Below, piece by piece: positions 1-52,564 of a DNA stretch of 52,564 bases; within the stretch, counting starts at the first letter, position 1, and every line of letters begins with the position of its first letter. Location: NCBI GenBank assembly GCA_963635025.1, contig CAVHFC010000005.1:1-52564 (forward strand), given 5' to 3'. The DNA is from Eubacterium sp. CAG:786 (GTDB taxonomy: Bacteria > Actinomycetota > Coriobacteriia > Coriobacteriales > Eggerthellaceae). The notes beneath the pieces were generated by a model, which was not told the origin of the DNA, ran no database searches, and saw only the letters and a list, made by a program, of their open reading frames with translations. The position numbers and the translations under genes were made by a program.

Positions 1-51
1 GCGAAAACGCCTTCCAGGCCGCAGGTGTCCGGCTAAGAATGAAAATCAACC

Positions 52-537
52 TTAACGATGGTGATGCTTACGGTGATGCCCGCCTCTCACCTTGTACCCC
101 TTCTTCTTCCCATTGATGCCCCTCTCCTTCATAGCCACGATAAGCTTTTCAGAGATCGAATCGAGTTGAGCCCTTTCCTCTTCGGTGAGGCATGACAGGA
201 TATCCTCAGCAACGCGATCATTTGCTTCCTCTCGCTTTTCAACCACTTCGCGCCCAAGATCGGTAAGGTTGACCGAATAAGTGCGAGGTTCATCCACGTT
301 CTCGATGACAACGTATCCGTTGCGCTGGGCTTTCTTCACGATATCCTTCAGGTTGCTTCGGTTCATCCCAAGATTCTTCGTCAGCTCGCGTTGCTTCGCC
401 CCGTCATTCTCAAGCAAAGCAACAAGCAAGGCTCCTTGACCTCGCTTGTAGCTTTTCGGACCGTTCTTACGGAAACCCAATCGAACCAGCTTGTTTGCTT
501 TCTTGAACTGAGCAAGCGTCTTCATTGCCTCATTCAT
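52..537 (-). CDS. MarR-family transcriptional regulator with basic/His-rich C-terminal tail
   Basis: 161 aa; wHTH pattern (QRELTKNLGMNRSNLKDIVKKAQRNGYV...VNLTDLGR...LTEEERAQL); SD-like GAAAGG upstream. Confidence 0.85.
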   Translation of the reverse strand: MNEAMKTLAQFKKANKLVRLGFRKNGPKSYKRGQGALLVALLENDGAKQRELTKNLGMNRSNLKDIVKKAQRNGYVVIENVDEPRTYSVNLTDLGREVVEKREEANDRVAEDILSCLTEEERAQLDSISEKLIVAMKERGINGKKKGYKVRGGHHRKHHHR

Positions 538-590
538 AACAGGGCCTTTCTACTTGGAGGTGTCTTCAGTATAGAGACCGACAGACAGAT

Positions 591-606
591 GGTTTCACGT
601 GGAACA
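591..606. promoter_or_regulatory. parS: parS site (variant gGTTTCACGTGGAACA)
   Basis: Near match to consensus TGTTTCACGTGAAACA; upstream of the MarR gene. Confidence 0.75.
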
Positions 607-730
607 TTCTATTCATATATAATTCGCGGATTACTATTCTCGCAGGTTATATTATGGGTTAGGATTATTCATGCTTTAAGATAGAAGCTTGTTTTCAGCT
701 CATTGAACACCTTTTTCACAGGCTCAGTCG

Positions 731-800
731 GGCGAAACCCTGAAAACGTGCCACTGGCACGTTTTCTTGACGGGTTTCCACCTCATCGGTCCGAATCCCC
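731..800. repeat. tRNA-adjacent nested palindromic element with inverted T-arm mimic
   Basis: 12-bp IR GAAAACGTGCCA-C-TGGCACGTTTTC (742-766) inside imperfect outer stem GGCGAAACCC/GGGTTTCCACC; GGTCCGAATCCCC at 788-800. Confidence 0.55.
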
Positions 801-856
801 CGTTGCGGCCTCTGGAAAAGAAAGAAGCCCGGATGCCCGGGCTTTCATGGTAAAGC

Positions 857-949
857 TGGCGGAGGAGGAGGGATTCGAACCCTCGTCACCCGGGTTACGG
901 GTGAAACGGTTTTCGAGACCGCCGCATTCAACCGCTCTGCCACCCCTCC
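857..949 (-). tRNA. tRNA-Ser(CGA)
   Basis: Reverse complement GGAGGGGTGGCAGAGCGG...CT-CGA-AA...long variable arm...GGTTCGAATCCC...GCCA. Confidence 0.95.
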
Positions 950-1028
950 GCAGGGATGTGATCGACCGGTTTTTAAATGTCGATCATAAAAGCAAGCGGC
1001 AACCTAGAAGGTCGCCGCTGAAGGTGTC

Positions 1029-1120
1029 TGGCGGAGAGATGGGGATTTGAACCCCAGATACGCTTGTGACGTATACACGATTTCCAATCGTGCTCCTTCG
1101 GCCAGCTCGGACATCTCTCC
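1029..1120 (-). tRNA. tRNA-Ser(GGA)
   Basis: GGAGAGATGTCCGAGCTGG...TT-GGA-AA...GGTTCAAATCCCC...GCCA. Confidence 0.95.
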
Positions 1121-1190
1121 GCGTGCTCGAATGCTGCTTTTAACCTGGTCGCATGAACAGGCCACGCAGCGAGTTAGTATTCTAACGCAT

Positions 1191-2003
1191 TTAATAGGAA
1201 CTCACAAGAGAAAAATATTCATTGTTTTCGCCATTTCGGGAAACCTGCAAAGGGACCCCGAACAGCTCGCTCATCACCTGACCGCTCAGCAACTTGTCTT
1301 TCGAGCCATCGGCATAGATGCGGCCTTCTTTGATAAGCACCAAGCGCCCAATCTCGGGGATGATGTCTTCCGGGTAATGGGTGATAAGGATGATCCCCTT
1401 CCCCGCCTGCGCCAAACGTCGCATGCTTGAGCGCACGTAGTACATACCCTGCGGATCAAGCCCGGTGCAAGGCTCGTCGAGCAGAAGCGTGCTGGGATTG
1501 TGAACCAGCGCACGGGCGATCAGCACGCGGCGGCGCTGCCCGCTCGACATCGTCGTGATGTCGCGGTCCGAAAGCGACGCAATCCCGAGCATCTCAAGCG
1601 CCTCAAGCGCCTTTTTTCGCGACTGCTCGGTTGGATGCACGTTGCGCGGCAAGCCAAGCGTTCCAAACAGGCCGCCTTCCACGATCTCAACCGCGGGAAG
1701 ATGCACCTCGATCTGCGACTGCATCGATGCCGATACGATGCCGATCTCTCGCTTAACCTCTTCAAGGGTTGCCCTCGGGTTGCCCAGAAACCTCACCGGG
1801 GGCTTTTCCCGATACAGCGGAAGCACCTCTCGCGTGATCATGTTCACGAACGTTGATTTGCCCGCACCGTTCGGACCCACCAGCGCGATATTCTCCCCGC
1901 GATCCAAAGAAAAGTCCTCTACCTGCAAAATCGTCTTTCCCGCACGAACAACCTGCGCATCATGCAGCTGGAATAGACAAGAAGCCGAATTTCTATCGCT
2001 CAT
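1191..2003 (-). CDS. ABC transporter ATP-binding protein (ModF/YlmA-like), no adjacent permease
   Basis: Walker A GPNGAGKS, signature MSSGQ, Walker B LLLDEP, H-loop ITH. Confidence 0.9.
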   Translation of the reverse strand: MSDRNSASCLFQLHDAQVVRAGKTILQVEDFSLDRGENIALVGPNGAGKSTFVNMITREVLPLYREKPPVRFLGNPRATLEEVKREIGIVSASMQSQIEVHLPAVEIVEGGLFGTLGLPRNVHPTEQSRKKALEALEMLGIASLSDRDITTMSSGQRRRVLIARALVHNPSTLLLDEPCTGLDPQGMYYVRSSMRRLAQAGKGIILITHYPEDIIPEIGRLVLIKEGRIYADGSKDKLLSGQVMSELFGVPLQVSRNGENNEYFSLVSSY

Positions 2004-2018
2004 TTACTTCCTCTCTGA

Positions 2019-2051
2019 AAAAAGAAGGGAACCCGTTGCCGGATTCCCTTC
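2019..2051 (-). terminator. Intrinsic terminator after prsA
   Basis: GAAGGGAACC...GGATTCCCTTC hairpin with A-run on + strand (U-run on -). Confidence 0.65.
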
Positions 2052-2073
2052 CGTTGATCTCTTTCCCCGTTCG

Positions 2074-3261
2074 CTAGTTCGAAGAAGAAGTGGTGCTCGA
2101 AGAGCTCGACTCTGTAGAGGAGGAGCTTGAATCCGAGCTCGTACTCGAAGAGTCGGTCGTGCTCGTCGTGTTATCGCTGCTCGTGGACGAATCGCTTTCA
2201 TACTTCGACATATCGACAGCATAGGGAAGACCGTCGGGCATATCGTTGATCTGCAGGTCGGCATTGTTCTTCTGCTCCTGCAACCAATTCTGGTAGTTGG
2301 TCGTCTGGCTGGAGGACTGCAGAGACTGCTTGATGGTGTCCTGCCATTCGCTGGGGATCTGATCGATGCTGCTGACCTTCACCGTCTCGGTGCCGTCGTC
2401 GGCCTTCTCCTTCGGAGCGTTGAAGACATCGGTGCACTTGATGATGTGAATACCATAGGTGCTGGTCACCAGACCGCTAACCTGACCCTTCTCAAGACCG
2501 CTCAGAGCATCAGTGTACTCGGTGACAAAAGAGCTGGTCTTATCCCAACCCACGTTGCCGCCATCTTCCTTCGAACCGCTGTCCTGAGAGTATTGCTTTG
2601 CAGCCTCGGCGAAATCGAGCTCGCCGGAGTTGATCTTGTCGAGCACTTCCTGAGCCGTTGCCTCATCGTCGGCATTGAACAGGATATGAGAGGACTTCTT
2701 AGCCCCGTCGTAGGCGCTCGCATACATCTGAGCGTACTGGAGCATGTCGTCCTGGCTCGGCTCCTCATCAGAGGTGAAGGTGTTGTACAGGGCCTTGGCC
2801 TTCAGCTGCAGCTCGATCTCGGAACGATATTCGTCTTCGGTCATGCCAGCCTGCTCGAGGGCGGACTGCCACTTCTCGTCGCTGTCGTAGTTGGACTTCA
2901 TCTTCTCGACGTAGCTGTCAACCTCGGAGCTGTCCACGGTGATGCCGCGCTCTTCGGCGCCGGACTTGATCAGCTCGCGCGTAACATACGTGTTGATGAT
3001 CTGCTCACGCACGGTTGCGGGATCGGTCCCCATCTGAGCGAGGTAGTTGCCCCAGGAATCCTCATCGGTCAGGCCCTGCTGCTGGCGCACGCTTTCGATG
3101 TAGTCGGTGATGGTGTTCTCGTAGATGTTCGTACCATTGATGGTTGCGGCTACGGGATTGTCGGATTGCTGGTTGTTGCCCGAGCAACCTGCAACGCCAG
3201 CGATGCAGGCGGCTGAGATGCCCAAGGTGCAAACCATTTTGATGATACGAGAAGCTTTCAT
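2074..3261 (-). CDS. prsA: PrsA-like foldase lipoprotein (SurA N-terminal domain + parvulin PPIase), Ser/Thr-rich tail
   Basis: Start reassigned to MKASRII (SD GAGGAAGG); lipobox VAGC; parvulin motifs SSHIL, FAEAAKQYSQD, GGNVGW, YGIHIIK. Confidence 0.85.
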   Translation of the reverse strand: MKASRIIKMVCTLGISAACIAGVAGCSGNNQQSDNPVAATINGTNIYENTITDYIESVRQQQGLTDEDSWGNYLAQMGTDPATVREQIINTYVTRELIKSGAEERGITVDSSEVDSYVEKMKSNYDSDEKWQSALEQAGMTEDEYRSEIELQLKAKALYNTFTSDEEPSQDDMLQYAQMYASAYDGAKKSSHILFNADDEATAQEVLDKINSGELDFAEAAKQYSQDSGSKEDGGNVGWDKTSSFVTEYTDALSGLEKGQVSGLVTSTYGIHIIKCTDVFNAPKEKADDGTETVKVSSIDQIPSEWQDTIKQSLQSSSQTTNYQNWLQEQKNNADLQINDMPDGLPYAVDMSKYESDSSTSSDNTTSTTDSSSTSSDSSSSSTESSSSSTTSSSN

Positions 3262-3429
3262 AAAACCCTTCCTCAAATAGGGATCCGCGCGGAAAAGTGC
3301 GCAGCGGAAGAAAAAATCAAGCGGATGCATTTTCCCATATCTGCCGAACCATCCTTATCCACGCACAATATGCCCACGTACGCTTCACAGTGCGGCTCAC
3401 CACGCTGAATAAAGTCTGAACAAAGCAGG

Positions 3430-3461
3430 AAAGCCGTCCACCTGGATAGATGGACGGCTTT
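3430..3461. terminator. Hairpin terminator after typA
   Basis: AAAGCCGTCCA...TGGACGGCTTT inverted repeat. Confidence 0.65.
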
Positions 3462-3485
3462 CGACGGCCTGAGGCCTTAAGCGAG

Positions 3486-5297
3486 TTATTTCTTGTTCGC
3501 CTTTTTGCGCTCGATCGTGGAAAGGATGCGCTTGCGCAAACGAATGGACTGAGGCGTGATCTCGACCAACTCGTCATCCTCGATGTACTCGAGCGCTTCC
3601 TCGAGCGTGAACGTGATCGGAGGCGTCAGCTGGATGGCCTTGTCGGCGGTGGAGGAACGCTGGTTGCCAAGATTCTTCGTCTTGGAGACGTTCACGACCA
3701 TGTCGCCTTCCTTCGCCGATTCGCCGACGATCATGCCCTCGTAGCATTCGTCGCCAGGCTTGACGAACAAACGACCGCGCTGTTGCAGCGTGTCGAGCGC
3801 GTAAGCGACGGCCTTGTCGGTGGCCATGGCGATCATGCAGCCGTTCTTACGGCCTTCCATATCGCCGGAGAACGGACCGTACTCGCGGAAGTGATGGAAG
3901 AGGATCGCCTCGCCGTGCGTTGCGTTGAGGATGCGCGTCTTGAGCCCCATGGTGCCGCGCGAAGGAATGGAGAACACGAGATGAGTCATGTTCTCGTCGG
4001 AAGCCATGTCCTCCATGATGCCGCCAGCAGTTCCCATAACCTCGATGGCCTTGCCGGAGTAATCGTTGGGCACGTCGACCGTCGCTTCCTCGATCGGCTC
4101 GAGCTTGTTGCCCGCTTCGTCAGTCTTGTACACGACCTGCGGACGACCAACCTGGAATTCGAAGCCCTCACGGCGCATGGTCTCCATCAGCACGGAAAGA
4201 TGCAGAACGCCACGACCGGCGACCTTGACGCCCGACTTGTCCTCGGTCTCGTCGATGCGCATGGAGATATTGCTCTCCTTTTCGCGCATGAGACGTTCCT
4301 TGAGTTGACGCGCACCGACGATGTCGCCTTCACGGCCGACGATCGGGCTGGTGGAAGCCTCAAACACTACGGACATCGTGGGCTCTTCGACCTTGATGGC
4401 CTTCATCTCGACCGGATTCTCCGGGTCCGTGATCACGTCTCCGATGTCAGCGTCCTCAACGCCGATAACGGCAACGATATCGCCCGCATGAGCTTCGGGA
4501 ACCTCGGTTTTGCCCAGATTCTCGAACGTGTACACCTTACGGATCTGCGCGTTGTAGGAGGTACCGTCGGCCTTGTTGACCACGACTTGCTCTTTTTCGT
4601 GCATGGTACCGCTATACAGACGGCCAACGCCGATACGACCCTCGTAGCTGCTGTGATCGACTGTGCACACCTGCAGGGCAACCGGACCGTCGACATCGAC
4701 ATCCGGGCAGGGAATTTCCTTCAGAATGGTGTCGAGCAGCGGAACCATATCCATGTTGCCGTCATCGTACTCGTAGCGAGCATAGCCGTTGACAGCCGAT
4801 GCATACACGACCGGGAAGTCGAGCTGCTCGTCAGAAGCACCAAGTTCAACCATGAGGTCGAACACCTTGTCGACGGCAGCATCGGGGTCGGCGTTGGGAC
4901 GATCGATTTTATTCACCACCACGACGATGCGCAAACCCTGTTCAAGCGCGTGGGAAAGCACGAAGCGAGTCTGAGGCTTAGGACCTTCGTAGGCGTCGAC
5001 GATGAGCAGAGCGCCGTCAGCCATGTTCAGAACGCGCTCCACCTCGCCACCGAAGTCAGCATGACCCGGCGTGTCGATGACGTTGATCTTGACGTCTTTA
5101 TAGTTGATGGAAATGTTCTTGGAAAGGATGGTGATGCCGCGCTCGCGCTCCTGATCGTTCGAGTCGAGCACGCGTTCCTGCACTTCCTGGTTGTCGCGGA
5201 ACACGTGGGATGCGAACAACAGTCGGTCGACCAAGGTGGTTTTACCATGGTCAACGTGCGCGATGATGGCAACGTTTCGAAGATTCTCCTGCTTCAT
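3486..5297 (-). CDS. typA: Translational GTPase TypA/BipA
   Basis: [36 protein letters not shown]-terminal [25 protein letters not shown]. Confidence 0.97.
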
Positions 5298-5306
5298 GAA
5301 ACTGCT

Positions 5307-5849
5307 TTACTCCTTTTCCATTTCTCGAGCGATACGCCGCTCTTCCTTATTCAACTCGTTGATATGCTCGGTAAGCGTAGCTATGGAACGTTGCGATGAT
5401 ACCACCTGAACAATGCCCCAAACCGCTGCGGCCGACGCTATCGCTGCGACAACACCGAACAACCCGAAAGGCCTGCGTCCCGCCAATAAGGCGACGATGG
5501 CGCCGATGACAGCCATGCCGATGCCGTTGCGCCTCTCATCAAGGACAACATCACGTTGCTTGACAAGTTGCGTACGAGCGGCCGCAATCCCGGCAATGCG
5601 AGCATCTTCGCTCGATGAGTCTTGCGAGCGGGAACTCCCGTTTGTGCGCGATCCTTTGCCGCTTACCAGGAAGTCGTATGCCTCTTGAAGATTCTTGAAC
5701 TGCTCGGTCGCTCTTTCCTGAAGCTTCTTGTTGGTGGCAAAGCGGTCAGGATGCAAGATCTGCGCGGTTTCCCGATAGGCAACCTTGATGTCCTCCGGGG
5801 TGGCATCTTCATCCAACCCAAGCGTTCTCAGCGCTTCGAGTCGATTCAT
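5307..5849 (-). CDS. J-domain (DnaJ-like) membrane protein
   Basis: N-terminal J domain with HPD motif (LHPDRF...FKNLQEAYDFL), two TM helices, C-terminal coiled coil. Confidence 0.85.
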   Translation of the reverse strand: MNRLEALRTLGLDEDATPEDIKVAYRETAQILHPDRFATNKKLQERATEQFKNLQEAYDFLVSGKGSRTNGSSRSQDSSSEDARIAGIAAARTQLVKQRDVVLDERRNGIGMAVIGAIVALLAGRRPFGLFGVVAAIASAAAVWGIVQVVSSQRSIATLTEHINELNKEERRIAREMEKE

Positions 5850-5968
5850 GGAACCTCCTCATATCGGCCCTCGCCTGTACCAATAAAAAAATCGCAAGCG
5901 AAGCGCCCGCGATTTCACCTTTGCCGATATAAAAAAGCAGACCCGCTTGCGGGCCTGCCTCTCATTCA

Positions 5969-6044
5969 TGGTGGAGGTTAGGGGGATCGAACCCCTGACC
6001 TCAGGCTTGCAAAGCCCGCGCTCTCCCAGCTGAGCTAAACCCCC
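5969..6044 (-). tRNA. tRNA-Ala(TGC)
   Basis: GGGGGTTTAGCTCAGCTGGGAGAGC...TT-TGC-AA...GGTTCGATCCCC...ACCA, 76 nt. Confidence 0.96.
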
Positions 6045-6062
6045 AAAATGCACTAAACAATA

Positions 6063-6106
6063 ATAAACGCTCCACCGGCAAACTCGGCTCACGGTGGAGC
6101 GTTTAT
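6063..6106. repeat. Perfect 15-bp inverted repeat in the tRNA-Ile/tRNA-Ala spacer
   Basis: ATAAACGCTCCACCG-N14-CGGTGGAGCGTTTAT. Confidence 0.8.
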
Positions 6107-6116
6107 CGCAAGTAAA

Positions 6117-6193
<77 letters not shown>

Positions 6194-6455
6194 TTGCGAA
6201 GTGCTTGGCTATTATACCCAGACCTTTTTTAGATGGTCAAGAACTTTTTTCAACTTTTTTTCTTCGAGGGGAACCATGAGATTCAAAGCGACACTTACTC
6301 CGCTTTTGACCTTGTGTTATTCACCTGACCGGCCCGTTGATGACCTAGGTGATGACTTAACACGAACGTCTATAATCATGGAACAGGTTTGCTAAGAGCA
6401 GCACGGCTAGCATTCACTGCCCGACCTCCAATGGACGACGATAAGGAGATTCGAG

Positions 6456-6974
6456 ATGATCCCAATTCAGATACTCTCCCTTATCGTGACATCGTCCCCC
6501 GGGCCGTCGGTTGTCGTTTTGCAACCTGTTGAAGATTGCGTAGCCGAAGGGAAAAGCCGGATCGTTCCCATTTGGATTGGGAACGCCGATGCAGTCCAGC
6601 TGAGTTTTGCTTTGAACAAAACAAAACTCAGCCGGCCCGCCACTCATGACCTGTTTCTTGACGCCATCACCAATCTCGACGCATGCGTTGACCATGTGGT
6701 CATAAATGATGCAAAGGGCGCCATGTTTTTCGCCCAGCTCACGCTTCGTCAGCATGGTCGCCTGATATCCCTCGATGCAAGGCCCAGCGATGCCCTTTCG
6801 CTGGCTATACGACAACATGCGCCGCTCTACATTGACGAATCCGTGCTAGAACGCTCCTCTTTCCCCTACATCAAGAAAGTCACCACCGACAAGGCTTCCG
6901 TCGAGAAGGAGCTCGAGGAGTTTCATTCGTTCATTACGAATCTGGCCCCAAGCGACTTCAAAGACGAATTTTGA
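6456..6974 (+). CDS. Bifunctional nuclease family protein (BFN/DUF151)
   Basis: Motifs PIWIG, RPATHDL, FFAQLTL, DARPSDA; SD AAGGAG. Confidence 0.9.
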   Translation: MIPIQILSLIVTSSPGPSVVVLQPVEDCVAEGKSRIVPIWIGNADAVQLSFALNKTKLSRPATHDLFLDAITNLDACVDHVVINDAKGAMFFAQLTLRQHGRLISLDARPSDALSLAIRQHAPLYIDESVLERSSFPYIKKVTTDKASVEKELEEFHSFITNLAPSDFKDEF

Positions 6975-7034
6975 TTCGCAACATTTTACTGAAACCAACT
7001 CTATAGGCTTTTGACCTCGTGTTTCATAAAACGA

Positions 7035-7066
7035 AAAAGGGATGTTTCACGTGAAACATCCCTTTT
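7035..7066. promoter_or_regulatory. parS: parS (7043-7058) inside a 32-bp perfect palindrome; possible bidirectional terminator
   Basis: AAAAGGGA-TGTTTCACGTGAAACA-TCCCTTTT between convergent BFN and gyrA genes. Confidence 0.9.
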
Positions 7067-7096
7067 ATGCAATACTTTCAATGAATCAGCTACAGG

Positions 7097-9838
7097 CTAA
7101 TTTTCCTCCACCTGTTCTTCACCTTCCATATCGGGCACGGCGTCGAGGTCAGCTTCACCGCTCTTGTCGTCGGTGGAGATTGCGACCGCGGTGACACGGT
7201 CATCGTCCGCCACGTTCATCACGCGAACGCCCTGCGTTGAACGGCCGAGTTCCGATATCCCTTCAACCGGCGTCCTCACAACAACGCCCTCTTCGGACAT
7301 GATCATGATCTCGTCGTCTGCAGCAACGATCTTCATCGCCGCCAAAAGACCCTTCTTCTCAGTCATCGTGATGGTATACACACCCTGACCACCACGATGG
7401 TGCGAGGGATATTCGTTGATGGGAGTGCGCTTGCCATATCCCTTCTCGGTGATGACGAACAAATCCGTTTCCGGTCGAGCTATCTCCATTCCCAACACCT
7501 TCGTGTCCGCCGGGACGTTCATGCCTCGCACACCCATGGTTCCACGACCCATGGCGCGAACCTCGTCTTCGGGCCACATAATCGCCTTGCCGGCGCTCGA
7601 CACCATGATGACGCTCTCGTCCTTCGCGACACGACGAACGCTGATCAGCCTATCGCTGTCTTTCAAATTGATGGCGATAAGGCCATCGCGGCGCGTTCGG
7701 TCATATTGATCCATCGAGGTTTTCTTCACCATGCCATGTTCGGTGGCGAACATCAGATATTCATCCTCGGGGAAATCTTTTGTTGCAATGACCGCGCTGA
7801 TGGTCTCCCCCTGCTCAAGCGGGAGAAGGTTCACAATCGCGCTACCACGCGCCTGACGCGAGGCCTCAGGAAGCTCGTAAACCTTCAGGCGATACACCTT
7901 GCCTTTGGTGCTGAAGAAGAGCATGTACGAATGCGTTGAGGCAACGAACAGATGCTCAACGTAATCGTTGTCTTTCAAGTTCACGCCCTGCATGCCCTTG
8001 CCGCCGCGCTTCTGTTGACGATACGTCGCAACGGGGAGACGCTTGACATAGCCAGCTTTCGTCACGGTAACAACCATGCTTTCCTCGGCGATAAGATCCT
8101 CCACGTCGAGATCTTTCGCCGCCTCGGACAAGGTCGTCTTGCGAGGGGTACCGAACTTCTTCTTGATCTCCCCCAGCTCCTCTTTGATGATGTTGCGCAC
8201 CAACTGAGGATCGGAAAGAACGCTCTTGAAGTAAGCGATCTTCTCACGAAGCTCCTGCAACTCCGCTTCGATCTTCTCACGCTCCAAGCCGGTCAGGCGA
8301 CGCAGGCGCATCTCCAAGATGGCTGCCGTTTGCTTGTCGGTCAGCCCAAAACGCTCAGTTAAGCGGGATGCCGCCTCTTTGTCGGTCTGGGAGGAGCGAA
8401 TGATATGGATGACCTCATCGATGTTGTCCAGCGCAACGACATAGCCTTCCAGTATATGAGCGCGCTCTTCGGCTTTCGCTAACTCGTAGCGTGTACGACG
8501 CACGATGACGTCTTCCTGGTGGGCGATGTAGTAATGCAGCATCTCCTTGAGCGACAAGACGCGCGGAACGCCATCTACCAGCGCAAGCATGATCACACCG
8601 AAACCAACCTGCAACTGCGTATGCTTGTACAGCTTGTTCAGCACCACTTGAGGAATGGCGTCTTTCTTCAGCTCGATGATGATGTCGATGCCATGGCGGT
8701 CGGCACCGTCATGGATGTTCGAGATCTCGGGAAGTTTCTTCTCTCGAACGAGCTCGCCAAGTTTCTCGAGAAGGCGCTGGCGATTCACCTGATAGGGAAT
8801 TTCCGTGACGACAATGGAGCTCTTGCCGTTCTTGCCTTCCTCGATTTTGCATTTTGCACGAATCGTCAAGCTGCCGCGGCCTGTTTCATAAGCGTCGAGG
8901 ATGCCCTTTTTGCCCATGATGATGCCACCGGTCGGGAAATCGGGACCGGGAAGCGCCGCCATCAGCTCAGCGGTGGTGACATCCGGGTTGTCGAGCATCA
9001 AACAGGTGGCATCAATGGTCTCACCAAGGTTATGGGGCGGAATATTCGTCGCCATACCAACAGCGATACCGTTGCTGCCGTTTACCAGCAGGTTAGGGAA
9101 GCGCGCCGGCAAAACCGTCGGCTCTTCGAGGCTTTCGTCGTAGTTGGGCTGGAAGTCGACCGTTTCCTTGTCAAGGTCGCGCAGCAGCTCCATAGCCGCT
9201 TTGTCCAGACGGGCCTCGGTGTAACGCATGGCGGCGGCGGAGTCGCCGTCGATGGAGCCGAAGTTGCCATGTCCGTCGACCAGAGGGACGCGCATGCTAA
9301 ACGGCTGAGCCAAACGCACCATGGTGTCGTAAACCGCCGAATCGCCGTGGGGGTGATACTTGCCGATAACGTCGCCGACGGTACGAGCCGACTTCATATG
9401 CGGACGGTTCGGCGTATATCCCGATTCGTTCATGGCATACAGGATGCGCCGATGAACCGGCTTCAAGCCGTCGCGCACGTCAGGCAGCGCGCGGCTGACA
9501 ATGACGCTCATGGAGTATTCCAAGAACGAAGCGGCCATCTCCTTGCCCAAATATGCCGCTTTTACGGTGGTGCCCTCACCGCCGTTGGCACCTTCGATTA
9601 TCGACCCATGAGGGTTTGCAACCGTGGACATATCTATCAGCGAACGAGCCTTGTCCTCTTCGGAAACGAATGCACCGCCCGCTGCAGAGGAAGACGATTC
9701 CTCTGCAGCTAAATCAACTGCAGCTTCATCGCTTCCATCATCTTCGGCATCAGTTTGCGCGGCACCTACGAGTCGCTCAAGATCTTCCGGAAGCTCCTCG
9801 CCGCCCAAATCGTCGCGGTTGTCAGTGTTATCTGCCAT
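7097..9838 (-). CDS. gyrA: DNA gyrase subunit A (acidic N-terminal extension)
   Basis: [30 protein letters not shown], GyrA-box QKRGGKG. Confidence 0.98.
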
Positions 9839-9847
9839 TCAATTCTC

Positions 9848-11821
<1,974 letters not shown>

Positions 11822-11964
11822 TCACGATCAATCATCCAATACATCTTTATGTATCAGTGTATCACACGGGATTCCGTATCATGCCGCTTCATAGCCTTTA
11901 CAGGCTACCAGACGCCATCTAAGGCCTAGTTTTCAATTTCGACACTACTTTTATCGTATTGAAG

Positions 11965-12564
11965 TTACATTGGCTTTGAATTCGCGTCGAGAGCTTTTAC
12001 TATCGATTCACGAAGGGAAGCGGGCTCGACCTTCGACGCTTGCTCTTTCAGTCGTTGCGCAGCGGAGAGGTCGATTTGCGGTTTCGCCGGCTTTGGCGTG
12101 GGTGGCACGAAGCCTTCGCCCACCCCCTCCCCGCGGTAAGGGTGGCGTTTAAGCATATCCCTGCGAGAGGCTTTTATCGAGAACACGTCGATGCGCTCCC
12201 CCTGCTCGTTAAGTTTGAGCTTCAAAAATTCCTGTCGCGCGTCGATATCCGACCTTACCGTCGCATCATCGGTATACACGACTAAAAGGGTATGACCTTG
12301 GCCGACCTTATCCGCAGCGGGATCCTTCGTTTTCTCGGGGCTTACGATATACACCGCGTTGGTGTGATCAAGCACCAGGCTGGCCGCATCCTTGTACACC
12401 TCCTCAACGGCGATTTTCCAACGAACATGCACCTCGGCCACTCTTTGCGCGCGAACCGTCTCGGGGTCGGAGCCGCCAAGGGCCTTAAGCATCGAGCGCA
12501 GGCCTTCCCCAAGCGACATTTGACACCCTTTTCTTTTGGTCGCTTTGTTCCCCTTTGCATTCAT
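11965..12564 (-). CDS. dciA: DciA/DUF721-like helicase-loading factor (alternative start 12519)
   Basis: Lies between recF and gyrB as in Actinobacteria; W...V...HT...LVVYTDD...QEFLKLKLN pattern; start overlaps recF stop. Confidence 0.65.
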   Translation of the reverse strand: MNAKGNKATKRKGCQMSLGEGLRSMLKALGGSDPETVRAQRVAEVHVRWKIAVEEVYKDAASLVLDHTNAVYIVSPEKTKDPAADKVGQGHTLLVVYTDDATVRSDIDARQEFLKLKLNEQGERIDVFSIKASRRDMLKRHPYRGEGVGEGFVPPTPKPAKPQIDLSAAQRLKEQASKVEPASLRESIVKALDANSKPM

Positions 12565-13700
12565 TTTCCCTCCTCATCCTTTTTGGGAGCAGAGTCCATC
12601 GGCAGATGCACGATACGCGCCCCGGCGAGCAGATCATCATCGAAATAGGCGAGATTCGCTGTGGTGATGAACGTTTGAATTCCTCCTGAAACGAACTGCA
12701 CCAAGGCACGACGACGCCCCTCATCAAGCTCGCTCATCACATCATCGAGAAGCAGAACGGGATTTTGGCCGAGCATATCGCACAGCAGCGACACCTCCGC
12801 AAGTTTGAACGACAAGACCAACGACCGCTGCTGACCCTGGCTGCCGAACACTTCGGCGCTGCGCCCATCGATGAGAAATTCTATGCGGTCAGCATGAGGG
12901 CCGACGAGGCTGCGATGACGGGAGCGTTCCTGACAAAGCTTGTCGGAAAGCGCCGCCGATAGGGCGCAGCGGGCATCGTCGCGCGAAATCGTTTCACCCG
13001 CATCCAGATACGCGCCGTCCTCAAACCACGACGGCGCGTAACGCGCCGAAAGACACTCCCCTCTTCCGGCGATTTCCCCATAATAGCTTGACATGTACTG
13101 GGAAAGCTTTGCGAACAGCGCTGCTCGATAGCACACAAGCTGAGCCCCGCACGTCACCATCAAATCGTTGACGCTTTCCAGCAGCAGCTGATCCGCCTCT
13201 TCTTTGAGCAGCGCGTTTTTCTGCCGAAGCACCTTATCGAAATCACGGCGAATGAGGTAATGATTTCTCGAAAGCTGCGAACCCGTGGCATCGACAGCGT
13301 TGCGCCGAACGGTCATAGACCCCTTTGCGAGCATAAGGTCATCGGGGGTGAACGCGACGCAAGGAAGCAAACCCTTCAGATCAGCCGCACGCTTCGTTTT
13401 GCCGTTCAGGGAAAAGGTGCGCTTTCCCTCGGTGATGGAAGACAGGAAATCCAGTCGACGATTCTCGCCCTCCGCACGCATCCGGAGGTTTGCAACCCGC
13501 GCGCCCTCGCGTACAAGTTGCAGCCCCGTCGGATGCCTGAACGAGGTTTGGGCGGTCAGCAGCTGCACGCCTTCGACGATGTTGGTTTTCCCCACTGCGT
13601 TTGGGCCGACGAATAACGTCAGACCCCCAATACCGTCAAGCTCAAACCGTTCGTAATTGCGAAAGTCCGTGAATGCTATATGCGTAATGGACAAGCCCAC
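12561..13700 (-). CDS. recF: DNA replication/repair protein RecF
   Basis: FRNY, GPNAVGKTN, GPHAD, GSQGQQR, LLLDDVMSELD. Confidence 0.96.
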   Translation of the reverse strand: MGLSITHIAFTDFRNYERFELDGIGGLTLFVGPNAVGKTNIVEGVQLLTAQTSFRHPTGLQLVREGARVANLRMRAEGENRRLDFLSSITEGKRTFSLNGKTKRAADLKGLLPCVAFTPDDLMLAKGSMTVRRNAVDATGSQLSRNHYLIRRDFDKVLRQKNALLKEEADQLLLESVNDLMVTCGAQLVCYRAALFAKLSQYMSSYYGEIAGRGECLSARYAPSWFEDGAYLDAGETISRDDARCALSAALSDKLCQERSRHRSLVGPHADRIEFLIDGRSAEVFGSQGQQRSLVLSFKLAEVSLLCDMLGQNPVLLLDDVMSELDEGRRRALVQFVSGGIQTFITTANLAYFDDDLLAGARIVHLPMDSAPKKDEEGK

Positions 13701-13718
13701 TGGCTTACGCCGTCTTCT

Positions 13719-14819
13719 TTAGGAGATGCGCACAGGCATGACGAGATACAGGAAATTCTCGCCTTCCCCTGACTTGAAGATGCCCGGCTTCAAACCGGAC
13801 TGGACCTCAAGATACACGTCGTCAGTCGCAACCGAACCCAAGCCGTCAAGCACGTAGGTATAGTTGAATGCAATCTCGACGCTCTCGCCTTCGCCTGAGC
13901 ATGAAATGGTTTCCTGAGCCGATCCAACATCTTGAGCAGCAGCGGAAAGCTGGATGCTCTGGCTACCCGTATCGATGGAGAACTTAACCGGCGAACTTTG
14001 CTGGCCCAAAATGGACGTGCGTTTGACGCCCGAAACGAGATGATCAAGGTTGATTTTCACGCGCGTCGCATAGGAATCGGGCAGAAGTTGGCGATAGTTC
14101 GGGAAATTACCTTCAATACGACGGTTGATGAACACGGTGTCCTGGTAGGTCACGACGATTTGGTTTTCCGCCAACGCAATGGATATGTCGTTGTCGGTGC
14201 GCGCAAGCGAGGCAAGTTCCTGCAAGAACGAGCCGGCAATGACCGCCTGGAACCCTTCGGCAGCCGCCTCATCCAAAGTGGTCTCGGTAATGGCGAGGCG
14301 GTACGAATCGGTGGCGACCATCTTCAAGGTCTGACCCTCGAGGGTGATAAGGACGCCGGTCAATATGGCACGGCTCTCATCCTTCGACACGACACGGGCC
14401 ACTCGTTTCACCATAGAAGAGAACTGGGAGAATGGAATGGAGATGCGCTGCTGCGTGTCGACATGGGGGAATCCGGGGAAATCCTCGGCGTCAAGCGTCT
14501 TGATAGAAAAAGACGAAGTGTCGCAGGTGATGATCGCCGAATCCTCGCCTGCATCAACATGCACTGCCGCGTCGGGGAGGTTCTTCACGATATCCGAAAT
14601 AAGCTTGCCGGGAAATACCGACTTGCCTTCCTCTTCCACAAGAGCCGGGACGGTGTATTGAATGGACAGCTCCAAGTCGGTTGCCTGCATCGTAAGGTGA
14701 TCTGAATGAGCTTCCATATAGATGCCGGAGAGGATGGGGAGCGTTGAGCGCGTTGCGATTCCCTTAAGCACTACCGCTATCGCATTCTGAAACTCACTTT
14801 GATTGATGCTGAACTTCAT
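13719..14819 (-). CDS. dnaN: DNA polymerase III beta sliding clamp
   Basis: 366 aa; ATDLE, SRAILTG, VATDSYRL, GNFPNY, YLVMPVR. Confidence 0.98.
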   Translation of the reverse strand: MKFSINQSEFQNAIAVVLKGIATRSTLPILSGIYMEAHSDHLTMQATDLELSIQYTVPALVEEEGKSVFPGKLISDIVKNLPDAAVHVDAGEDSAIITCDTSSFSIKTLDAEDFPGFPHVDTQQRISIPFSQFSSMVKRVARVVSKDESRAILTGVLITLEGQTLKMVATDSYRLAITETTLDEAAAEGFQAVIAGSFLQELASLARTDNDISIALAENQIVVTYQDTVFINRRIEGNFPNYRQLLPDSYATRVKINLDHLVSGVKRTSILGQQSSPVKFSIDTGSQSIQLSAAAQDVGSAQETISCSGEGESVEIAFNYTYVLDGLGSVATDDVYLEVQSGLKPGIFKSGEGENFLYLVMPVRIS

Positions 14820-14883
14820 GGAGCCCTCTTTCTGTTGGGTTCGTTTTACTGATCTTCTTGTTCTTCTTTATATAGTACTTGTT

Positions 14884-14923
14884 TTAATAGTTGTAATAAT
14901 AAGCACGGTTGAAATGTTAGGAA
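14884..14923 (-). promoter_or_regulatory. oriC: oriC basal unwinding element: tandem degenerate DnaA boxes, GC spacer, DnaA-trios
   Basis: Minus strand TTCCTAACA TTTCAACC GTGC T TAT TAT TAC AAC TAT TAA in the AT-rich dnaA-dnaN gap; same layout as B. subtilis incC. Confidence 0.75.
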
Positions 14924-15093
14924 CTACTGTTTTACCACGTCAAATATTAAAAATAGTTCCTATTTCACTGTGGGTATCATGTCCCGCCCTTCCACCGAGT
15001 TTATTGCTTTTGTTATCTTTCCTCCGCTTTCGCTAGGTTTCCCTCATTCGGTCAAGATGTTTTGCTCAGGTTTTCAGCAGTCTCCCTTCGCGG

Positions 15094-15109
15094 TGTTTCA
15101 CGTGAAACA
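15094..15109. promoter_or_regulatory. parS: parS site in the dnaA-dnaN interval
   Basis: Perfect TGTTTCACGTGAAACA. Confidence 0.92.
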
Positions 15110-15125
15110 TTCTGTGAAGCAGCCG

Positions 15126-16718
15126 CTACATTTCTCGGATTTGCTGCTTCAGCGCTTCGACCTCTTCTCGGAGAACCCGGTTCTCCTTCATCTTCGCCTC
15201 TACGTTCGTTACCGAATACATGGCTGTTGAATGGTCGCGATTGAACTTCTTTCCGATATCTTCGTAAGGGATGTCAAGCAGGTCTCGGCAGAGAAAGATG
15301 GTCACCTGACGTGCATGGGCGATGTTTCGCGTTCTCTTCGGTCCGACGATGTCCGCATGGCTGACTTTGAAGAAGTGTTCCGCTTCTTTTTGAATGTCTT
15401 CGACCGTAAGACGCTTGCTCGGGCCTCCTGAGAAATGGTTCTCCAGCAGCATCCGAGCATCCTCTACGGTGAAGCGTGGCTGGTTGGTGTGCTGCGTTTG
15501 CCAGATGACCTTCGTCACGGCGCTCTTAAGCTCCCTGATATTAGAACTTGAGTTTTCGGCTATGTACATTTGAATCTCAGAAGGGATATCAACGTTGGTT
15601 GCCCCGCTGGTTCTTCGGAACTCGTCTATGTAGCCCTTCACGATTCCAAGCTTCGTTTCTATCTCTGGCGGCTGTATGTCCATGGTGCACCCGGAGTTGA
15701 ATCGGGTCTTGTAGCGCTCGTCGATGTCGATGTTGCTTGGCGCACGGTCGGCCGATAGAACGACTTGCTTTCCCTGGGTTGTAAGCTTGTTGAATATGTC
15801 GAATACTATGGTGAGCGTCGCTTTTTTACCTTGCAGGGATTGCACATCGTCGATAAGGAGAACGTCCGCGTCCTCGTACTTCTTCTGGAAGGTCCTGAAG
15901 CTGGCCTTGTCCTTATCGTGCTCCGCAACCGCGTTCGAGTAGTCGTTCGTGATTTCGTTTGCATCGACGTATACGACTTTGAGCGATGGGGTGTTCCGGC
16001 TGATGTAGTTTTGGATGGAGCGAAGAAGATGCGTTTTCCCCAAACCTGATTTCCCGTAGAGGAATAACGGATTGAGGGGGGTTTTCCCCGGCGCTTCCGC
16101 CACGTTTACCGCCATCGAATACGCCATCCTGTTCGAATCGCCTACCACGAAGTTCTCGAACGAGAAGGTTGGCAGGGCTCCTGCGCTCGCTGTATTTGCC
16201 GATTGGCGCTCTTCAACTTCGACTTCCGGCGTGTTATCGGGGGCTTGCTTTGTTTCCTCTGCTTCAAGGGGTGTCGCACCTGTGTCTTTGCCGGCTTCGT
16301 GTGCGGTAAGGTTGACGGGATCTTCTTGCCTGCTCTGAGTTCCGGCTGAATGGGTTTGGGTGGGCACTGTTTGCGCCGCCGCCGAAGTACCCCTTTCTTC
16401 CTTTGCGGCCGCCGGTGCTGCGGCCGGTCTCAGGGGGACTTGCTGTGCTTGTACGGGAGATGAGTACACCTCGATGCCAACCGTGAACGGCACCCCGCAT
16501 ATCTCTTCGAGCGCCATCTCGATGTAAGTGAGGTAATGGCGCTCGATCCAAGTTTTAATGAAGTCGGTGTCTGCGGTCAGCATGATGAATTCCATGTTGG
16601 CCGCTTGCGGATGCAGACGCGAAAAGAACGCGTCAACCTGGTTTTTGTCGATGTTGTCGTATTGCTTGATGCGCGCGCAAACGCTTGCCCATAGCTGCTC
16701 GGTCTCTTCGCTGTCCAT
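15126..16718 (-). CDS. dnaA: Chromosomal replication initiator DnaA (long domain II linker)
   Basis: FENFVVGDSN, NPLFLYGKSGLGKTHL, LLIDDVQ, NIREL, domain IV RDHSTAMYS. Confidence 0.97.
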   Translation of the reverse strand: MDSEETEQLWASVCARIKQYDNIDKNQVDAFFSRLHPQAANMEFIMLTADTDFIKTWIERHYLTYIEMALEEICGVPFTVGIEVYSSPVQAQQVPLRPAAAPAAAKEERGTSAAAQTVPTQTHSAGTQSRQEDPVNLTAHEAGKDTGATPLEAEETKQAPDNTPEVEVEERQSANTASAGALPTFSFENFVVGDSNRMAYSMAVNVAEAPGKTPLNPLFLYGKSGLGKTHLLRSIQNYISRNTPSLKVVYVDANEITNDYSNAVAEHDKDKASFRTFQKKYEDADVLLIDDVQSLQGKKATLTIVFDIFNKLTTQGKQVVLSADRAPSNIDIDERYKTRFNSGCTMDIQPPEIETKLGIVKGYIDEFRRTSGATNVDIPSEIQMYIAENSSSNIRELKSAVTKVIWQTQHTNQPRFTVEDARMLLENHFSGGPSKRLTVEDIQKEAEHFFKVSHADIVGPKRTRNIAHARQVTIFLCRDLLDIPYEDIGKKFNRDHSTAMYSVTNVEAKMKENRVLREEVEALKQQIREM

Positions 16719-16778
16719 CTTGGTCCTCCGCTGCCCTATCGCCTCTTGCGCGCGCCGCGCCTTTTAGTCGTCCGCATG

Positions 16779-16821
16779 TTTTCCACTATGGTATTCCACC
16801 GTTGAAGGCTTTTGTGGAAAA
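16779..16821. promoter_or_regulatory. DnaA-box cluster directly upstream of dnaA
   Basis: TTTTCCACT (16779), TATTCCACC (16792), TGTGGAAAA (16813). Confidence 0.7.
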
Positions 16822-16823
16822 CA

Positions 16824-17960
16824 TTAAATCTGCTGCGCTACCCGCATTCCCGTTTCGGTCAAAACATACTTTTTATCAGCGCCTTTGATGACGAGGCCAT
16901 CTGTCTCAAGCTTCTTTAGGCGCTGGTGAACAGTGGATATTGGCACGTTCGTCACGTGGTTCAGCTCGGTACCCCCTAAGGCTCCGTTCATAGCGATGGC
17001 TTTGATGATCTTTCTCTCTTTATCGCTGAGATTGGAAAGTATGGGTTGCAGGTTGATGCCCTGCTGATAAGCTCCTTGTCCCATCGGCTGCGGGTACGTC
17101 GCTTGCGGATACGTTTGCGGCATCTGAGTCATCTGGGGCGCTTGCACAGCGCCGATGCCCATCGGGTTTTGAGGCATGCCGATCATTTGCTGCGCCTGAT
17201 ACGCTTCTGCACCCCAGGCTTGCGGCACCTGGTTTCCCCAGGCTTGCATCTGAGGGTTTTGCTGCTGGTATGCGGGCCATGTTGATTGGGTTTGTCCCTG
17301 TATGCTCGGAAAACCCTGATTTTGGTATGCATTTGCCGGTTGTGCATAAGCGTACGGTGCTGCATTTTGTCCGGTCATGAACGATTGCGGGCTGATCTCC
17401 TCCTGTGTCGGGTTGCTTTCCGTTTCCTGATAGCCTCCGCCTTCTTCGCCGCGCGCGCTGATAGTGACGACCGATCCGGTTCCGAGGTTATCTTCTATCG
17501 TTATCGTTCCGTGCGTGAACTCGAGGTATTCCTTCACGATGGGAAGGCCCGATCCGACGCCCCTGATGTAGCTTTTCATCGGCTCGGTCGCGGAGCTGAA
17601 TCCAGGAAGCTGCGCGCGATCTTTCCAGGGGATGCCTGGCCCTTGGTCCGCAAACCTCACCGTATTTCCCCCCTCGAGGATGGAAACGGTGGCTTCCCTG
17701 AATCGTGCGTGGATAAAGTTTTCCGACACTTCGCGAATCACCGTGTAGGGGATTGTCCCTCCGGCCTCCTTCGCCTGCTCGTATACGCGCGATGCGAGCG
17801 TCTCTATGAATTCGCCAGTCGGTGCTGGCTCGATGATAGTGACTCGGGGCGCGCTGAGCATGTCATCGTATAAGGCTATGCGTGCGACGTTGTTCACATG
17901 GGTGAAGTCATATTCATCTGCGTTCTCATAAGGTTGTTGACCGGGATTATTCGTATCCAT
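16824..17960 (-). CDS. GHKL (HATPase_c) ATPase + Gln/Pro-rich linker + C-terminal winged-helix protein
   Basis: N-box REVSENFIHA, G1 DQGPGI, PGFSS, G2 GVGSGL; C-terminal LSDKERKIIKAI...ELNHVTNVPISTVHQRLKKLETDGLV...YVLTETG; likely start MDTNNP. Confidence 0.8.
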   Translation of the reverse strand: MDTNNPGQQPYENADEYDFTHVNNVARIALYDDMLSAPRVTIIEPAPTGEFIETLASRVYEQAKEAGGTIPYTVIREVSENFIHARFREATVSILEGGNTVRFADQGPGIPWKDRAQLPGFSSATEPMKSYIRGVGSGLPIVKEYLEFTHGTITIEDNLGTGSVVTISARGEEGGGYQETESNPTQEEISPQSFMTGQNAAPYAYAQPANAYQNQGFPSIQGQTQSTWPAYQQQNPQMQAWGNQVPQAWGAEAYQAQQMIGMPQNPMGIGAVQAPQMTQMPQTYPQATYPQPMGQGAYQQGINLQPILSNLSDKERKIIKAIAMNGALGGTELNHVTNVPISTVHQRLKKLETDGLVIKGADKKYVLTETGMRVAQQI

Positions 17961-17998
17961 CTGGTGTTTTGCAGCCTTTCCCGTTTCCTTTTCGCATG

Positions 17999-18530
17999 TT
18001 TTGCACAATTTCTGGAAAACTATCTGAAAAGTGTACCTTCTTTTCCCTCCGAGTTCCATTCATTCTGGGTAAATACCGTAGTTTGCGGTGGATTATTCAC
18101 TTGTCGATACATACGCTTCTATATGGTTTTCCTCCCTCTTCTCAAAGTTTTCCACTTTCTATTCGTAAATTGTTGAAAACTATGAAAACAAGTATGAATT
18201 TAAGAATGTTGAAAGACGCATTCGTTCCGTATATCGTTGAGAACATCAACGGAAGAATATGCTTCTGATAGGTTTTTGCTCGAGCTCGTCTTTGCACGGT
18301 GGAAATAGTTGAAAGTCTTCGCTTTCGATGATTTCCGAAATTTTAAAAAATTTGTTTTCCACTGTACTGTACAAAAGACCAGTTCAAGTACTGTTTTTAT
18401 TATCAGTTAAAACAAAAGTCGCAGGTAAAATGCCTGTTGATTGCCATCGATCTTGCCTTGACTTTTGACAATGCTTGGTGTTTTCCACACTACCTCATGC
18501 GTGAATTCCGAGTTTTCAACATTTTCCACA
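17999..18530. promoter_or_regulatory. oriC: Large AT-rich DnaA-box cluster (upstream oriC segment)
   Basis: About 12 box-like 9-mers, e.g. TTTTCCACT 18148 and 18355, TGTTGAAAA 18171, TTTTCCACA 18481 and 18522, TTTTCAACA 18513; gene orientation flips here. Confidence 0.8.
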
Positions 18531-18775
18531 ATGAAATTAACAATTAGTTTGTTCAGCTCTTCTTCTCAAGGTGAGCAGATCCGCTATTCCTCAATGCTCC
18601 TCTTTTTGCTCTACTGCTTGTGGCTGGAAGTCGAAAAACCCTATCTATAGTGGTTTACCTGCGAAAATGTGATAATCTTGTGCGTTACCCAAGAAAATAC
18701 CGGTCAGTGGTATGCATCCGATTGCGACGCAGGATATACTCAGCAAGTTGCTCTAAACCACGAAAGGGAAACGAT

Positions 18776-18910
18776 ATGAAGCGCACCTATCAACCTAACA
18801 CTCGCAAGCGTGCCAAGTGCCACGGCTTCCGTGCTCGCATGGCTACCAAGGGCGGCCGCAAGGTTCTCGCCGCTCGTCGTGCTAAGGGTCGTAAGCGTCT
18901 CTGCGTGTAA
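18776..18910 (+). CDS. rpmH: 50S ribosomal protein L34
   Basis: [22 protein letters not shown]...RRAKGRKRL, 44 aa. Confidence 0.98.
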
Positions 18911-18921
18911 AGAGATTTGGA

Positions 18922-19248
18922 TTGGAGACAATAAAGTCCCGCGAGGATATCTCCGATCTGTTCTCTAGCGGAAAACGCGTACGTACACCGTACCTTACGC
19001 TCATAGTGTTACCAGCGAAGCAGCACGACCGTTCAGGTCGTGTTGCTTTTATTGCGGGCAAGAAATCGGGCAACGCGGTATGGCGAAACAGCGCGAAGCG
19101 ACGCATGAGGGCGATCTGCCGGGAATTACAAGGTCCTTACCAGGGCTTCGATATGATATTTCTTGCGAAGTCGGGTATCTGCGATACCAAGTATAGTAAA
19201 GTGCTCTCGTCGTGCGACGATGCCTTGAAACGTATTGGAGCTCGGTAG
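18922..19248 (+). CDS. rnpA: RNase P protein component
   Basis: KKSGNAVWRNSAKRRMR (RNR motif variant); follows rpmH. Confidence 0.92.
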   Translation: METIKSREDISDLFSSGKRVRTPYLTLIVLPAKQHDRSGRVAFIAGKKSGNAVWRNSAKRRMRAICRELQGPYQGFDMIFLAKSGICDTKYSKVLSSCDDALKRIGAR

Positions 19249-19251
19249 GAT

Positions 19252-19494
19252 TTGGCTGGATTGAAGAAATGGTTGAAGGCACTCCCCTGTAAGATAGCGG
19301 TGTTCCTCATCCTATTCTATAAAGCAGCTATATCCCCTTTATTCCCTGCATGTTGCCGTTTCACACCGACATGCTCAGAATATGGGCTCATCGCATTGAG
19401 AAAGTACGGTTTCGTCAAAGGCTTGAAGCTGACGATCAAACGTATTCTACGATGTCGACCTGGGGGGCCGCACGGCTATGATCCCGTTCCTTAA
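19252..19494 (+). CDS. yidD: Membrane protein insertion efficiency factor YidD
   Basis: [10 protein letters not shown]...RILRCRP...GYDPVP. Confidence 0.95.
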
Positions 19495-19547
19495 GTGGTG
19501 GGGATAAGCCGGCGGCTTCCTTTAGCATAAGGAAGGATTCATACACC

Positions 19548-20336
19548 ATGTGGGATGTATTCAAGAATTGGATCTTCGACGTCATCCAGTTCTTCTTCAA
19601 CTTCTGCCAAGACTGGGGTTTGGCGATCATCATCGTTACCGTCATCTTCCGTCTGATCATCTCGCCGCTGATGCACAAGCAGACGAAGTCTTCGTATCAA
19701 ATGCAGAAGGTTCAGCCTTTGATGCAGGAGATTCAGAAGAAGTATGCGGATGACCCCACTCGCATGCAGGAGGAGATGCAGAAGCTCTACGCCGAGGCGA
19801 AGTTCAATCCGCTTGCCGGCTGCCTGCCGATGCTGCTTCAGATGCCGATCTTCATCGCGCTGTTCCAGGTTCTTCGCGAGATGCCCAACTATCTGGGTGA
19901 TGATGCGAACTATCAGTTCTACAACCTGGTTCCCAGCCTTGTTCTGACGCCTTCGGACTCGTTTGCCCAAGGCTTCGGCACCTTTGTTCCCTACCTTATC
20001 CTGATGATCGTGTTTGCGGGCGCAACGTTCTTGCCCATGGTTTTGATGCAGATGGGCCAGAAGGATAATCCTCAGCGCAACCAAACGCTCATGATGTCCG
20101 GCATCATGAGTTTGTTCATGCTCTGGATCAGCTGGGGTTCTCCCGCCGGCGTTCTTTTGTTCTGGGGCGTTTCCTCCCTTATCGGCGTTGCTCAGCAGCA
20201 GATTTCCATGCGCATCATGAAGAAGCGCGATGCTGAGAAAGAGGACGCTATCGAGATTAAGCCGATCGAGGTTGAAGTGACCCGCAAGGCGAAGAAGCCA
20301 CGTCCTAAGAAAAAGGACACCACGAAGCGCAAGTAA
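19548..20336 (+). CDS. yidC: Membrane insertase YidC/Oxa1
   Basis: WGLAIIIVTVIFR, NPLAGCLPMLLQMPIF, PAGVLLFW. Confidence 0.95.
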   Translation: MWDVFKNWIFDVIQFFFNFCQDWGLAIIIVTVIFRLIISPLMHKQTKSSYQMQKVQPLMQEIQKKYADDPTRMQEEMQKLYAEAKFNPLAGCLPMLLQMPIFIALFQVLREMPNYLGDDANYQFYNLVPSLVLTPSDSFAQGFGTFVPYLILMIVFAGATFLPMVLMQMGQKDNPQRNQTLMMSGIMSLFMLWISWGSPAGVLLFWGVSSLIGVAQQQISMRIMKKRDAEKEDAIEIKPIEVEVTRKAKKPRPKKKDTTKRK

Positions 20337-20395
20337 GTCCATGGGCGATGTTTTCATGCATCGCCCATTGTTGTATTTCGTTCTAAGGAGCTGTT

Positions 20396-20932
20396 ATGGC
20401 TGAAGAGGAAATTGTTGAGCAGACCGAGGAGAAACCGAAGGATGTTCAGGAATCCGGCGAGCTGACCGATGAGGATATCGATCGTATCGCGGATACCGCC
20501 ATTGCCACCCTGCAGGATATCTTGAAGCACTTTGATGTGGGGGAAGTCACCATCGACGAGTATGAGGGTGACGAAGGGGAGCTGATCCTCGACATCACGG
20601 GAGACGACTTGGCAGTGTTAATCGGTCGTCATGGTAAGACGCTCGACGCGCTGCAGTTCCTCGTTTCCGCTATCACGGTGCGCACTATGGGATTCCGTTA
20701 TCCCGTTGTTGTCGACGTTGAGGGTTACAAAGGCCGCCAGCGTGAGAAGCTGGAATCGATTGCTCACAATGCTGCGAACAAGGCGGCTCGTCAGAACCAT
20801 AGCGTCAAGCTTCGCCCGATGACCCCCTATGAGCGCCGCATTGTTCACATCGCGCTGCGCGATGATGAGCGGGTTGAAACCGCTTCCGAGGGCGAGGGTT
20901 CTGCCCGTCACGTGGTGGTTCTTCCTCTGTAA
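20396..20932 (+). CDS. jag: Jag/EloR/KhpB RNA-binding protein (KH + R3H)
   Basis: LIGRHGKTLDALQ, PMTPYERRIVH, SEGEG. Confidence 0.93.
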   Translation: MAEEEIVEQTEEKPKDVQESGELTDEDIDRIADTAIATLQDILKHFDVGEVTIDEYEGDEGELILDITGDDLAVLIGRHGKTLDALQFLVSAITVRTMGFRYPVVVDVEGYKGRQREKLESIAHNAANKAARQNHSVKLRPMTPYERRIVHIALRDDERVETASEGEGSARHVVVLPL

Positions 20933-20954
20933 GATCCTGCAGCTTTTCCCTAAT

Positions 20955-20993
20955 GGCTGTGTTGGCTTTACCGCCGACACAGCCTTTTTGTTT
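20955..20993 (+). terminator. Intrinsic terminator after jag
   Basis: GGCTGTGTTGG...CCGACACAGCC followed by TTTTTGTTTT. Confidence 0.8.
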
Positions 20994-21048
20994 TATCTGA
21001 ATCTTCGCGAGCTGAATGCTGAGTTTGCCTAACTTAATCGGTAGAGTG

Positions 21049-21064
21049 TGTTTCACGTGAAACA
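21049..21064. promoter_or_regulatory. parS: parS site upstream of rsmG
   Basis: Perfect TGTTTCACGTGAAACA. Confidence 0.92.
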
Positions 21065-21084
21065 GTGTGAGGAGCATTCAGCCT

Positions 21085-21726
21085 ATGCATGACGAACTTC
21101 TTGAGAAACATCTCCAACTGGTGATAGAGGCGAATAAGGTTACGAACATCACCAGAATCGATTCATGGGAAGATGGAATCCTTCTGCATGTAAAGGATTC
21201 GCTTTTAGGTCTGAAAATTCTTCAGGCTTGTCCCGAGGGGAAGTATGCCGATATCGGTTCTGGGGCCGGTTACCCCGGCTTGCCGCTTGCTATCGAGTCT
21301 CAGCGTCAAACAACGCTTGTTGATTCCGTTGGGAAGAAGGTTCGAATTCTTGATGGCTTCATCGAGGAGCTTGGTCTCGAGAATGTTGAAACCTATGCCG
21401 GGCGCATCGAGGATTTCGGAAGAGAGCATCCTGAGGAATTCACTGCGGTATCGGCGCGCGCGCTTTCCAAGCTGTCTATCCTGCTTGAGCTCTCCTCCCC
21501 CCTTCTGAAAAAGGGAGGCCGCTTGATTTGTTTTAAGGCGAATGTTGAAGAAGACGAGTTCCAGCATGCTTTGGTGGTTGCTCAGCAAGTGGGTATGAGA
21601 CTTGTTGACGATGAAACCTTTGAGATGGACGGATATCGTCGTCGCATTCTTTGCTATGAAAAGGTATCGAAGCCTTCGCTGAAGCTGCCAAGGCGTACAG
21701 GGTTAGCTCAGCGCAAGCCCCTGTGA
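21085..21726 (+). CDS. rsmG: 16S rRNA m7G527 methyltransferase RsmG (GidB)
   Basis: HVKDSL, DIGSGAGYPG, VDSVGKK, SARA; SD GAGGAG before ATG 21085. Confidence 0.95.
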   Translation: MHDELLEKHLQLVIEANKVTNITRIDSWEDGILLHVKDSLLGLKILQACPEGKYADIGSGAGYPGLPLAIESQRQTTLVDSVGKKVRILDGFIEELGLENVETYAGRIEDFGREHPEEFTAVSARALSKLSILLELSSPLLKKGGRLICFKANVEEDEFQHALVVAQQVGMRLVDDETFEMDGYRRRILCYEKVSKPSLKLPRRTGLAQRKPL

Positions 21727-21882
21727 GCGATGGTGCAGGAATAAGGGACGCTTGCCGCAAGGTATTCGCGAACAGTTCGCAAGGTTGAAGGTTCATCATG
21801 CTTGGTTGAAGGTGCTTTTCTGTCGGGAATACCTTATTCAAAACACGGTATACTAAAAACGATTATCTGAAAGGGGGTTCCC

Positions 21883-22872
21883 GTGGGATTCTTTGACGGT
21901 TTCCGCAAGGAGAAGAAGAACACCGAACCGATACAGCAGGAGCACGAGGCTGCTCAGGAAAACGAGATCGAAGATGAAATTGCCATAGACCATATCGAGG
22001 TTGTCGAGCGCGATGTCGAGCCGCAAGAGCCTGTTGAGGAAATGCCTGTCATAGAATCCGTTCCGCTGAAATCTTATAAAGATAAAGCGCCGGTGACCCA
22101 TGTGATAGGACAAACGAAGATTTTGGCTATCATCAATCAGAAAGGTGGCGTCGGCAAATCAACCACCGCCATCAATCTTTCTGCGGCGCTCGGCGAGCTT
22201 GGTAAGCAGGTTCTTCTCGTCGACTTGGACCCACAGGGAAACTCCTCAAGCGGTCTTGGCATCGAGAAGAACCGAGTTGATAACTGCATCTACGATGTGC
22301 TGCTCAACGATGTTCCGATTGAAGACGTCATCATCCCGGATGTTTGCGAAGGGCTTGATGTGGTGCCTGCCACCATCAACCTTGCCGGTGCTGAAGTGGA
22401 GCTTGTTTCCGAAATGGCTCGCGAGAATCGTTTGAAGGACGCGGTTGGGAGTCTTCGAGGGAAATACGATTACATTTTCATCGACTGCCCTCCCTCGCTT
22501 GGATTGCTGACCATCAACGCTCTTGTGGCTGCCGATAAGCTTCTCATCCCTATCCAGTGCGAGTTTTACGCACTTGAAGGTGTGACAAAACTTCTTGATT
22601 CAATGAAACGTGTCAAAACGCGTTTGAATCCGACGTTGGATATCTTCGGTGTGTTGATGACCATGTACGACGGAAGGACGACGCTTTCTCGTCAGGTTGT
22701 GAACGAGGTTCGTGGGTATTTCAATCGGTTGGTGTTCGAGACGCTCATTCCTCGTACCGTGAAGCTGTCTGAGGCTCCCAGTTACGGACAGCCTATCAAC
22801 TTGTACGATCCGACAGGAAAAGGCGCCCAGGCGTATATGGACCTTGCAAAGGAAGTGATCGCTCGTGGCTAA
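21883..22872 (+). CDS. parA: ParA/Soj chromosome partitioning ATPase (acidic N-terminal extension)
   Basis: NQKGGVGKSTT, DLDPQGN, IDCPPSLGLLT, IPRTVKLSEAPS. Confidence 0.96.
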   Translation: MGFFDGFRKEKKNTEPIQQEHEAAQENEIEDEIAIDHIEVVERDVEPQEPVEEMPVIESVPLKSYKDKAPVTHVIGQTKILAIINQKGGVGKSTTAINLSAALGELGKQVLLVDLDPQGNSSSGLGIEKNRVDNCIYDVLLNDVPIEDVIIPDVCEGLDVVPATINLAGAEVELVSEMARENRLKDAVGSLRGKYDYIFIDCPPSLGLLTINALVAADKLLIPIQCEFYALEGVTKLLDSMKRVKTRLNPTLDIFGVLMTMYDGRTTLSRQVVNEVRGYFNRLVFETLIPRTVKLSEAPSYGQPINLYDPTGKGAQAYMDLAKEVIARG

Positions 22873-23971
22873 AAATGGACGAAGCGGCCTTGGCCGTGGT
22901 TTGAATTCCCTCCTCAGCGGCTCGTATGACGAGGCGATTCCGCCTGAGGAAACCCTGCAACGTGTAACGGTATCCGCTGATCCCTCCCCCGCTCCTGCGC
23001 GTTCTGTGGCAAAGGAAGAAAGCAAAGAGGGCGCGCCGAGAATCGTGCGCGAACAGGAGCCGGAGTCGATTGCAGACGATGGTGGTATGGTTACCATCAA
23101 GGGAGTTGTTGAGCGCGAGGCGCGTCCGGTTCAAGCGCCTGCAACGGTTGCTCCCGAACCTGTTGCGGTTCAAGTTGATCAAGTTTCGAACGAGGTTGCC
23201 ATTGATCGCATTCTCCCGAATCCGGATCAACCGCGCACCAATTTCAAACGAGAGGAACTTGACGAGCTTGCTTCCTCTATCCGCAAAGATGGCTTGCTGC
23301 AACCTATTCTTGTTCGGGCCATGTCTGACGGAACCTATCAGATTATCGCCGGAGAGCGACGTTGGCAGGCTTCCAAGCTTGCTGGGTTGGAAAAGGTTCC
23401 TGTCACCGTTAAAGAGGCTGACGACGACAAGGCGCTCGAGCTCGCGTTGATCGAGAATATCCAGCGATCCGATTTGAATCCGATCGAAGAGGCGTATGGT
23501 TATCGTCGCATGATGGAGCGCCTGAACATGACTCAGGCAGAAGTGGCGCAAGCGATGTCCAAAGGACGCTCAACGGTGGCGAATGCTTTGCGTTTGCTTG
23601 AGCTTCCTGAAGAGGCTCAGCAATTGCTGTTCGAAGAGAAAATTACTGCTGGGCATGCACGAGCGATTCTTTCGATCCCAACAAAGGAAGGTCGAGATCG
23701 CTTGACGAAGAAGTTGATGGAGGAAAAACTCAGCGTGCGTGAGGCGGAATCCTTGGCTCGGCTTTTCTCCGGGAAAAAGAGCGATAACGCAAAACCGCGC
23801 ACTTCTGTTCCGAAAGAGTATAAGAAGGTTGCGCGAACGCTAAAGGATGTGCTTGATACAAATGTTCGCGTGAAATCCCTGAACGGCAAGAATAAGATCG
23901 AGATCGAATTCAAGGATGAAGAGGATCTTGAGCGCCTATTTAAGGGTATCCTGGCATCCAATCTTGCTTAG
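22865..23971 (+). CDS. parB: ParB/Spo0J partitioning CTPase
   Basis: GLGRGL, PDQPR, GERRWQA, ENIQRSDLNPIEEA, HTH RSTVANALRLL. Confidence 0.96.
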   Translation: MAKNGRSGLGRGLNSLLSGSYDEAIPPEETLQRVTVSADPSPAPARSVAKEESKEGAPRIVREQEPESIADDGGMVTIKGVVEREARPVQAPATVAPEPVAVQVDQVSNEVAIDRILPNPDQPRTNFKREELDELASSIRKDGLLQPILVRAMSDGTYQIIAGERRWQASKLAGLEKVPVTVKEADDDKALELALIENIQRSDLNPIEEAYGYRRMMERLNMTQAEVAQAMSKGRSTVANALRLLELPEEAQQLLFEEKITAGHARAILSIPTKEGRDRLTKKLMEEKLSVREAESLARLFSGKKSDNAKPRTSVPKEYKKVARTLKDVLDTNVRVKSLNGKNKIEIEFKDEEDLERLFKGILASNLA

Positions 23972-24060
23972 ATGACATAATATCTTTCGCGTAGGTAAAA
24001 CGACCCACTAATGAGGATTTGGCGGGTCGTTTATTGTTCGGGATTAGGAAGAGGCCGGTC

Positions 24061-25101
24061 TTAGGCTTCTTGCTTTGAATAGGTATTCTTCAACTGTCCG
24101 CATGCGCCAGCTATATCCGATCCCCGTGAATCCCTGAGAGTGGCCTCGAGGCCTTCTTCGTTGATAGTTGCAATCCATTCGTTGATGGTCTGGTGATCGC
24201 TTGGTTTGAACGGCGACTCGGGGATGGAGTTGATGGGAATCAAATTGATGTGACACAGCAGGCCCTGACAGAACGAAAGCAAGGCTGCGAGGTCGCGATT
24301 GGTGTCATTGATTCCTTTGATCATGATGTATTCAAAGGTGACGCGGCGGTTCGTTTTCTCTATATAGCGTTCAAGGTGTTCTTTGAGACTATCAAGCGGA
24401 AAAGCAGCCGTTTTAGGCATGAGGTCAAGGCGCACATCTTGTCTTGCCGCATGCAAGGAAACAGCAAGGGTGAATTGTTCGGGTTCATGAGCGAAACTGT
24501 CTATCCCGGGAATGACTCCGCAGGTTGATACGCATATGTGACGAGCTCCGATGCCCAACCCTTTTGGATTATTGATAATACGAAGAGCAGCAACCACGTT
24601 GTGGTAATTAAGGAAAGGTTCCCCCTGCCCCATCCCGACAACGTTTGTAACTCGTTTTCCCATACGTTGTTGCACAACGAGAATTTGGTCAACGATTTCT
24701 CCAGGCGTAAGGTTTCTAGTAAGGCCTTCTTTGCCGGTGGCGCAAAAAGAGCAAGCCATCGGGCACCCAGCTTGCGTAGAGAAGCAAACCGTGAGTCTGT
24801 CGCCATTCCTGGAGGGAATCGCTACTGTTTCAACAACGACTCCATCATAATAAGAAAGCAGGTATTTACGAGTTCCGTCGTTTGATATAGCTTCCTCGAG
24901 GATGGACGGAACATATAGAGGGTGCTTCGAAGCAAGCTCTATACGAAGAGCAGCCGGAAGATTGGTCATCTCGTCATAGCTTTGCGCGAACTTTCCGTAA
25001 AGCCACTCAAATATCTGCTTGGAACGGAAAGCTGGCTGCCCAAGCTCTTTCAGGCGTGTAGCAAGCTCGTCATATGAGTATGTTTTAATTGGTTCATTCA
25101 T
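24061..25101 (-). CDS. rlmN: 23S rRNA/tRNA m2A methyltransferase RlmN (radical SAM)
   Basis: GCPMACSFCATG, MGQGEP, SLHA, DIAGACGQL; start MNEPIK lies 7 nt after TATAAT (probably leaderless). Confidence 0.95.
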   Translation of the reverse strand: MNEPIKTYSYDELATRLKELGQPAFRSKQIFEWLYGKFAQSYDEMTNLPAALRIELASKHPLYVPSILEEAISNDGTRKYLLSYYDGVVVETVAIPSRNGDRLTVCFSTQAGCPMACSFCATGKEGLTRNLTPGEIVDQILVVQQRMGKRVTNVVGMGQGEPFLNYHNVVAALRIINNPKGLGIGARHICVSTCGVIPGIDSFAHEPEQFTLAVSLHAARQDVRLDLMPKTAAFPLDSLKEHLERYIEKTNRRVTFEYIMIKGINDTNRDLAALLSFCQGLLCHINLIPINSIPESPFKPSDHQTINEWIATINEEGLEATLRDSRGSDIAGACGQLKNTYSKQEA

Positions 25102-25116
25102 AGCCGGCATTATACC

Positions 25117-25132
25117 TGTTTCACGTGAAACA
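25117..25132. promoter_or_regulatory. parS: parS site in the divergent rlmN/ddl promoter region
   Basis: Perfect TGTTTCACGTGAAACA. Confidence 0.92.
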
Positions 25133-25215
25133 ATTGCTTGAGTGTGCTGATCGGAAAGGTGTATCTGCTGGTTTGTTATACTGCAAGCAACGTTATCTAA
25201 GAGAAAGAGGAAAGC

Positions 25216-26166
25216 ATGGCGACTCTTGATCCTTCCCAATGTCGAGTTGCTCTTCTTGCTGGCGGGAAAAGCAACGAACGGGAGATTTCCCTTGCGTCGG
25301 GCAAGGGTGCGCGAGAGGCGCTTGAGGCTGCCGGTTTTCCAGTCACTATGATCGATCCTGCTGACAAGAACGATTTGAAGAAACTCATCGACGAGGATTT
25401 CGATGTCGCGTTTCTTTGCATGCATGGCAAATTTGGGGAGGATGGAACCATTCAAGGTTTGCTGGATGTTTTAAGCATTCCCTACACATGTTCCGGTGTT
25501 TGGTCAAGCGCGTTGGCGATGGATAAATCGAAGACGAAGGTTTTCTATGAGCGCAACAATGTTCCTACTCCGCCCTCTTTAACGGTGTTTAAAGACGATG
25601 CTGTCGATGTTGCTGAAGTGGTGAAAAAGCTCGGAAGCAGCGTTGTGGTCAAGCCGGCGACTGAGGGTAGCGCTATTGGCGTGTTTATCGTCAACGGTGA
25701 AGAAGAGATCGCCGGAGCTTTGAAGAAGGCCTTTGAGATCGATTCCGAAGTGCTGATAGAGCGTTACATCAGGGGTCGCGAGTTCACCGTTGCGGTTCTT
25801 GGGAACAAGGATGCAGTCGCGTTTCCGGTTATCGAAATTGTTCCCAAGAGCGATTTTTATGATTTCGAATCGAAATATGCGCCCGGCGGATCTCAGCATA
25901 TTTGCCCCGCGAACATTCCTGATGACCTCGCAAGCCGCTTGAAGGATGCCGCTGTTGCCGCTCATGTTGCTCTTTCATGCAGCGGTACCTCTCGATCGGA
26001 TTTCCTCATGGAAGAAGACGGGACGTTTTGGGTCTTGGAAACCAACACCATACCCGGCATGACGGCAACTTCTCTGCTTCCCGATGCTGCGAGCGCAGCT
26101 GGAATGACATTCCCTGAGCTTTGCACGAAGCTGATTGAATTCGCATTGGAAGAGCAGACGTATTAA
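25216..26166 (+). CDS. ddl: D-alanine--D-alanine ligase
   Basis: GGKSNEREISL, HGKFGEDG, KPATEGS, FYDFESKY, ETNTIPGMT. Confidence 0.96.
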   Translation: MATLDPSQCRVALLAGGKSNEREISLASGKGAREALEAAGFPVTMIDPADKNDLKKLIDEDFDVAFLCMHGKFGEDGTIQGLLDVLSIPYTCSGVWSSALAMDKSKTKVFYERNNVPTPPSLTVFKDDAVDVAEVVKKLGSSVVVKPATEGSAIGVFIVNGEEEIAGALKKAFEIDSEVLIERYIRGREFTVAVLGNKDAVAFPVIEIVPKSDFYDFESKYAPGGSQHICPANIPDDLASRLKDAAVAAHVALSCSGTSRSDFLMEEDGTFWVLETNTIPGMTATSLLPDAASAAGMTFPELCTKLIEFALEEQTY

Positions 26167-26197
26167 AAACTGTGCAACAAAGACTGTGAAACAATGG

Positions 26198-26226
26198 AAA
26201 AGGAGGGGCATAAACCCCTCCTTTTT
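26198..26226. terminator. Bidirectional terminator between ddl and the convergent gene
   Basis: AAAAGGAGGGG-N6-CCCCTCCTTTTT. Confidence 0.85.
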
Positions 26227-26241
26227 GTGTTTGAAACTTGA

Positions 26242-26886
26242 TTAGAAAACTCCACAGGATTTTAGACTGAAGATGATGGCGGCAATCAATGCGAGAAGAA
26301 ACGCCCAACTGACGGCGTAGCAGCCCTTGTTTCCAGCTCGACCCTGCTGAACCATGCCATCCATAAAACTGCACTGCTTTTTTAATATGACGGTGTGCTT
26401 GTCTTTCTCTGGCAAAGGTGAGCGATCGGAGGGTTCCCAGGTTCCTTTTGAATCGATTACGCTGCTGATTGCTTGAGCGGAAAGATCAATGCGTGGCCTG
26501 ATCCCTCGTCCAAGCATTTTAGATACGGTGTCTGCAAAGAGGGAAAAGGAGTCGCCGTTGCTTGGGTCGAAGCATAGGATGGCAACTTGTCCCCAATAGT
26601 GCCCCGGTTCCGGTTCGTCGGTGTAGGCAACAAAAGCAAGCATGGCTTTGGTGGTCCATCCGCGTACCGTCAATACATTCAGCTTATTGGAAAGGGATTG
26701 GTCAAGGTAGCCGATATCGCCGCCGTAAGGATTGATCAGCCATGCCCGCGTTAACCCTTCATGGGGGCGGAACTCGATTTCAAGAAACTCCCCTACGATG
26801 CAGTCTGAACCCAACAGAATCGCAGCGTCTTTTTTGCTGGTCGTCTTAAATTGCGCATACGTGCCGAAATAGCAGTCTTCAGCCAT
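26242..26886 (-). CDS. Hypothetical protein: HIRAN-like N-terminal domain, C-terminal TM anchor
   Basis: VGEFLEIEF...AWLINPYGGDIGYLDQSLSNKL resembles the HIRAN 'G..IGYL' core; C-terminal hydrophobic helix; SD AAAGGAG. Confidence 0.55.
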   Translation of the reverse strand: MAEDCYFGTYAQFKTTSKKDAAILLGSDCIVGEFLEIEFRPHEGLTRAWLINPYGGDIGYLDQSLSNKLNVLTVRGWTTKAMLAFVAYTDEPEPGHYWGQVAILCFDPSNGDSFSLFADTVSKMLGRGIRPRIDLSAQAISSVIDSKGTWEPSDRSPLPEKDKHTVILKKQCSFMDGMVQQGRAGNKGCYAVSWAFLLALIAAIIFSLKSCGVF

Positions 26887-27000
26887 TGCATCTCCTTTGC
26901 AGCCAATCGCAAGAGCAGCCTAACACAAACACGGAAAAGGTGAGGGGTTAAGGAAGCTTGAATCCAAGCTGACATACAATAACAAGGTTGCAAAAGAACA

Positions 27001-27025
27001 TGTCGCAAACAACATGTTTGCGACA
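27001..27025. promoter_or_regulatory. Perfect 11-bp inverted repeat upstream of dinG (operator candidate)
   Basis: TGTCGCAAACA-ACA-TGTTTGCGACA, downstream of a TACAAT -10-like hexamer. Confidence 0.55.
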
Positions 27026-27045
27026 CGGACAAATGGAGCGCGGCC

Positions 27046-30000
27046 GTGCAAAGTAACCTGCATTCATTCATCAGCGATGGAACTCCGGAAGAGATTGTCG
27101 AAAGATACAAGGCCTTGCCGTCAATTGCCGAACGGGAAGATTTCGGGGACTTAGACAGGAATATCGTAGTTATCGATACCGAAACTACGGGGTTCTCTTT
27201 CAACCATGATGAGCTGACTCAGATTGCTGCGGCGCGAATGGATTGCGGGAAAATCGTTGATTGGTACGTGACGTTTGTGAACCCCGGAAAACCCATTCCT
27301 GACGACGTCGCGCATCTTACCAACATCCATGATGAGGATGTTGCCGAGGCTCCGTCCCCGGGTGAAGCGCTCGCCGGTTTGGTGGCATTTGTCGGCGATG
27401 CGAAGGTGATTGCTCATAATGCCAATTTCGATCGTACCTTCACGACAAGGCACCCTGAGGGCTATCCCCTGCTGCAGAACAGATGGCTCGACTCTTTGGA
27501 TATGGCAAGGATCGCCCTTCCTCGCTTGAAATCTCATCGCCTCATAGATCTCGTAAAGGCTTTTGGTGCGCCAGTGTCGACGCACAGGGCCGACGACGAC
27601 GTGGCGGCAACGTGCGCGATATTCCGCATTTTGTTGGCAGCTGTATCACAGATGCCGTTGCCCCTTATTGCAAAGATCGCTTCTTCGGCTACTCCGGAGG
27701 AGTGGCCGACACAGGTTGTGTTCGATCATTTTGTCCAAGAGGGGCAAGAATCGCGATCGAAAGCGTGCGACATGATCGAGAGCCATGAAGCAAGCGATGG
27801 CAGCCTGTCCACCTATGAGGTTGGAGGTGGGCAGCTGGGGTTGGTGACTTCCCTGCTTGATTTGTTCTCGGTACGTAATCTTCGCCGCGAACGTCTCCGT
27901 AAAATTGAAAACAAACCGAAGCGTGATGCGAAGTCTATAAGCTGCGATTCGCTAGAGTGTTTGGTAACTCCCTCAAAAGAGTCGGTGGCTCAGGCTTTCA
28001 CAGAAGAAGGTTTGGTCGGAAAGCTTTATGCCTCTTATGAGCCGAGGGAAGAGCAACGGCAGATGAGCCTTGCGGTAAGGGACGCGATAGATTCCGAGAA
28101 AAACCTTCTTGTTGAGGCAGGGACCGGAGTCGGGAAATCGATGGCATATTTGGTCCCTCTGTCGATGATGGCTCAGGCGAACAACATCAGCGTAGGCGTG
28201 GCGACGAAGACGAACGCTTTGCTTGATCAGCTTGTGTATAAGGAGATTCCCAGCCTATCGAAATCGCTACGCAAGGATAACCCGAACGTTTCGGAATTAA
28301 CCTGTGCCCCTTTGAAGGGTTTCTCTCATTACCCGTGCCTGCACAAGATTGCGAATATCGTTCAGGATGGGGCGGAAATGAGGGAAGTGCAGGGTCGCGC
28401 GCAATCGCAGGCGCCTGCGATGGCTTCTCTGCTTTCCTTCATCGAGCAGACAGCTTATGACGATATGGACGGTTTGAAGATAGATTATCGCTTGCTTCCT
28501 CGCCCGCTGATCACCACTTCGAGCAGGGATTGCCTGCGTCGTAAGTGCCCGTATTTTGGTGCGTCTTGTTTTGTACATGGTGCGCGCAAGCGGGCAGAAG
28601 CAGCGGATATCATCGTCACGAACCACAGCCTGCTCTTTTGCGATTTGGCTGCCGATGGCGGTTTGTTGCCGCCAATTCGCTACTGGGCAGTCGACGAGGC
28701 GCATGGTGCGGAGCAGGAAGCTCGGCGGGCGTTTTCAATCGAGTTGAACGCCGAAGAGATAATGCGTATTGCACAGAAGGTTTCCATTGAGAACGCGCGC
28801 CGAAACGTGTTTCTGAAGGCGGAGCGCCGTGTAACGCTTAATGGCAGCAAAGAGGAGGATGAGAAAACCTTCTTTGCTCTTACAAATAACGGGAAGACTG
28901 CGGGCGAGTCGTATCGCCTAGCTGCGGAAGAGCTTTGCGCGAGCATGAAAGGTTTGCTGTTCTTCGATGGGAGCAGAAAAGGCCGCGGGTATGAGTCAGT
29001 AGAGCTATGGATCAACGATGATATTCGCTCCTCGGCAACGTTTGGCGACGTGAGGCAGAAGGCGGTTGCCTTGCGTGAGGTGGCGGAAAGGTTGGTGGAG
29101 ACTGCTCAGGGTCTTGTTTCCTATCTGGAAGGAATCGAGGGTGCGGCGGCAGCCTCATCGCAGGCCGAGATCTCGTCAGTTGCCCTGAGCTTGAAAGATC
29201 AGATCAATGCGATCGACGTGATTTTCGAGAGACCTTCCGAGGCCTATGCGTATGCGGCGACTTTGAACAAAAAGAAAGACAAGGTTGCTGAAAAGCTCTC
29301 GGCTCTTCCGGTGAGCGTCGGAGAGAAATTGAACGATACGTTGTTTGCGAATACGCATTCTGTAACCTTCGCTTCAGCCACTCTTTCGGTGAATGGAACC
29401 TTCGATAGCTATGTGAATGCAATGGGGTTGGGCTCGTCTGAGTATTCCAGCTTCGAAAGTTTGCAGCTCGATTCAAGCTACGACTTCGATAAGAACATGA
29501 CGGTGTATGTTGCAAGCGATATGCCGGAGCCGAACGAGCCGGGGTATCTTGCGGCGTTGCAGAAGCTGCTCATCGCAACCCATCGTGCGCAGTCTGGCTC
29601 AATGCTCACCCTGTTCACCAACAGGCGCGAAATGGAGACGTGCTTTGATGTGGTGCAACCCGAGCTGAAGAAAGATGACTTGAGGCTGGTATGTCAGAAG
29701 TGGGGCGTGTCGGTAAAGGGCTTGAAGGACGATTTCCTAAAGGACGAGCATCTGTCGTTGTTTGCTTTGAAGAGCTTTTGGGAAGGTTTCGATGCGCCAG
29801 GTGCAACGCTGCGCGGCGTAATCATTCCAAAGCTACCGTTTTCGAAGCCCTCCGATCCCCTTTCATGTGAGCGCGCTGCCCGAGATAGCCAGGCCTGGCG
29901 GCATTATGTACTTCCGGCAGCGGTTCTTGAGGTTAAACAGGCGGCGGGAAGGCTTATCCGAAAGGCCGACGATAGCGGCGTGCTGATACTGGCGGATCAT

Positions 30001-30126
30001 CGCTTGGTGTCAAAGGGATACGGAAAAGCTTTCTTGAACTCGCTTCCAAGCAAAACGATTCGAATCGTGCCATGCGCAGAGATTGTCAAGGAGCTTGAGA
30101 GGGCGCATGAAGACACGCTGGTATAA
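27046..30126 (+). CDS. dinG: DinG-family helicase with N-terminal DEDDh 3'-5' exonuclease domain
   Basis: IDTETTG, HNANFD, HRADDD; EAGTGVGKS; four Fe-S Cys (YPC...DCLRRKCPY...SCF); VDEAH; QAAGRLIR. Confidence 0.92.
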   Translation: MQSNLHSFISDGTPEEIVERYKALPSIAEREDFGDLDRNIVVIDTETTGFSFNHDELTQIAAARMDCGKIVDWYVTFVNPGKPIPDDVAHLTNIHDEDVAEAPSPGEALAGLVAFVGDAKVIAHNANFDRTFTTRHPEGYPLLQNRWLDSLDMARIALPRLKSHRLIDLVKAFGAPVSTHRADDDVAATCAIFRILLAAVSQMPLPLIAKIASSATPEEWPTQVVFDHFVQEGQESRSKACDMIESHEASDGSLSTYEVGGGQLGLVTSLLDLFSVRNLRRERLRKIENKPKRDAKSISCDSLECLVTPSKESVAQAFTEEGLVGKLYASYEPREEQRQMSLAVRDAIDSEKNLLVEAGTGVGKSMAYLVPLSMMAQANNISVGVATKTNALLDQLVYKEIPSLSKSLRKDNPNVSELTCAPLKGFSHYPCLHKIANIVQDGAEMREVQGRAQSQAPAMASLLSFIEQTAYDDMDGLKIDYRLLPRPLITTSSRDCLRRKCPYFGASCFVHGARKRAEAADIIVTNHSLLFCDLAADGGLLPPIRYWAVDEAHGAEQEARRAFSIELNAEEIMRIAQKVSIENARRNVFLKAERRVTLNGSKEEDEKTFFALTNNGKTAGESYRLAAEELCASMKGLLFFDGSRKGRGYESVELWINDDIRSSATFGDVRQKAVALREVAERLVETAQGLVSYLEGIEGAAAASSQAEISSVALSLKDQINAIDVIFERPSEAYAYAATLNKKKDKVAEKLSALPVSVGEKLNDTLFANTHSVTFASATLSVNGTFDSYVNAMGLGSSEYSSFESLQLDSSYDFDKNMTVYVASDMPEPNEPGYLAALQKLLIATHRAQSGSMLTLFTNRREMETCFDVVQPELKKDDLRLVCQKWGVSVKGLKDDFLKDEHLSLFALKSFWEGFDAPGATLRGVIIPKLPFSKPSDPLSCERAARDSQAWRHYVLPAAVLEVKQAAGRLIRKADDSGVLILADHRLVSKGYGKAFLNSLPSKTIRIVPCAEIVKELERAHEDTLV

Positions 30127-30157
30127 GTGTGCCGCAAATCAAAATACCGAATCATAA

Positions 30158-30185
30158 AGAGGATGTTTCACGTGAAACATCCTCT
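30158..30185. promoter_or_regulatory. parS: parS (30164-30179) inside a 28-bp perfect palindrome after dinG
   Basis: AGAGGA-TGTTTCACGTGAAACA-TCCTCT. Confidence 0.9.
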
Positions 30186-30361
30186 GTTCCGTGAAGGGTA
30201 TGGCGTTCGAGATTCCGAGTTCTCTTCGGTACGTGAATCCCAGAGATTGCAGGTGAGTACGCGTGATGCCTCTATACGGGAGTTTTTGGGCGCCGAGGGC
30301 AAATGGCGTATACTTCAATCCAAATATGCCTTTGTAGGGCAGAGGAGTGAAAGGCAAGCAT

Positions 30362-33300
30362 ATGCCGGATATGAAAGAACATATTGCGTACTTGTCGCAG
30401 GAAGTCGGTCCCCGCCCGGCGGGCACCGAGGAAGAGCAGCAAGCGGCGCTCTATATTACCGAGCAGTTTCAGAAAGATGCAGGTCTTCCTGCGGCAATCG
30501 AGGACTTTAACGGCGTGGGCGATGCGGATCTGCCGCGTATGATCTGCGGCGGCGCAGCGGCTGTGTTTGCCTTGCTGTCGCTGATTGTTCCGGTGCTTGG
30601 AATCGTTGGCGTGCTGGTGTCGCTGGCGGCCGCTGTCTTGCTTGTTTGCGAGGAACTGGACAAACCTATTCTGTCGAAATTCCTCGGTCGAGGCGTAAGC
30701 CAGAATGTGGTTGCGAAGTATGATCCCGGTGCGCCGAGTGAAGGGTCGGGCTCTCGTCGCCGAAAGATAGTTATCGTTGCGCGCTACGACAGCGGTAAGG
30801 TTCGACAGGAGCTTCAGGGACCGCTTCCTCAGATGCTTCCTTTGATTATCAAGGCTTCGATTGCCGGTACTGCGGCGCTGCCGATCTTGCTTCTCATTCG
30901 GTGCGTTGCTCTGCGCAATGCTGAAGGATTTTTCCCGCTCCTTTTCACCATTTTGACGGTGGTTGCACTGCTTTTGGCGGCAGTTCCCTGCGTGATTGGT
31001 GCCCTGCATAAGGCCGCTCCTTACAACGAGGGTGCTAACAATAACGCTTCCGGCGTTGCAGCTGTGCTTGAGCTCGCCCGTCGTGTGGGTGCTGGGCGTG
31101 TGAGCGAGGCCGAACTTGCTGAGCGCGAAGACGCGATCATGCACGGTGAAGCGGCGGCGTGGGAGAACGATCTGATTCCCGAAGGCGCTGAGTTCATTTA
31201 CTCGGCCAGCGCCGATGCTTCGCGCGATTCTTCCGGCGATCTGGCCACTGCCAAAGCTGCTATTGCCGCGCTGTCCGGCAAGCCGGTGAGCGGTATGAGC
31301 GCAGAGGAAGTCGAGCGAAATCTTGAGAAGCTTGAAGCTCAGAATCGTGCTGATCAGGAAAAGGAGCTTCGTTCCCGCGAAATCGAACAGCAGGCTATTG
31401 AGCAGATGCGCGCAGATGCGGGTTATTCAGACGAGGTCGTGCCTTCCTATGCGGAGGAAGACTTCGTTGCCCAGGAGCCGCCCGCTGTCGTTGATCAACC
31501 TGAAAAGCTTGATGCAGGTGATCAGGTTGAGACCGCTTATGCGCCGGTGGAGGAACCTGTCGAGGAACGTGCACCTTCTTCGAGTGTTCCTGCATGGTTC
31601 GTGAAGGCGCAGGCTAAGGCCAAGAAGAATGCCGCTGAGGAGAAGCCGGTTCAGCGTTCTCGCTATGCTTCGGCCCTTGATGCCGCCGTTGCGGAGAGCA
31701 CTGGGCATTTTGCCCAGGCGAACAACATCGTCGAATCCGAGCTCGAGCAGACGATGGAGGCCGGTCGCGAGGTTATCCATGAGGTGAAGGCTCCCCAGTG
31801 GGCGACGATTCACCCGACCGCGCCGGAAAAAGCCAACAACGATGAGTTGAAGAGCTCTTCAGTGGAGGAACCTTCCAAACAGGAAGCTGCTCCCGCAACT
31901 GACCAAGCTGTCGCGGGTCAGGTGGTTGCCGAGTCGGCACCCGCTGCGAGCACGCAGGCTCTCGAGCCGCTCGCCGATACCGAAGAACCCCAGAAGACCA
32001 TAGAGCCCGTTTCTCAGCCTGCTCAGGTTTCCCCCGCAATCGGAAACATCCCTGAGCAGTTTGCAGACCCGTTTGCTACTGTCCAAGCTAATCCGATTGA
32101 TGTCGCCAAGCTTGATTTGGGTGAAGTACCGCCGATGGGCGATGTTCCCATGCCGTCGTTCCTGAACCCCCGTAAGGTTCAGGAGGAGACTGCCGCGAAG
32201 CAGCCCGACATTCAGCGTTCGCCGAATCGATTGAACGTCACCGATGCGAGTATCGCGTCGAACGGTGTTGTTGAAACTGCGGGTTTGGAAGCCTTTTCGG
32301 CACCGGTGCCCGACCCCGCACCGTCTCAGGCTGAGCCGTTTGCATTCGCGCCCGCTGTGCAGGCCGATCGTGCTGCGCAGACTGATGCGAAAGCCCCCGC
32401 AAACCTTACGTTGCCCGCTGTCTCCCCTCTTGATCCGGTGACGCTTCCCGAAATCGGCGTTTCCGCGGCCAATCCGGCTCCAGTTGCCGGCCTTTCGAAG
32501 CAGCGCGCTCCCCTCGCTGATGTTGAGTCGGCAGGGAAAACCGCCGCGAAGAGCCTGTTGAACATGCTTCCGACCATCGGTACGTCCGACATTGAATCTG
32601 CCGCCGAGGGCAAGAGCGAGGAAGAGGGCGCATCGAACGCGAAAGCGAACTTGCTCGCTTCTCTGCCGTCGCTTTCTGGTGCCATCAAGATGGCGGACAG
32701 CGTTGAGAACCCGTCGGTTTCAGGTCCTATCGCGTTTGCCGGCACTCCTGGCGCCACGGGAGCGTTCGCTCCGGTTACGGAGGATTTGGTGAGGGATATG
32801 GCACCTGAGGCCGATCCAGATGACCTGTACGTCGACGATGCGGACGATTCCGATTACGATGAGCATTTCACCGAGTCCGGTGCCTTTGCCGGTCCGGGCT
32901 ATATGGAGATGCCGAAGTCTCGCTTCCGTCGCTTCCTCGATCGCTTCCGTCGTTCGGACGATGTTGAAGAGGATACGCCGCAGGAATGGCTCGACGTCGA
33001 TGATCAGTTCGAAGCTCGAGCTGTTGGTAAGGCACGTGGCGGCTGGGAAAGCTTCCAGAATGAAAGCTATGTCGAAGACGGCTATGCCGACACCGATTAC
33101 CCTGCCGAAAACGGATATCAGGGCGATGATGCGGCATATGCGCAGCCTGAAGCTGCGGATGGCGCCACGCAGGCGTTTGCGCCCTACGATGCCTCTTCTA
33201 TCGACGTGGCGGACATCGCTGCCGCTCAAGGGGGCTCTCAGGCGAACGCGGTTGGCGGCGAGCAGGCTTCTCAGCAAGGCCACGATGGCGCTCAACCTAC

Positions 33301-33898
33301 CCGCCCATGGTACGGTGGTGCTTTCTCCACGCGACGCATGGAGCAAAGCAACCTGGATTCCGAGACAATTTCCGAAGAGGCTGCGGAAGCCGCCGCCGCG
33401 ACCGTTTCCCAGGATGTTGACGACGAGCTCAATCAGATTTACCAGTTCCGCAATCCCGACATCAAGACCGAGGTTTGGTTTGTGGCCCTTGGCTCAGAAC
33501 TGGTGCGGAACGCTGGCATGAAGGCGTTCGTTGAAGCTCATGCGAACGAGTTGCGAGGGGCTTTCATCGTGGAAGTTGACGCATTGGGTGCGGGCGAGCT
33601 GAGCATCATCGAGCGTGAAGGCACGCTCAAGCCCTCGCGCACGTCCTCTCGTATGAAGCGCTATATTCGCAAGGCCTCTCAGGCCAGTGGTGTCAAGCTT
33701 GGCAACGCTTCCATCCTTTGGGAGGAAAGTGCTGCCTCATACGCGACGAAACACGGCTTACAGGCTATGCATTTGGCTGGAATGAAGGACGGAAAACCTG
33801 CTTATCTGGGTCAGCAGGACGATGTTGCCGAGAACATTGAAGATGCGAAGATGGAGAGCAGTCTGCGATTCCTTATGGAGTTGTTAAAGAATATCTAG
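30362..33898 (+). CDS. Membrane protein with split, degenerate M28 peptidase-like domain and large acidic disordered insert
   Basis: GPRPAGTEEE, QNVVAK, VARYDS, GANNNASG; C-terminal EVWFVALGSE...EVDALG; about four TM helices; about 750-aa A/E/P/D-rich insert. Confidence 0.75.
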   Translation: MPDMKEHIAYLSQEVGPRPAGTEEEQQAALYITEQFQKDAGLPAAIEDFNGVGDADLPRMICGGAAAVFALLSLIVPVLGIVGVLVSLAAAVLLVCEELDKPILSKFLGRGVSQNVVAKYDPGAPSEGSGSRRRKIVIVARYDSGKVRQELQGPLPQMLPLIIKASIAGTAALPILLLIRCVALRNAEGFFPLLFTILTVVALLLAAVPCVIGALHKAAPYNEGANNNASGVAAVLELARRVGAGRVSEAELAEREDAIMHGEAAAWENDLIPEGAEFIYSASADASRDSSGDLATAKAAIAALSGKPVSGMSAEEVERNLEKLEAQNRADQEKELRSREIEQQAIEQMRADAGYSDEVVPSYAEEDFVAQEPPAVVDQPEKLDAGDQVETAYAPVEEPVEERAPSSSVPAWFVKAQAKAKKNAAEEKPVQRSRYASALDAAVAESTGHFAQANNIVESELEQTMEAGREVIHEVKAPQWATIHPTAPEKANNDELKSSSVEEPSKQEAAPATDQAVAGQVVAESAPAASTQALEPLADTEEPQKTIEPVSQPAQVSPAIGNIPEQFADPFATVQANPIDVAKLDLGEVPPMGDVPMPSFLNPRKVQEETAAKQPDIQRSPNRLNVTDASIASNGVVETAGLEAFSAPVPDPAPSQAEPFAFAPAVQADRAAQTDAKAPANLTLPAVSPLDPVTLPEIGVSAANPAPVAGLSKQRAPLADVESAGKTAAKSLLNMLPTIGTSDIESAAEGKSEEEGASNAKANLLASLPSLSGAIKMADSVENPSVSGPIAFAGTPGATGAFAPVTEDLVRDMAPEADPDDLYVDDADDSDYDEHFTESGAFAGPGYMEMPKSRFRRFLDRFRRSDDVEEDTPQEWLDVDDQFEARAVGKARGGWESFQNESYVEDGYADTDYPAENGYQGDDAAYAQPEAADGATQAFAPYDASSIDVADIAAAQGGSQANAVGGEQASQQGHDGAQPTRPWYGGAFSTRRMEQSNLDSETISEEAAEAAAATVSQDVDDELNQIYQFRNPDIKTEVWFVALGSELVRNAGMKAFVEAHANELRGAFIVEVDALGAGELSIIEREGTLKPSRTSSRMKRYIRKASQASGVKLGNASILWEESAASYATKHGLQAMHLAGMKDGKPAYLGQQDDVAENIEDAKMESSLRFLMELLKNI

Positions 33899-34025
33899 CG
33901 GCCGAAATAGGCATGTAACCGTCTGACGTGGGAATTAGCCTATAATATCCACGCTACAGAACGAATAGCGCATGGGTCTTAAAGTGAGAGCCATGCGCTT
34001 CCTATTAGCAAGGAGAGGTTTTACC

Positions 34026-34175
34026 ATGGCAATTGAGGCATACTGCGTAAAGTGCAAGGCCAAGAAAATCATGAAGGATCCTGTTGAGGGCCTCACTAAG
34101 AACGGTAAGCCGATCACGAAGGGCAAATGCCCTGATTGCGGCACGACCATCTGTCGGATCGGTGCTACCAAATAG
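34026..34175 (+). CDS. Small basic zinc-ribbon protein (DUF5679-like)
   Basis: MAIEAYCVKCK...KGKCPDCGTTICRIG, 49 aa; SD AGGAGAGG; hairpin at 34201-34223. Confidence 0.8.
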   Translation: MAIEAYCVKCKAKKIMKDPVEGLTKNGKPITKGKCPDCGTTICRIGATK

Positions 34176-34275
34176 CATATTGTTCGCATGACATTCGATT
34201 GATGCCCGCCCTGCGCGGGCATCGCTTGTTTTCAAGCGGGAAATTTTCGTCAGCAATCAAGGGAAAGGATGCGTT

Positions 34276-35619
34276 ATGAATTCCGATAAGATCGACCTGT
34301 ATGAGAATTTCAGGAAAGTCAACGCCATCGATTCGTCGAAATACAAGCAGTACGACGTAAAGCGCGGTCTGCGTAACGCTGATGGCACTGGAGTTCTGGC
34401 GGGATTGACCGGCATTTCGAACGTTCACGGTTATGTGATGTCGGATGGGGAAAAGAAGGCCGATAAGGGCGAGTTGCGCTTGCGTGGATACGACCTGTAT
34501 GACCTGCTGGGGGTAGATGCGGCGGACAAACGCCTCAACTATGAGGAAGTTTCTTATTTGCTGCTTATGGGCGAACTTCCCACGCAAGAGCAGCTTGATG
34601 GTTATGTCGCGGCCATCGATGCGCAACGTGAGCTGCCGGACGGCTTCACGGCGTCGATGATCATGCGAGACACGCCGCCCGATATCATGAACGTGATCGC
34701 GCGCACGATCCTTTTGCTTTACGCCTACGACACTAACGCCGAAGACCGTTCGATTGAGCACGAGATCAACACCGCTATCTCTCTCATCTCGAGGCTTCCC
34801 CGCATTACCGTGTTGACGTACTATGCCATTCGCTCGCGCTACAACAACGATTCAATGATCATGCATCGTTTTATCCCGGGTCAATCGACCGCGGAAACCA
34901 TCCTGTCCATGCTGCGCCCTGACCGCCAGTTCACGCCTGAAGAGGCGCGCATGCTCGATATTATGTTGTGTTTGCACGCCGAGCATGGCGGCGGCAACAA
35001 TTCTTCGTTCACAACTCATGTGCTGACCTCTGCGGACACCGACCCATATTCCGTTTATGCGGCTGCGGTGAGCTCCCTGAAGGGTCGCAAACACGGCGGG
35101 GCGAACCATCAGGTGCTGGCAATGCAGAAGGAGATCAAGGAGAACGTCGGAAACTGGGAAAACGATGACGAAGTTGCCGACTATCTTGCGAAGATCGTGA
35201 ACAAGCAGGCGTATGACCATACGGGCTTGGTATACGGTATGGGCCATGCGGTCTACACGCTTTCCGACCCCCGTGCGGTGATTTGCAAGCAGTTTGCCGA
35301 GAAGCTTGCGGCCGGAACCGAATTTGAGGCGGAGCTCAACCTGCTGAAATCCATCGAGCGCCTTGCTCCAGAGGTCATCCTGCGCGAGAAGGGCACTAAG
35401 AAGGATATGTGCGCGAACGTAGACATGTATTCCGGTTTTGTGTATTCGATGCTGGGCATCCCCGAGGACCTGTTCACTCCCCTGTTCGCTTGCGGGCGTA
35501 TTTCCGGTTGGGCTGCACATCGCTTTGAGGAAATCGCCTCAGGTAAGCGCATTATCCGGCCTGCATACAAGTCCATCTACAGCGAGAAGCGCGAATATGT
35601 CCCGATGGAGAAGCGTTAG
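34276..35619 (+). CDS. gltA: Citrate synthase
   Basis: AEHGGGNNS, HGGAN, GMGHAVY..SDPR, NVDMYSG, RISGWAAH, IIRP. Confidence 0.93.
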   Translation: MNSDKIDLYENFRKVNAIDSSKYKQYDVKRGLRNADGTGVLAGLTGISNVHGYVMSDGEKKADKGELRLRGYDLYDLLGVDAADKRLNYEEVSYLLLMGELPTQEQLDGYVAAIDAQRELPDGFTASMIMRDTPPDIMNVIARTILLLYAYDTNAEDRSIEHEINTAISLISRLPRITVLTYYAIRSRYNNDSMIMHRFIPGQSTAETILSMLRPDRQFTPEEARMLDIMLCLHAEHGGGNNSSFTTHVLTSADTDPYSVYAAAVSSLKGRKHGGANHQVLAMQKEIKENVGNWENDDEVADYLAKIVNKQAYDHTGLVYGMGHAVYTLSDPRAVICKQFAEKLAAGTEFEAELNLLKSIERLAPEVILREKGTKKDMCANVDMYSGFVYSMLGIPEDLFTPLFACGRISGWAAHRFEEIASGKRIIRPAYKSIYSEKREYVPMEKR

Positions 35620-35740
35620 CTTCCATATTGTTCTGAGGGGTTGAAAGCGATGCTACGAGCCGAGGAACGCCTCGGCTCGCTTGGTTTTAAGGGCTTTGAG
35701 AGCGAAAAAGAAAAACGCCCTGAAGCGGGCGTGTGATTTG

Positions 35741-35828
35741 TGGCGGAGGAAGTAGGATTCGAACCCACGGAACCTTGCGGCTCAACAGTTTTCAAGACTG
35801 CCGCCTTCAACCACTCGGCCATTCCTCC
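35741..35828 (-). tRNA. tRNA-Ser(TGA)
   Basis: GGAGGAATGGCCGAGTGG...CT-TGA-AA...GGTTCGAATCCTAC...GCCA. Confidence 0.95.
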
Positions 35829-35862
35829 TTGAACGTAGGTAGGATACCATATAATGGAAATT

Positions 35863-36369
35863 ATGGATGATGAAGAATACATGCGGATGGCGCTTGAAGA
35901 GGCGCATCGCGCTTATCAGCTTGGAGAAGTCCCTATCGGGGCTGTCGTGGTGTATCACCCTATCGATCCTGCTACGCGTCGTTATCTTGCTGAACCGCGG
36001 GTGATAGCGAGGGCTTGCAATGTTCGCGAGACCCAGCAAGATCCAGCGGGTCATGCCGAGTTCGTTGCTATGAAAATGGCAGCGTGTGAGCTTGGGGTGT
36101 GGAGGCTTACGGGCTGCACGGTGTATGTGACGCTCGAACCATGCGTGATGTGCGCCGGATTGATGCACCAGGCTCGTATAAGCCGTTGCGTGTATGGGGC
36201 CTCGGATCCTAAAGCGGGCGCGCTGGGCACGCTGTACAGCATCAACGAAGACTCTCGTTTGAACCATACGTTCGAGGTAACCTCCGGGGTGCATGAAGAG
36301 GAATGCGCTTCGCTTCTCAAACAGTTCTTTTCTGAACGAAGAAAGAAAGGGCGAAAGAATAATGCCTGA
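35863..36369 (+). CDS. tadA: tRNA adenosine(34) deaminase TadA
   Basis: GEVPIGAVVV, HAE, TLEPCVMC, DPKAGA; start MDDEEYM lies 7 nt after TATAAT at 35850-35855. Confidence 0.93.
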   Translation: MDDEEYMRMALEEAHRAYQLGEVPIGAVVVYHPIDPATRRYLAEPRVIARACNVRETQQDPAGHAEFVAMKMAACELGVWRLTGCTVYVTLEPCVMCAGLMHQARISRCVYGASDPKAGALGTLYSINEDSRLNHTFEVTSGVHEEECASLLKQFFSERRKKGRKNNA

Positions 36370-37390
36370 TCAGAACAAAATATTGCAGGATGTTTCACGT
36401 GAAACATCGCCGTGGAACAATATCGACATGCTTGATGTTGCACGCGTTGCTCAAAAGGTTGACGAGCGAGATTTTCTTGGTGGTGGCTCTTTGAAGCTTA
36501 TAGCACCAGCTAAGGTGAACCTGCTTTTGCATGTGAAGGGTCGCCGAGCTGATGGATACCATCTCGTGGATACCACCATGCATGCTCTGATGTTGCATGA
36601 CGTGCTTCGAATGAAGACCGAACATGTTGATGGTTTGCCAGTCCATTTGACAACAAGGGCATTCGAAGGCCTGCCGGATTTGGATGTTCCGCCGGAGAAG
36701 AATATCGTTTATAAAGCCATTACGAGACTTGCGGATGCTGTTGGCCACACGCTTGGAGAAGGCGAGACGGTACGCGTGCACATCGAGAAGCATATTCCTG
36801 CACAAGCTGGCTTGGGCGGGGGCTCATCAGATGCTGCGGCAGCGCTGGTGGGTGCTGCAAGATTATGGGGCATAGACAAGGATGATGCGCGTATCGAAGA
36901 GGTAGCAGCGACGCTCGGTGCCGATGTACCCTTCTTCTTGCGGGGCGGCTGTGCGGAATACGATGGTGTTGGCGAGCATTTTGTTCGCGAGTTACAGCCT
37001 ATGGGAAACTATATCGTATTGGCGAAGCCGGAAGGCGGCGTTTCCACTGCGCAATCTTATCGTCTGTTCGACGAAAACCCCGTCACGATACCGGCTCAGG
37101 ACTGCGAGGATGCGTGCAAAGCGAATCGGGCGCAAGATGTTCCCTTGCGAAACAATATGGCAGCCGCATCAGAAAAGCTGTTGCCAGCGATTGCGGACGT
37201 TCGTACGTTCCTTTCGGCGCAAGAAGACGTTCAGGCTGCAATGATGTCGGGAAGCGGAGCGGCGGTGTTTGCGCTTTGCGACTCGCTTGATGTCGCCACG
37301 GCCGTTGCAAGCAAGGCTCAAGCTAAGGGATGGTGGGCGCGTACGACAACCTTCAGCCCTATTCGTGCGGCAATTGCTCCGAATCGATAG
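36362..37390 (+). CDS. ispE: 4-diphosphocytidyl-2-C-methyl-D-erythritol kinase (N-terminal extension; start uncertain)
   Basis: APAKVNL, GYH, KHIPAQAGLGGGSSDAA, GADVPFF, MSGSG. Confidence 0.93.
   Translation: MPDQNKILQDVSRETSPWNNIDMLDVARVAQKVDERDFLGGGSLKLIAPAKVNLLLHVKGRRADGYHLVDTTMHALMLHDVLRMKTEHVDGLPVHLTTRAFEGLPDLDVPPEKNIVYKAITRLADAVGHTLGEGETVRVHIEKHIPAQAGLGGGSSDAAAALVGAARLWGIDKDDARIEEVAATLGADVPFFLRGGCAEYDGVGEHFVRELQPMGNYIVLAKPEGGVSTAQSYRLFDENPVTIPAQDCEDACKANRAQDVPLRNNMAAASEKLLPAIADVRTFLSAQEDVQAAMMSGSGAAVFALCDSLDVATAVASKAQAKGWWARTTTFSPIRAAIAPNR
36391..36406. promoter_or_regulatory. parS: parS site within the 5' end of ispE
   Basis: GA-TGTTTCACGTGAAACA-TC; reads DVSRET in frame. Confidence 0.9.
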
Positions 37391-37402
37391 AAAGCGGCAG
37401 CT

Positions 37403-37762
37403 ATGATCGTCCGTCTTGTTCGTGCTCTACCTCTCGTTGTCGCTCTGGCTCTCATTGCGGGCGTGGTATATATCGTTGCTTCCTGGCGCTCTTCACCGGC
37501 GCGAGCAAAAGAGTTGCTTATCAAGATATTCACGGTACTGAATGGAGCGCTGTGCGTCTTCTTTGGCATCGCGACGTTATATGCGTTGGGAGAGGCGAAC
37601 ACGGACGTCATGGACTTGACGCTCACGTTTTTGGTTGCTGCGGCCATCGCGCTTATCATCACGCGCATCTGCCGTAGGGTGTTCCTGAAGCATAATCCCG
37701 CGTACAAGGTAAAGCCGGTAAAGGCAAAGAAGATTCGTCGTTGGCCCTGGGAGCGAAAGTAA
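37403..37762 (+). CDS. Small hypothetical membrane protein (3 TM, basic C-terminal tail)
   Basis: Three hydrophobic helices; directly after ispE. Confidence 0.7.
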   Translation: MIVRLVRALPLVVALALIAGVVYIVASWRSSPARAKELLIKIFTVLNGALCVFFGIATLYALGEANTDVMDLTLTFLVAAAIALIITRICRRVFLKHNPAYKVKPVKAKKIRRWPWERK

Positions 37763-37807
37763 CGAAGGCAAAAGAAAACCCCTGCCGAAGCAGGGGTTGA
37801 AGCGCCG

Positions 37808-37898
37808 TGGCGGAGAAGTAGGGATTCGAACCCTAGATACGCTTGTGGCGTATACTCACTTAGCAGGCGAGCACCTTCGGCCTCTCGGTCACTTCTCC
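37808..37898 (-). tRNA. tRNA-Ser(GCT)
   Basis: GGAGAAGTGACCGAGAGG...CT-GCT-AA...GGTTCGAATCCC...GCCA; terminator hairpin near 37771-37800. Confidence 0.95.
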
Positions 37899-37964
37899 AC
37901 GAAATAATTGGTGCGGTTTGCTATGATACCGTGACTGGCCTTAAGTTGCAAGGAGCATTTCGCC

Positions 37965-39992
37965 ATGCTGCCTATGACATCACAAATCGACAACTCCTGC
38001 CGCTCGGTAAAGGGTTTGAATCGACGTTATCTGCTTTATGTTGTCCAGCTGACGATGATTGCCATCATCGTAAGTTTAGCGGCATCTCCACTGCGTGCTG
38101 ACGCGAAATCTTACACGATGCCCAACGTTGAAATCGACGCACAGCTTGAAACGGATGGTTCGCTGCATGTGGTCGAGCAGCGCACGTTCGAGTTCGAGGG
38201 ATCGTATTCCGCGGTTTGGTGGACATTCGGCCTTCTGCCGACGAATGCCGAGGTTGCCATCAACGGCGTCCGAACTGTCTCCCTTGATGATGACGGCGAC
38301 GCGGCGCCAGGGGAAATGAAGCTGTTGGAAAGCGTTCCCTTCGACTTGAAATGGCGCGAAGAAGGCAGCCCTGGCAAGGATTCCTATTCGATGGACTCCC
38401 CTTCCAACACCGTGTACGTGTTCTTCGGAAGCGAACCGCATTGCATTGTCGTGGAGCTTGACTACACCATCACGAATATGGCTCAGGTATACGACGACGT
38501 GACCGAGGTGTACTGGCAGTACCTTGGCTCGCAATGGTCGTCCGACTCCTGCAACGTGACGGCGACCCTTCAGCTCCCCCTGCCCCAAGGTGCGGTGGTG
38601 GAGCCGGCGAAGAACGTGTACGCATGGGGTCACGGTCCGTTGGATGGCACCGTTGCGATACATGACGACGCGTCGGTGGTATGCGACGTAGCGAAGGTGA
38701 AATCCGGGGAGTATGCCGAGATGCGCGTGCTTATTCCCTCGACATGGCTGACGAACCTGTCGCTGAAATCGCTGCGCCTTCATGATGGCGAGCAGCGGCT
38801 CGATACCGTGCTTTCCGAAGAAAAGGTTTGGGCTGACAAGGCAAACTCGCAGCGAATGATGTCGCTGGCTTTCATGATCGCCTGTGCTGCGGTGTGCGTG
38901 ATCGCCATCGTGGTTGCACTGGTGCTCTACTTCAAATACGGCAAGGAATACACCCCTGAATTCAAGAATAAGTATCTCGACGAGGTTCCGGAAAAGGGAA
39001 TCCATCCGGCGGTTGCTGGGCGTCTGTGGCGTTGGAACCGGGAAAACGCAAGCGATTTGACGGCAACCATCATGCATCTGTGCCAGCTTGGGGCCGTGCG
39101 GGTTGAAGCTGGATCGTATCGGGCTTCCAATAAAGACGGGTCAACGGAAGAAAGGGAAGATTACTGCATCACGCGCTTGGTGCAGCCGTCGTCTCTCGAA
39201 GATCCGATCGATCGCGCTGCTATGAGGCTTTTATTCGATCGCGTTGCCAACGGACAGGAATCGTTCTGGTTCGGCGGCATCGAAAAGTACGCGAAAACGC
39301 ACTCGAAGGAAATGGTAACCGCCATGACCGATTGGCAAACTGCTATCTCCGCCGAGGTTGCGCGTCGCGGCTTCTTCGAGGAGAAAGGCGAGCGCTTCCA
39401 GAAGGTTCTCTGGGTGGTGGCGGGCGTTTTGTTTGTGGCAAGCTGCATCATTTGGCTCGACATGGATAACGCCTTGGTTTTCGCGTTCTCCATTCCCACG
39501 TCTTTGGCGCTTGCGGTTATCGGTAACTACATGCCGCGCCGCAGCCGGGAAGGAAACGAGCTTGTTGCGCGTTGCAAAGCGTTGCGCAACTGGTTGCGGG
39601 ATTTCGGCTCGCTCGAGAATCGACAACAGCTCGAAGAGCTGCACTGGGATGAGCTGATGGTGCTTGCCTATGTGTTCGGCGTGTCGAAGAACGCCATGGA
39701 GCAGCTTCGCTATGCGGCGCCGCAGGCGCTGGGTGGGTCCACCTCGTCGCGCCATGCGGGCATCCCCTGGTGGGCTTGGTATATGGAAGATTCGATTTGC
39801 ATGGACTCGGGCAAGAAGAGCCTTTTGCAGCCGAGCGCATTCTTGACGAAGTCGATCGACGCCGCCTACAACACCGCATACGAGGCGCAGCAGGCGGCCA
39901 GCGGCGGCTCGTCAAGCGGCAGCGGCGCGGGCGGCAGTTTCTCGAGCGGCGGTGGCGGCGGATTCGGTGGCGGTGGCGGCGGCGCCCGCTAA
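37965..39992 (+). CDS. DUF2207-family membrane protein
   Basis: Signal peptide; DGSLHVVEQRTFEF, YWQYLG, WGHGPL; TMs; WDELMVLAYVFG; Gly/Ser-rich tail GGGGGFGGGGGGAR. Confidence 0.85.
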   Translation: MLPMTSQIDNSCRSVKGLNRRYLLYVVQLTMIAIIVSLAASPLRADAKSYTMPNVEIDAQLETDGSLHVVEQRTFEFEGSYSAVWWTFGLLPTNAEVAINGVRTVSLDDDGDAAPGEMKLLESVPFDLKWREEGSPGKDSYSMDSPSNTVYVFFGSEPHCIVVELDYTITNMAQVYDDVTEVYWQYLGSQWSSDSCNVTATLQLPLPQGAVVEPAKNVYAWGHGPLDGTVAIHDDASVVCDVAKVKSGEYAEMRVLIPSTWLTNLSLKSLRLHDGEQRLDTVLSEEKVWADKANSQRMMSLAFMIACAAVCVIAIVVALVLYFKYGKEYTPEFKNKYLDEVPEKGIHPAVAGRLWRWNRENASDLTATIMHLCQLGAVRVEAGSYRASNKDGSTEEREDYCITRLVQPSSLEDPIDRAAMRLLFDRVANGQESFWFGGIEKYAKTHSKEMVTAMTDWQTAISAEVARRGFFEEKGERFQKVLWVVAGVLFVASCIIWLDMDNALVFAFSIPTSLALAVIGNYMPRRSREGNELVARCKALRNWLRDFGSLENRQQLEELHWDELMVLAYVFGVSKNAMEQLRYAAPQALGGSTSSRHAGIPWWAWYMEDSICMDSGKKSLLQPSAFLTKSIDAAYNTAYEAQQAASGGSSSGSGAGGSFSSGGGGGFGGGGGGAR

Positions 39993-40043
39993 ACAGCCCG
40001 CTAAACGAAGCCCGTTGGGCAAAACCCGATGGAAAGGATGCGC

Positions 40044-40961
40044 ATGGGCAAGGAACTTCCCGCAGCGTTCTATAAAGCCGCAATAGTGTTTGCGACTGTT
40101 ATCTGGGGATATTCGTTCGTGGCGATGAAGGATATGGTGGCCGTGCTGCCGCCATCCTGGTTGCTGGGCTTTCGATTCCTGATAGCCGGAGTCGTGCTGG
40201 GCGTTGCGCTGCAAAGGCGCGTGCGGAGGTTCTTCTCGCGCAAGGTGCTCGTCATGGGCTTTGCGCTTGCCGTTGCGGACTTCAGCGCGTTCTGGACGCA
40301 AACCGTCGGGCTTCAGCACACCACACCCGGCATCAACGCGTTTTTGACGGCAACGTACTGCGTCATCGTTCCCTTCCTGTGGTGGATCGTTGCACGCCGC
40401 CGGCCGACGGTTTTCAATATCGGCGCTGCGGTGCTTGCGCTGGTGGGCATTTGGCTGGTGTCGGTGACGAGCGGAGGCCTGACCATAGGCTTCGGCGAGG
40501 GCATGACACTGGTGTGTGCGGTGCTGTTCGCGACTCACTTGGTGCTGGTGTCGAAGTTCACGAACTTCGCCGATGCGCTGACCTTGACCGTCGTGCAGTT
40601 TTTGTTCGAGGGCGTGCTGGGCTGCGCGCTCGGCGCGGCAACGGAAACGTTCCCCGGCTTTTCCGTCTTCACGCCCGCAGTCACAGGACAACTTCTGTTC
40701 TTGGCAATCTTCTCAACGGTGATCGCGTTCGGCATCCAGAACGTCTCGCTCGCCCATGTGCCGCCCGCACAAGCGTCGCTGTTCTTGAGCTTGGAGTCGG
40801 TGTTCGGCGTGGTGTTCAGCGTCGTCCTGTACGGCGAGCAGCTGACCTGCCGCCTTCTGATAGGATTCGCGCTCATCTTCTGCGCTATCGTGATCAGCGA
40901 AACGTTTCCGCTGAAGAAGAGCGGAAAAGGTGATGGAAACAGGACCGACGCCGCTGCGTGA
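40044..40961 (+). CDS. DMT/EamA family transporter
   Basis: About 10 TM; IWGYSF, FRFLIAG, QTVGLQHT, LESVFG. Confidence 0.9.
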   Translation: MGKELPAAFYKAAIVFATVIWGYSFVAMKDMVAVLPPSWLLGFRFLIAGVVLGVALQRRVRRFFSRKVLVMGFALAVADFSAFWTQTVGLQHTTPGINAFLTATYCVIVPFLWWIVARRRPTVFNIGAAVLALVGIWLVSVTSGGLTIGFGEGMTLVCAVLFATHLVLVSKFTNFADALTLTVVQFLFEGVLGCALGAATETFPGFSVFTPAVTGQLLFLAIFSTVIAFGIQNVSLAHVPPAQASLFLSLESVFGVVFSVVLYGEQLTCRLLIGFALIFCAIVISETFPLKKSGKGDGNRTDAAA

Positions 40962-41004
40962 TACAATGCCTGCGAACAAGAGAAACCCAGTGGGAGGAGC
41001 CATC

Positions 41005-41544
41005 ATGGCGGAAAAGAACAACGTCGTTTTGATCGGTATGCCCGGTTCGGGAAAGTCGACGTTGGGTATCGTGCTGGCGAAGATCCTGAACAAGGACTTC
41101 ATCGACGCGGACATCGTGATCCAGAACCAGTGCGATAAGACGCTGCAGAAAATCATCGACGCGCTCGGCCCCGAGGGCTTCATTCAGGTGGAGAACCAGA
41201 TCCTCGGCGACCTGAAGGCCACGAACAGCATCGTTGCCACCGGCGGTTCCGCGGTGTATTCCGACGAGGCGATGAAGCACCTTTCCGAGATCGGCACGGT
41301 GGTGTACCTGAAGATCTCCTACGATCAGCTGGTGGATCGCCTGAGCGACCTGCAGGAGCGCGGCGTGGTGCTCAAGGGCGGCATCGGCATGAGCCTGCGC
41401 GAGCTGTTCGACGAGCGCAAGCCGCTGTACGAGAAGTACGCCGAGATCACGGTGGACGTGAACGACCTGTCTATCACGGCGGCGGCACGCAAGGTGGCCG
41501 ATGCGCTGGTGAAGTCGGGCGTCGCGGAAGCAGAGGCTCTCTAA
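41005..41544 (+). CDS. aroK: Shikimate kinase
   Basis: LIGMPGSGKST, DAD, ATGGS, ERKPLYEKYA; SD GGAGG. Confidence 0.9.
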   Translation: MAEKNNVVLIGMPGSGKSTLGIVLAKILNKDFIDADIVIQNQCDKTLQKIIDALGPEGFIQVENQILGDLKATNSIVATGGSAVYSDEAMKHLSEIGTVVYLKISYDQLVDRLSDLQERGVVLKGGIGMSLRELFDERKPLYEKYAEITVDVNDLSITAAARKVADALVKSGVAEAEAL

Positions 41545-41585
41545 ACCATTTGCCGTTTGATTCGCCGCTTAATTTAGCTGCATGA

Positions 41586-41623
41586 GCGAAGAAGCCCCCG
41601 GAACGTCCCGGGGGCTTCTTCGC
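41586..41623. terminator. Bidirectional hairpin between convergent aroK and AGCS genes
   Basis: GCGAAGAAGCCCCCGG-N6-CCGGGGGCTTCTTCGC. Confidence 0.8.
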
Positions 41624-41656
41624 GTTTGGCTTGCTTGTAGGCAGCGTCAGTGCGTC

Positions 41657-43192
41657 TTACGCGTTCGCTTTCGCGCCCAAGCTGTCGGTGAGGCCGTCGA
41701 TCGGGGGCACGGCCTCATGGTCGACGTGCGGCTCCATCTTGGTTTCGTCGCCGTCGGCATCCTTCAGGCGGCGGAAGAAGTCCTTCGTCTCGCGGGCAAC
41801 CACGCCGGACAGCACGATCAGGGCGATCATGTTCGGGATGGCCATGCACGCGTTGAAGATGTCGGCGATGGTCCACACGGCGGAAACGGTCATGTAAGGG
41901 CCGATGAAAACGGCGGCAATGTAGAGCCAGCGGTACACCATGACGGCCTTCTGCGAACCGTTGCTGAAGTACTCAAGGCAACGCTCGCCGTAGTAGTCCC
42001 AGCCCAGGATGGTGGTGAAGCCGAACAGCGCCAGGCAGGCCATCACGACGAAGGCCACAACCTGCGACGGGATGAACGGCAGACCGGCCTGGAATGCGGC
42101 CGTGGTCACCGCGGCGCCCTCCAGCCCGGGGATTTGGTAGGCGCCGGTCATGACGAGCGCCAGGCCGGTCATGGAGCACACGATGATGGTGTCCAGGAAC
42201 GTGCCGGTCATGGACACGAGACCCTGGCGAACCGGTTCCTTCGTCTGTGCAGCAGCGGCGGCGATAGGCGCGGAGCCGAGGCCGGCCTCGTTGGAGAAGA
42301 TGCCGCGGGCGATGCCCTTCTGCATGGCGATGATGATGGCGCCGAGCGCTCCACCGGCGGCAGCGCGCAGGCCGAAGGCGCTTTCAACGATGACGACGAA
42401 CGCGCCGGGGATCTTGTCGAAGTTCGTCACCACCAAGATGAGCGAGAAGCCGACGTAGAGCACCACCATGGCGGGAATGACGCGCTCGGAAACCTTGGCG
42501 ATGCGCTGGATGCCACCGATGACCACGAGGCCCACCAGCACGGCAACTACCAGGCCGCCGATGACCGTCGCCCAGGAGTAATCCATGCCCAAGATGCTCA
42601 CCGTGGCGGCCTTATCGGGGTCGAAGAAGCCCGTTACCGCCGAAGAGATGGAATTGACCTGGGTAAACGTTCCGATGCCGAACAGGCCGACGCACATTCC
42701 GAAGAACGCGAAGATCTTTGCCAGCCACCTCCAGCTGATCTTCGGCAGGCGCTTGCCCATGCCGCGCTCGATGTAGTAGAACGGACCGCCGAGCACGTGC
42801 CCTGTCTTCTCGTCGACGCTGCGGTACTTCACGGCAAGAAGACCCTCGGAGTATTTGGTGGCCATGCCGAACAGCGCTGCCACCCACATCCAGAACATGG
42901 CGCCAGGGCCGCCGGCCACGATAGCGGTGGCCACGCCGACGATGTTGCCCGTTCCGATGGTGGCTGAAAGCGCGGTGCACAGCGCGCCGAAGCTGGAAAC
43001 CTCGCCGGTGCCGTCTTCCTCGTTCTTCACCATGTAGCGCAGTGCGCGCGGGAGCTGCCTGAACTGCAGGCCCGCCAGGCGCACCGTCAGCAAGATGCCG
43101 CCGGCGAGGATCAGCGCCATCAGGGGCACGCCCCACATAAAGTCGTCGATTGCCGTCAACAAGGTGTTGAAGGCGTCGAAAAATCCTTCCAC
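41657..43192 (-). CDS. Alanine/glycine:cation symporter (AGCS family)
   Basis: TIGTGNIVGVA, GGPGAMFWMW, RGIFSNEAGLGS, DTIIVC; GTG start after SD AAAGGAG. Confidence 0.93.
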   Translation of the reverse strand: MEGFFDAFNTLLTAIDDFMWGVPLMALILAGGILLTVRLAGLQFRQLPRALRYMVKNEEDGTGEVSSFGALCTALSATIGTGNIVGVATAIVAGGPGAMFWMWVAALFGMATKYSEGLLAVKYRSVDEKTGHVLGGPFYYIERGMGKRLPKISWRWLAKIFAFFGMCVGLFGIGTFTQVNSISSAVTGFFDPDKAATVSILGMDYSWATVIGGLVVAVLVGLVVIGGIQRIAKVSERVIPAMVVLYVGFSLILVVTNFDKIPGAFVVIVESAFGLRAAAGGALGAIIIAMQKGIARGIFSNEAGLGSAPIAAAAAQTKEPVRQGLVSMTGTFLDTIIVCSMTGLALVMTGAYQIPGLEGAAVTTAAFQAGLPFIPSQVVAFVVMACLALFGFTTILGWDYYGERCLEYFSNGSQKAVMVYRWLYIAAVFIGPYMTVSAVWTIADIFNACMAIPNMIALIVLSGVVARETKDFFRRLKDADGDETKMEPHVDHEAVPPIDGLTDSLGAKANA

Positions 43193-43378
43193 AGATAACT
43201 CCTTTGATATTGTCTCTCTCCCAAGCAATTTACAAGGCGAAACCCCGGGTGAGCGCGAATGGCAGCCGCGCGTTACTGCCGTGCGCATCAAGCGGGGCTT
43301 TGGGGATATGAGGTTGTGGAAAGGATTAGTGAAACACAAGCTTGAAGCTGCGGTCTCGCGACAAGCCCGGAGGCTTTT

Positions 43379-43492
43379 CTCTGTCCTTTTGCCTGAGAGT
43401 TTCAACGGTACGGTTCGCCGCAAAAGCGGCTCGGCATTGCTGCCTGCGTACGTCTTGCCCCTTCGGCACCCATAACCTGGGATTCTCCAGAG
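43379..43492 (-). ncRNA. Glycine riboswitch (single aptamer)
   Basis: Minus strand CTCTGGAGA...GCCGAAGGGGCAA...AAACTCTCAGGCAAAAGGACAGAG upstream of the AGCS gene. Confidence 0.9.
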
Positions 43493-43788
43493 GCCCCTAC
43501 ATGCCCTGTTCCGAAGGTTCAGGCCATGTCAACGGGGTGACGCTATGAAATTGTGGGAAGAACAGTAACAGCAGGGAAACGGATTGTAAACACCCTATTT
43601 ACCTAGGAACACTATTTTATGGGACAGATGGCTGGTTTTGGGGCGTAAGGTGTTTCGACGCTGTTTCGAGCTGCGGGTTTGCCGTTACAATGATGGCTTG
43701 CTGGTTGTGGCGTGCGAGGCGCCTCGCCAGGGCGTTTCGAGTGCTCCGAGTGCTTCGATCGGGTGGTTCCGAGGGAAAGGGATGGCGT

Positions 43789-44268
43789 ATGAGGTTCACC
43801 GTGGTGGCTGTGGGGAAGCTGAAAGAACGCTTCTGGGCGGACGCGTGCGCTGAATATCTCAAGCGCCTGCAGCCGTATGCGAAAACCGAAGTGCGCGAAA
43901 TCGCCGACATCGATCCGCGCAAGGCCGGTGGTGTCGACCAGGCGCGCACCAAGGAAGGCGAGCATATTTGCGCCGAGCTGGCCAAACTGGGAGCCGACAC
44001 GCATGTGGTGCTGCTTGCCATCGACGGCAAGCAGCGGTCGAGCGAAGGGCTGTCCAAGCGCCTTGATAACCTGATGCTGCAAGGCGTGAGCTCCTTCGCG
44101 TTCGTCATCGGCGGGTCGGATGGCGTCAGCGACGCGGTTCGTGCCCGTGCCGACGAGCTGCTTTCGTTCGGCGAAATCACCCTCCCCCACAATCTTGCAC
44201 GCGTGGTTTTGCTGGAGCAGCTGTATCGCGCGCAGAAGATATCGAAGGGTGAGCCGTACCACAAGTAG
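43789..44268 (+). CDS. rlmH: 23S rRNA pseudouridine-1915 N3-methyltransferase RlmH
   Basis: VGKLKE, EYLKRL, FVIGGSDG, TLPHNLARVVLLEQLYRA..I..GEPYHK. Confidence 0.96.
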   Translation: MRFTVVAVGKLKERFWADACAEYLKRLQPYAKTEVREIADIDPRKAGGVDQARTKEGEHICAELAKLGADTHVVLLAIDGKQRSSEGLSKRLDNLMLQGVSSFAFVIGGSDGVSDAVRARADELLSFGEITLPHNLARVVLLEQLYRAQKISKGEPYHK

Positions 44269-44443
44269 GCGTTGCGCGTGCGGAATGCGCTTCTCATCTG
44301 CAATTATCCTAAAAACAGAATAGTTAGCGATCGGTCACATTTGAGAATCGCGTTATGCAACAGATGAAAAGCAATCTATGGCTAACTTTGTGTGCAAAGA
44401 GTGTTTTCTGAGGCAAACATCATTAGGTTCACAAAACTGGGAC

Positions 44444-44471
44444 GTGACATTTGTTACCTCACCCATACAAT
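44444..44471 (+). promoter_or_regulatory. Candidate sigma70 promoter of the FMN-protein operon
   Basis: GTGACA-N16-TACAAT in the AT-rich spacer after rlmH. Confidence 0.45.
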
Positions 44472-44584
44472 GCTCTACGTGTTAATGCCGCCTTACTTGG
44501 CCTCCGGGCCGGTGGCGGAATGGCGAAGTGCGGAGGGCGTGATATTGCGCCGCTCTCATCGACAAGAAAGAGAAAGGAATGCGG

Positions 44585-47044
44585 ATGATCGAACGCAATG
44601 CAGTTCGTCTGCAGCTGCAGCATGCCGGCAACGTTGCCTCCAAGAGCATGCTTGCCGCAGCGCTGACGCTGTCGCTGAGCCCGGCGATTGCCCTGGCGCA
44701 GCAAAACGAAGGGGCAGCCGGCTTAGATGCTACCAACACTGAAACGGCTGCCCCCCAAACGAGTGAAGGTGCGGAAACCTCCAGCTCAGCTGTTGAGTAT
44801 ACGCTTTCCGGCGCAAGCGCGGAAAGCCTTGCGGCCGCTTCTTCATACGACCTGGCGAAGATCGCCGACGGCACGTATGAGGGCAGCTGCGTCATCGCTG
44901 ACAACGGCGATGCGCAAAACGACGACGAATGGGCCGGCTACACCACCATCGTCAAGGTGACGGTTGCCAACCATAAGATCACCGCCGTTGACGTGACGCG
45001 CAACGAGCCTTCCGAGAGCGCCCCGTACGTGAAGAAGGCCATCGAAGGCACGAAGAAGCAGGCCACGGGCGTTCCGGGCCAGATCGTCGCCGCTAACAGC
45101 ACGGATAGCATCGAGGTCATTTCCGGCGCCACCTACAGCAGCAACGCCATCAAGTCGGCTGTCGACGACGCGCTGGCCAAGGCCGCCACGGCAACGCCTT
45201 CCGATGAGTACACGTATGGCTTCGCCGCGCTCACCTGGACCGAATACTGGCAAGGCGAGGGTGTTTACAACGCCGACGACACCGCATCGAGCACCATCAA
45301 GGACTCCCATAACGAGCTTGACAAGGGCGGCTACGACGTGGTGACGCGCGCGACCACGAATCACGGCATGCATCGCGGCAGCTACCAGTGCTCCACCACG
45401 GTTGAAACCGAAGAGGGCCAGACGTTCGAGATCTCCTATTGGCCGGCCGAAGGCAAGGGCGCCACGTTCGTGACCACCGACGGCAAGACCGTCACCAAGG
45501 CAACCAACAAGGAAACCAAGGTTACGACGCTGACCTGCGACGGGAAGACCTACACGTTCAAGGATTACGACGTCACGGGCATCAAGTACGTGCCGGTGAA
45601 GGTGAAGACCTCCGACCTGGATGCGTTCAAGGAGAAGTACAGCTTCGTTGCCAACGGTGAGACGCTGCAGGGTGGTTACGGTGAGGGCAAGCTTTCCTCC
45701 TACACCGGGCTTGTGGCCGACGTGGACGCCGACACGAACAACCTGAAGACGGCGACGAAGACCGCCGACGGCTTCGAGTTTTCCGCTAACGCCTCCGGCA
45801 AGGATTCCGGCATCAAGGACCAGGAGCTGAAGACCGTCGATCTGTCCACGAAGGGCTTCACGCTGAAGTCGGGCGATGACATCGGAAGCTACGGCGAGTT
45901 CATCCGCGTCGACTTCACCGAGGATTTCGGTGATCTGGGCGCAAATATGCAGGCTGTGACCTGGACTTACTACGGTAACGACACCACGGCGACCACGCCG
46001 CTTGCCACCTACGGCACCAAGTTCGCGGCCGACAACTGGATGCATAAGGCCATGGGCATCCAGCTTGGCCTGACCGAATCGTATCGCTGTCAGCTGCCCG
46101 AGGGCACCGACGGCACCGGCACGTGGAAGGTGACCGTGCATGCGTTGGGCTACGAGGACGCTTCGATCACGTTCAACGCCACGGCCGATAACGTCAAGTT
46201 CGAGGTCTCCCCGGTAACCGACGAGACGAAGGCGAACCTTCAGATCGTCTACGACAAGGCTGCCGAAAAGGTTGAGTCCGACTACACCGCTGACTCCTGG
46301 AAGGAATTCGTCGTCGAGCGCGATGAGACCAAGGAGCTGCTTGCTAAGGAATCCCTGGGTGAGGCCGAAGCTGCTGAGCAGGTGAAGCATCTGCAGCAGG
46401 CGATGGACAACCTGGTTGAATACGTGCCGAGCTTCCCCGATGTGAACCCCGATGACCCGAGCGCCTGGTATGCCGAAGCCGTGCAGTTCATCGCCAAGAA
46501 GGGCCTGATGATCGGCTACGAAAACGGCAACTTCGGCGTGGGCGATTCCATGAAGCGCGCCCAGCTGGTCACGTCGCTGTGGCGCTACAGCGACCCCACC
46601 GCCGAGGCCGCCTACGACATGACCGACGCGAAGAGCGACAACGGATACAACGACGTCGCAGACAATCAGTACTTCACCGGGGCTGCCAACTGGGCGTATG
46701 CCAAGGGCGTTGTTGCTGGTTGGGAAAACGCCGACGGCACGCGCAGCTTCCTTCCCGCTAAGGAGCTTTCCTTCGAAGAGGCTGTTTGCATGATGGTGAA
46801 CATGCTGGCCGATGACAAGGAAGTCGAAGCTATCGATGCCGATAAGGTGCTGTCGAAGTTCGCGGACGCCGATACCGTGAGCACCTGGGCGAAGCAGAGC
46901 GTCGCGTGGGCCGTTGAGCACGGCCTGGTGAACGGCTACGGCAAGGGCGACGAACCGCGCACCATCGCTGCTGACGAAGTGGTGAGCCGCGAGCGCGGCG
47001 CTGCGGTGCTGTTCAACGCCTACGAGAACGGTTTCTTCAAGTAG
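44585..47044 (+). CDS. Secreted S-layer-anchored protein: FMN-binding domain + Tp47-like domains + FIVAR-like helix + 3 SLH
   Basis: Signal peptide ending ALA; DGTYEGS...EVISGATYSS; Tp47-like LTWTEYW...YDVVTRATTNHG and YGTKFAADNWMHK; SLH repeats (FPDV...WY.EAV, YNDV, FADADTVSTWAK). Confidence 0.8.
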   Translation: MIERNAVRLQLQHAGNVASKSMLAAALTLSLSPAIALAQQNEGAAGLDATNTETAAPQTSEGAETSSSAVEYTLSGASAESLAAASSYDLAKIADGTYEGSCVIADNGDAQNDDEWAGYTTIVKVTVANHKITAVDVTRNEPSESAPYVKKAIEGTKKQATGVPGQIVAANSTDSIEVISGATYSSNAIKSAVDDALAKAATATPSDEYTYGFAALTWTEYWQGEGVYNADDTASSTIKDSHNELDKGGYDVVTRATTNHGMHRGSYQCSTTVETEEGQTFEISYWPAEGKGATFVTTDGKTVTKATNKETKVTTLTCDGKTYTFKDYDVTGIKYVPVKVKTSDLDAFKEKYSFVANGETLQGGYGEGKLSSYTGLVADVDADTNNLKTATKTADGFEFSANASGKDSGIKDQELKTVDLSTKGFTLKSGDDIGSYGEFIRVDFTEDFGDLGANMQAVTWTYYGNDTTATTPLATYGTKFAADNWMHKAMGIQLGLTESYRCQLPEGTDGTGTWKVTVHALGYEDASITFNATADNVKFEVSPVTDETKANLQIVYDKAAEKVESDYTADSWKEFVVERDETKELLAKESLGEAEAAEQVKHLQQAMDNLVEYVPSFPDVNPDDPSAWYAEAVQFIAKKGLMIGYENGNFGVGDSMKRAQLVTSLWRYSDPTAEAAYDMTDAKSDNGYNDVADNQYFTGAANWAYAKGVVAGWENADGTRSFLPAKELSFEEAVCMMVNMLADDKEVEAIDADKVLSKFADADTVSTWAKQSVAWAVEHGLVNGYGKGDEPRTIAADEVVSRERGAAVLFNAYENGFFK

Positions 47045-47191
47045 GAAGCTGTTTGCGCAGGTAAGACGCGCGATCGAAAGATAACGGAGGTGGGCGCTGC
47101 GATGGTGCTCGCCTCCGAAAGCATGGGGAGGAGGCGCCGGGGCGCCCCTTCCCCATGCGGCGTTTTAAAGGATGCATGATTGAGGACGGGT

Positions 47192-48868
47192 ATGACTGAA
47201 GAGAAGAACGGAGCTGACGTGGTCGAGCAGGCGGCTGCGGGCGAGGCTTCCTCGAGGATGCGCGACGTTGCGAAGAAGGCGGCATCGGCCGGTTTCCTCA
47301 TGCCGTCGGTGCTGGTGGGGGCTGTTGTCGCCTTGGTGGTGGCGCAGTATCAGCCGCTCGTGTTCGACGCTTCGGCATATCCCGCGGCCGAGCAGGCAAG
47401 CGCGACGGAGATGAAGCCGGTCGAGGTGACCTCCGAGCGCCAGAGCGATCAGCCTGCGACGGGCGTAAGCTACAACGCCTCCGATTACGGTGTGGATGCG
47501 ACGAACCTCAAAGACGGCACCTATACCGGTTCGGGCCAGGGTTACAAGTCCACCATCACGGTGGAGGTGACCATCGCAGGCGGCAAGATCACGGCTATCG
47601 AGGTTGTGTCGCAGGACGATGACGAGCCGTACTTCAGCAACGCGAAGACGCTCATTTCCCAGGTCATCGCCAAGCAGTCCACGTCGGTGGACACGGTGTC
47701 GGGTGCCACGTATTCATCGAAGGGCATTTTAGTGGCTATCAAGAATGCGCTCGATAAGGCGGCCGGTGGCTTGGGAAGCGAGACCAACGCTGGCGGGCAG
47801 GCGGCCTCGGCGGGGACGTCGACGGATTCCGCGAAGCAGCATGCGACTTTGAATCCGACCGCGGTGCCTGCTAGTGGCTACCTTGACGGAACCTATACAG
47901 GTTCGGGCGAGGGCTACAAATCCACCATCGCGGTGGCGGTGACCATCGCGGGCGGCAAGATTTCCCAGATAGATGTGGTGTCGCAAGATGACGATGCTGA
48001 GTATTTCTCACGTGCGAAGGGCTTGATTTCGCAGGTGGTTGCCCAGCAGTCGACCGCAGTGGACGTGGTGTCGGGCGCGACGTTTTCTTCGGAGGGCATC
48101 TTGTCGGCCATCGAGGACGCGCTTTCCAAGGCGGTGCGCGACGGCGGCAGCAGCGATAGCGGCAACGATGGCGGTTCCGAAAACGGCGCTTCCGCGGGCG
48201 ACGACGGAAAAGCGGACGGCAACAACGGGAGCGCCGACGGGAAAGACGATGGCGGCAAAAAGGATGATTCCGGTGACGAGGATTCTGCGACCGGGTACCT
48301 TGACGGCGACTATCCCGTGTTCGTGAAGTGCTTCAACGAGGAAGACGAAGAGGAATTCGAGCCGTATTACCTTGCCATGACCGTGACGGTGAGCGGCGGC
48401 AAGGCGACAGCCATTTCCAGCCTTCATGGCAGTGAAACCGGTGCGGCAGGCGATGCGGTGCTCGGAGAATACGATACCGCTAACGATCTGTATCTGAATT
48501 GGGCGGCCAACGGGCGCACCATCAAGGGCGTGCAACATGCCGGCGTGGTGACGCAGCTGATCGACCAGCACAAAAGCCCCGCGAACATCGACGTGGTGAG
48601 CCGCGCGACCTACTCCTCGCGCGCTATCGCCAACGCGTACGCCAAGGCGATGGAGCTGGCGAAGCAGGCTTACGAGCGCGCTCATGCGGCGAAGGTTGAC
48701 GGGAGCGCCGAAGCGGTGACGCCGGTTGAAGGGGAAGACACCGCGGCCCCGACGGATGCCGAAGAGGCGAAGCCGGCAGACGACGGTGCTGCCAGCCCGA
48801 CAGGCGAGCCCGAGGGGTCTGTTGCCGCGCCTTCGGCCGACCTCAAGGATGTGAGCGGCCGTGGGTAG
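47192..48868 (+). CDS. Membrane-anchored protein with three FMN-binding (flavinylation) domains
   Basis: N-terminal TM; DGTYTGSGQGY...DTVSGATYSS, DVVSGATFSS, DVVSRATYSS, separated by low-complexity linkers. Confidence 0.88.
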   Translation: MTEEKNGADVVEQAAAGEASSRMRDVAKKAASAGFLMPSVLVGAVVALVVAQYQPLVFDASAYPAAEQASATEMKPVEVTSERQSDQPATGVSYNASDYGVDATNLKDGTYTGSGQGYKSTITVEVTIAGGKITAIEVVSQDDDEPYFSNAKTLISQVIAKQSTSVDTVSGATYSSKGILVAIKNALDKAAGGLGSETNAGGQAASAGTSTDSAKQHATLNPTAVPASGYLDGTYTGSGEGYKSTIAVAVTIAGGKISQIDVVSQDDDAEYFSRAKGLISQVVAQQSTAVDVVSGATFSSEGILSAIEDALSKAVRDGGSSDSGNDGGSENGASAGDDGKADGNNGSADGKDDGGKKDDSGDEDSATGYLDGDYPVFVKCFNEEDEEEFEPYYLAMTVTVSGGKATAISSLHGSETGAAGDAVLGEYDTANDLYLNWAANGRTIKGVQHAGVVTQLIDQHKSPANIDVVSRATYSSRAIANAYAKAMELAKQAYERAHAAKVDGSAEAVTPVEGEDTAAPTDAEEAKPADDGAASPTGEPEGSVAAPSADLKDVSGRG

Positions 48869-49400
48869 TTTTCTGCTGCGTAAGCGCAATTTCATCCTGA
48901 AGGCCGCCAACGTAGCTGTCGTCGTCGCACTCGTTGCATGGTTCAGCACCTGGGCTGCCGAGACGAACCAAGCCGACGCGCAGGTGCAGCAGCAAATCCT
49001 CGAAGCGCAGAAGGCCGCAAGTCGCGGACCCTTCCCCGTTGACGGAACGTTCACGGGCAGCGCCCAGGGCTACGGCGGCCCGGTAACCACGCAGGTGACC
49101 ATTGAGGGCGGCTACCTAGAGAACGTGCAGGTCATCGCCGCGCCGAACGAGGACGGGCCGTATCTGGAGCAGGCGGTGAAGCTCATCGACGACATGCTCA
49201 TGAAGCAAACGCCGAACGTCGATGTGGTGTCGGGCGCGACGTTCAGCTCCGCAGGCATCATCAACGGCGTTATCCAGGCTATCGACTCTGCTGGTTCGGA
49301 TGAGGGCTCGGGCGCTGGCGCGGCAACGGTCGGCTCGGCGTCGGCGAGCGCTGCGCCCGCCGGCGATGCATCCGCTTCCGCCACGCAAGGCGGTGCATAG
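48861..49400 (+). CDS. Single FMN-binding domain membrane protein
   Basis: N-terminal TM; DGTFTGSAQGYGG...DVVSGATFSS. Confidence 0.88.
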   Translation: MGSFLLRKRNFILKAANVAVVVALVAWFSTWAAETNQADAQVQQQILEAQKAASRGPFPVDGTFTGSAQGYGGPVTTQVTIEGGYLENVQVIAAPNEDGPYLEQAVKLIDDMLMKQTPNVDVVSGATFSSAGIINGVIQAIDSAGSDEGSGAGAATVGSASASAAPAGDASASATQGGA

Positions 49401-49401
49401 C

Positions 49402-50265
49402 ATGGCGAAGATCACCTCGAAGGCGGCCCTTCGCCAGCGCCGCTTGACCGTGAACCGCGGCGTGCGCTGGGCCGTGCAAATCGCGTTCTTCATCGCGTTT
49501 CCCGCAGTGTTCAGCGCTGCGTTCAACGGCGTGAAGTACCTGTTCACGCAAATGGGAGGGCGGCAGCCGGTGGAGTTCGGCGCGTTTTTGGCGCTGCTTT
49601 GCGCCATGCTCGCGGCCACCGCGGTGCTCGGACGCTTCTTCTGCGGCTACGCCTGTGCGTTCGGAACGCTTGGGGATGCGCTGTTCGCCCTGTTCACGCC
49701 CGTGCGCAAGAAGATCAAGCCGAAAGGATCGCTGCTGAACCCGAAGGTGCAGCGCGGCTTGCAGGCTCTGAAATACGTGGTGCTGGTGGCCATCTGCCTG
49801 CTGTGCTTCACGGGTGCCTGGTCGCAGGTTTCCGGCTATAGCCCCTGGACGGCTTTTGCGGGAATCACCGGCGGAAACGTCGAGGGAATCGCTGTCGGCG
49901 CTTTTGTCGTGCTGGGTTGCGTCGCAGTGGGCATGCTGTTCGTCGAGCGGTTCTTCTGCCAGTTCCTCTGCCCGCTCGGCGCGCTGTTCAGCTTGATACC
50001 GGTGCTCCCCTTTTCCGCATTTCGACGCGATACGCAGCATTGCGCGCGCAGCTGCAACCTGTGCAAGCGCAACTGCCCGGTGTCGGTCCACCCCGACCCC
50101 GACGCCTTCGCCGCGGGAGAGTGCATCGCGTGTTCTCGCTGCGCCGACGGCTGCCCGCTGGACAACGTGACGTTGCTGCGCACCCCGAAGGTGCGCGGAA
50201 GCGAGATCGCCTTGGTGCTGGTGAAGGCCGCGGCGCTGTTCGCGCTGTGTTGGTGGCTTATGTAG
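49402..50265 (+). CDS. NapH/MauN-like membrane 4Fe-4S protein
   Basis: TMs; RFFCGYACAFG, RFFCQFLCPLG; two ferredoxin motifs CARSCNLCKRNCP and CIACSRCADGCP. Confidence 0.88.
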   Translation: MAKITSKAALRQRRLTVNRGVRWAVQIAFFIAFPAVFSAAFNGVKYLFTQMGGRQPVEFGAFLALLCAMLAATAVLGRFFCGYACAFGTLGDALFALFTPVRKKIKPKGSLLNPKVQRGLQALKYVVLVAICLLCFTGAWSQVSGYSPWTAFAGITGGNVEGIAVGAFVVLGCVAVGMLFVERFFCQFLCPLGALFSLIPVLPFSAFRRDTQHCARSCNLCKRNCPVSVHPDPDAFAAGECIACSRCADGCPLDNVTLLRTPKVRGSEIALVLVKAAALFALCWWLM

Positions 50266-50322
50266 AATGATGGCGCGGCGAACGTGCGCCCGCGCCCGCC
50301 GATAGGAAGGTTGGCTTGCCCT

Positions 50323-51399
50323 ATGAGAGAATCTCTGTCCCGCCGAAGGTTTTTGTCGCTGTCGCTGTGCTCGATGGCGGCGCTCGCCGCGCCTGCGTGG
50401 CTTGCGGGTTGCGCGGGGTCGAGCTCGAACTCGAACGGCGCGACGGAATCTTCAAGCGCCTCGTCAAGCGCGGCATCCCAGCAGGAGGTGCGCTCGATCA
50501 CGCTGTTCAACTTCGATACGGTCATCCAGATCAGCGCGCGCACGTCGGACGAGGTCATGCAGCAGCTTTCCGATCGCTGCGAGTATTTCGAGAACAAGTT
50601 CTCCCGCACCATCGAGGGTACCGACATTTGGAATATCAACCACGCCGCCGGCTCCCCGGTGGAGGTCGCGCCCGAAACCTCGCAATGCATTTCCGCTGCG
50701 CTTGAGTATTCGAAAGCATCCGATGGCCTGTTCGACATCACCATCGGCGCGGTGTCGAGCTTGTGGGACTTCGTGACCGGCGTGAAGCCCGACGACGCGG
50801 CCATCCAGGAAGCGGTCAAGCATGTTGACTATCGCTGCGTGCAGGTGGATGGCAACACGGTGACGCTGAGCGATCCTGCGGCGATGCTCGATTTGGGCGG
50901 CATCGCGAAGGGCTTCATCACCGACGACTTGGTGAGCATTCTGCGCGATGCGGGCTGCGAAAGCGCCATGCTTTCCTTGGGCGGCAACGTCTACGTGCTG
51001 GGCGAAAGCTTCCGCGGGGATAACTGGAACGTGGGCGTGCAGGATCCCAACGGAGCCACCGACGACGTGATCGCGAGCGTTCCGGCGCAGAACAAGTCCG
51101 TGGTCACGAGTGGCCTCTATGAGCGCAGCTTCACGCAGGACGGCGTCCTGTACTACCATATCTTGGACCCGAAAACGGGCTACCCTGCGCAAACCGATCT
51201 GGCGAGCGCGTCGATCATGTCGGAGGCGTCGACCGACGGCGATGCCTATTCCACTATCCTGTTCCTGCTTGGACACGACCGGGCCATCGAGCTTTTGAAT
51301 TCCGATGCGCGCTTCAGCGGCGTGGTGGTGGACATGAACGACACGGCGACTGCTTCGGCGGGGTCGGATTTCACGATTTTGGATAAGGAGCGCTCATGA
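50323..51399 (+). CDS. apbE: FAD:protein FMN transferase ApbE/FmnB (twin-Arg lipoprotein)
   Basis: SRRRFL...LAGC; FDITIG, DLGGIAKG, GGN, TSGLYER, HILDPKTG, DAYST. Confidence 0.95.
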   Translation: MRESLSRRRFLSLSLCSMAALAAPAWLAGCAGSSSNSNGATESSSASSSAASQQEVRSITLFNFDTVIQISARTSDEVMQQLSDRCEYFENKFSRTIEGTDIWNINHAAGSPVEVAPETSQCISAALEYSKASDGLFDITIGAVSSLWDFVTGVKPDDAAIQEAVKHVDYRCVQVDGNTVTLSDPAAMLDLGGIAKGFITDDLVSILRDAGCESAMLSLGGNVYVLGESFRGDNWNVGVQDPNGATDDVIASVPAQNKSVVTSGLYERSFTQDGVLYYHILDPKTGYPAQTDLASASIMSEASTDGDAYSTILFLLGHDRAIELLNSDARFSGVVVDMNDTATASAGSDFTILDKERS

Positions 51400-51806
51400 C
51401 GGCGGCGCAACAGCGGGCATTCGGTCGCATGAAAAAGAACGTCCTGATCATCGGCGTGCTTGTCGCCGTGGTGGTGATATCGTTCGTGGTGATGCAGGTG
51501 GTGGGCGCCACGACGCCGGCGCGCACCGTGGTGGTCACTGACGGCGAGGGCAATACCCACGCCCTTTCCCTGTCGTCGAATGCCGAGCAGACCATCACCA
51601 CGAGCTTGGGCACCAACGTGGTGAAGGTCTCTGGCGGCAAGGTGTGCGTCGAGGAGGCGGATTGCCCCAATCAGGACTGCGTGAACCAGGGGTGGATATC
51701 CGAGGTTGGGCAGCAGATTGTGTGCCTGCCGCATAAGCTTATCGTCGAGATAACCGACGGCGACGGATCGAACGCGAGCAAACGCTACGACGTCGTGGGT
51801 TCGTAG
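51396..51806 (+). CDS. NusG domain II-containing protein (EetA-like)
   Basis: TM + GTNVVKV...EADCPNQDCV..GWI...IVCLPHKL. Confidence 0.88.
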   Translation: MTAAQQRAFGRMKKNVLIIGVLVAVVVISFVVMQVVGATTPARTVVVTDGEGNTHALSLSSNAEQTITTSLGTNVVKVSGGKVCVEEADCPNQDCVNQGWISEVGQQIVCLPHKLIVEITDGDGSNASKRYDVVGS

Positions 51807-51821
51807 GGACCGTCGCGTCGC

Positions 51822-52564
51822 ATGCCCGAGCAGTCTCGCATAGCCTCCACCCGGCGTTTGGCGCGCGTCTCTTTGCTTGCCGCGCTGGCTTTGGTGCTCA
51901 GCTATATCGAAACCATGATCCCGCTTCCCGTGGCGCTGCCCGGCGTGAAGCTGGGACTTTCCAACGTTGCCGTGGTGGTGGCGCTGCTTTCGCTCGACAT
52001 GCGCGCGGGCGTATCGGTTGCCTTGGTGAAGGTGGTGGCCTCGGGATTTCTGTTCGGCTCCCCCATGATGTTTGCGTACAGCTTAGGCGGCACGGTGCTG
52101 GCGTTTTCGGGCGCGGCGGCGCTGTCGCGCGTTCCGGACATGGGGGCGGTTGCCGTGAGCATGGTTGCCGCCGTGTTGCACAACGCCGGTCAGCTGGCGG
52201 TGGCGGCGCTGATGCTCGGCACGGCTTCGGTGTTCGTGAACCTGCCGCCGCTGGCCTTGGCGGCGTGCGTGACCGGCGCTGTGACCGGCGCGGTGGCGGC
52301 CGGTGTGCTGGCGGCGCAGCCGAGGGAGGGAACGTTTCACGTGAAACGTTCTGATGGGCGCGGTGTTGTGCCTGATGGGAAGCACTTCTTGAGGAGAGAT
52401 TCCAGAAGTTCGGCCTCATCTGAGTTGTTTTCCCGCCCTGCCGCATCCGGTGGGTTCGGCGTCTACGCTCCCGGGTGCTCCTTCGCTCATCGTCTTGATC
52501 CTCGCGCGAAAATCGCGTTCGTCATCCTGTTCTTCGTTGCGGCGTTCTGTGCGCAGGGGCTGGC
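51822..52564 (+). CDS. Gx transporter/EetB-like ECF S-component fused in frame to an EcfT (FmnA-like) domain; truncated by window end
   Basis: Manual translation (absent from the ORF track): MPEQSR...LSYIETMIPLP..PGVKLGLSN...HNAGQL...linker...GVYAPGCSFAHRLDPRAKI; no stop up to 52564. Confidence 0.85.
   Translation, partial: MPEQSRIASTRRLARVSLLAALALVLSYIETMIPLPVALPGVKLGLSNVAVVVALLSLDMRAGVSVALVKVVASGFLFGSPMMFAYSLGGTVLAFSGAAALSRVPDMGAVAVSMVAAVLHNAGQLAVAALMLGTASVFVNLPPLALAACVTGAVTGAVAAGVLAAQPREGTFHVKRSDGRGVVPDGKHFLRRDSRSSASSELFSRPAASGGFGVYAPGCSFAHRLDPRAKIAFVILFFVAAFCAQGL
52333..52348. promoter_or_regulatory. parS: parS site (CGTTTCACGTGAAACG) in the linker of the fusion CDS
   Basis: 22-bp palindrome GAACGTTTCACGTGAAACGTTC at 52330-52351. 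Confidence 0.8.

Follow-up and report, generated by a model that had tools for sequence, protein, structure and literature searches.

In the 52,564-nucleotide stretch of Eubacterium sp. CAG:786 DNA analyzed here (the window), the interval between rpmH and dnaA holds a gene whose product joins a GHKL ATPase domain, a linker and a winged helix (wHTH), and the locus raises the question of what such a protein does directly ahead of dnaA. A first-pass annotation had described a 378-amino-acid open reading frame (ORF) there, codirectional with dnaA, and we confirmed it at 16824-17960 on the minus strand, in the same direction as dnaA (15126-16718, minus strand; 530 amino acids, TIGR00362 over cut-off) and divergent from its upstream neighbor (18776-18910, plus strand), which we take from its translation to be rpmH. 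A second in-frame ATG lies at 18059; because the frame of the close relative L002 opens only 8 codons ahead of the Met equivalent to 17960, the latter is the likely start. Pfam placed HATPase_c at residues 72 to 168 (E = 5e-10) and HTH_24 at residues 311 to 357, both over cut-off, and an AlphaFold2 model was confident at residues ~20 to 170 and 305 to 378 and not in the linker. Neither Pfam nor the model of the 378-residue protein revealed a DHp, sensor or transmembrane region, in agreement with the annotated GHKL fold lacking a His-phosphotransfer or sensor domain and ending in a wHTH.

The gene is separated from dnaA by a 105-bp spacer (16719-16823) with a pair of DnaA boxes at 16779-16787 (plus strand) and 16813-16821 (minus strand), a two-box arrangement restricted to the closest relatives. 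Rfam gave no match within 14700-19000. Stop-codon read-through from the gene into dnaA was rejected, since the two frames coincide in some lineages and not in others, and a fusion of the protein with DnaA was set aside on the weak evidence that the one longer homologue (708 amino acids) among 600 candidates contained only GHKL and wHTH domains.

We then turned to how widely this arrangement is shared. Close matches in the coriobacterial genera Rubneribacter, Gordonibacter, Arabiibacter and Adlercreutzia are titled merely "ATP-binding protein." An ATP-domain profile matched once, and only once, in 145 of the 151 class genomes that were at least 95% complete, and a single-protein search found one match in 151 of 401 genomes of the phylum, an underestimate because one family (f36) went from 8 of 17 to 16 of 18 genomes with the profile. 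G041, a genome marked as unpublished, enters the tallies as a single non-match. Named records with the family came from Rubrobacteraceae, Miltoncostaeales and other Actinomycetota, two Armatimonadota and one Bacillota, and the ATP domain retrieved 436 cluster representatives at an E value of 1e-10 or better. Directly after the gene came dnaA in 101 of 101 other carrier genomes inspected (97 within fetched loci and 4 in which the gene closes a single record and dnaA is encoded at the beginning of that record), genomes that are related and do not amount to 101 independent events. In a named collection of 72 loci, 33 scored as family, of which 32 had dnaA next and the remaining contig ended 318 nt on; the 33 include at least two contigs that also belong to genomes among the 101 carriers. 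None of 39 weak kinase-like matches adjoined dnaA or rpmH, and ATP domains as little as 26 to 32% identical to the source copy still stood before dnaA. The annotation's claim of a lineage-specific gene tied to dnaA is thus upheld: the gene is lineage-restricted and conserved, its ATP-site motifs are intact, its position held across Coriobacteriia and its orthologues are not scattered away from dnaA.

The gap to dnaA, measured from automatically picked starts, did not exceed 21 nt in 59 of 102 loci, with overlapping genes in several, which suggests that the two genes form one transcript. Counting against a shared transcript, 22 of 43 longer spacers contained a -10-like hexamer (a count without a shuffle control), and dnaA may therefore have its own promoter in some lineages; in L076-L080, L097, L110 and L113-L116, such a hexamer, likewise uncontrolled, lies at or just past the stop codon of the gene. 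The family tree shared 28 of 32 well-supported splits with the DnaA tree, with 2 in conflict and no control gene for comparison. At the sequence level, L122, L096 and L098 show a frameshift that separates the coding sequence of the ATP domain from that of the winged helix, with the latter intact in another frame, by sequencing error or true split. In L131 (G026), an ORF just downstream of the gene and ahead of the real dnaA begins with about 18 residues that resemble the start of DnaA, joined to a linker and a winged helix, and could be a local duplication or an assembly artefact.

The gene is dispensable in some lineages. True losses were found in G027, G444 and G446 (family f4, of the same order) and in G070 and G100 (family f36), all five of which keep an intact rpmH-dnaA junction of 617 to 848 nt and have no family match genome-wide; because of these losses, the protein would be a modulator rather than a core initiator. 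Among 19 non-carriers, the rpmH-dnaA interval measured 242 to 848 nt and those scanned held no family ORF, as anticipated by the annotation, which had called this interval usually gene-free. Loss of dnaA itself in f4, seemingly absent from 9 of 12 genomes, was dropped as assembly gaps, since 7 of these also lacked dnaN and 2 had dnaN at a contig edge. In an alignment of 102 carrier and 21 non-carrier DnaA sequences, no residue tracked presence or loss of the gene. The source DnaA itself has a long A/P/Q/T-rich domain II, and its AAA+ core departs from the family consensus (LTIVFDIFN for QEEFFHTFN and RYKTRFNSG for RLxSRFExG).

Where the gene sits relative to the origin was examined next. DnaA boxes flank it on both sides, as annotated, at 16779 and 16813 and then from 17999 to 18530; they are at chance level over the whole window (58 versus 51.6 +/- 6.7), whereas 800-bp segments across 17961-18775 rank first of 23,475 genome-wide with every pattern tried. 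This rpmH-gene interval (17961-18775), with its 9 to 10 DnaA-box matches (e.g., 17999, 18011, 18148, 18171, 18355, 18481, 18513 and 18522), is, we infer, the promoter region of the gene-dnaA unit. A possible -10 hexamer, TACACT (18030-18035, minus strand), was noticed by eye with two DnaA-box matches just downstream, and a consensus promoter scan found no promoter on the gene's strand upstream. That the gene is itself regulated by DnaA, as the annotation had supposed, is plausible from the richness of the upstream sequence in DnaA boxes.

The predicted unwinding element lies elsewhere, at 14885-14913 (minus strand), where a degenerate DnaA box is followed by a short spacer, six DnaA-trio-like triplets and an AT-rich tract; the available text of a previous study describes the basal unwinding system as a DnaA box adjoining repeated trios (PMC8287927). 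With a hand-made pattern, the box-plus-trio motif was detected in 58 of 96 dnaA-dnaN gaps versus 1 of 102 upstream intervals. DnaA boxes were enriched over base shuffles in both places, with 612 observed versus 57 expected upstream and 409 versus 32 downstream. Of 102 carriers, 61 have a three-box cluster, whose strict form is absent from the window, upstream of the gene, and 7 of 19 non-carriers have it upstream of dnaA itself, which places the gene between dnaA and the region that usually controls it. As the predicted unwinding element falls beyond dnaA and before dnaN, the origin appears to be split into a box-rich half upstream of the gene and an unwinding half in the dnaA-dnaN gap, and the gene lies on the side of the dnaA promoter, away from the opening site. 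The description of the gene as embedded in the origin therefore survives only in the sense of this split origin, and the placement has to be corrected: the predicted element is found between dnaA and dnaN and not beside the gene.

The cumulative GC skew reaches its minimum around 14 to 19 kb. Taking the parS consensus as we assume it to be, a perfect parS-type palindrome lies in the dnaA-dnaN gap at 15094-15109, about 180 bp from the predicted unwinding element, and all six such palindromes of the 2.49-Mb assembly fall inside the window (7043, 15094, 21049, 25117, 30164 and 36391). The window also encodes ParA and ParB (21883-23971) and, after parB, a radical SAM protein of RlmN type (24061-25455, minus strand). 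On the other side, dciA usually lies between recF and gyrB, and the ORF found there (11965-12564, minus strand) has no Pfam match and found no counterpart among five same-order genomes, carriers or non-carriers; it is possibly a highly diverged DciA. In a clade including Rubrobacteraceae (L061, L062, L065, L098-L100, L141 and L142), the dnaA-dnaN gap has 15 to 20 DnaA-box matches and the upstream region 3 to 5, the opposite of the source family. In L115 and L116 (G238 and G325; genus g24), the box cluster, gene, dnaA and trio-like tract have been inverted as one block between dnaN and rpmH, probably in one event, which leaves dnaN divergent from the gene and rpmH after dnaA.

What the protein may do is best read from its ATP-binding module, a GHKL/Bergerat domain with an N-terminal extension (residues 24 to 170; 17451-17891, minus strand; model pLDDT 95) that presents the hallmarks of the superfamily, i.e., N, G1, F and G2 boxes in an alpha/beta sandwich with an ATP lid. 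The conserved beta-beta-alpha extension, overlooked in the first-pass annotation (R27-I-A-x-Y-D...P38-R-V; residues 26 to 65; 17766-17885, minus strand), belongs to the ATP domain, and its fold is common to DIP2311 and in part to SpoIIAB. The N-box, E77-x3-N81-x2-H84-A85 (17706-17732, minus strand), contains the predicted catalytic Glu and Mg-binding Asn; among 76 diverse members, E77 is conserved in 75, N81 and H84 in 76 and A85 in 74, and H84 is the sole conserved His in the family. Residues N81, H84, D105, G107, G109, G134, G138, G151 and G162 are invariant in this set, and the positions of D105-x-G107-x-G109 and G134-x-G136-x-G138 are invariant or kept in 75 of 76 members. Compared to the three closest relatives, dN of the ATP domain was 0.02 to 0.05 at a dS of about 1.0 to 1.2, a dN/dS of about 0.02 to 0.04, and the domain is under strong purifying selection.

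Identity as a sensor histidine kinase was rejected. Pfam over the 76 members and the model showed no DHp or HPt domain with a phospho-acceptor His, no response regulator or sensor input is found beside the gene, whose neighbors are rpmH and dnaA, and its N-box carries a Glu, a residue found in 0 of 14 N-boxes listed from the source genome's kinase-type GHKL proteins. The family has a likeness to histidine-kinase CA and CheA P4 domains (KinB 3D36, HK853, CpxA and CheA 1I58): HATPase_c was matched in 76 of 76 members, and the G1, F and G2 boxes and the lid are closest to these domains by sequence. The family differs from them, besides the N-box Glu, in its extra N-terminal strands and helix and its C-terminal winged helix.

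Structural comparison gave a different order of kinship. The best fold match of the ATP-domain model was DIP2311 (PDB 3LMM; Z 14.5, rmsd 2.7, 146 of 147 residues aligned), followed by SpoIIAB (Z 11.9, 125 aligned, covering most of the N-terminal extension), with histidine-kinase CA domains at Z 11.5 or less and about 110 aligned; in a wide structure search, the lead of DIP2311 (12.3) over SpoIIAB and ThkA (11.4) was under 1 Z. GyrB, MutL and Hsp90 were absent among the best 50 structural matches, which does not exclude kinship, and MutL gave a profile match to the N-box. Profile matches to the C-terminal half of the domain were to KinB (E = 3e-10), CheA (1e-8) and BCK (2e-7), a SpoIIAB/RsbW-type profile matched the domain at 1e-5, and hhalign gave 96 to 98% to the source genome's kinases versus 5 to 6% to its PF13749 proteins. 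In Pfam, none of the 76 members matched PF13749, HATPase_c_2 (PF13581) or SLFN_AlbA_2, the conserved region beginning at the GHKL extension. A P-x-x-(A/V)-(V/I)-R-E-x3-N N-box is shared by DIP2311 and two PF13749 proteins of the source genome. That genome encodes two HATPase_c_4 proteins placed away from the origin (G000:C31, L245, and G000:C154, L246), one with SLFN_AlbA_2; the SLFN_AlbA_2-HATPase_c_4 protein has DIP2311 as its only PDB match (E = 0.04), and in their alignment the N-terminal strand is alike and the P-x-x-A-V-R-E-x3-N box recurs. Judged from the model and these comparisons, the ATP domain appears to combine a scaffold of Schlafen-ATPase type with a lid resembling that of kinases. 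Counted against such an ATP switch are the closer sequence kinship of the C-terminal half to kinases, the lack of PF13749 matches in all 76 members and the narrow lead in the wide search.

Schlafen-ATPases ("Schlatpases"; PF04326 with PF13749 and an HTH, such as DIP2311 and RzAgo) resemble the family in their fold over the whole ATP domain, extension included, in the P-x-x-x-x-R-E-x3-N N-box and in the order of GHKL domain and C-terminal HTH. According to the available part of a 2026 preprint, the PF13749 domain of RzAgo binds and hydrolyzes ATP, with E314 and N318 coordinating ATP and ATP driving tetramers, and the majority of Schlafen-GHKL proteins are small and carry either a C-terminal HTH or no further domain (10.64898/2026.05.29.728809). 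The E-x3-N pair of the family, E77 and N81, corresponds to E314 and N318. Unlike them, the family has no Schlafen nuclease domain, its lid is shorter and kinase-like, its His is at N+3 and not N+4, and it is single-copy and fixed by dnaA, not in defence islands.

The fold and N-box link to these proteins bears on the reading that the gene is a domesticated defence relic, kept before dnaA mainly since the site is hard to disturb and without a replication role. The genuine losses in two families and the interdomain frameshift in three loci would fit such a relic, which we nevertheless regard as improbable: the ATP domain has the dN/dS given above, its catalytic-type residues are invariant across the 76 members, and no relative was found on the plasmids or viral contigs searched.

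The second-ranking fold match leads to another alternative, a Ser/Thr kinase or partner switch like SpoIIAB, CapK or PDK, anchored at the origin by its winged helix and phosphorylating or binding DnaA or another initiation or partition protein. SpoIIAB, like the family, has an E-x3-N motif. The SpoIIAB/RsbW/CapK proteins are also stand-alone GHKL domains without DHp, PDK and BCK profiles match with (F/Y)-(S/T)-(S/T)-A lid and G-x-G-x-G-L-P motifs in common, and the far greater conservation of the ATP domain than of the winged helix is as expected with a fixed protein partner. In the available part of its description, CapK is a GHKL Ser kinase that, paired with the STAS-wHTH repressor CapS, controls the adjacent operon (PMC13373217). 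Unlike these systems, the family has its ATPase and winged helix in one chain, with no STAS domain and no linked STAS partner; the one STAS_2 match of the genome is on contig C42 beside separate HATPase_c_2 proteins, a domain that no member matches, and DnaA has no carrier-specific Ser or Thr. We consider a kinase or partner switch rather unlikely.

Between the ATP domain and the winged helix runs a disordered linker of 138 amino acids (residues 171 to 308; 17037-17450, minus strand), put at roughly 120 in the first-pass annotation. It is rich in Q, P, A, G, Y and M (Q31 P16 A16 G15 Y9 M8), with no K, R or D and 7 Glu, and its mean pLDDT was 41 to 50 in every 10-residue block from 171 to 300. 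Its length is not conserved, varying among homologues from 8 to 183 amino acids. The annotation had called it prion-like and suggested condensate formation at the origin, for which its predicted disorder, its Q/P/G/Y-rich composition uncharged save for the Glu residues and the linkers of at least 80 amino acids in 18 of 76 homologues may be cited. This idea did not hold up and is now very improbable: linkers of 40 amino acids or less occur in 54 of 76 homologues, also within the source genome's own family, and linker dN (0.38 to 0.47 against the three closest relatives) is the highest of the parts.

The C-terminal winged helix (residues 309 to 378; 16827-17036, minus strand) matches MarR-type and Csa3 wHTH folds at Z 11 to 13.6 and resembles those of Csa3/CasR regulators; PADLOC matches were to the winged helix only. 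Csa3/CasR (CARF plus wHTH) and MarR-type proteins likewise tether a ligand-binding domain to a similar winged helix, but the ligand domain of the family is a GHKL ATPase in place of CARF, and its locus is the dnaA operon and not CRISPR. In the recognition helix and the wing, residues of DNA-contact type are frequent across the 76 members (S342 in 58, T343 in 57, R346 in 56, K364 in 59 and R365 in 68); in the source genome, Q346 and Y365 replace the usual arginines. Within the genus, dN of the winged helix against the three closest relatives was 0.23 to 0.32 compared to the 0.02 to 0.05 of the ATP domain.

In the DNA flanking the family loci, no conserved operator was found besides DnaA boxes, trios and promoter and ribosome-binding words. 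An ACCTGCG-type motif was rejected as an operator: a loose form of it turned up in just 52 of 104 upstream regions, and the genome has 960 copies of ACCTGCG. The rpmH-gene interval of the source genome contains an inverted pair of TTTACCTGCG motifs at 18420 and 18657, and ACCTGC-like motifs recur upstream in the source genome's family, not family-wide.

Lack of an operator near the origin and fast evolution of the winged helix are what one would see if the protein were an ATP-switched DNA binder that is co-expressed with dnaA and acts elsewhere, as a growth-linked global regulator or a nucleoid or replication-stress factor, its link to dnaA being shared regulation. The same origin layout is found in genomes without the gene, and the upstream boxes fit ordinary dnaA autoregulation, which accounts for DnaA boxes upstream of dnaA in the available text of the study concerned (PMC8203912). 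Speaking against action elsewhere, the gene occurs nowhere but before dnaA in the carriers examined despite the low ATP-domain identities noted above, and gene trees follow DnaA trees, the comparison having no control gene. We hold this alternative to be possible and distinctly less probable than the reading that follows.

Our preferred reading, given somewhat less than an even chance, is that the protein is an ATP-switched DNA-binding regulator of the dnaA promoter or adjacent origin DNA, the likeliest targets given the fixed position of the gene. The gene would come first on a transcript that it shares with dnaA and that DnaA represses. ATP binding would assemble oligomers through the GHKL domain, in the way seen for the Schlafen-ATPase GHKL domain of RzAgo. 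The oligomers would gather two or more winged helices on DNA, with the linker as a mere tether, until hydrolysis by E77 resets the switch. Once bound close to the dnaA promoter, or to DNA lying between the two halves of the split origin, the protein would tune DnaA supply or initiation to nucleotide state. For this regulator we counted the position, the single copy, the short gaps, the box cluster upstream, the block inversion, the DIP2311 fold, the Glu N-box and the winged-helix residues; counted against it were the missing operator, the fast-drifting winged helix with Q346 and Y365, the five losses and the lack of a tracking DnaA residue. Genomic neighborhood alone cannot reveal a protein's target.

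A bolder version, which we regard as possible and clearly less probable than a promoter or origin regulator in general, is that the protein descends from a Schlafen-ATPase defence module that shed its nuclease and became, through domestication, an ATP-gated origin clamp, whose ATP-driven oligomers would bridge or gate both halves of the split oriC through their winged helices or modify DnaA there.

Initiation tuning restricted to one bacterial branch, as proposed for this family, has parallels, SirA, YabA, Hda, DiaA and MtrA being lineage-specific regulators of DnaA or oriC. CcrZ is another in the available text of its description (PMC8387234). We found no sequence or fold link between the family and any of these six proteins. 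To our knowledge, none of them combines a GHKL domain with a wHTH, and none has its gene in the space separating dnaA from its control region.

The full-text literature covered, i.e., other than subscription papers, yielded no paper on a GHKL-wHTH gene before dnaA, the available part of an actinobacterial review (PMC4255298) does not mention such a gene, and nothing on replication-initiation control in Coriobacteriia appeared in the literature searched. Supplementary tables of Coriobacteriia papers, as far as available and including those of PMC10234575 other than its files 10 and 13 to 23, contain no rows for dnaA-region genes. The parts are thus known, and the combination of GHKL with wHTH and its site before dnaA are undescribed in the literature searched; new here are the predicted unwinding element beyond dnaA, the real losses, the linker that is not conserved and a studied Schlafen-ATPase domain as a concrete model for a possible switch mechanism.

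Only a few model bacteria have had their control of replication initiation worked out in detail, and the regulators differ from one to the next. Coriobacteriia count common inhabitants of the human gut among their members. A gene that is present once per genome, strongly conserved and, in several classes, fixed in place between dnaA and its control region offers a candidate for such control that can be tested directly. Genetic tools exist for Eggerthella lenta and other Coriobacteriia, according to the available text of their description (PMC9734109), which brings deletion, ChIP-seq and ori/ter assays within reach. Should the Schlafen-ATPase ancestry be true, an immunity-type module would have been recruited into core cell-cycle control, and if the origin clamp is true, deep-branching Actinomycetota and a few other phyla would have a GHKL-based control of initiation that has no described counterpart.

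Follow-up and report, generated by a model that had tools for sequence, protein, structure and literature searches.

What does a compact set of flavin-related genes at the end of a 52,564-nt window (the whole stretch of DNA that was analysed, from Eubacterium sp. CAG:786) build, and through which of its proteins would electrons enter and leave? A sequence-only reading had presented this locus as a hybrid of known flavin-dependent systems. Here we argue that the locus is an operon of an already catalogued class of flavin-based systems, predicted to conduct electrons from the membrane through the wall, and that electrons are likely to be delivered at the Tp47-fold end of its wall-anchored protein.

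As the sequence-only reading stated, seven co-oriented, tightly packed genes are present (Table 1), all on the + strand, from 44579/44585 to beyond 52564; the inventory it gave is borne out by the Pfam profiles and fits the domain content and a strong synteny. The intergenic distances, from g1 to g7, are 135, -8, 1, 18, -4 and 15 nt. The promoter-like site upstream of g1 is the only + strand match in 43600-52564, and both its hexamers recur unchanged in L004 and L005, two loci that are close orthologs; terminator-like sites show no excess (3 found, 8.0 expected). Because the spacing is tight, the one promoter-like site conserved and terminators not in excess, the genes likely form a single conserved operon. 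The full set recurs in 52 of the 80 related loci, in 47 of them in the same order, which is more than chance would provide, and most of the loci with an incomplete set end at contig ends. In Lachnospiraceae, the same set is ordered ApbE - multiFMN - FMN - NapH - (NusG_II - EetB) - Tp47, and close versions of the operon are found in cultured strains of Collinsella aerofaciens. Since only 4 of the 201 genomes sampled from the class yielded a Tp47_c domain, the distribution is patchy and the cluster is therefore accessory. The remaining 6 kb of the contig encode exonuclease III, GTP cyclohydrolase I, TauE and a GGDEF-EAL gene.

Table 1. Features of the flavinylation locus; nucleotide positions are those of the window, and residues of g1 are counted from the first ATG of its ORF, at 44579
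Feature	Position (nt)	Residues (aa)	Strand	Description
Promoter-like site	44444..44471		+	Putative; GTGACA-16 nt-TACAAT, ~110 nt upstream of g1
g1	44585..47044 (ORF opens 44579)		+	Signal peptide, FMN_bind, Tp47_a, Tp47_c, helical linker, three SLH repeats
g1 FMN_bind	44936..45175	120-199	+	Pfam 36.8 bits; predicted flavinylation site EVISGAT, T185
g1 Tp47 module	45203..46198		+	PBP-Tp47_a + PBP-Tp47_c; proposed terminal, acceptor-facing element
g1 PBP-Tp47_a	45203-45706	209-376	+	Pfam 199.9 bits (cut-off 25)
g1 Tp47_a loop	45335..45355		+	DVVTRAT (T259); invariant loop resembling an ApbE site
g1 PBP-Tp47_c	45728-46198	384-540	+	Pfam 228.6 bits (cut-off 25)
g1 SLH repeats	46433..47023	619-815	+	Three repeats, Pfam SLH 67.5 bits; wall anchor
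g2	47180..48868		+	Three FMN_bind stretches, 127.6 bits; candidate sites T177, T301, T477 (SRAT)
g3	48861..49400		+	FMN_bind 42.5 bits; TM helix aa 11-29; candidate site T127
g4	49402..50265		+	NapH-like polytopic membrane protein; Fer4_5 37.5 bits
g5	50284..51399 (probable start ATG 50323)		+	ApbE, PF02424 266.2 bits
g6	51396..51806		+	NusG_II membrane protein, 98.7 bits; TM aa 18-36
g7	51822..52564 (continues to ~53228 on contig)		+	Hpre_diP_synt_I/EetB (PF07456), 119.3 bits

The membrane side of the system is formed by g4, g3 and g2. The start of g4 is backed by conservation from residue 1; the protein has a basic N-terminus and carries CX3C, CX3CP and two CxxCxxCxxxCP-type cysteine motifs. 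It was tried as NapH proper and rejected, scoring 60.3 against a cut-off of 213 for TIGR02163 and 53.6 against 234 for NF007013, with no nap genes nearby; against the NosR model it scores 42.2 bits. NapH-like flavinylation systems, as defined in Meheust 2021 (PMC8238504), have a PF12801 or K19339 protein in a cluster with ApbE or FMN_bind, and g4, with PF12801 above its cut-off of 22, the ApbE gene next to it and an FMN_bind gene preceding it, belongs among them, so that the NapH-like membrane module of the sequence-only reading is consistent with domain content and synteny. The preceding gene, g3, is the counterpart of the FMN_bind domain that most NapH-like proteins carry as a fusion; according to the same survey, the domain is encoded by a separate gene in 539 of 2465 NapH-like clusters. 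g2 has 40-55 aa low-complexity linkers between its FMN_bind domains and, being extracytosolic with more than one such domain, is a predicted multi-flavinylated protein in the sense of Meheust 2021. The predicted topology comprises a signal peptide on g1 and single N-terminal transmembrane helices on g2 (aa 37-55), g3 and g6.

The next three genes were taken by the sequence-only reading for a flavin supply module, which fits both domain content and synteny. In g5, a Tat-like SRRRFLS signal and a LAGC lipobox can be read from the translation; the score against the E. coli ApbE equivalog model is 113, below the cut-off of 498, and it is the family domain together with the extracytosolic targeting signals that predicts flavin transferase activity. 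No other ApbE was found in the genome, which is 91% complete, and of its six FMN_bind domains five are encoded in this cluster. Homologs of g6 are always adjacent to a PF07456 gene in related loci, and g6, which occupies the place of EetA beside EetB, may be EetA-like. g7 appears as an EetB-like ECF S-component fused to EcfT/CbiQ; its CbiQ part falls in a masked stretch beyond the window, and the proposed fusion is read from a 77%-identical ortholog (L004:16027-17532, 501 aa) that carries both PF07456 and CbiQ (106.4 bits), so that the two parts of an ECF exporter, the PF07456 S-component and ECF-T, are present with the CbiQ part supplied by the ortholog. The genome has three further CbiQ/EcfT genes outside this locus; ECF ATPases were found neither in the cluster, unlike in Collinsella, nor in the remaining 6 kb of the contig. 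In Listeria, EetB-FmnA is described as exporting FAD for ApbE (Rivera-Lugo 2023, PMC9973259).

The outer end of the system is g1. Its second ATG, at 44585, has the better RBS spacing and yields 819 aa, the length of three homologs (P0001, P0003 and P0008). The FMN_bind domain matches the structures 8p2a (Z 12.3), 8p2b (Z 10.0), RnfG 7zc6_G (Z 7.2) and NqrC 4xhf (Z 6.9). The bulk of the protein consists of Tp47 domains, which the sequence-only reading overlooked: g1 matches the Tp47 structure, PDB 1o75, by sequence (E 1.7e-16) and by Foldseek (1.9e-15), and superposes on 1o75_B with Z 18.8, rmsd 3.6 and 27% identity over 267 aa, the two AF2 models having pLDDT of 85.7 and 89.6. With both Pfam domains above cut-off and the Tp47 fold, g1 is a member of the Tp47 family. 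The SLH region weakly matches the Sap SLH structures 3pyw and 6bt4, and the genome contains 73 SLH matches and one polysaccharide pyruvyl transferase (PF04230, 54.9 bits, at C11), which together indicate SLH anchoring. Hence, of the earlier description of g1 as an SLH-anchored flavin carrier, the anchor stands but the mere carrier does not, the core being the Tp47 module. In other lineages the anchor is FIVAR, DUF4214 or fn3 instead of SLH, and the Tp47 module, retained in every arrangement of the cluster, is the conserved outer element; the SLH anchor is a lineage-specific swap. Tp47-like genes also occur on their own, lacking FMN_bind, and in 61 of 80 metagenome loci the genes after them encode 2xFMN_bind, FMN_bind and NapH-like proteins.

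The six candidate flavinylation motifs that had been counted on three proteins are confirmed: acidic-x-x-[S/T]-x-A-T occurs six times in domain context across g1, g2 and g3, five times within FMN_bind and once in Tp47_a, the pattern being loose enough to have chance matches elsewhere in these proteins too. A review (PMC12052999) gives the ApbE substrate motif as D-x-x-[S/T]-G-A-[S/T]. This canonical form is present in domains 1 and 2 of g2 and in g3; the FMN_bind motif of g1 deviates by E in the first position, and domain 3 of g2 (SRAT) and the Tp47 loop (TRAT) by R in place of G.

These observations, of gene content, domains, motifs, synteny and fold, make it rather probable that the operon encodes a flavin-based conduit for electrons outside the cytosol. 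Its entry point would be g4, the NapH-like Fe-S protein, supplied probably by the menaquinol pool (menB above cut-off and a MenA-like prenyltransferase are found in the genome) or by a cytoplasmic donor. From there electrons would go to the covalent FMN of membrane-anchored g3, move on through the three FMNs that the flexible, tethered g2 carries and arrive at the FMN_bind domain of SLH-anchored g1, whose Tp47 module is predicted to face the acceptor. On the outer side of the membrane the FMNs would be attached by the lipoprotein ApbE (g5); the FAD for this would be exported by g7, the EetB-EcfT protein, working with housekeeping ECF ATPases, and g6 would be an accessory membrane protein. We infer flavinylation, the order of the relay, its outward direction, and the donor and acceptor; the graded relay proposed earlier, in which a tethered 3xFMN arm links a membrane FMN with a protein anchored in the wall, is consistent with the domains and synteny. 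That multi-FMN proteins are flavinylated by ApbE, and that SaFMN3 has a potential of -184 mV, is reported in PMC10339131. Against the model, the Fe-S motifs of g4 are predicted to face the cytoplasm, which leaves the crossing of the membrane unaccounted for, and the function published for Tp47 is penicillin binding with carboxypeptidase activity, not redox. Also against it, none of the genera covered has a donor enzyme (Ndh2, NapG-like protein or dehydrogenase) or a recognisable terminal reductase or acceptor-related gene within the cluster or next to it, the ECF ATPases are encoded outside this cluster, and the distribution is patchy.

How does this operon relate to known systems? The EET locus of Listeria monocytogenes, which Light et al. 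are said to have described in 2018, reportedly comprises FmnB/ApbE, PplA, EetA, EetB, FmnA, Ndh2 and DmkA/B. Our operon shares with it ApbE, EetB (PF07456) with ECF-T (fused here), a small membrane neighbour and extracytosolic FMN_bind carriers; unlike the Listeria locus, it has no Ndh2 or DmkA/B in the cluster, its membrane step is a NapH-like Fe-S protein, five or six predicted flavin sites are spread over three proteins as against two on PplA, and the end protein is wall-anchored with a Tp47 module. Membership in the Listeria-type EET (FLEET) systems, which Meheust 2021 (PMC8238504) defines by Ndh2 (K03885) inside the flavinylation cluster, was rejected: as the sequence-only reading noted for the window, no NADH dehydrogenase/Ndh2 was found among the seven genes or within 44 kb upstream, and the 6 kb downstream contain none either. 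The PceC/NosR proteins of organohalide and N2O respiration combine an extracytosolic FMN_bind domain, a polytopic membrane domain and cytoplasmic Fe-S motifs, as g3 and g4 do together; here, however, the unit is split over two genes, the scores are far below the cut-offs, and there is neither a reductive dehalogenase nor a NosZ. The FMN_bind domain of g1 superposes on those of SaFMN3/CbFMN4 (Tong et al. 2023, PMC10339131; PDB 8p2a, 8p2b) and g2 is likewise a string of such domains, but in that account, as far as it extends, the proteins were studied in isolation, with no partner, anchor or Tp47 module considered. T. pallidum Tp47 (TP0574; 1o75) has the same fold over domains A-C and shares DxV[ST]RATxxHG and TKxxADxW with g1; it is, however, a stand-alone lipoprotein annotated as penicillin-binding, whereas the module of g1 shares one protein with FMN_bind and SLH and is encoded in a flavinylation operon.

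The operon closely resembles the NapH-like clusters of Meheust 2021 (PMC8238504), which defines 2465 such clusters as well as multi-flavinylated proteins: as there, the gene for a PF12801 membrane Fe-S protein has ApbE and FMN_bind genes as neighbours, FMN_bind is on a separate gene, and an extracytosolic protein with several FMN_bind domains is accompanied by additional FMN_bind proteins and a large SLH wall protein. That survey also describes 'large unannotated proteins' with SLH, Rib, FIVAR or LysM and models a wall-spanning path, and Rivera-Lugo 2023 (PMC9973259) reports that eetB colocalises with some NapH-like systems and that EetB-ECF-T fusions exist. The hybrid proposed by the sequence-only reading is therefore not new, its elements having already been catalogued in these two papers. 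What differs is the wall protein, 'unannotated' in Meheust 2021, which is here resolved into FMN_bind and Tp47_a/c, with Tp47 invariant.

As to the purpose of such a conduit, the sequence-only reading thought of ferric iron assimilation. Iron transporters are indeed linked to flavinylation systems in other clusters (Meheust 2021, PMC8238504), but reduction of ferric iron at the cell surface for assimilation finds no support at this locus and seems unlikely: no iron transporter or regulator was found in the 44 kb upstream, the 6 kb downstream or the cluster flanks of four other genera, nor was a DtxR/IdeR-like box found in the window with a consensus allowing up to 3 mismatches. Nothing in the sequence fixes the direction of flow, and NapH-like modules have been proposed for both reductases and oxidases (Meheust 2021), so the Tp47 module might instead oxidise an extracellular donor and feed the quinone pool via the NapH-like protein; we consider this improbable, as the host most likely lives by anaerobic fermentation and needs sinks rather than donors, and a low-potential FMN (-184 mV in SaFMN3) suits donation. 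A peptidoglycan-directed enzyme or binding domain, with the flavin chain serving wall redox maintenance or functionally unrelated to it, is suggested by the Pfam names, the Tp47 literature and the predicted location of g1 in the wall; it appears very improbable, given that Tp47 is fused or adjacent to FMN_bind, NapH-like and ApbE genes in three arrangements and two phyla, and that wall binding is already supplied by separate anchors (SLH, FIVAR, DUF4214, fn3).

Within the preferred reading, an outward relay ending at the Tp47 module, a further possibility would refine rather than replace the model: T259 of the loop D-x-V-[S/T]-R-A-T may itself bear a covalent FMN, the sixth, in which case the Tp47 fold would be a new flavinylated domain class and the last redox centre. 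We put this forward tentatively. The loop fits D-x-x-[S/T]-x-A-T, and the strict motif is found in 103 of 108 full-length family representatives from a search that used no word seeding (the remaining five comprise one with a loose variant and four truncated at the N-terminus), in 120 of 120 long and 117 of 120 short homologs, and, by alignment, as DAVSRAT in T. pallidum Tp47. The loop around it is long and irregular, and the internal confidence of the models is lowest there (pLDDT <50 in model 1, a mean of 63 over a block of 10 residues in model 2); 68 of the 108 representatives as well as the stand-alone forms have no FMN_bind of their own, yet adjoin FMN_bind and NapH-like genes. The 'G' position varies in the bona fide FMN_bind domain of g1 homologs (N, T, G, Q, K or S), and in domain 3 of g2 it is R, S or G while T477 is invariant in 16 aligned orthologs. 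In the Tp47 loop, however, the Arg at this position is invariant rather than tolerated, and conservation spans DKGxxDxV[ST]RATxNHGxHRGSxQ, as would equally befit an active-site or ligand-binding loop. The 1o75 crystal structure is not known to contain a covalent flavin, which we take to be uninformative given recombinant cytoplasmic expression. A change of G to A already halves the flavinylation of a model substrate (PMC12052999).

The published cataloguing of this class is bioinformatic throughout, and its wall-spanning flavin relays, this subtype included, have so far had no experimental test; the operon lends itself to one because it is compact and self-contained and has close versions in cultured Collinsella aerofaciens. 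Naming the invariant Tp47 module provides a handle on the catalogued 'unannotated' wall proteins. With more reserve still, it can be envisaged that the Tp47 fold is an unrecognised ApbE-flavinylated domain and acts as terminal reductase for the flavin wires that would span the wall of gut Gram-positives, and that the Tp47 of syphilis is a periplasmic redox protein and not a penicillin-binding protein. Naming the module also offers a concrete hypothesis, one that mass spectrometry can decide, for the Tp47 family, the physiological role of which has stayed unclear ever since the structure was determined; should the Tp47 loop prove to be flavinylated, it would represent a new class of ApbE substrate and broaden the accepted motif.

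The flavin gene cluster that extends from 44.5 kb to the end of the window consists of seven co-oriented ORFs, here called g1 to g7 in their order along the DNA, with intergenic spacers of 135, -8, 1, 18, -4 and 15 nt (see the table of features). Domain calls on the seven ORFs with Pfam and NCBIfam upheld the gene inventory proposed from the sequence alone, except that the two Tp47 domains of g1, which make up 40% of this protein, had been overlooked. For g1, the second ATG (44585) has a better spacing from the GAAAGGA site than the first one (44579) and yields a protein of 819 aa, as in the homologs P0001, P0003 and P0008; residues are numbered here from the first ATG. The top NCBIfam matches of the NapH-like protein g4 were NapH/MauN and NosR, far under their cut-offs. 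The last gene, g7, extends beyond the window into a masked stretch, its end lying at ~53228. Since its ortholog in the related locus L004 (77% identical) is a 501-aa fusion of PF07456 with CbiQ and precedes the same exonuclease III gene, the Gx/EcfT fusion suggested earlier for the end of the cluster is confirmed by orthology as EetB-EcfT.

Features of the flavin gene cluster, its surroundings and related sequences (window positions unless another sequence is named)
Feature	Position	Strand	Content
g1	44579/44585-47044	+	FMN_bind aa 120-199; PBP-Tp47_a aa 209-376, 199.9 bits; PBP-Tp47_c aa 384-540, 228.6 bits; SLH repeats aa 619-815 (Pfam)
g2	47180-48868	+	three FMN_bind domains (Pfam)
g2, third FMN_bind domain	48293-48694	+	aa 372-505
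g3	48861-49400	+	one FMN_bind domain (Pfam)
g4	49402-50265	+	Fer4_5 (Pfam)
g5	50284-51399	+	ApbE (Pfam)
g6	51396-51806	+	NusG_II (Pfam)
g7	from 51822	+	PF07456, EetB family (Pfam)
Promoter-like site	44444-44471
Region of the ~40-nt conserved block	44300-44420
Glycine riboswitch aptamer	43371-43500	-	54.8 bits vs gathering score 32
Sodium:alanine symporter gene	41657-43423	-	aptamer directly upstream
Origin region	7097-22872	-/+	gyrA, gyrB, recF, dnaN, dnaA on -; yidC, jag/KhpB, rsmG, parA on +
ORF run without Pfam match	22796-37762		22796-23551, 24193-24528, 25579-25965, 30272-31144, 31427-31813, 32720-33346, 33935-34222, 35782-36805, 37403-37762
Region of the sixth FMN_bind domain of the genome (L084)	G000:C7, 4253-7224
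SLH protein examples	G000:C13:236-10565, C70, C118, C11
Fused exporter genes, Collinsella aerofaciens record	L018, 18469-21155

As read from the sequence, g1 carries a signal peptide ending ALA/QQ, g2, g3 and g6 have a single N-terminal hydrophobic helix each, and the ApbE protein g5 combines a LAGC lipobox with a Tat-like SRRRFLS signal. The basic N-terminus of g4, its five or six hydrophobic segments and its Cys motifs (CX3C, CX3CP and two ferredoxin-type) correspond to the NapH layout, with the clusters predicted on the cytoplasmic side. Acidic-x-x-[S/T]-x-A-T motifs were counted only when embedded in a domain, because the loose pattern matches elsewhere in these proteins by chance; six were found, in line with the six candidates over three proteins listed previously. 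Four of the six have the S-G-A-T core, namely, g2 T177, g2 T301 and g3 T127, which are fully canonical, and g1 T185, with E for the leading D; the other two are S-R-A-T (g2 T477) and T-R-A-T (g1 T259, inside Tp47_a). The linkers of 40-55 low-complexity residues between the g2 domains would fit a flexible arm. In g2, the third FMN_bind domain exceeds the other two in length and contains an invariant Cys, C384, and its non-canonical S-R-A-T is S-G-A-T in some orthologs; this may be a specialised hand-over domain.

The comparisons identify the Tp47 module, and not the SLH anchor, as the conserved outer element of the system. Residues 100-545 of g1 match more than 7,900 database proteins, and among the 120 matches listed, SLH is present in 3, FIVAR in most (uncounted), and DUF4214 or fn3 in others. 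SLH is the general anchor of the window's lineage: over 30 ORFs of the genome carry SLH repeats, with 73 matches in all, and one polysaccharide pyruvyl transferase gene adjoins SLH genes on contig 11. The SLH surface proteome is unusually large for a 2.5-Mb genome, with tandem arrays of SLH proteins of ~780-850 aa on contig 13. Searching 1.84 billion representatives with a profile retrieved a modest family of 817 proteins at E<=1e-3, 204 of them at E<=1e-30; among the best 150, a custom HMM detected an FMN_bind domain in 40 of the 108 full-length proteins. Stand-alone Tp47-like forms of 437-444 aa possess a signal peptide and no FMN_bind domain. Genes for 2xFMN_bind, FMN_bind and NapH-like proteins come after such a gene in 61 of 80 metagenome loci; as these loci represent one lineage at ~79% identity, they amount to one further arrangement rather than 61 independent cases.

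The AF2 model of g1 residues 95-545 reached a pLDDT of 85.7, and the model of the Tp47 module alone, obtained with a more diverse alignment, a pLDDT of 89.6 and a pTM of 0.89. For the module, Tp47 itself (1o75; Foldseek E 1.9e-15; Z 18.8, rmsd 3.6 over 267 residues) is the sole relative with a solved structure, and the modelled N-terminal domain of g1 superposes on SaFMN3-D2, CbFMN4-D1, RnfG and NqrC. A VIA-align search of 48,161 chains gave no fold besides Tp47 for model residues 116-323, a part that may be under-tested within the 451-residue model. The searchable literature does not identify the outer module as Tp47, and Tp47 is not mentioned in the flavinylation papers listed; we found no work joining EetA with NusG, and nothing relevant on TP0572-TP0575.

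The motif at T259 belongs to a longer conserved stretch, D-x-V-[S/T]-R-A-T-x-x-H-G, which was found in all 120 long and in 117 of 120 short homologs and, in its strict form, in 103 of the 108 full-length representatives (the other five being one loose variant and four N-terminally truncated proteins); the 80 genome loci were left out of this count because they had been seeded on the same motif. In the alignment, its counterpart in T. pallidum Tp47 is DAVSRAT. Both AF2 models place the motif on a long, irregular loop where internal confidence is lowest (pLDDT <50 in the first; 63 as a block mean in the second). According to PMC12052999, the ApbE motif is D-x-x-[S/T]-G-A-[S/T], and replacing G by A halved flavinylation of a model substrate. 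In the FMN_bind domains of g1 homologs, the 'G' position is occupied by N, T, G, Q, K or S, and in g2 domain 3 by R, S or G, with the Thr invariant. Because this position is free in bona fide FMN_bind domains of the system, flavinylation of T259 would be plausible; however, the invariant Arg and the far greater length of the conserved stretch suit a binding or catalytic loop equally well. A sixth flavin site in the Tp47 loop is considered possible, though less likely than not.

A single promoter-like site was found, with hexamers identical in the two closest loci, and the number of terminator-like sites observed (3) is below the 8.0 that chance would give. Scanned with Rfam at E<=1, positions 43000-52564 show no FMN riboswitch, the sole match being a glycine riboswitch 5' of the neighbouring symporter. 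A ~40-nt block, AATCTATGGCTAACTTTGTGTGCAAAGAGTGTTTTCT, 5' of the promoter-like site, is near-identical in the three closest loci and may be a regulator site; it does not match a DtxR/IdeR consensus.

Synteny was assessed by tblastn of the seven proteins against 80 related loci, for which one genome per species was scanned, seeded on two Tp47 peptide patterns; ORFs in high-GC loci were picked with strand and GC3 guidance. All seven genes were present in 52 loci, under record titles of Collinsella, Senegalimassilia, Eggerthellaceae, Slackia and Ellagibacter, and in identical order in 47; the remaining 28 are mostly interrupted by contig ends. Nine Lachnospiraceae-type loci have the order ApbE, multi-FMN, FMN, NapH-like, (NusG_II, EetB), Tp47 protein, and in one locus (L065) a Tp47 protein without FMN_bind is divergent from the ApbE cluster. 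Since the flanks vary from genus to genus and PF14888 was detected in just 4 of the 201 genomes sampled from the class, the cluster is a self-contained accessory unit. A quick, midpoint-rooted tree of the Tp47 module supports no transfer direction. Several 'cleanbin' records (L004, L005, L014, L029, L040 and L056) contain high-GC, Coriobacteriia-type versions of the cluster that group with Coriobacteriia in this tree; their titles (Butyrivibrio, Anaerovoracaceae, Prevotella, Succinivibrio, Bacteroidaceae, Alloprevotella) look unreliable. The seven genes are also present in cultured Collinsella aerofaciens isolates (L018, L042, L045). In the L018 record, the final genes are an EetB-ABC ATPase fusion and then an ABC ATPase-CbiQ fusion; the Collinsella ECF exporter is complete and dedicated in two genes (EetB-EcfA, EcfA'-EcfT), the window version being EetB-EcfT only.

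The contig is 58.5 kb long, the window covering positions 1-52564. Downstream of the cluster lie genes for exonuclease III, GTP cyclohydrolase I, TauE and a GGDEF-EAL protein; upstream are rlmH, the alanine:sodium symporter with its glycine riboswitch, shikimate kinase and an EamA transporter, and, farther upstream, the dnaA-dnaN-recF-gyrBA origin region, with dnaA ~28 kb from the operon. A series of ORFs whose GC3 is coding-like lacks Pfam matches at E<=1e-5; genes for a DinG-like exonuclease-helicase and for citrate synthase interrupt the series. No gene for an ECF ATPase, an NADH dehydrogenase, a reductase or an iron transporter lies close to the cluster on either side; the earlier remark that no Ndh2 is visible holds, and the ECF ATPases, ndh2 or iron transporters proposed to be looked for farther on are absent from the downstream genes. 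The genome assembly, 91% complete, has one ApbE and six FMN_bind domains, five of them inside the cluster; the sixth, on contig 7, lies between a cytochrome c3-like gene and an FAD_binding_2 (fumarate-reductase-like) gene, and the operon's ApbE presumably serves this FMN_bind protein/reductase as well. Three other CbiQ genes are found elsewhere. A menB above cut-off and a MenA-like prenyltransferase under cut-off make a naphthoquinone pool a plausible donor to g4; MqnA and MqnC were not found in this 91% complete assembly.

NapH-like flavinylation clusters (2465, with FMN_bind on a separate gene in 539) and multi-flavinylated proteins were defined by Meheust et al. 2021 (PMC8238504), along with clusters in which unannotated large proteins with SLH, Rib, FIVAR or LysM domains might extend across the wall. 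EetB-FmnA was shown to export FAD for use by ApbE, with EetB-ECF-T and EetB-ECF-A fusions and with eetB adjoining some NapH-like systems (Rivera-Lugo et al. 2023, PMC9973259), and ApbE flavinylates multi-FMN proteins (Tong et al. 2023, PMC10339131). The 'hybrid' of the sequence-only reading thus belongs to a published, experimentally untested class; the interpretation is partly supported, though not novel in the form given. Nothing at the locus points to iron: a DtxR/IdeR consensus has 0 matches in the window and no iron transporter is nearby, and the suggested iron role is not borne out at this locus. The underlying observation of the gene cluster is confirmed, with the Tp47 module as an important addition, and the most likely function of the cluster, which we consider reasonably probable, is an outward flavin relay with the Tp47 module as its end.
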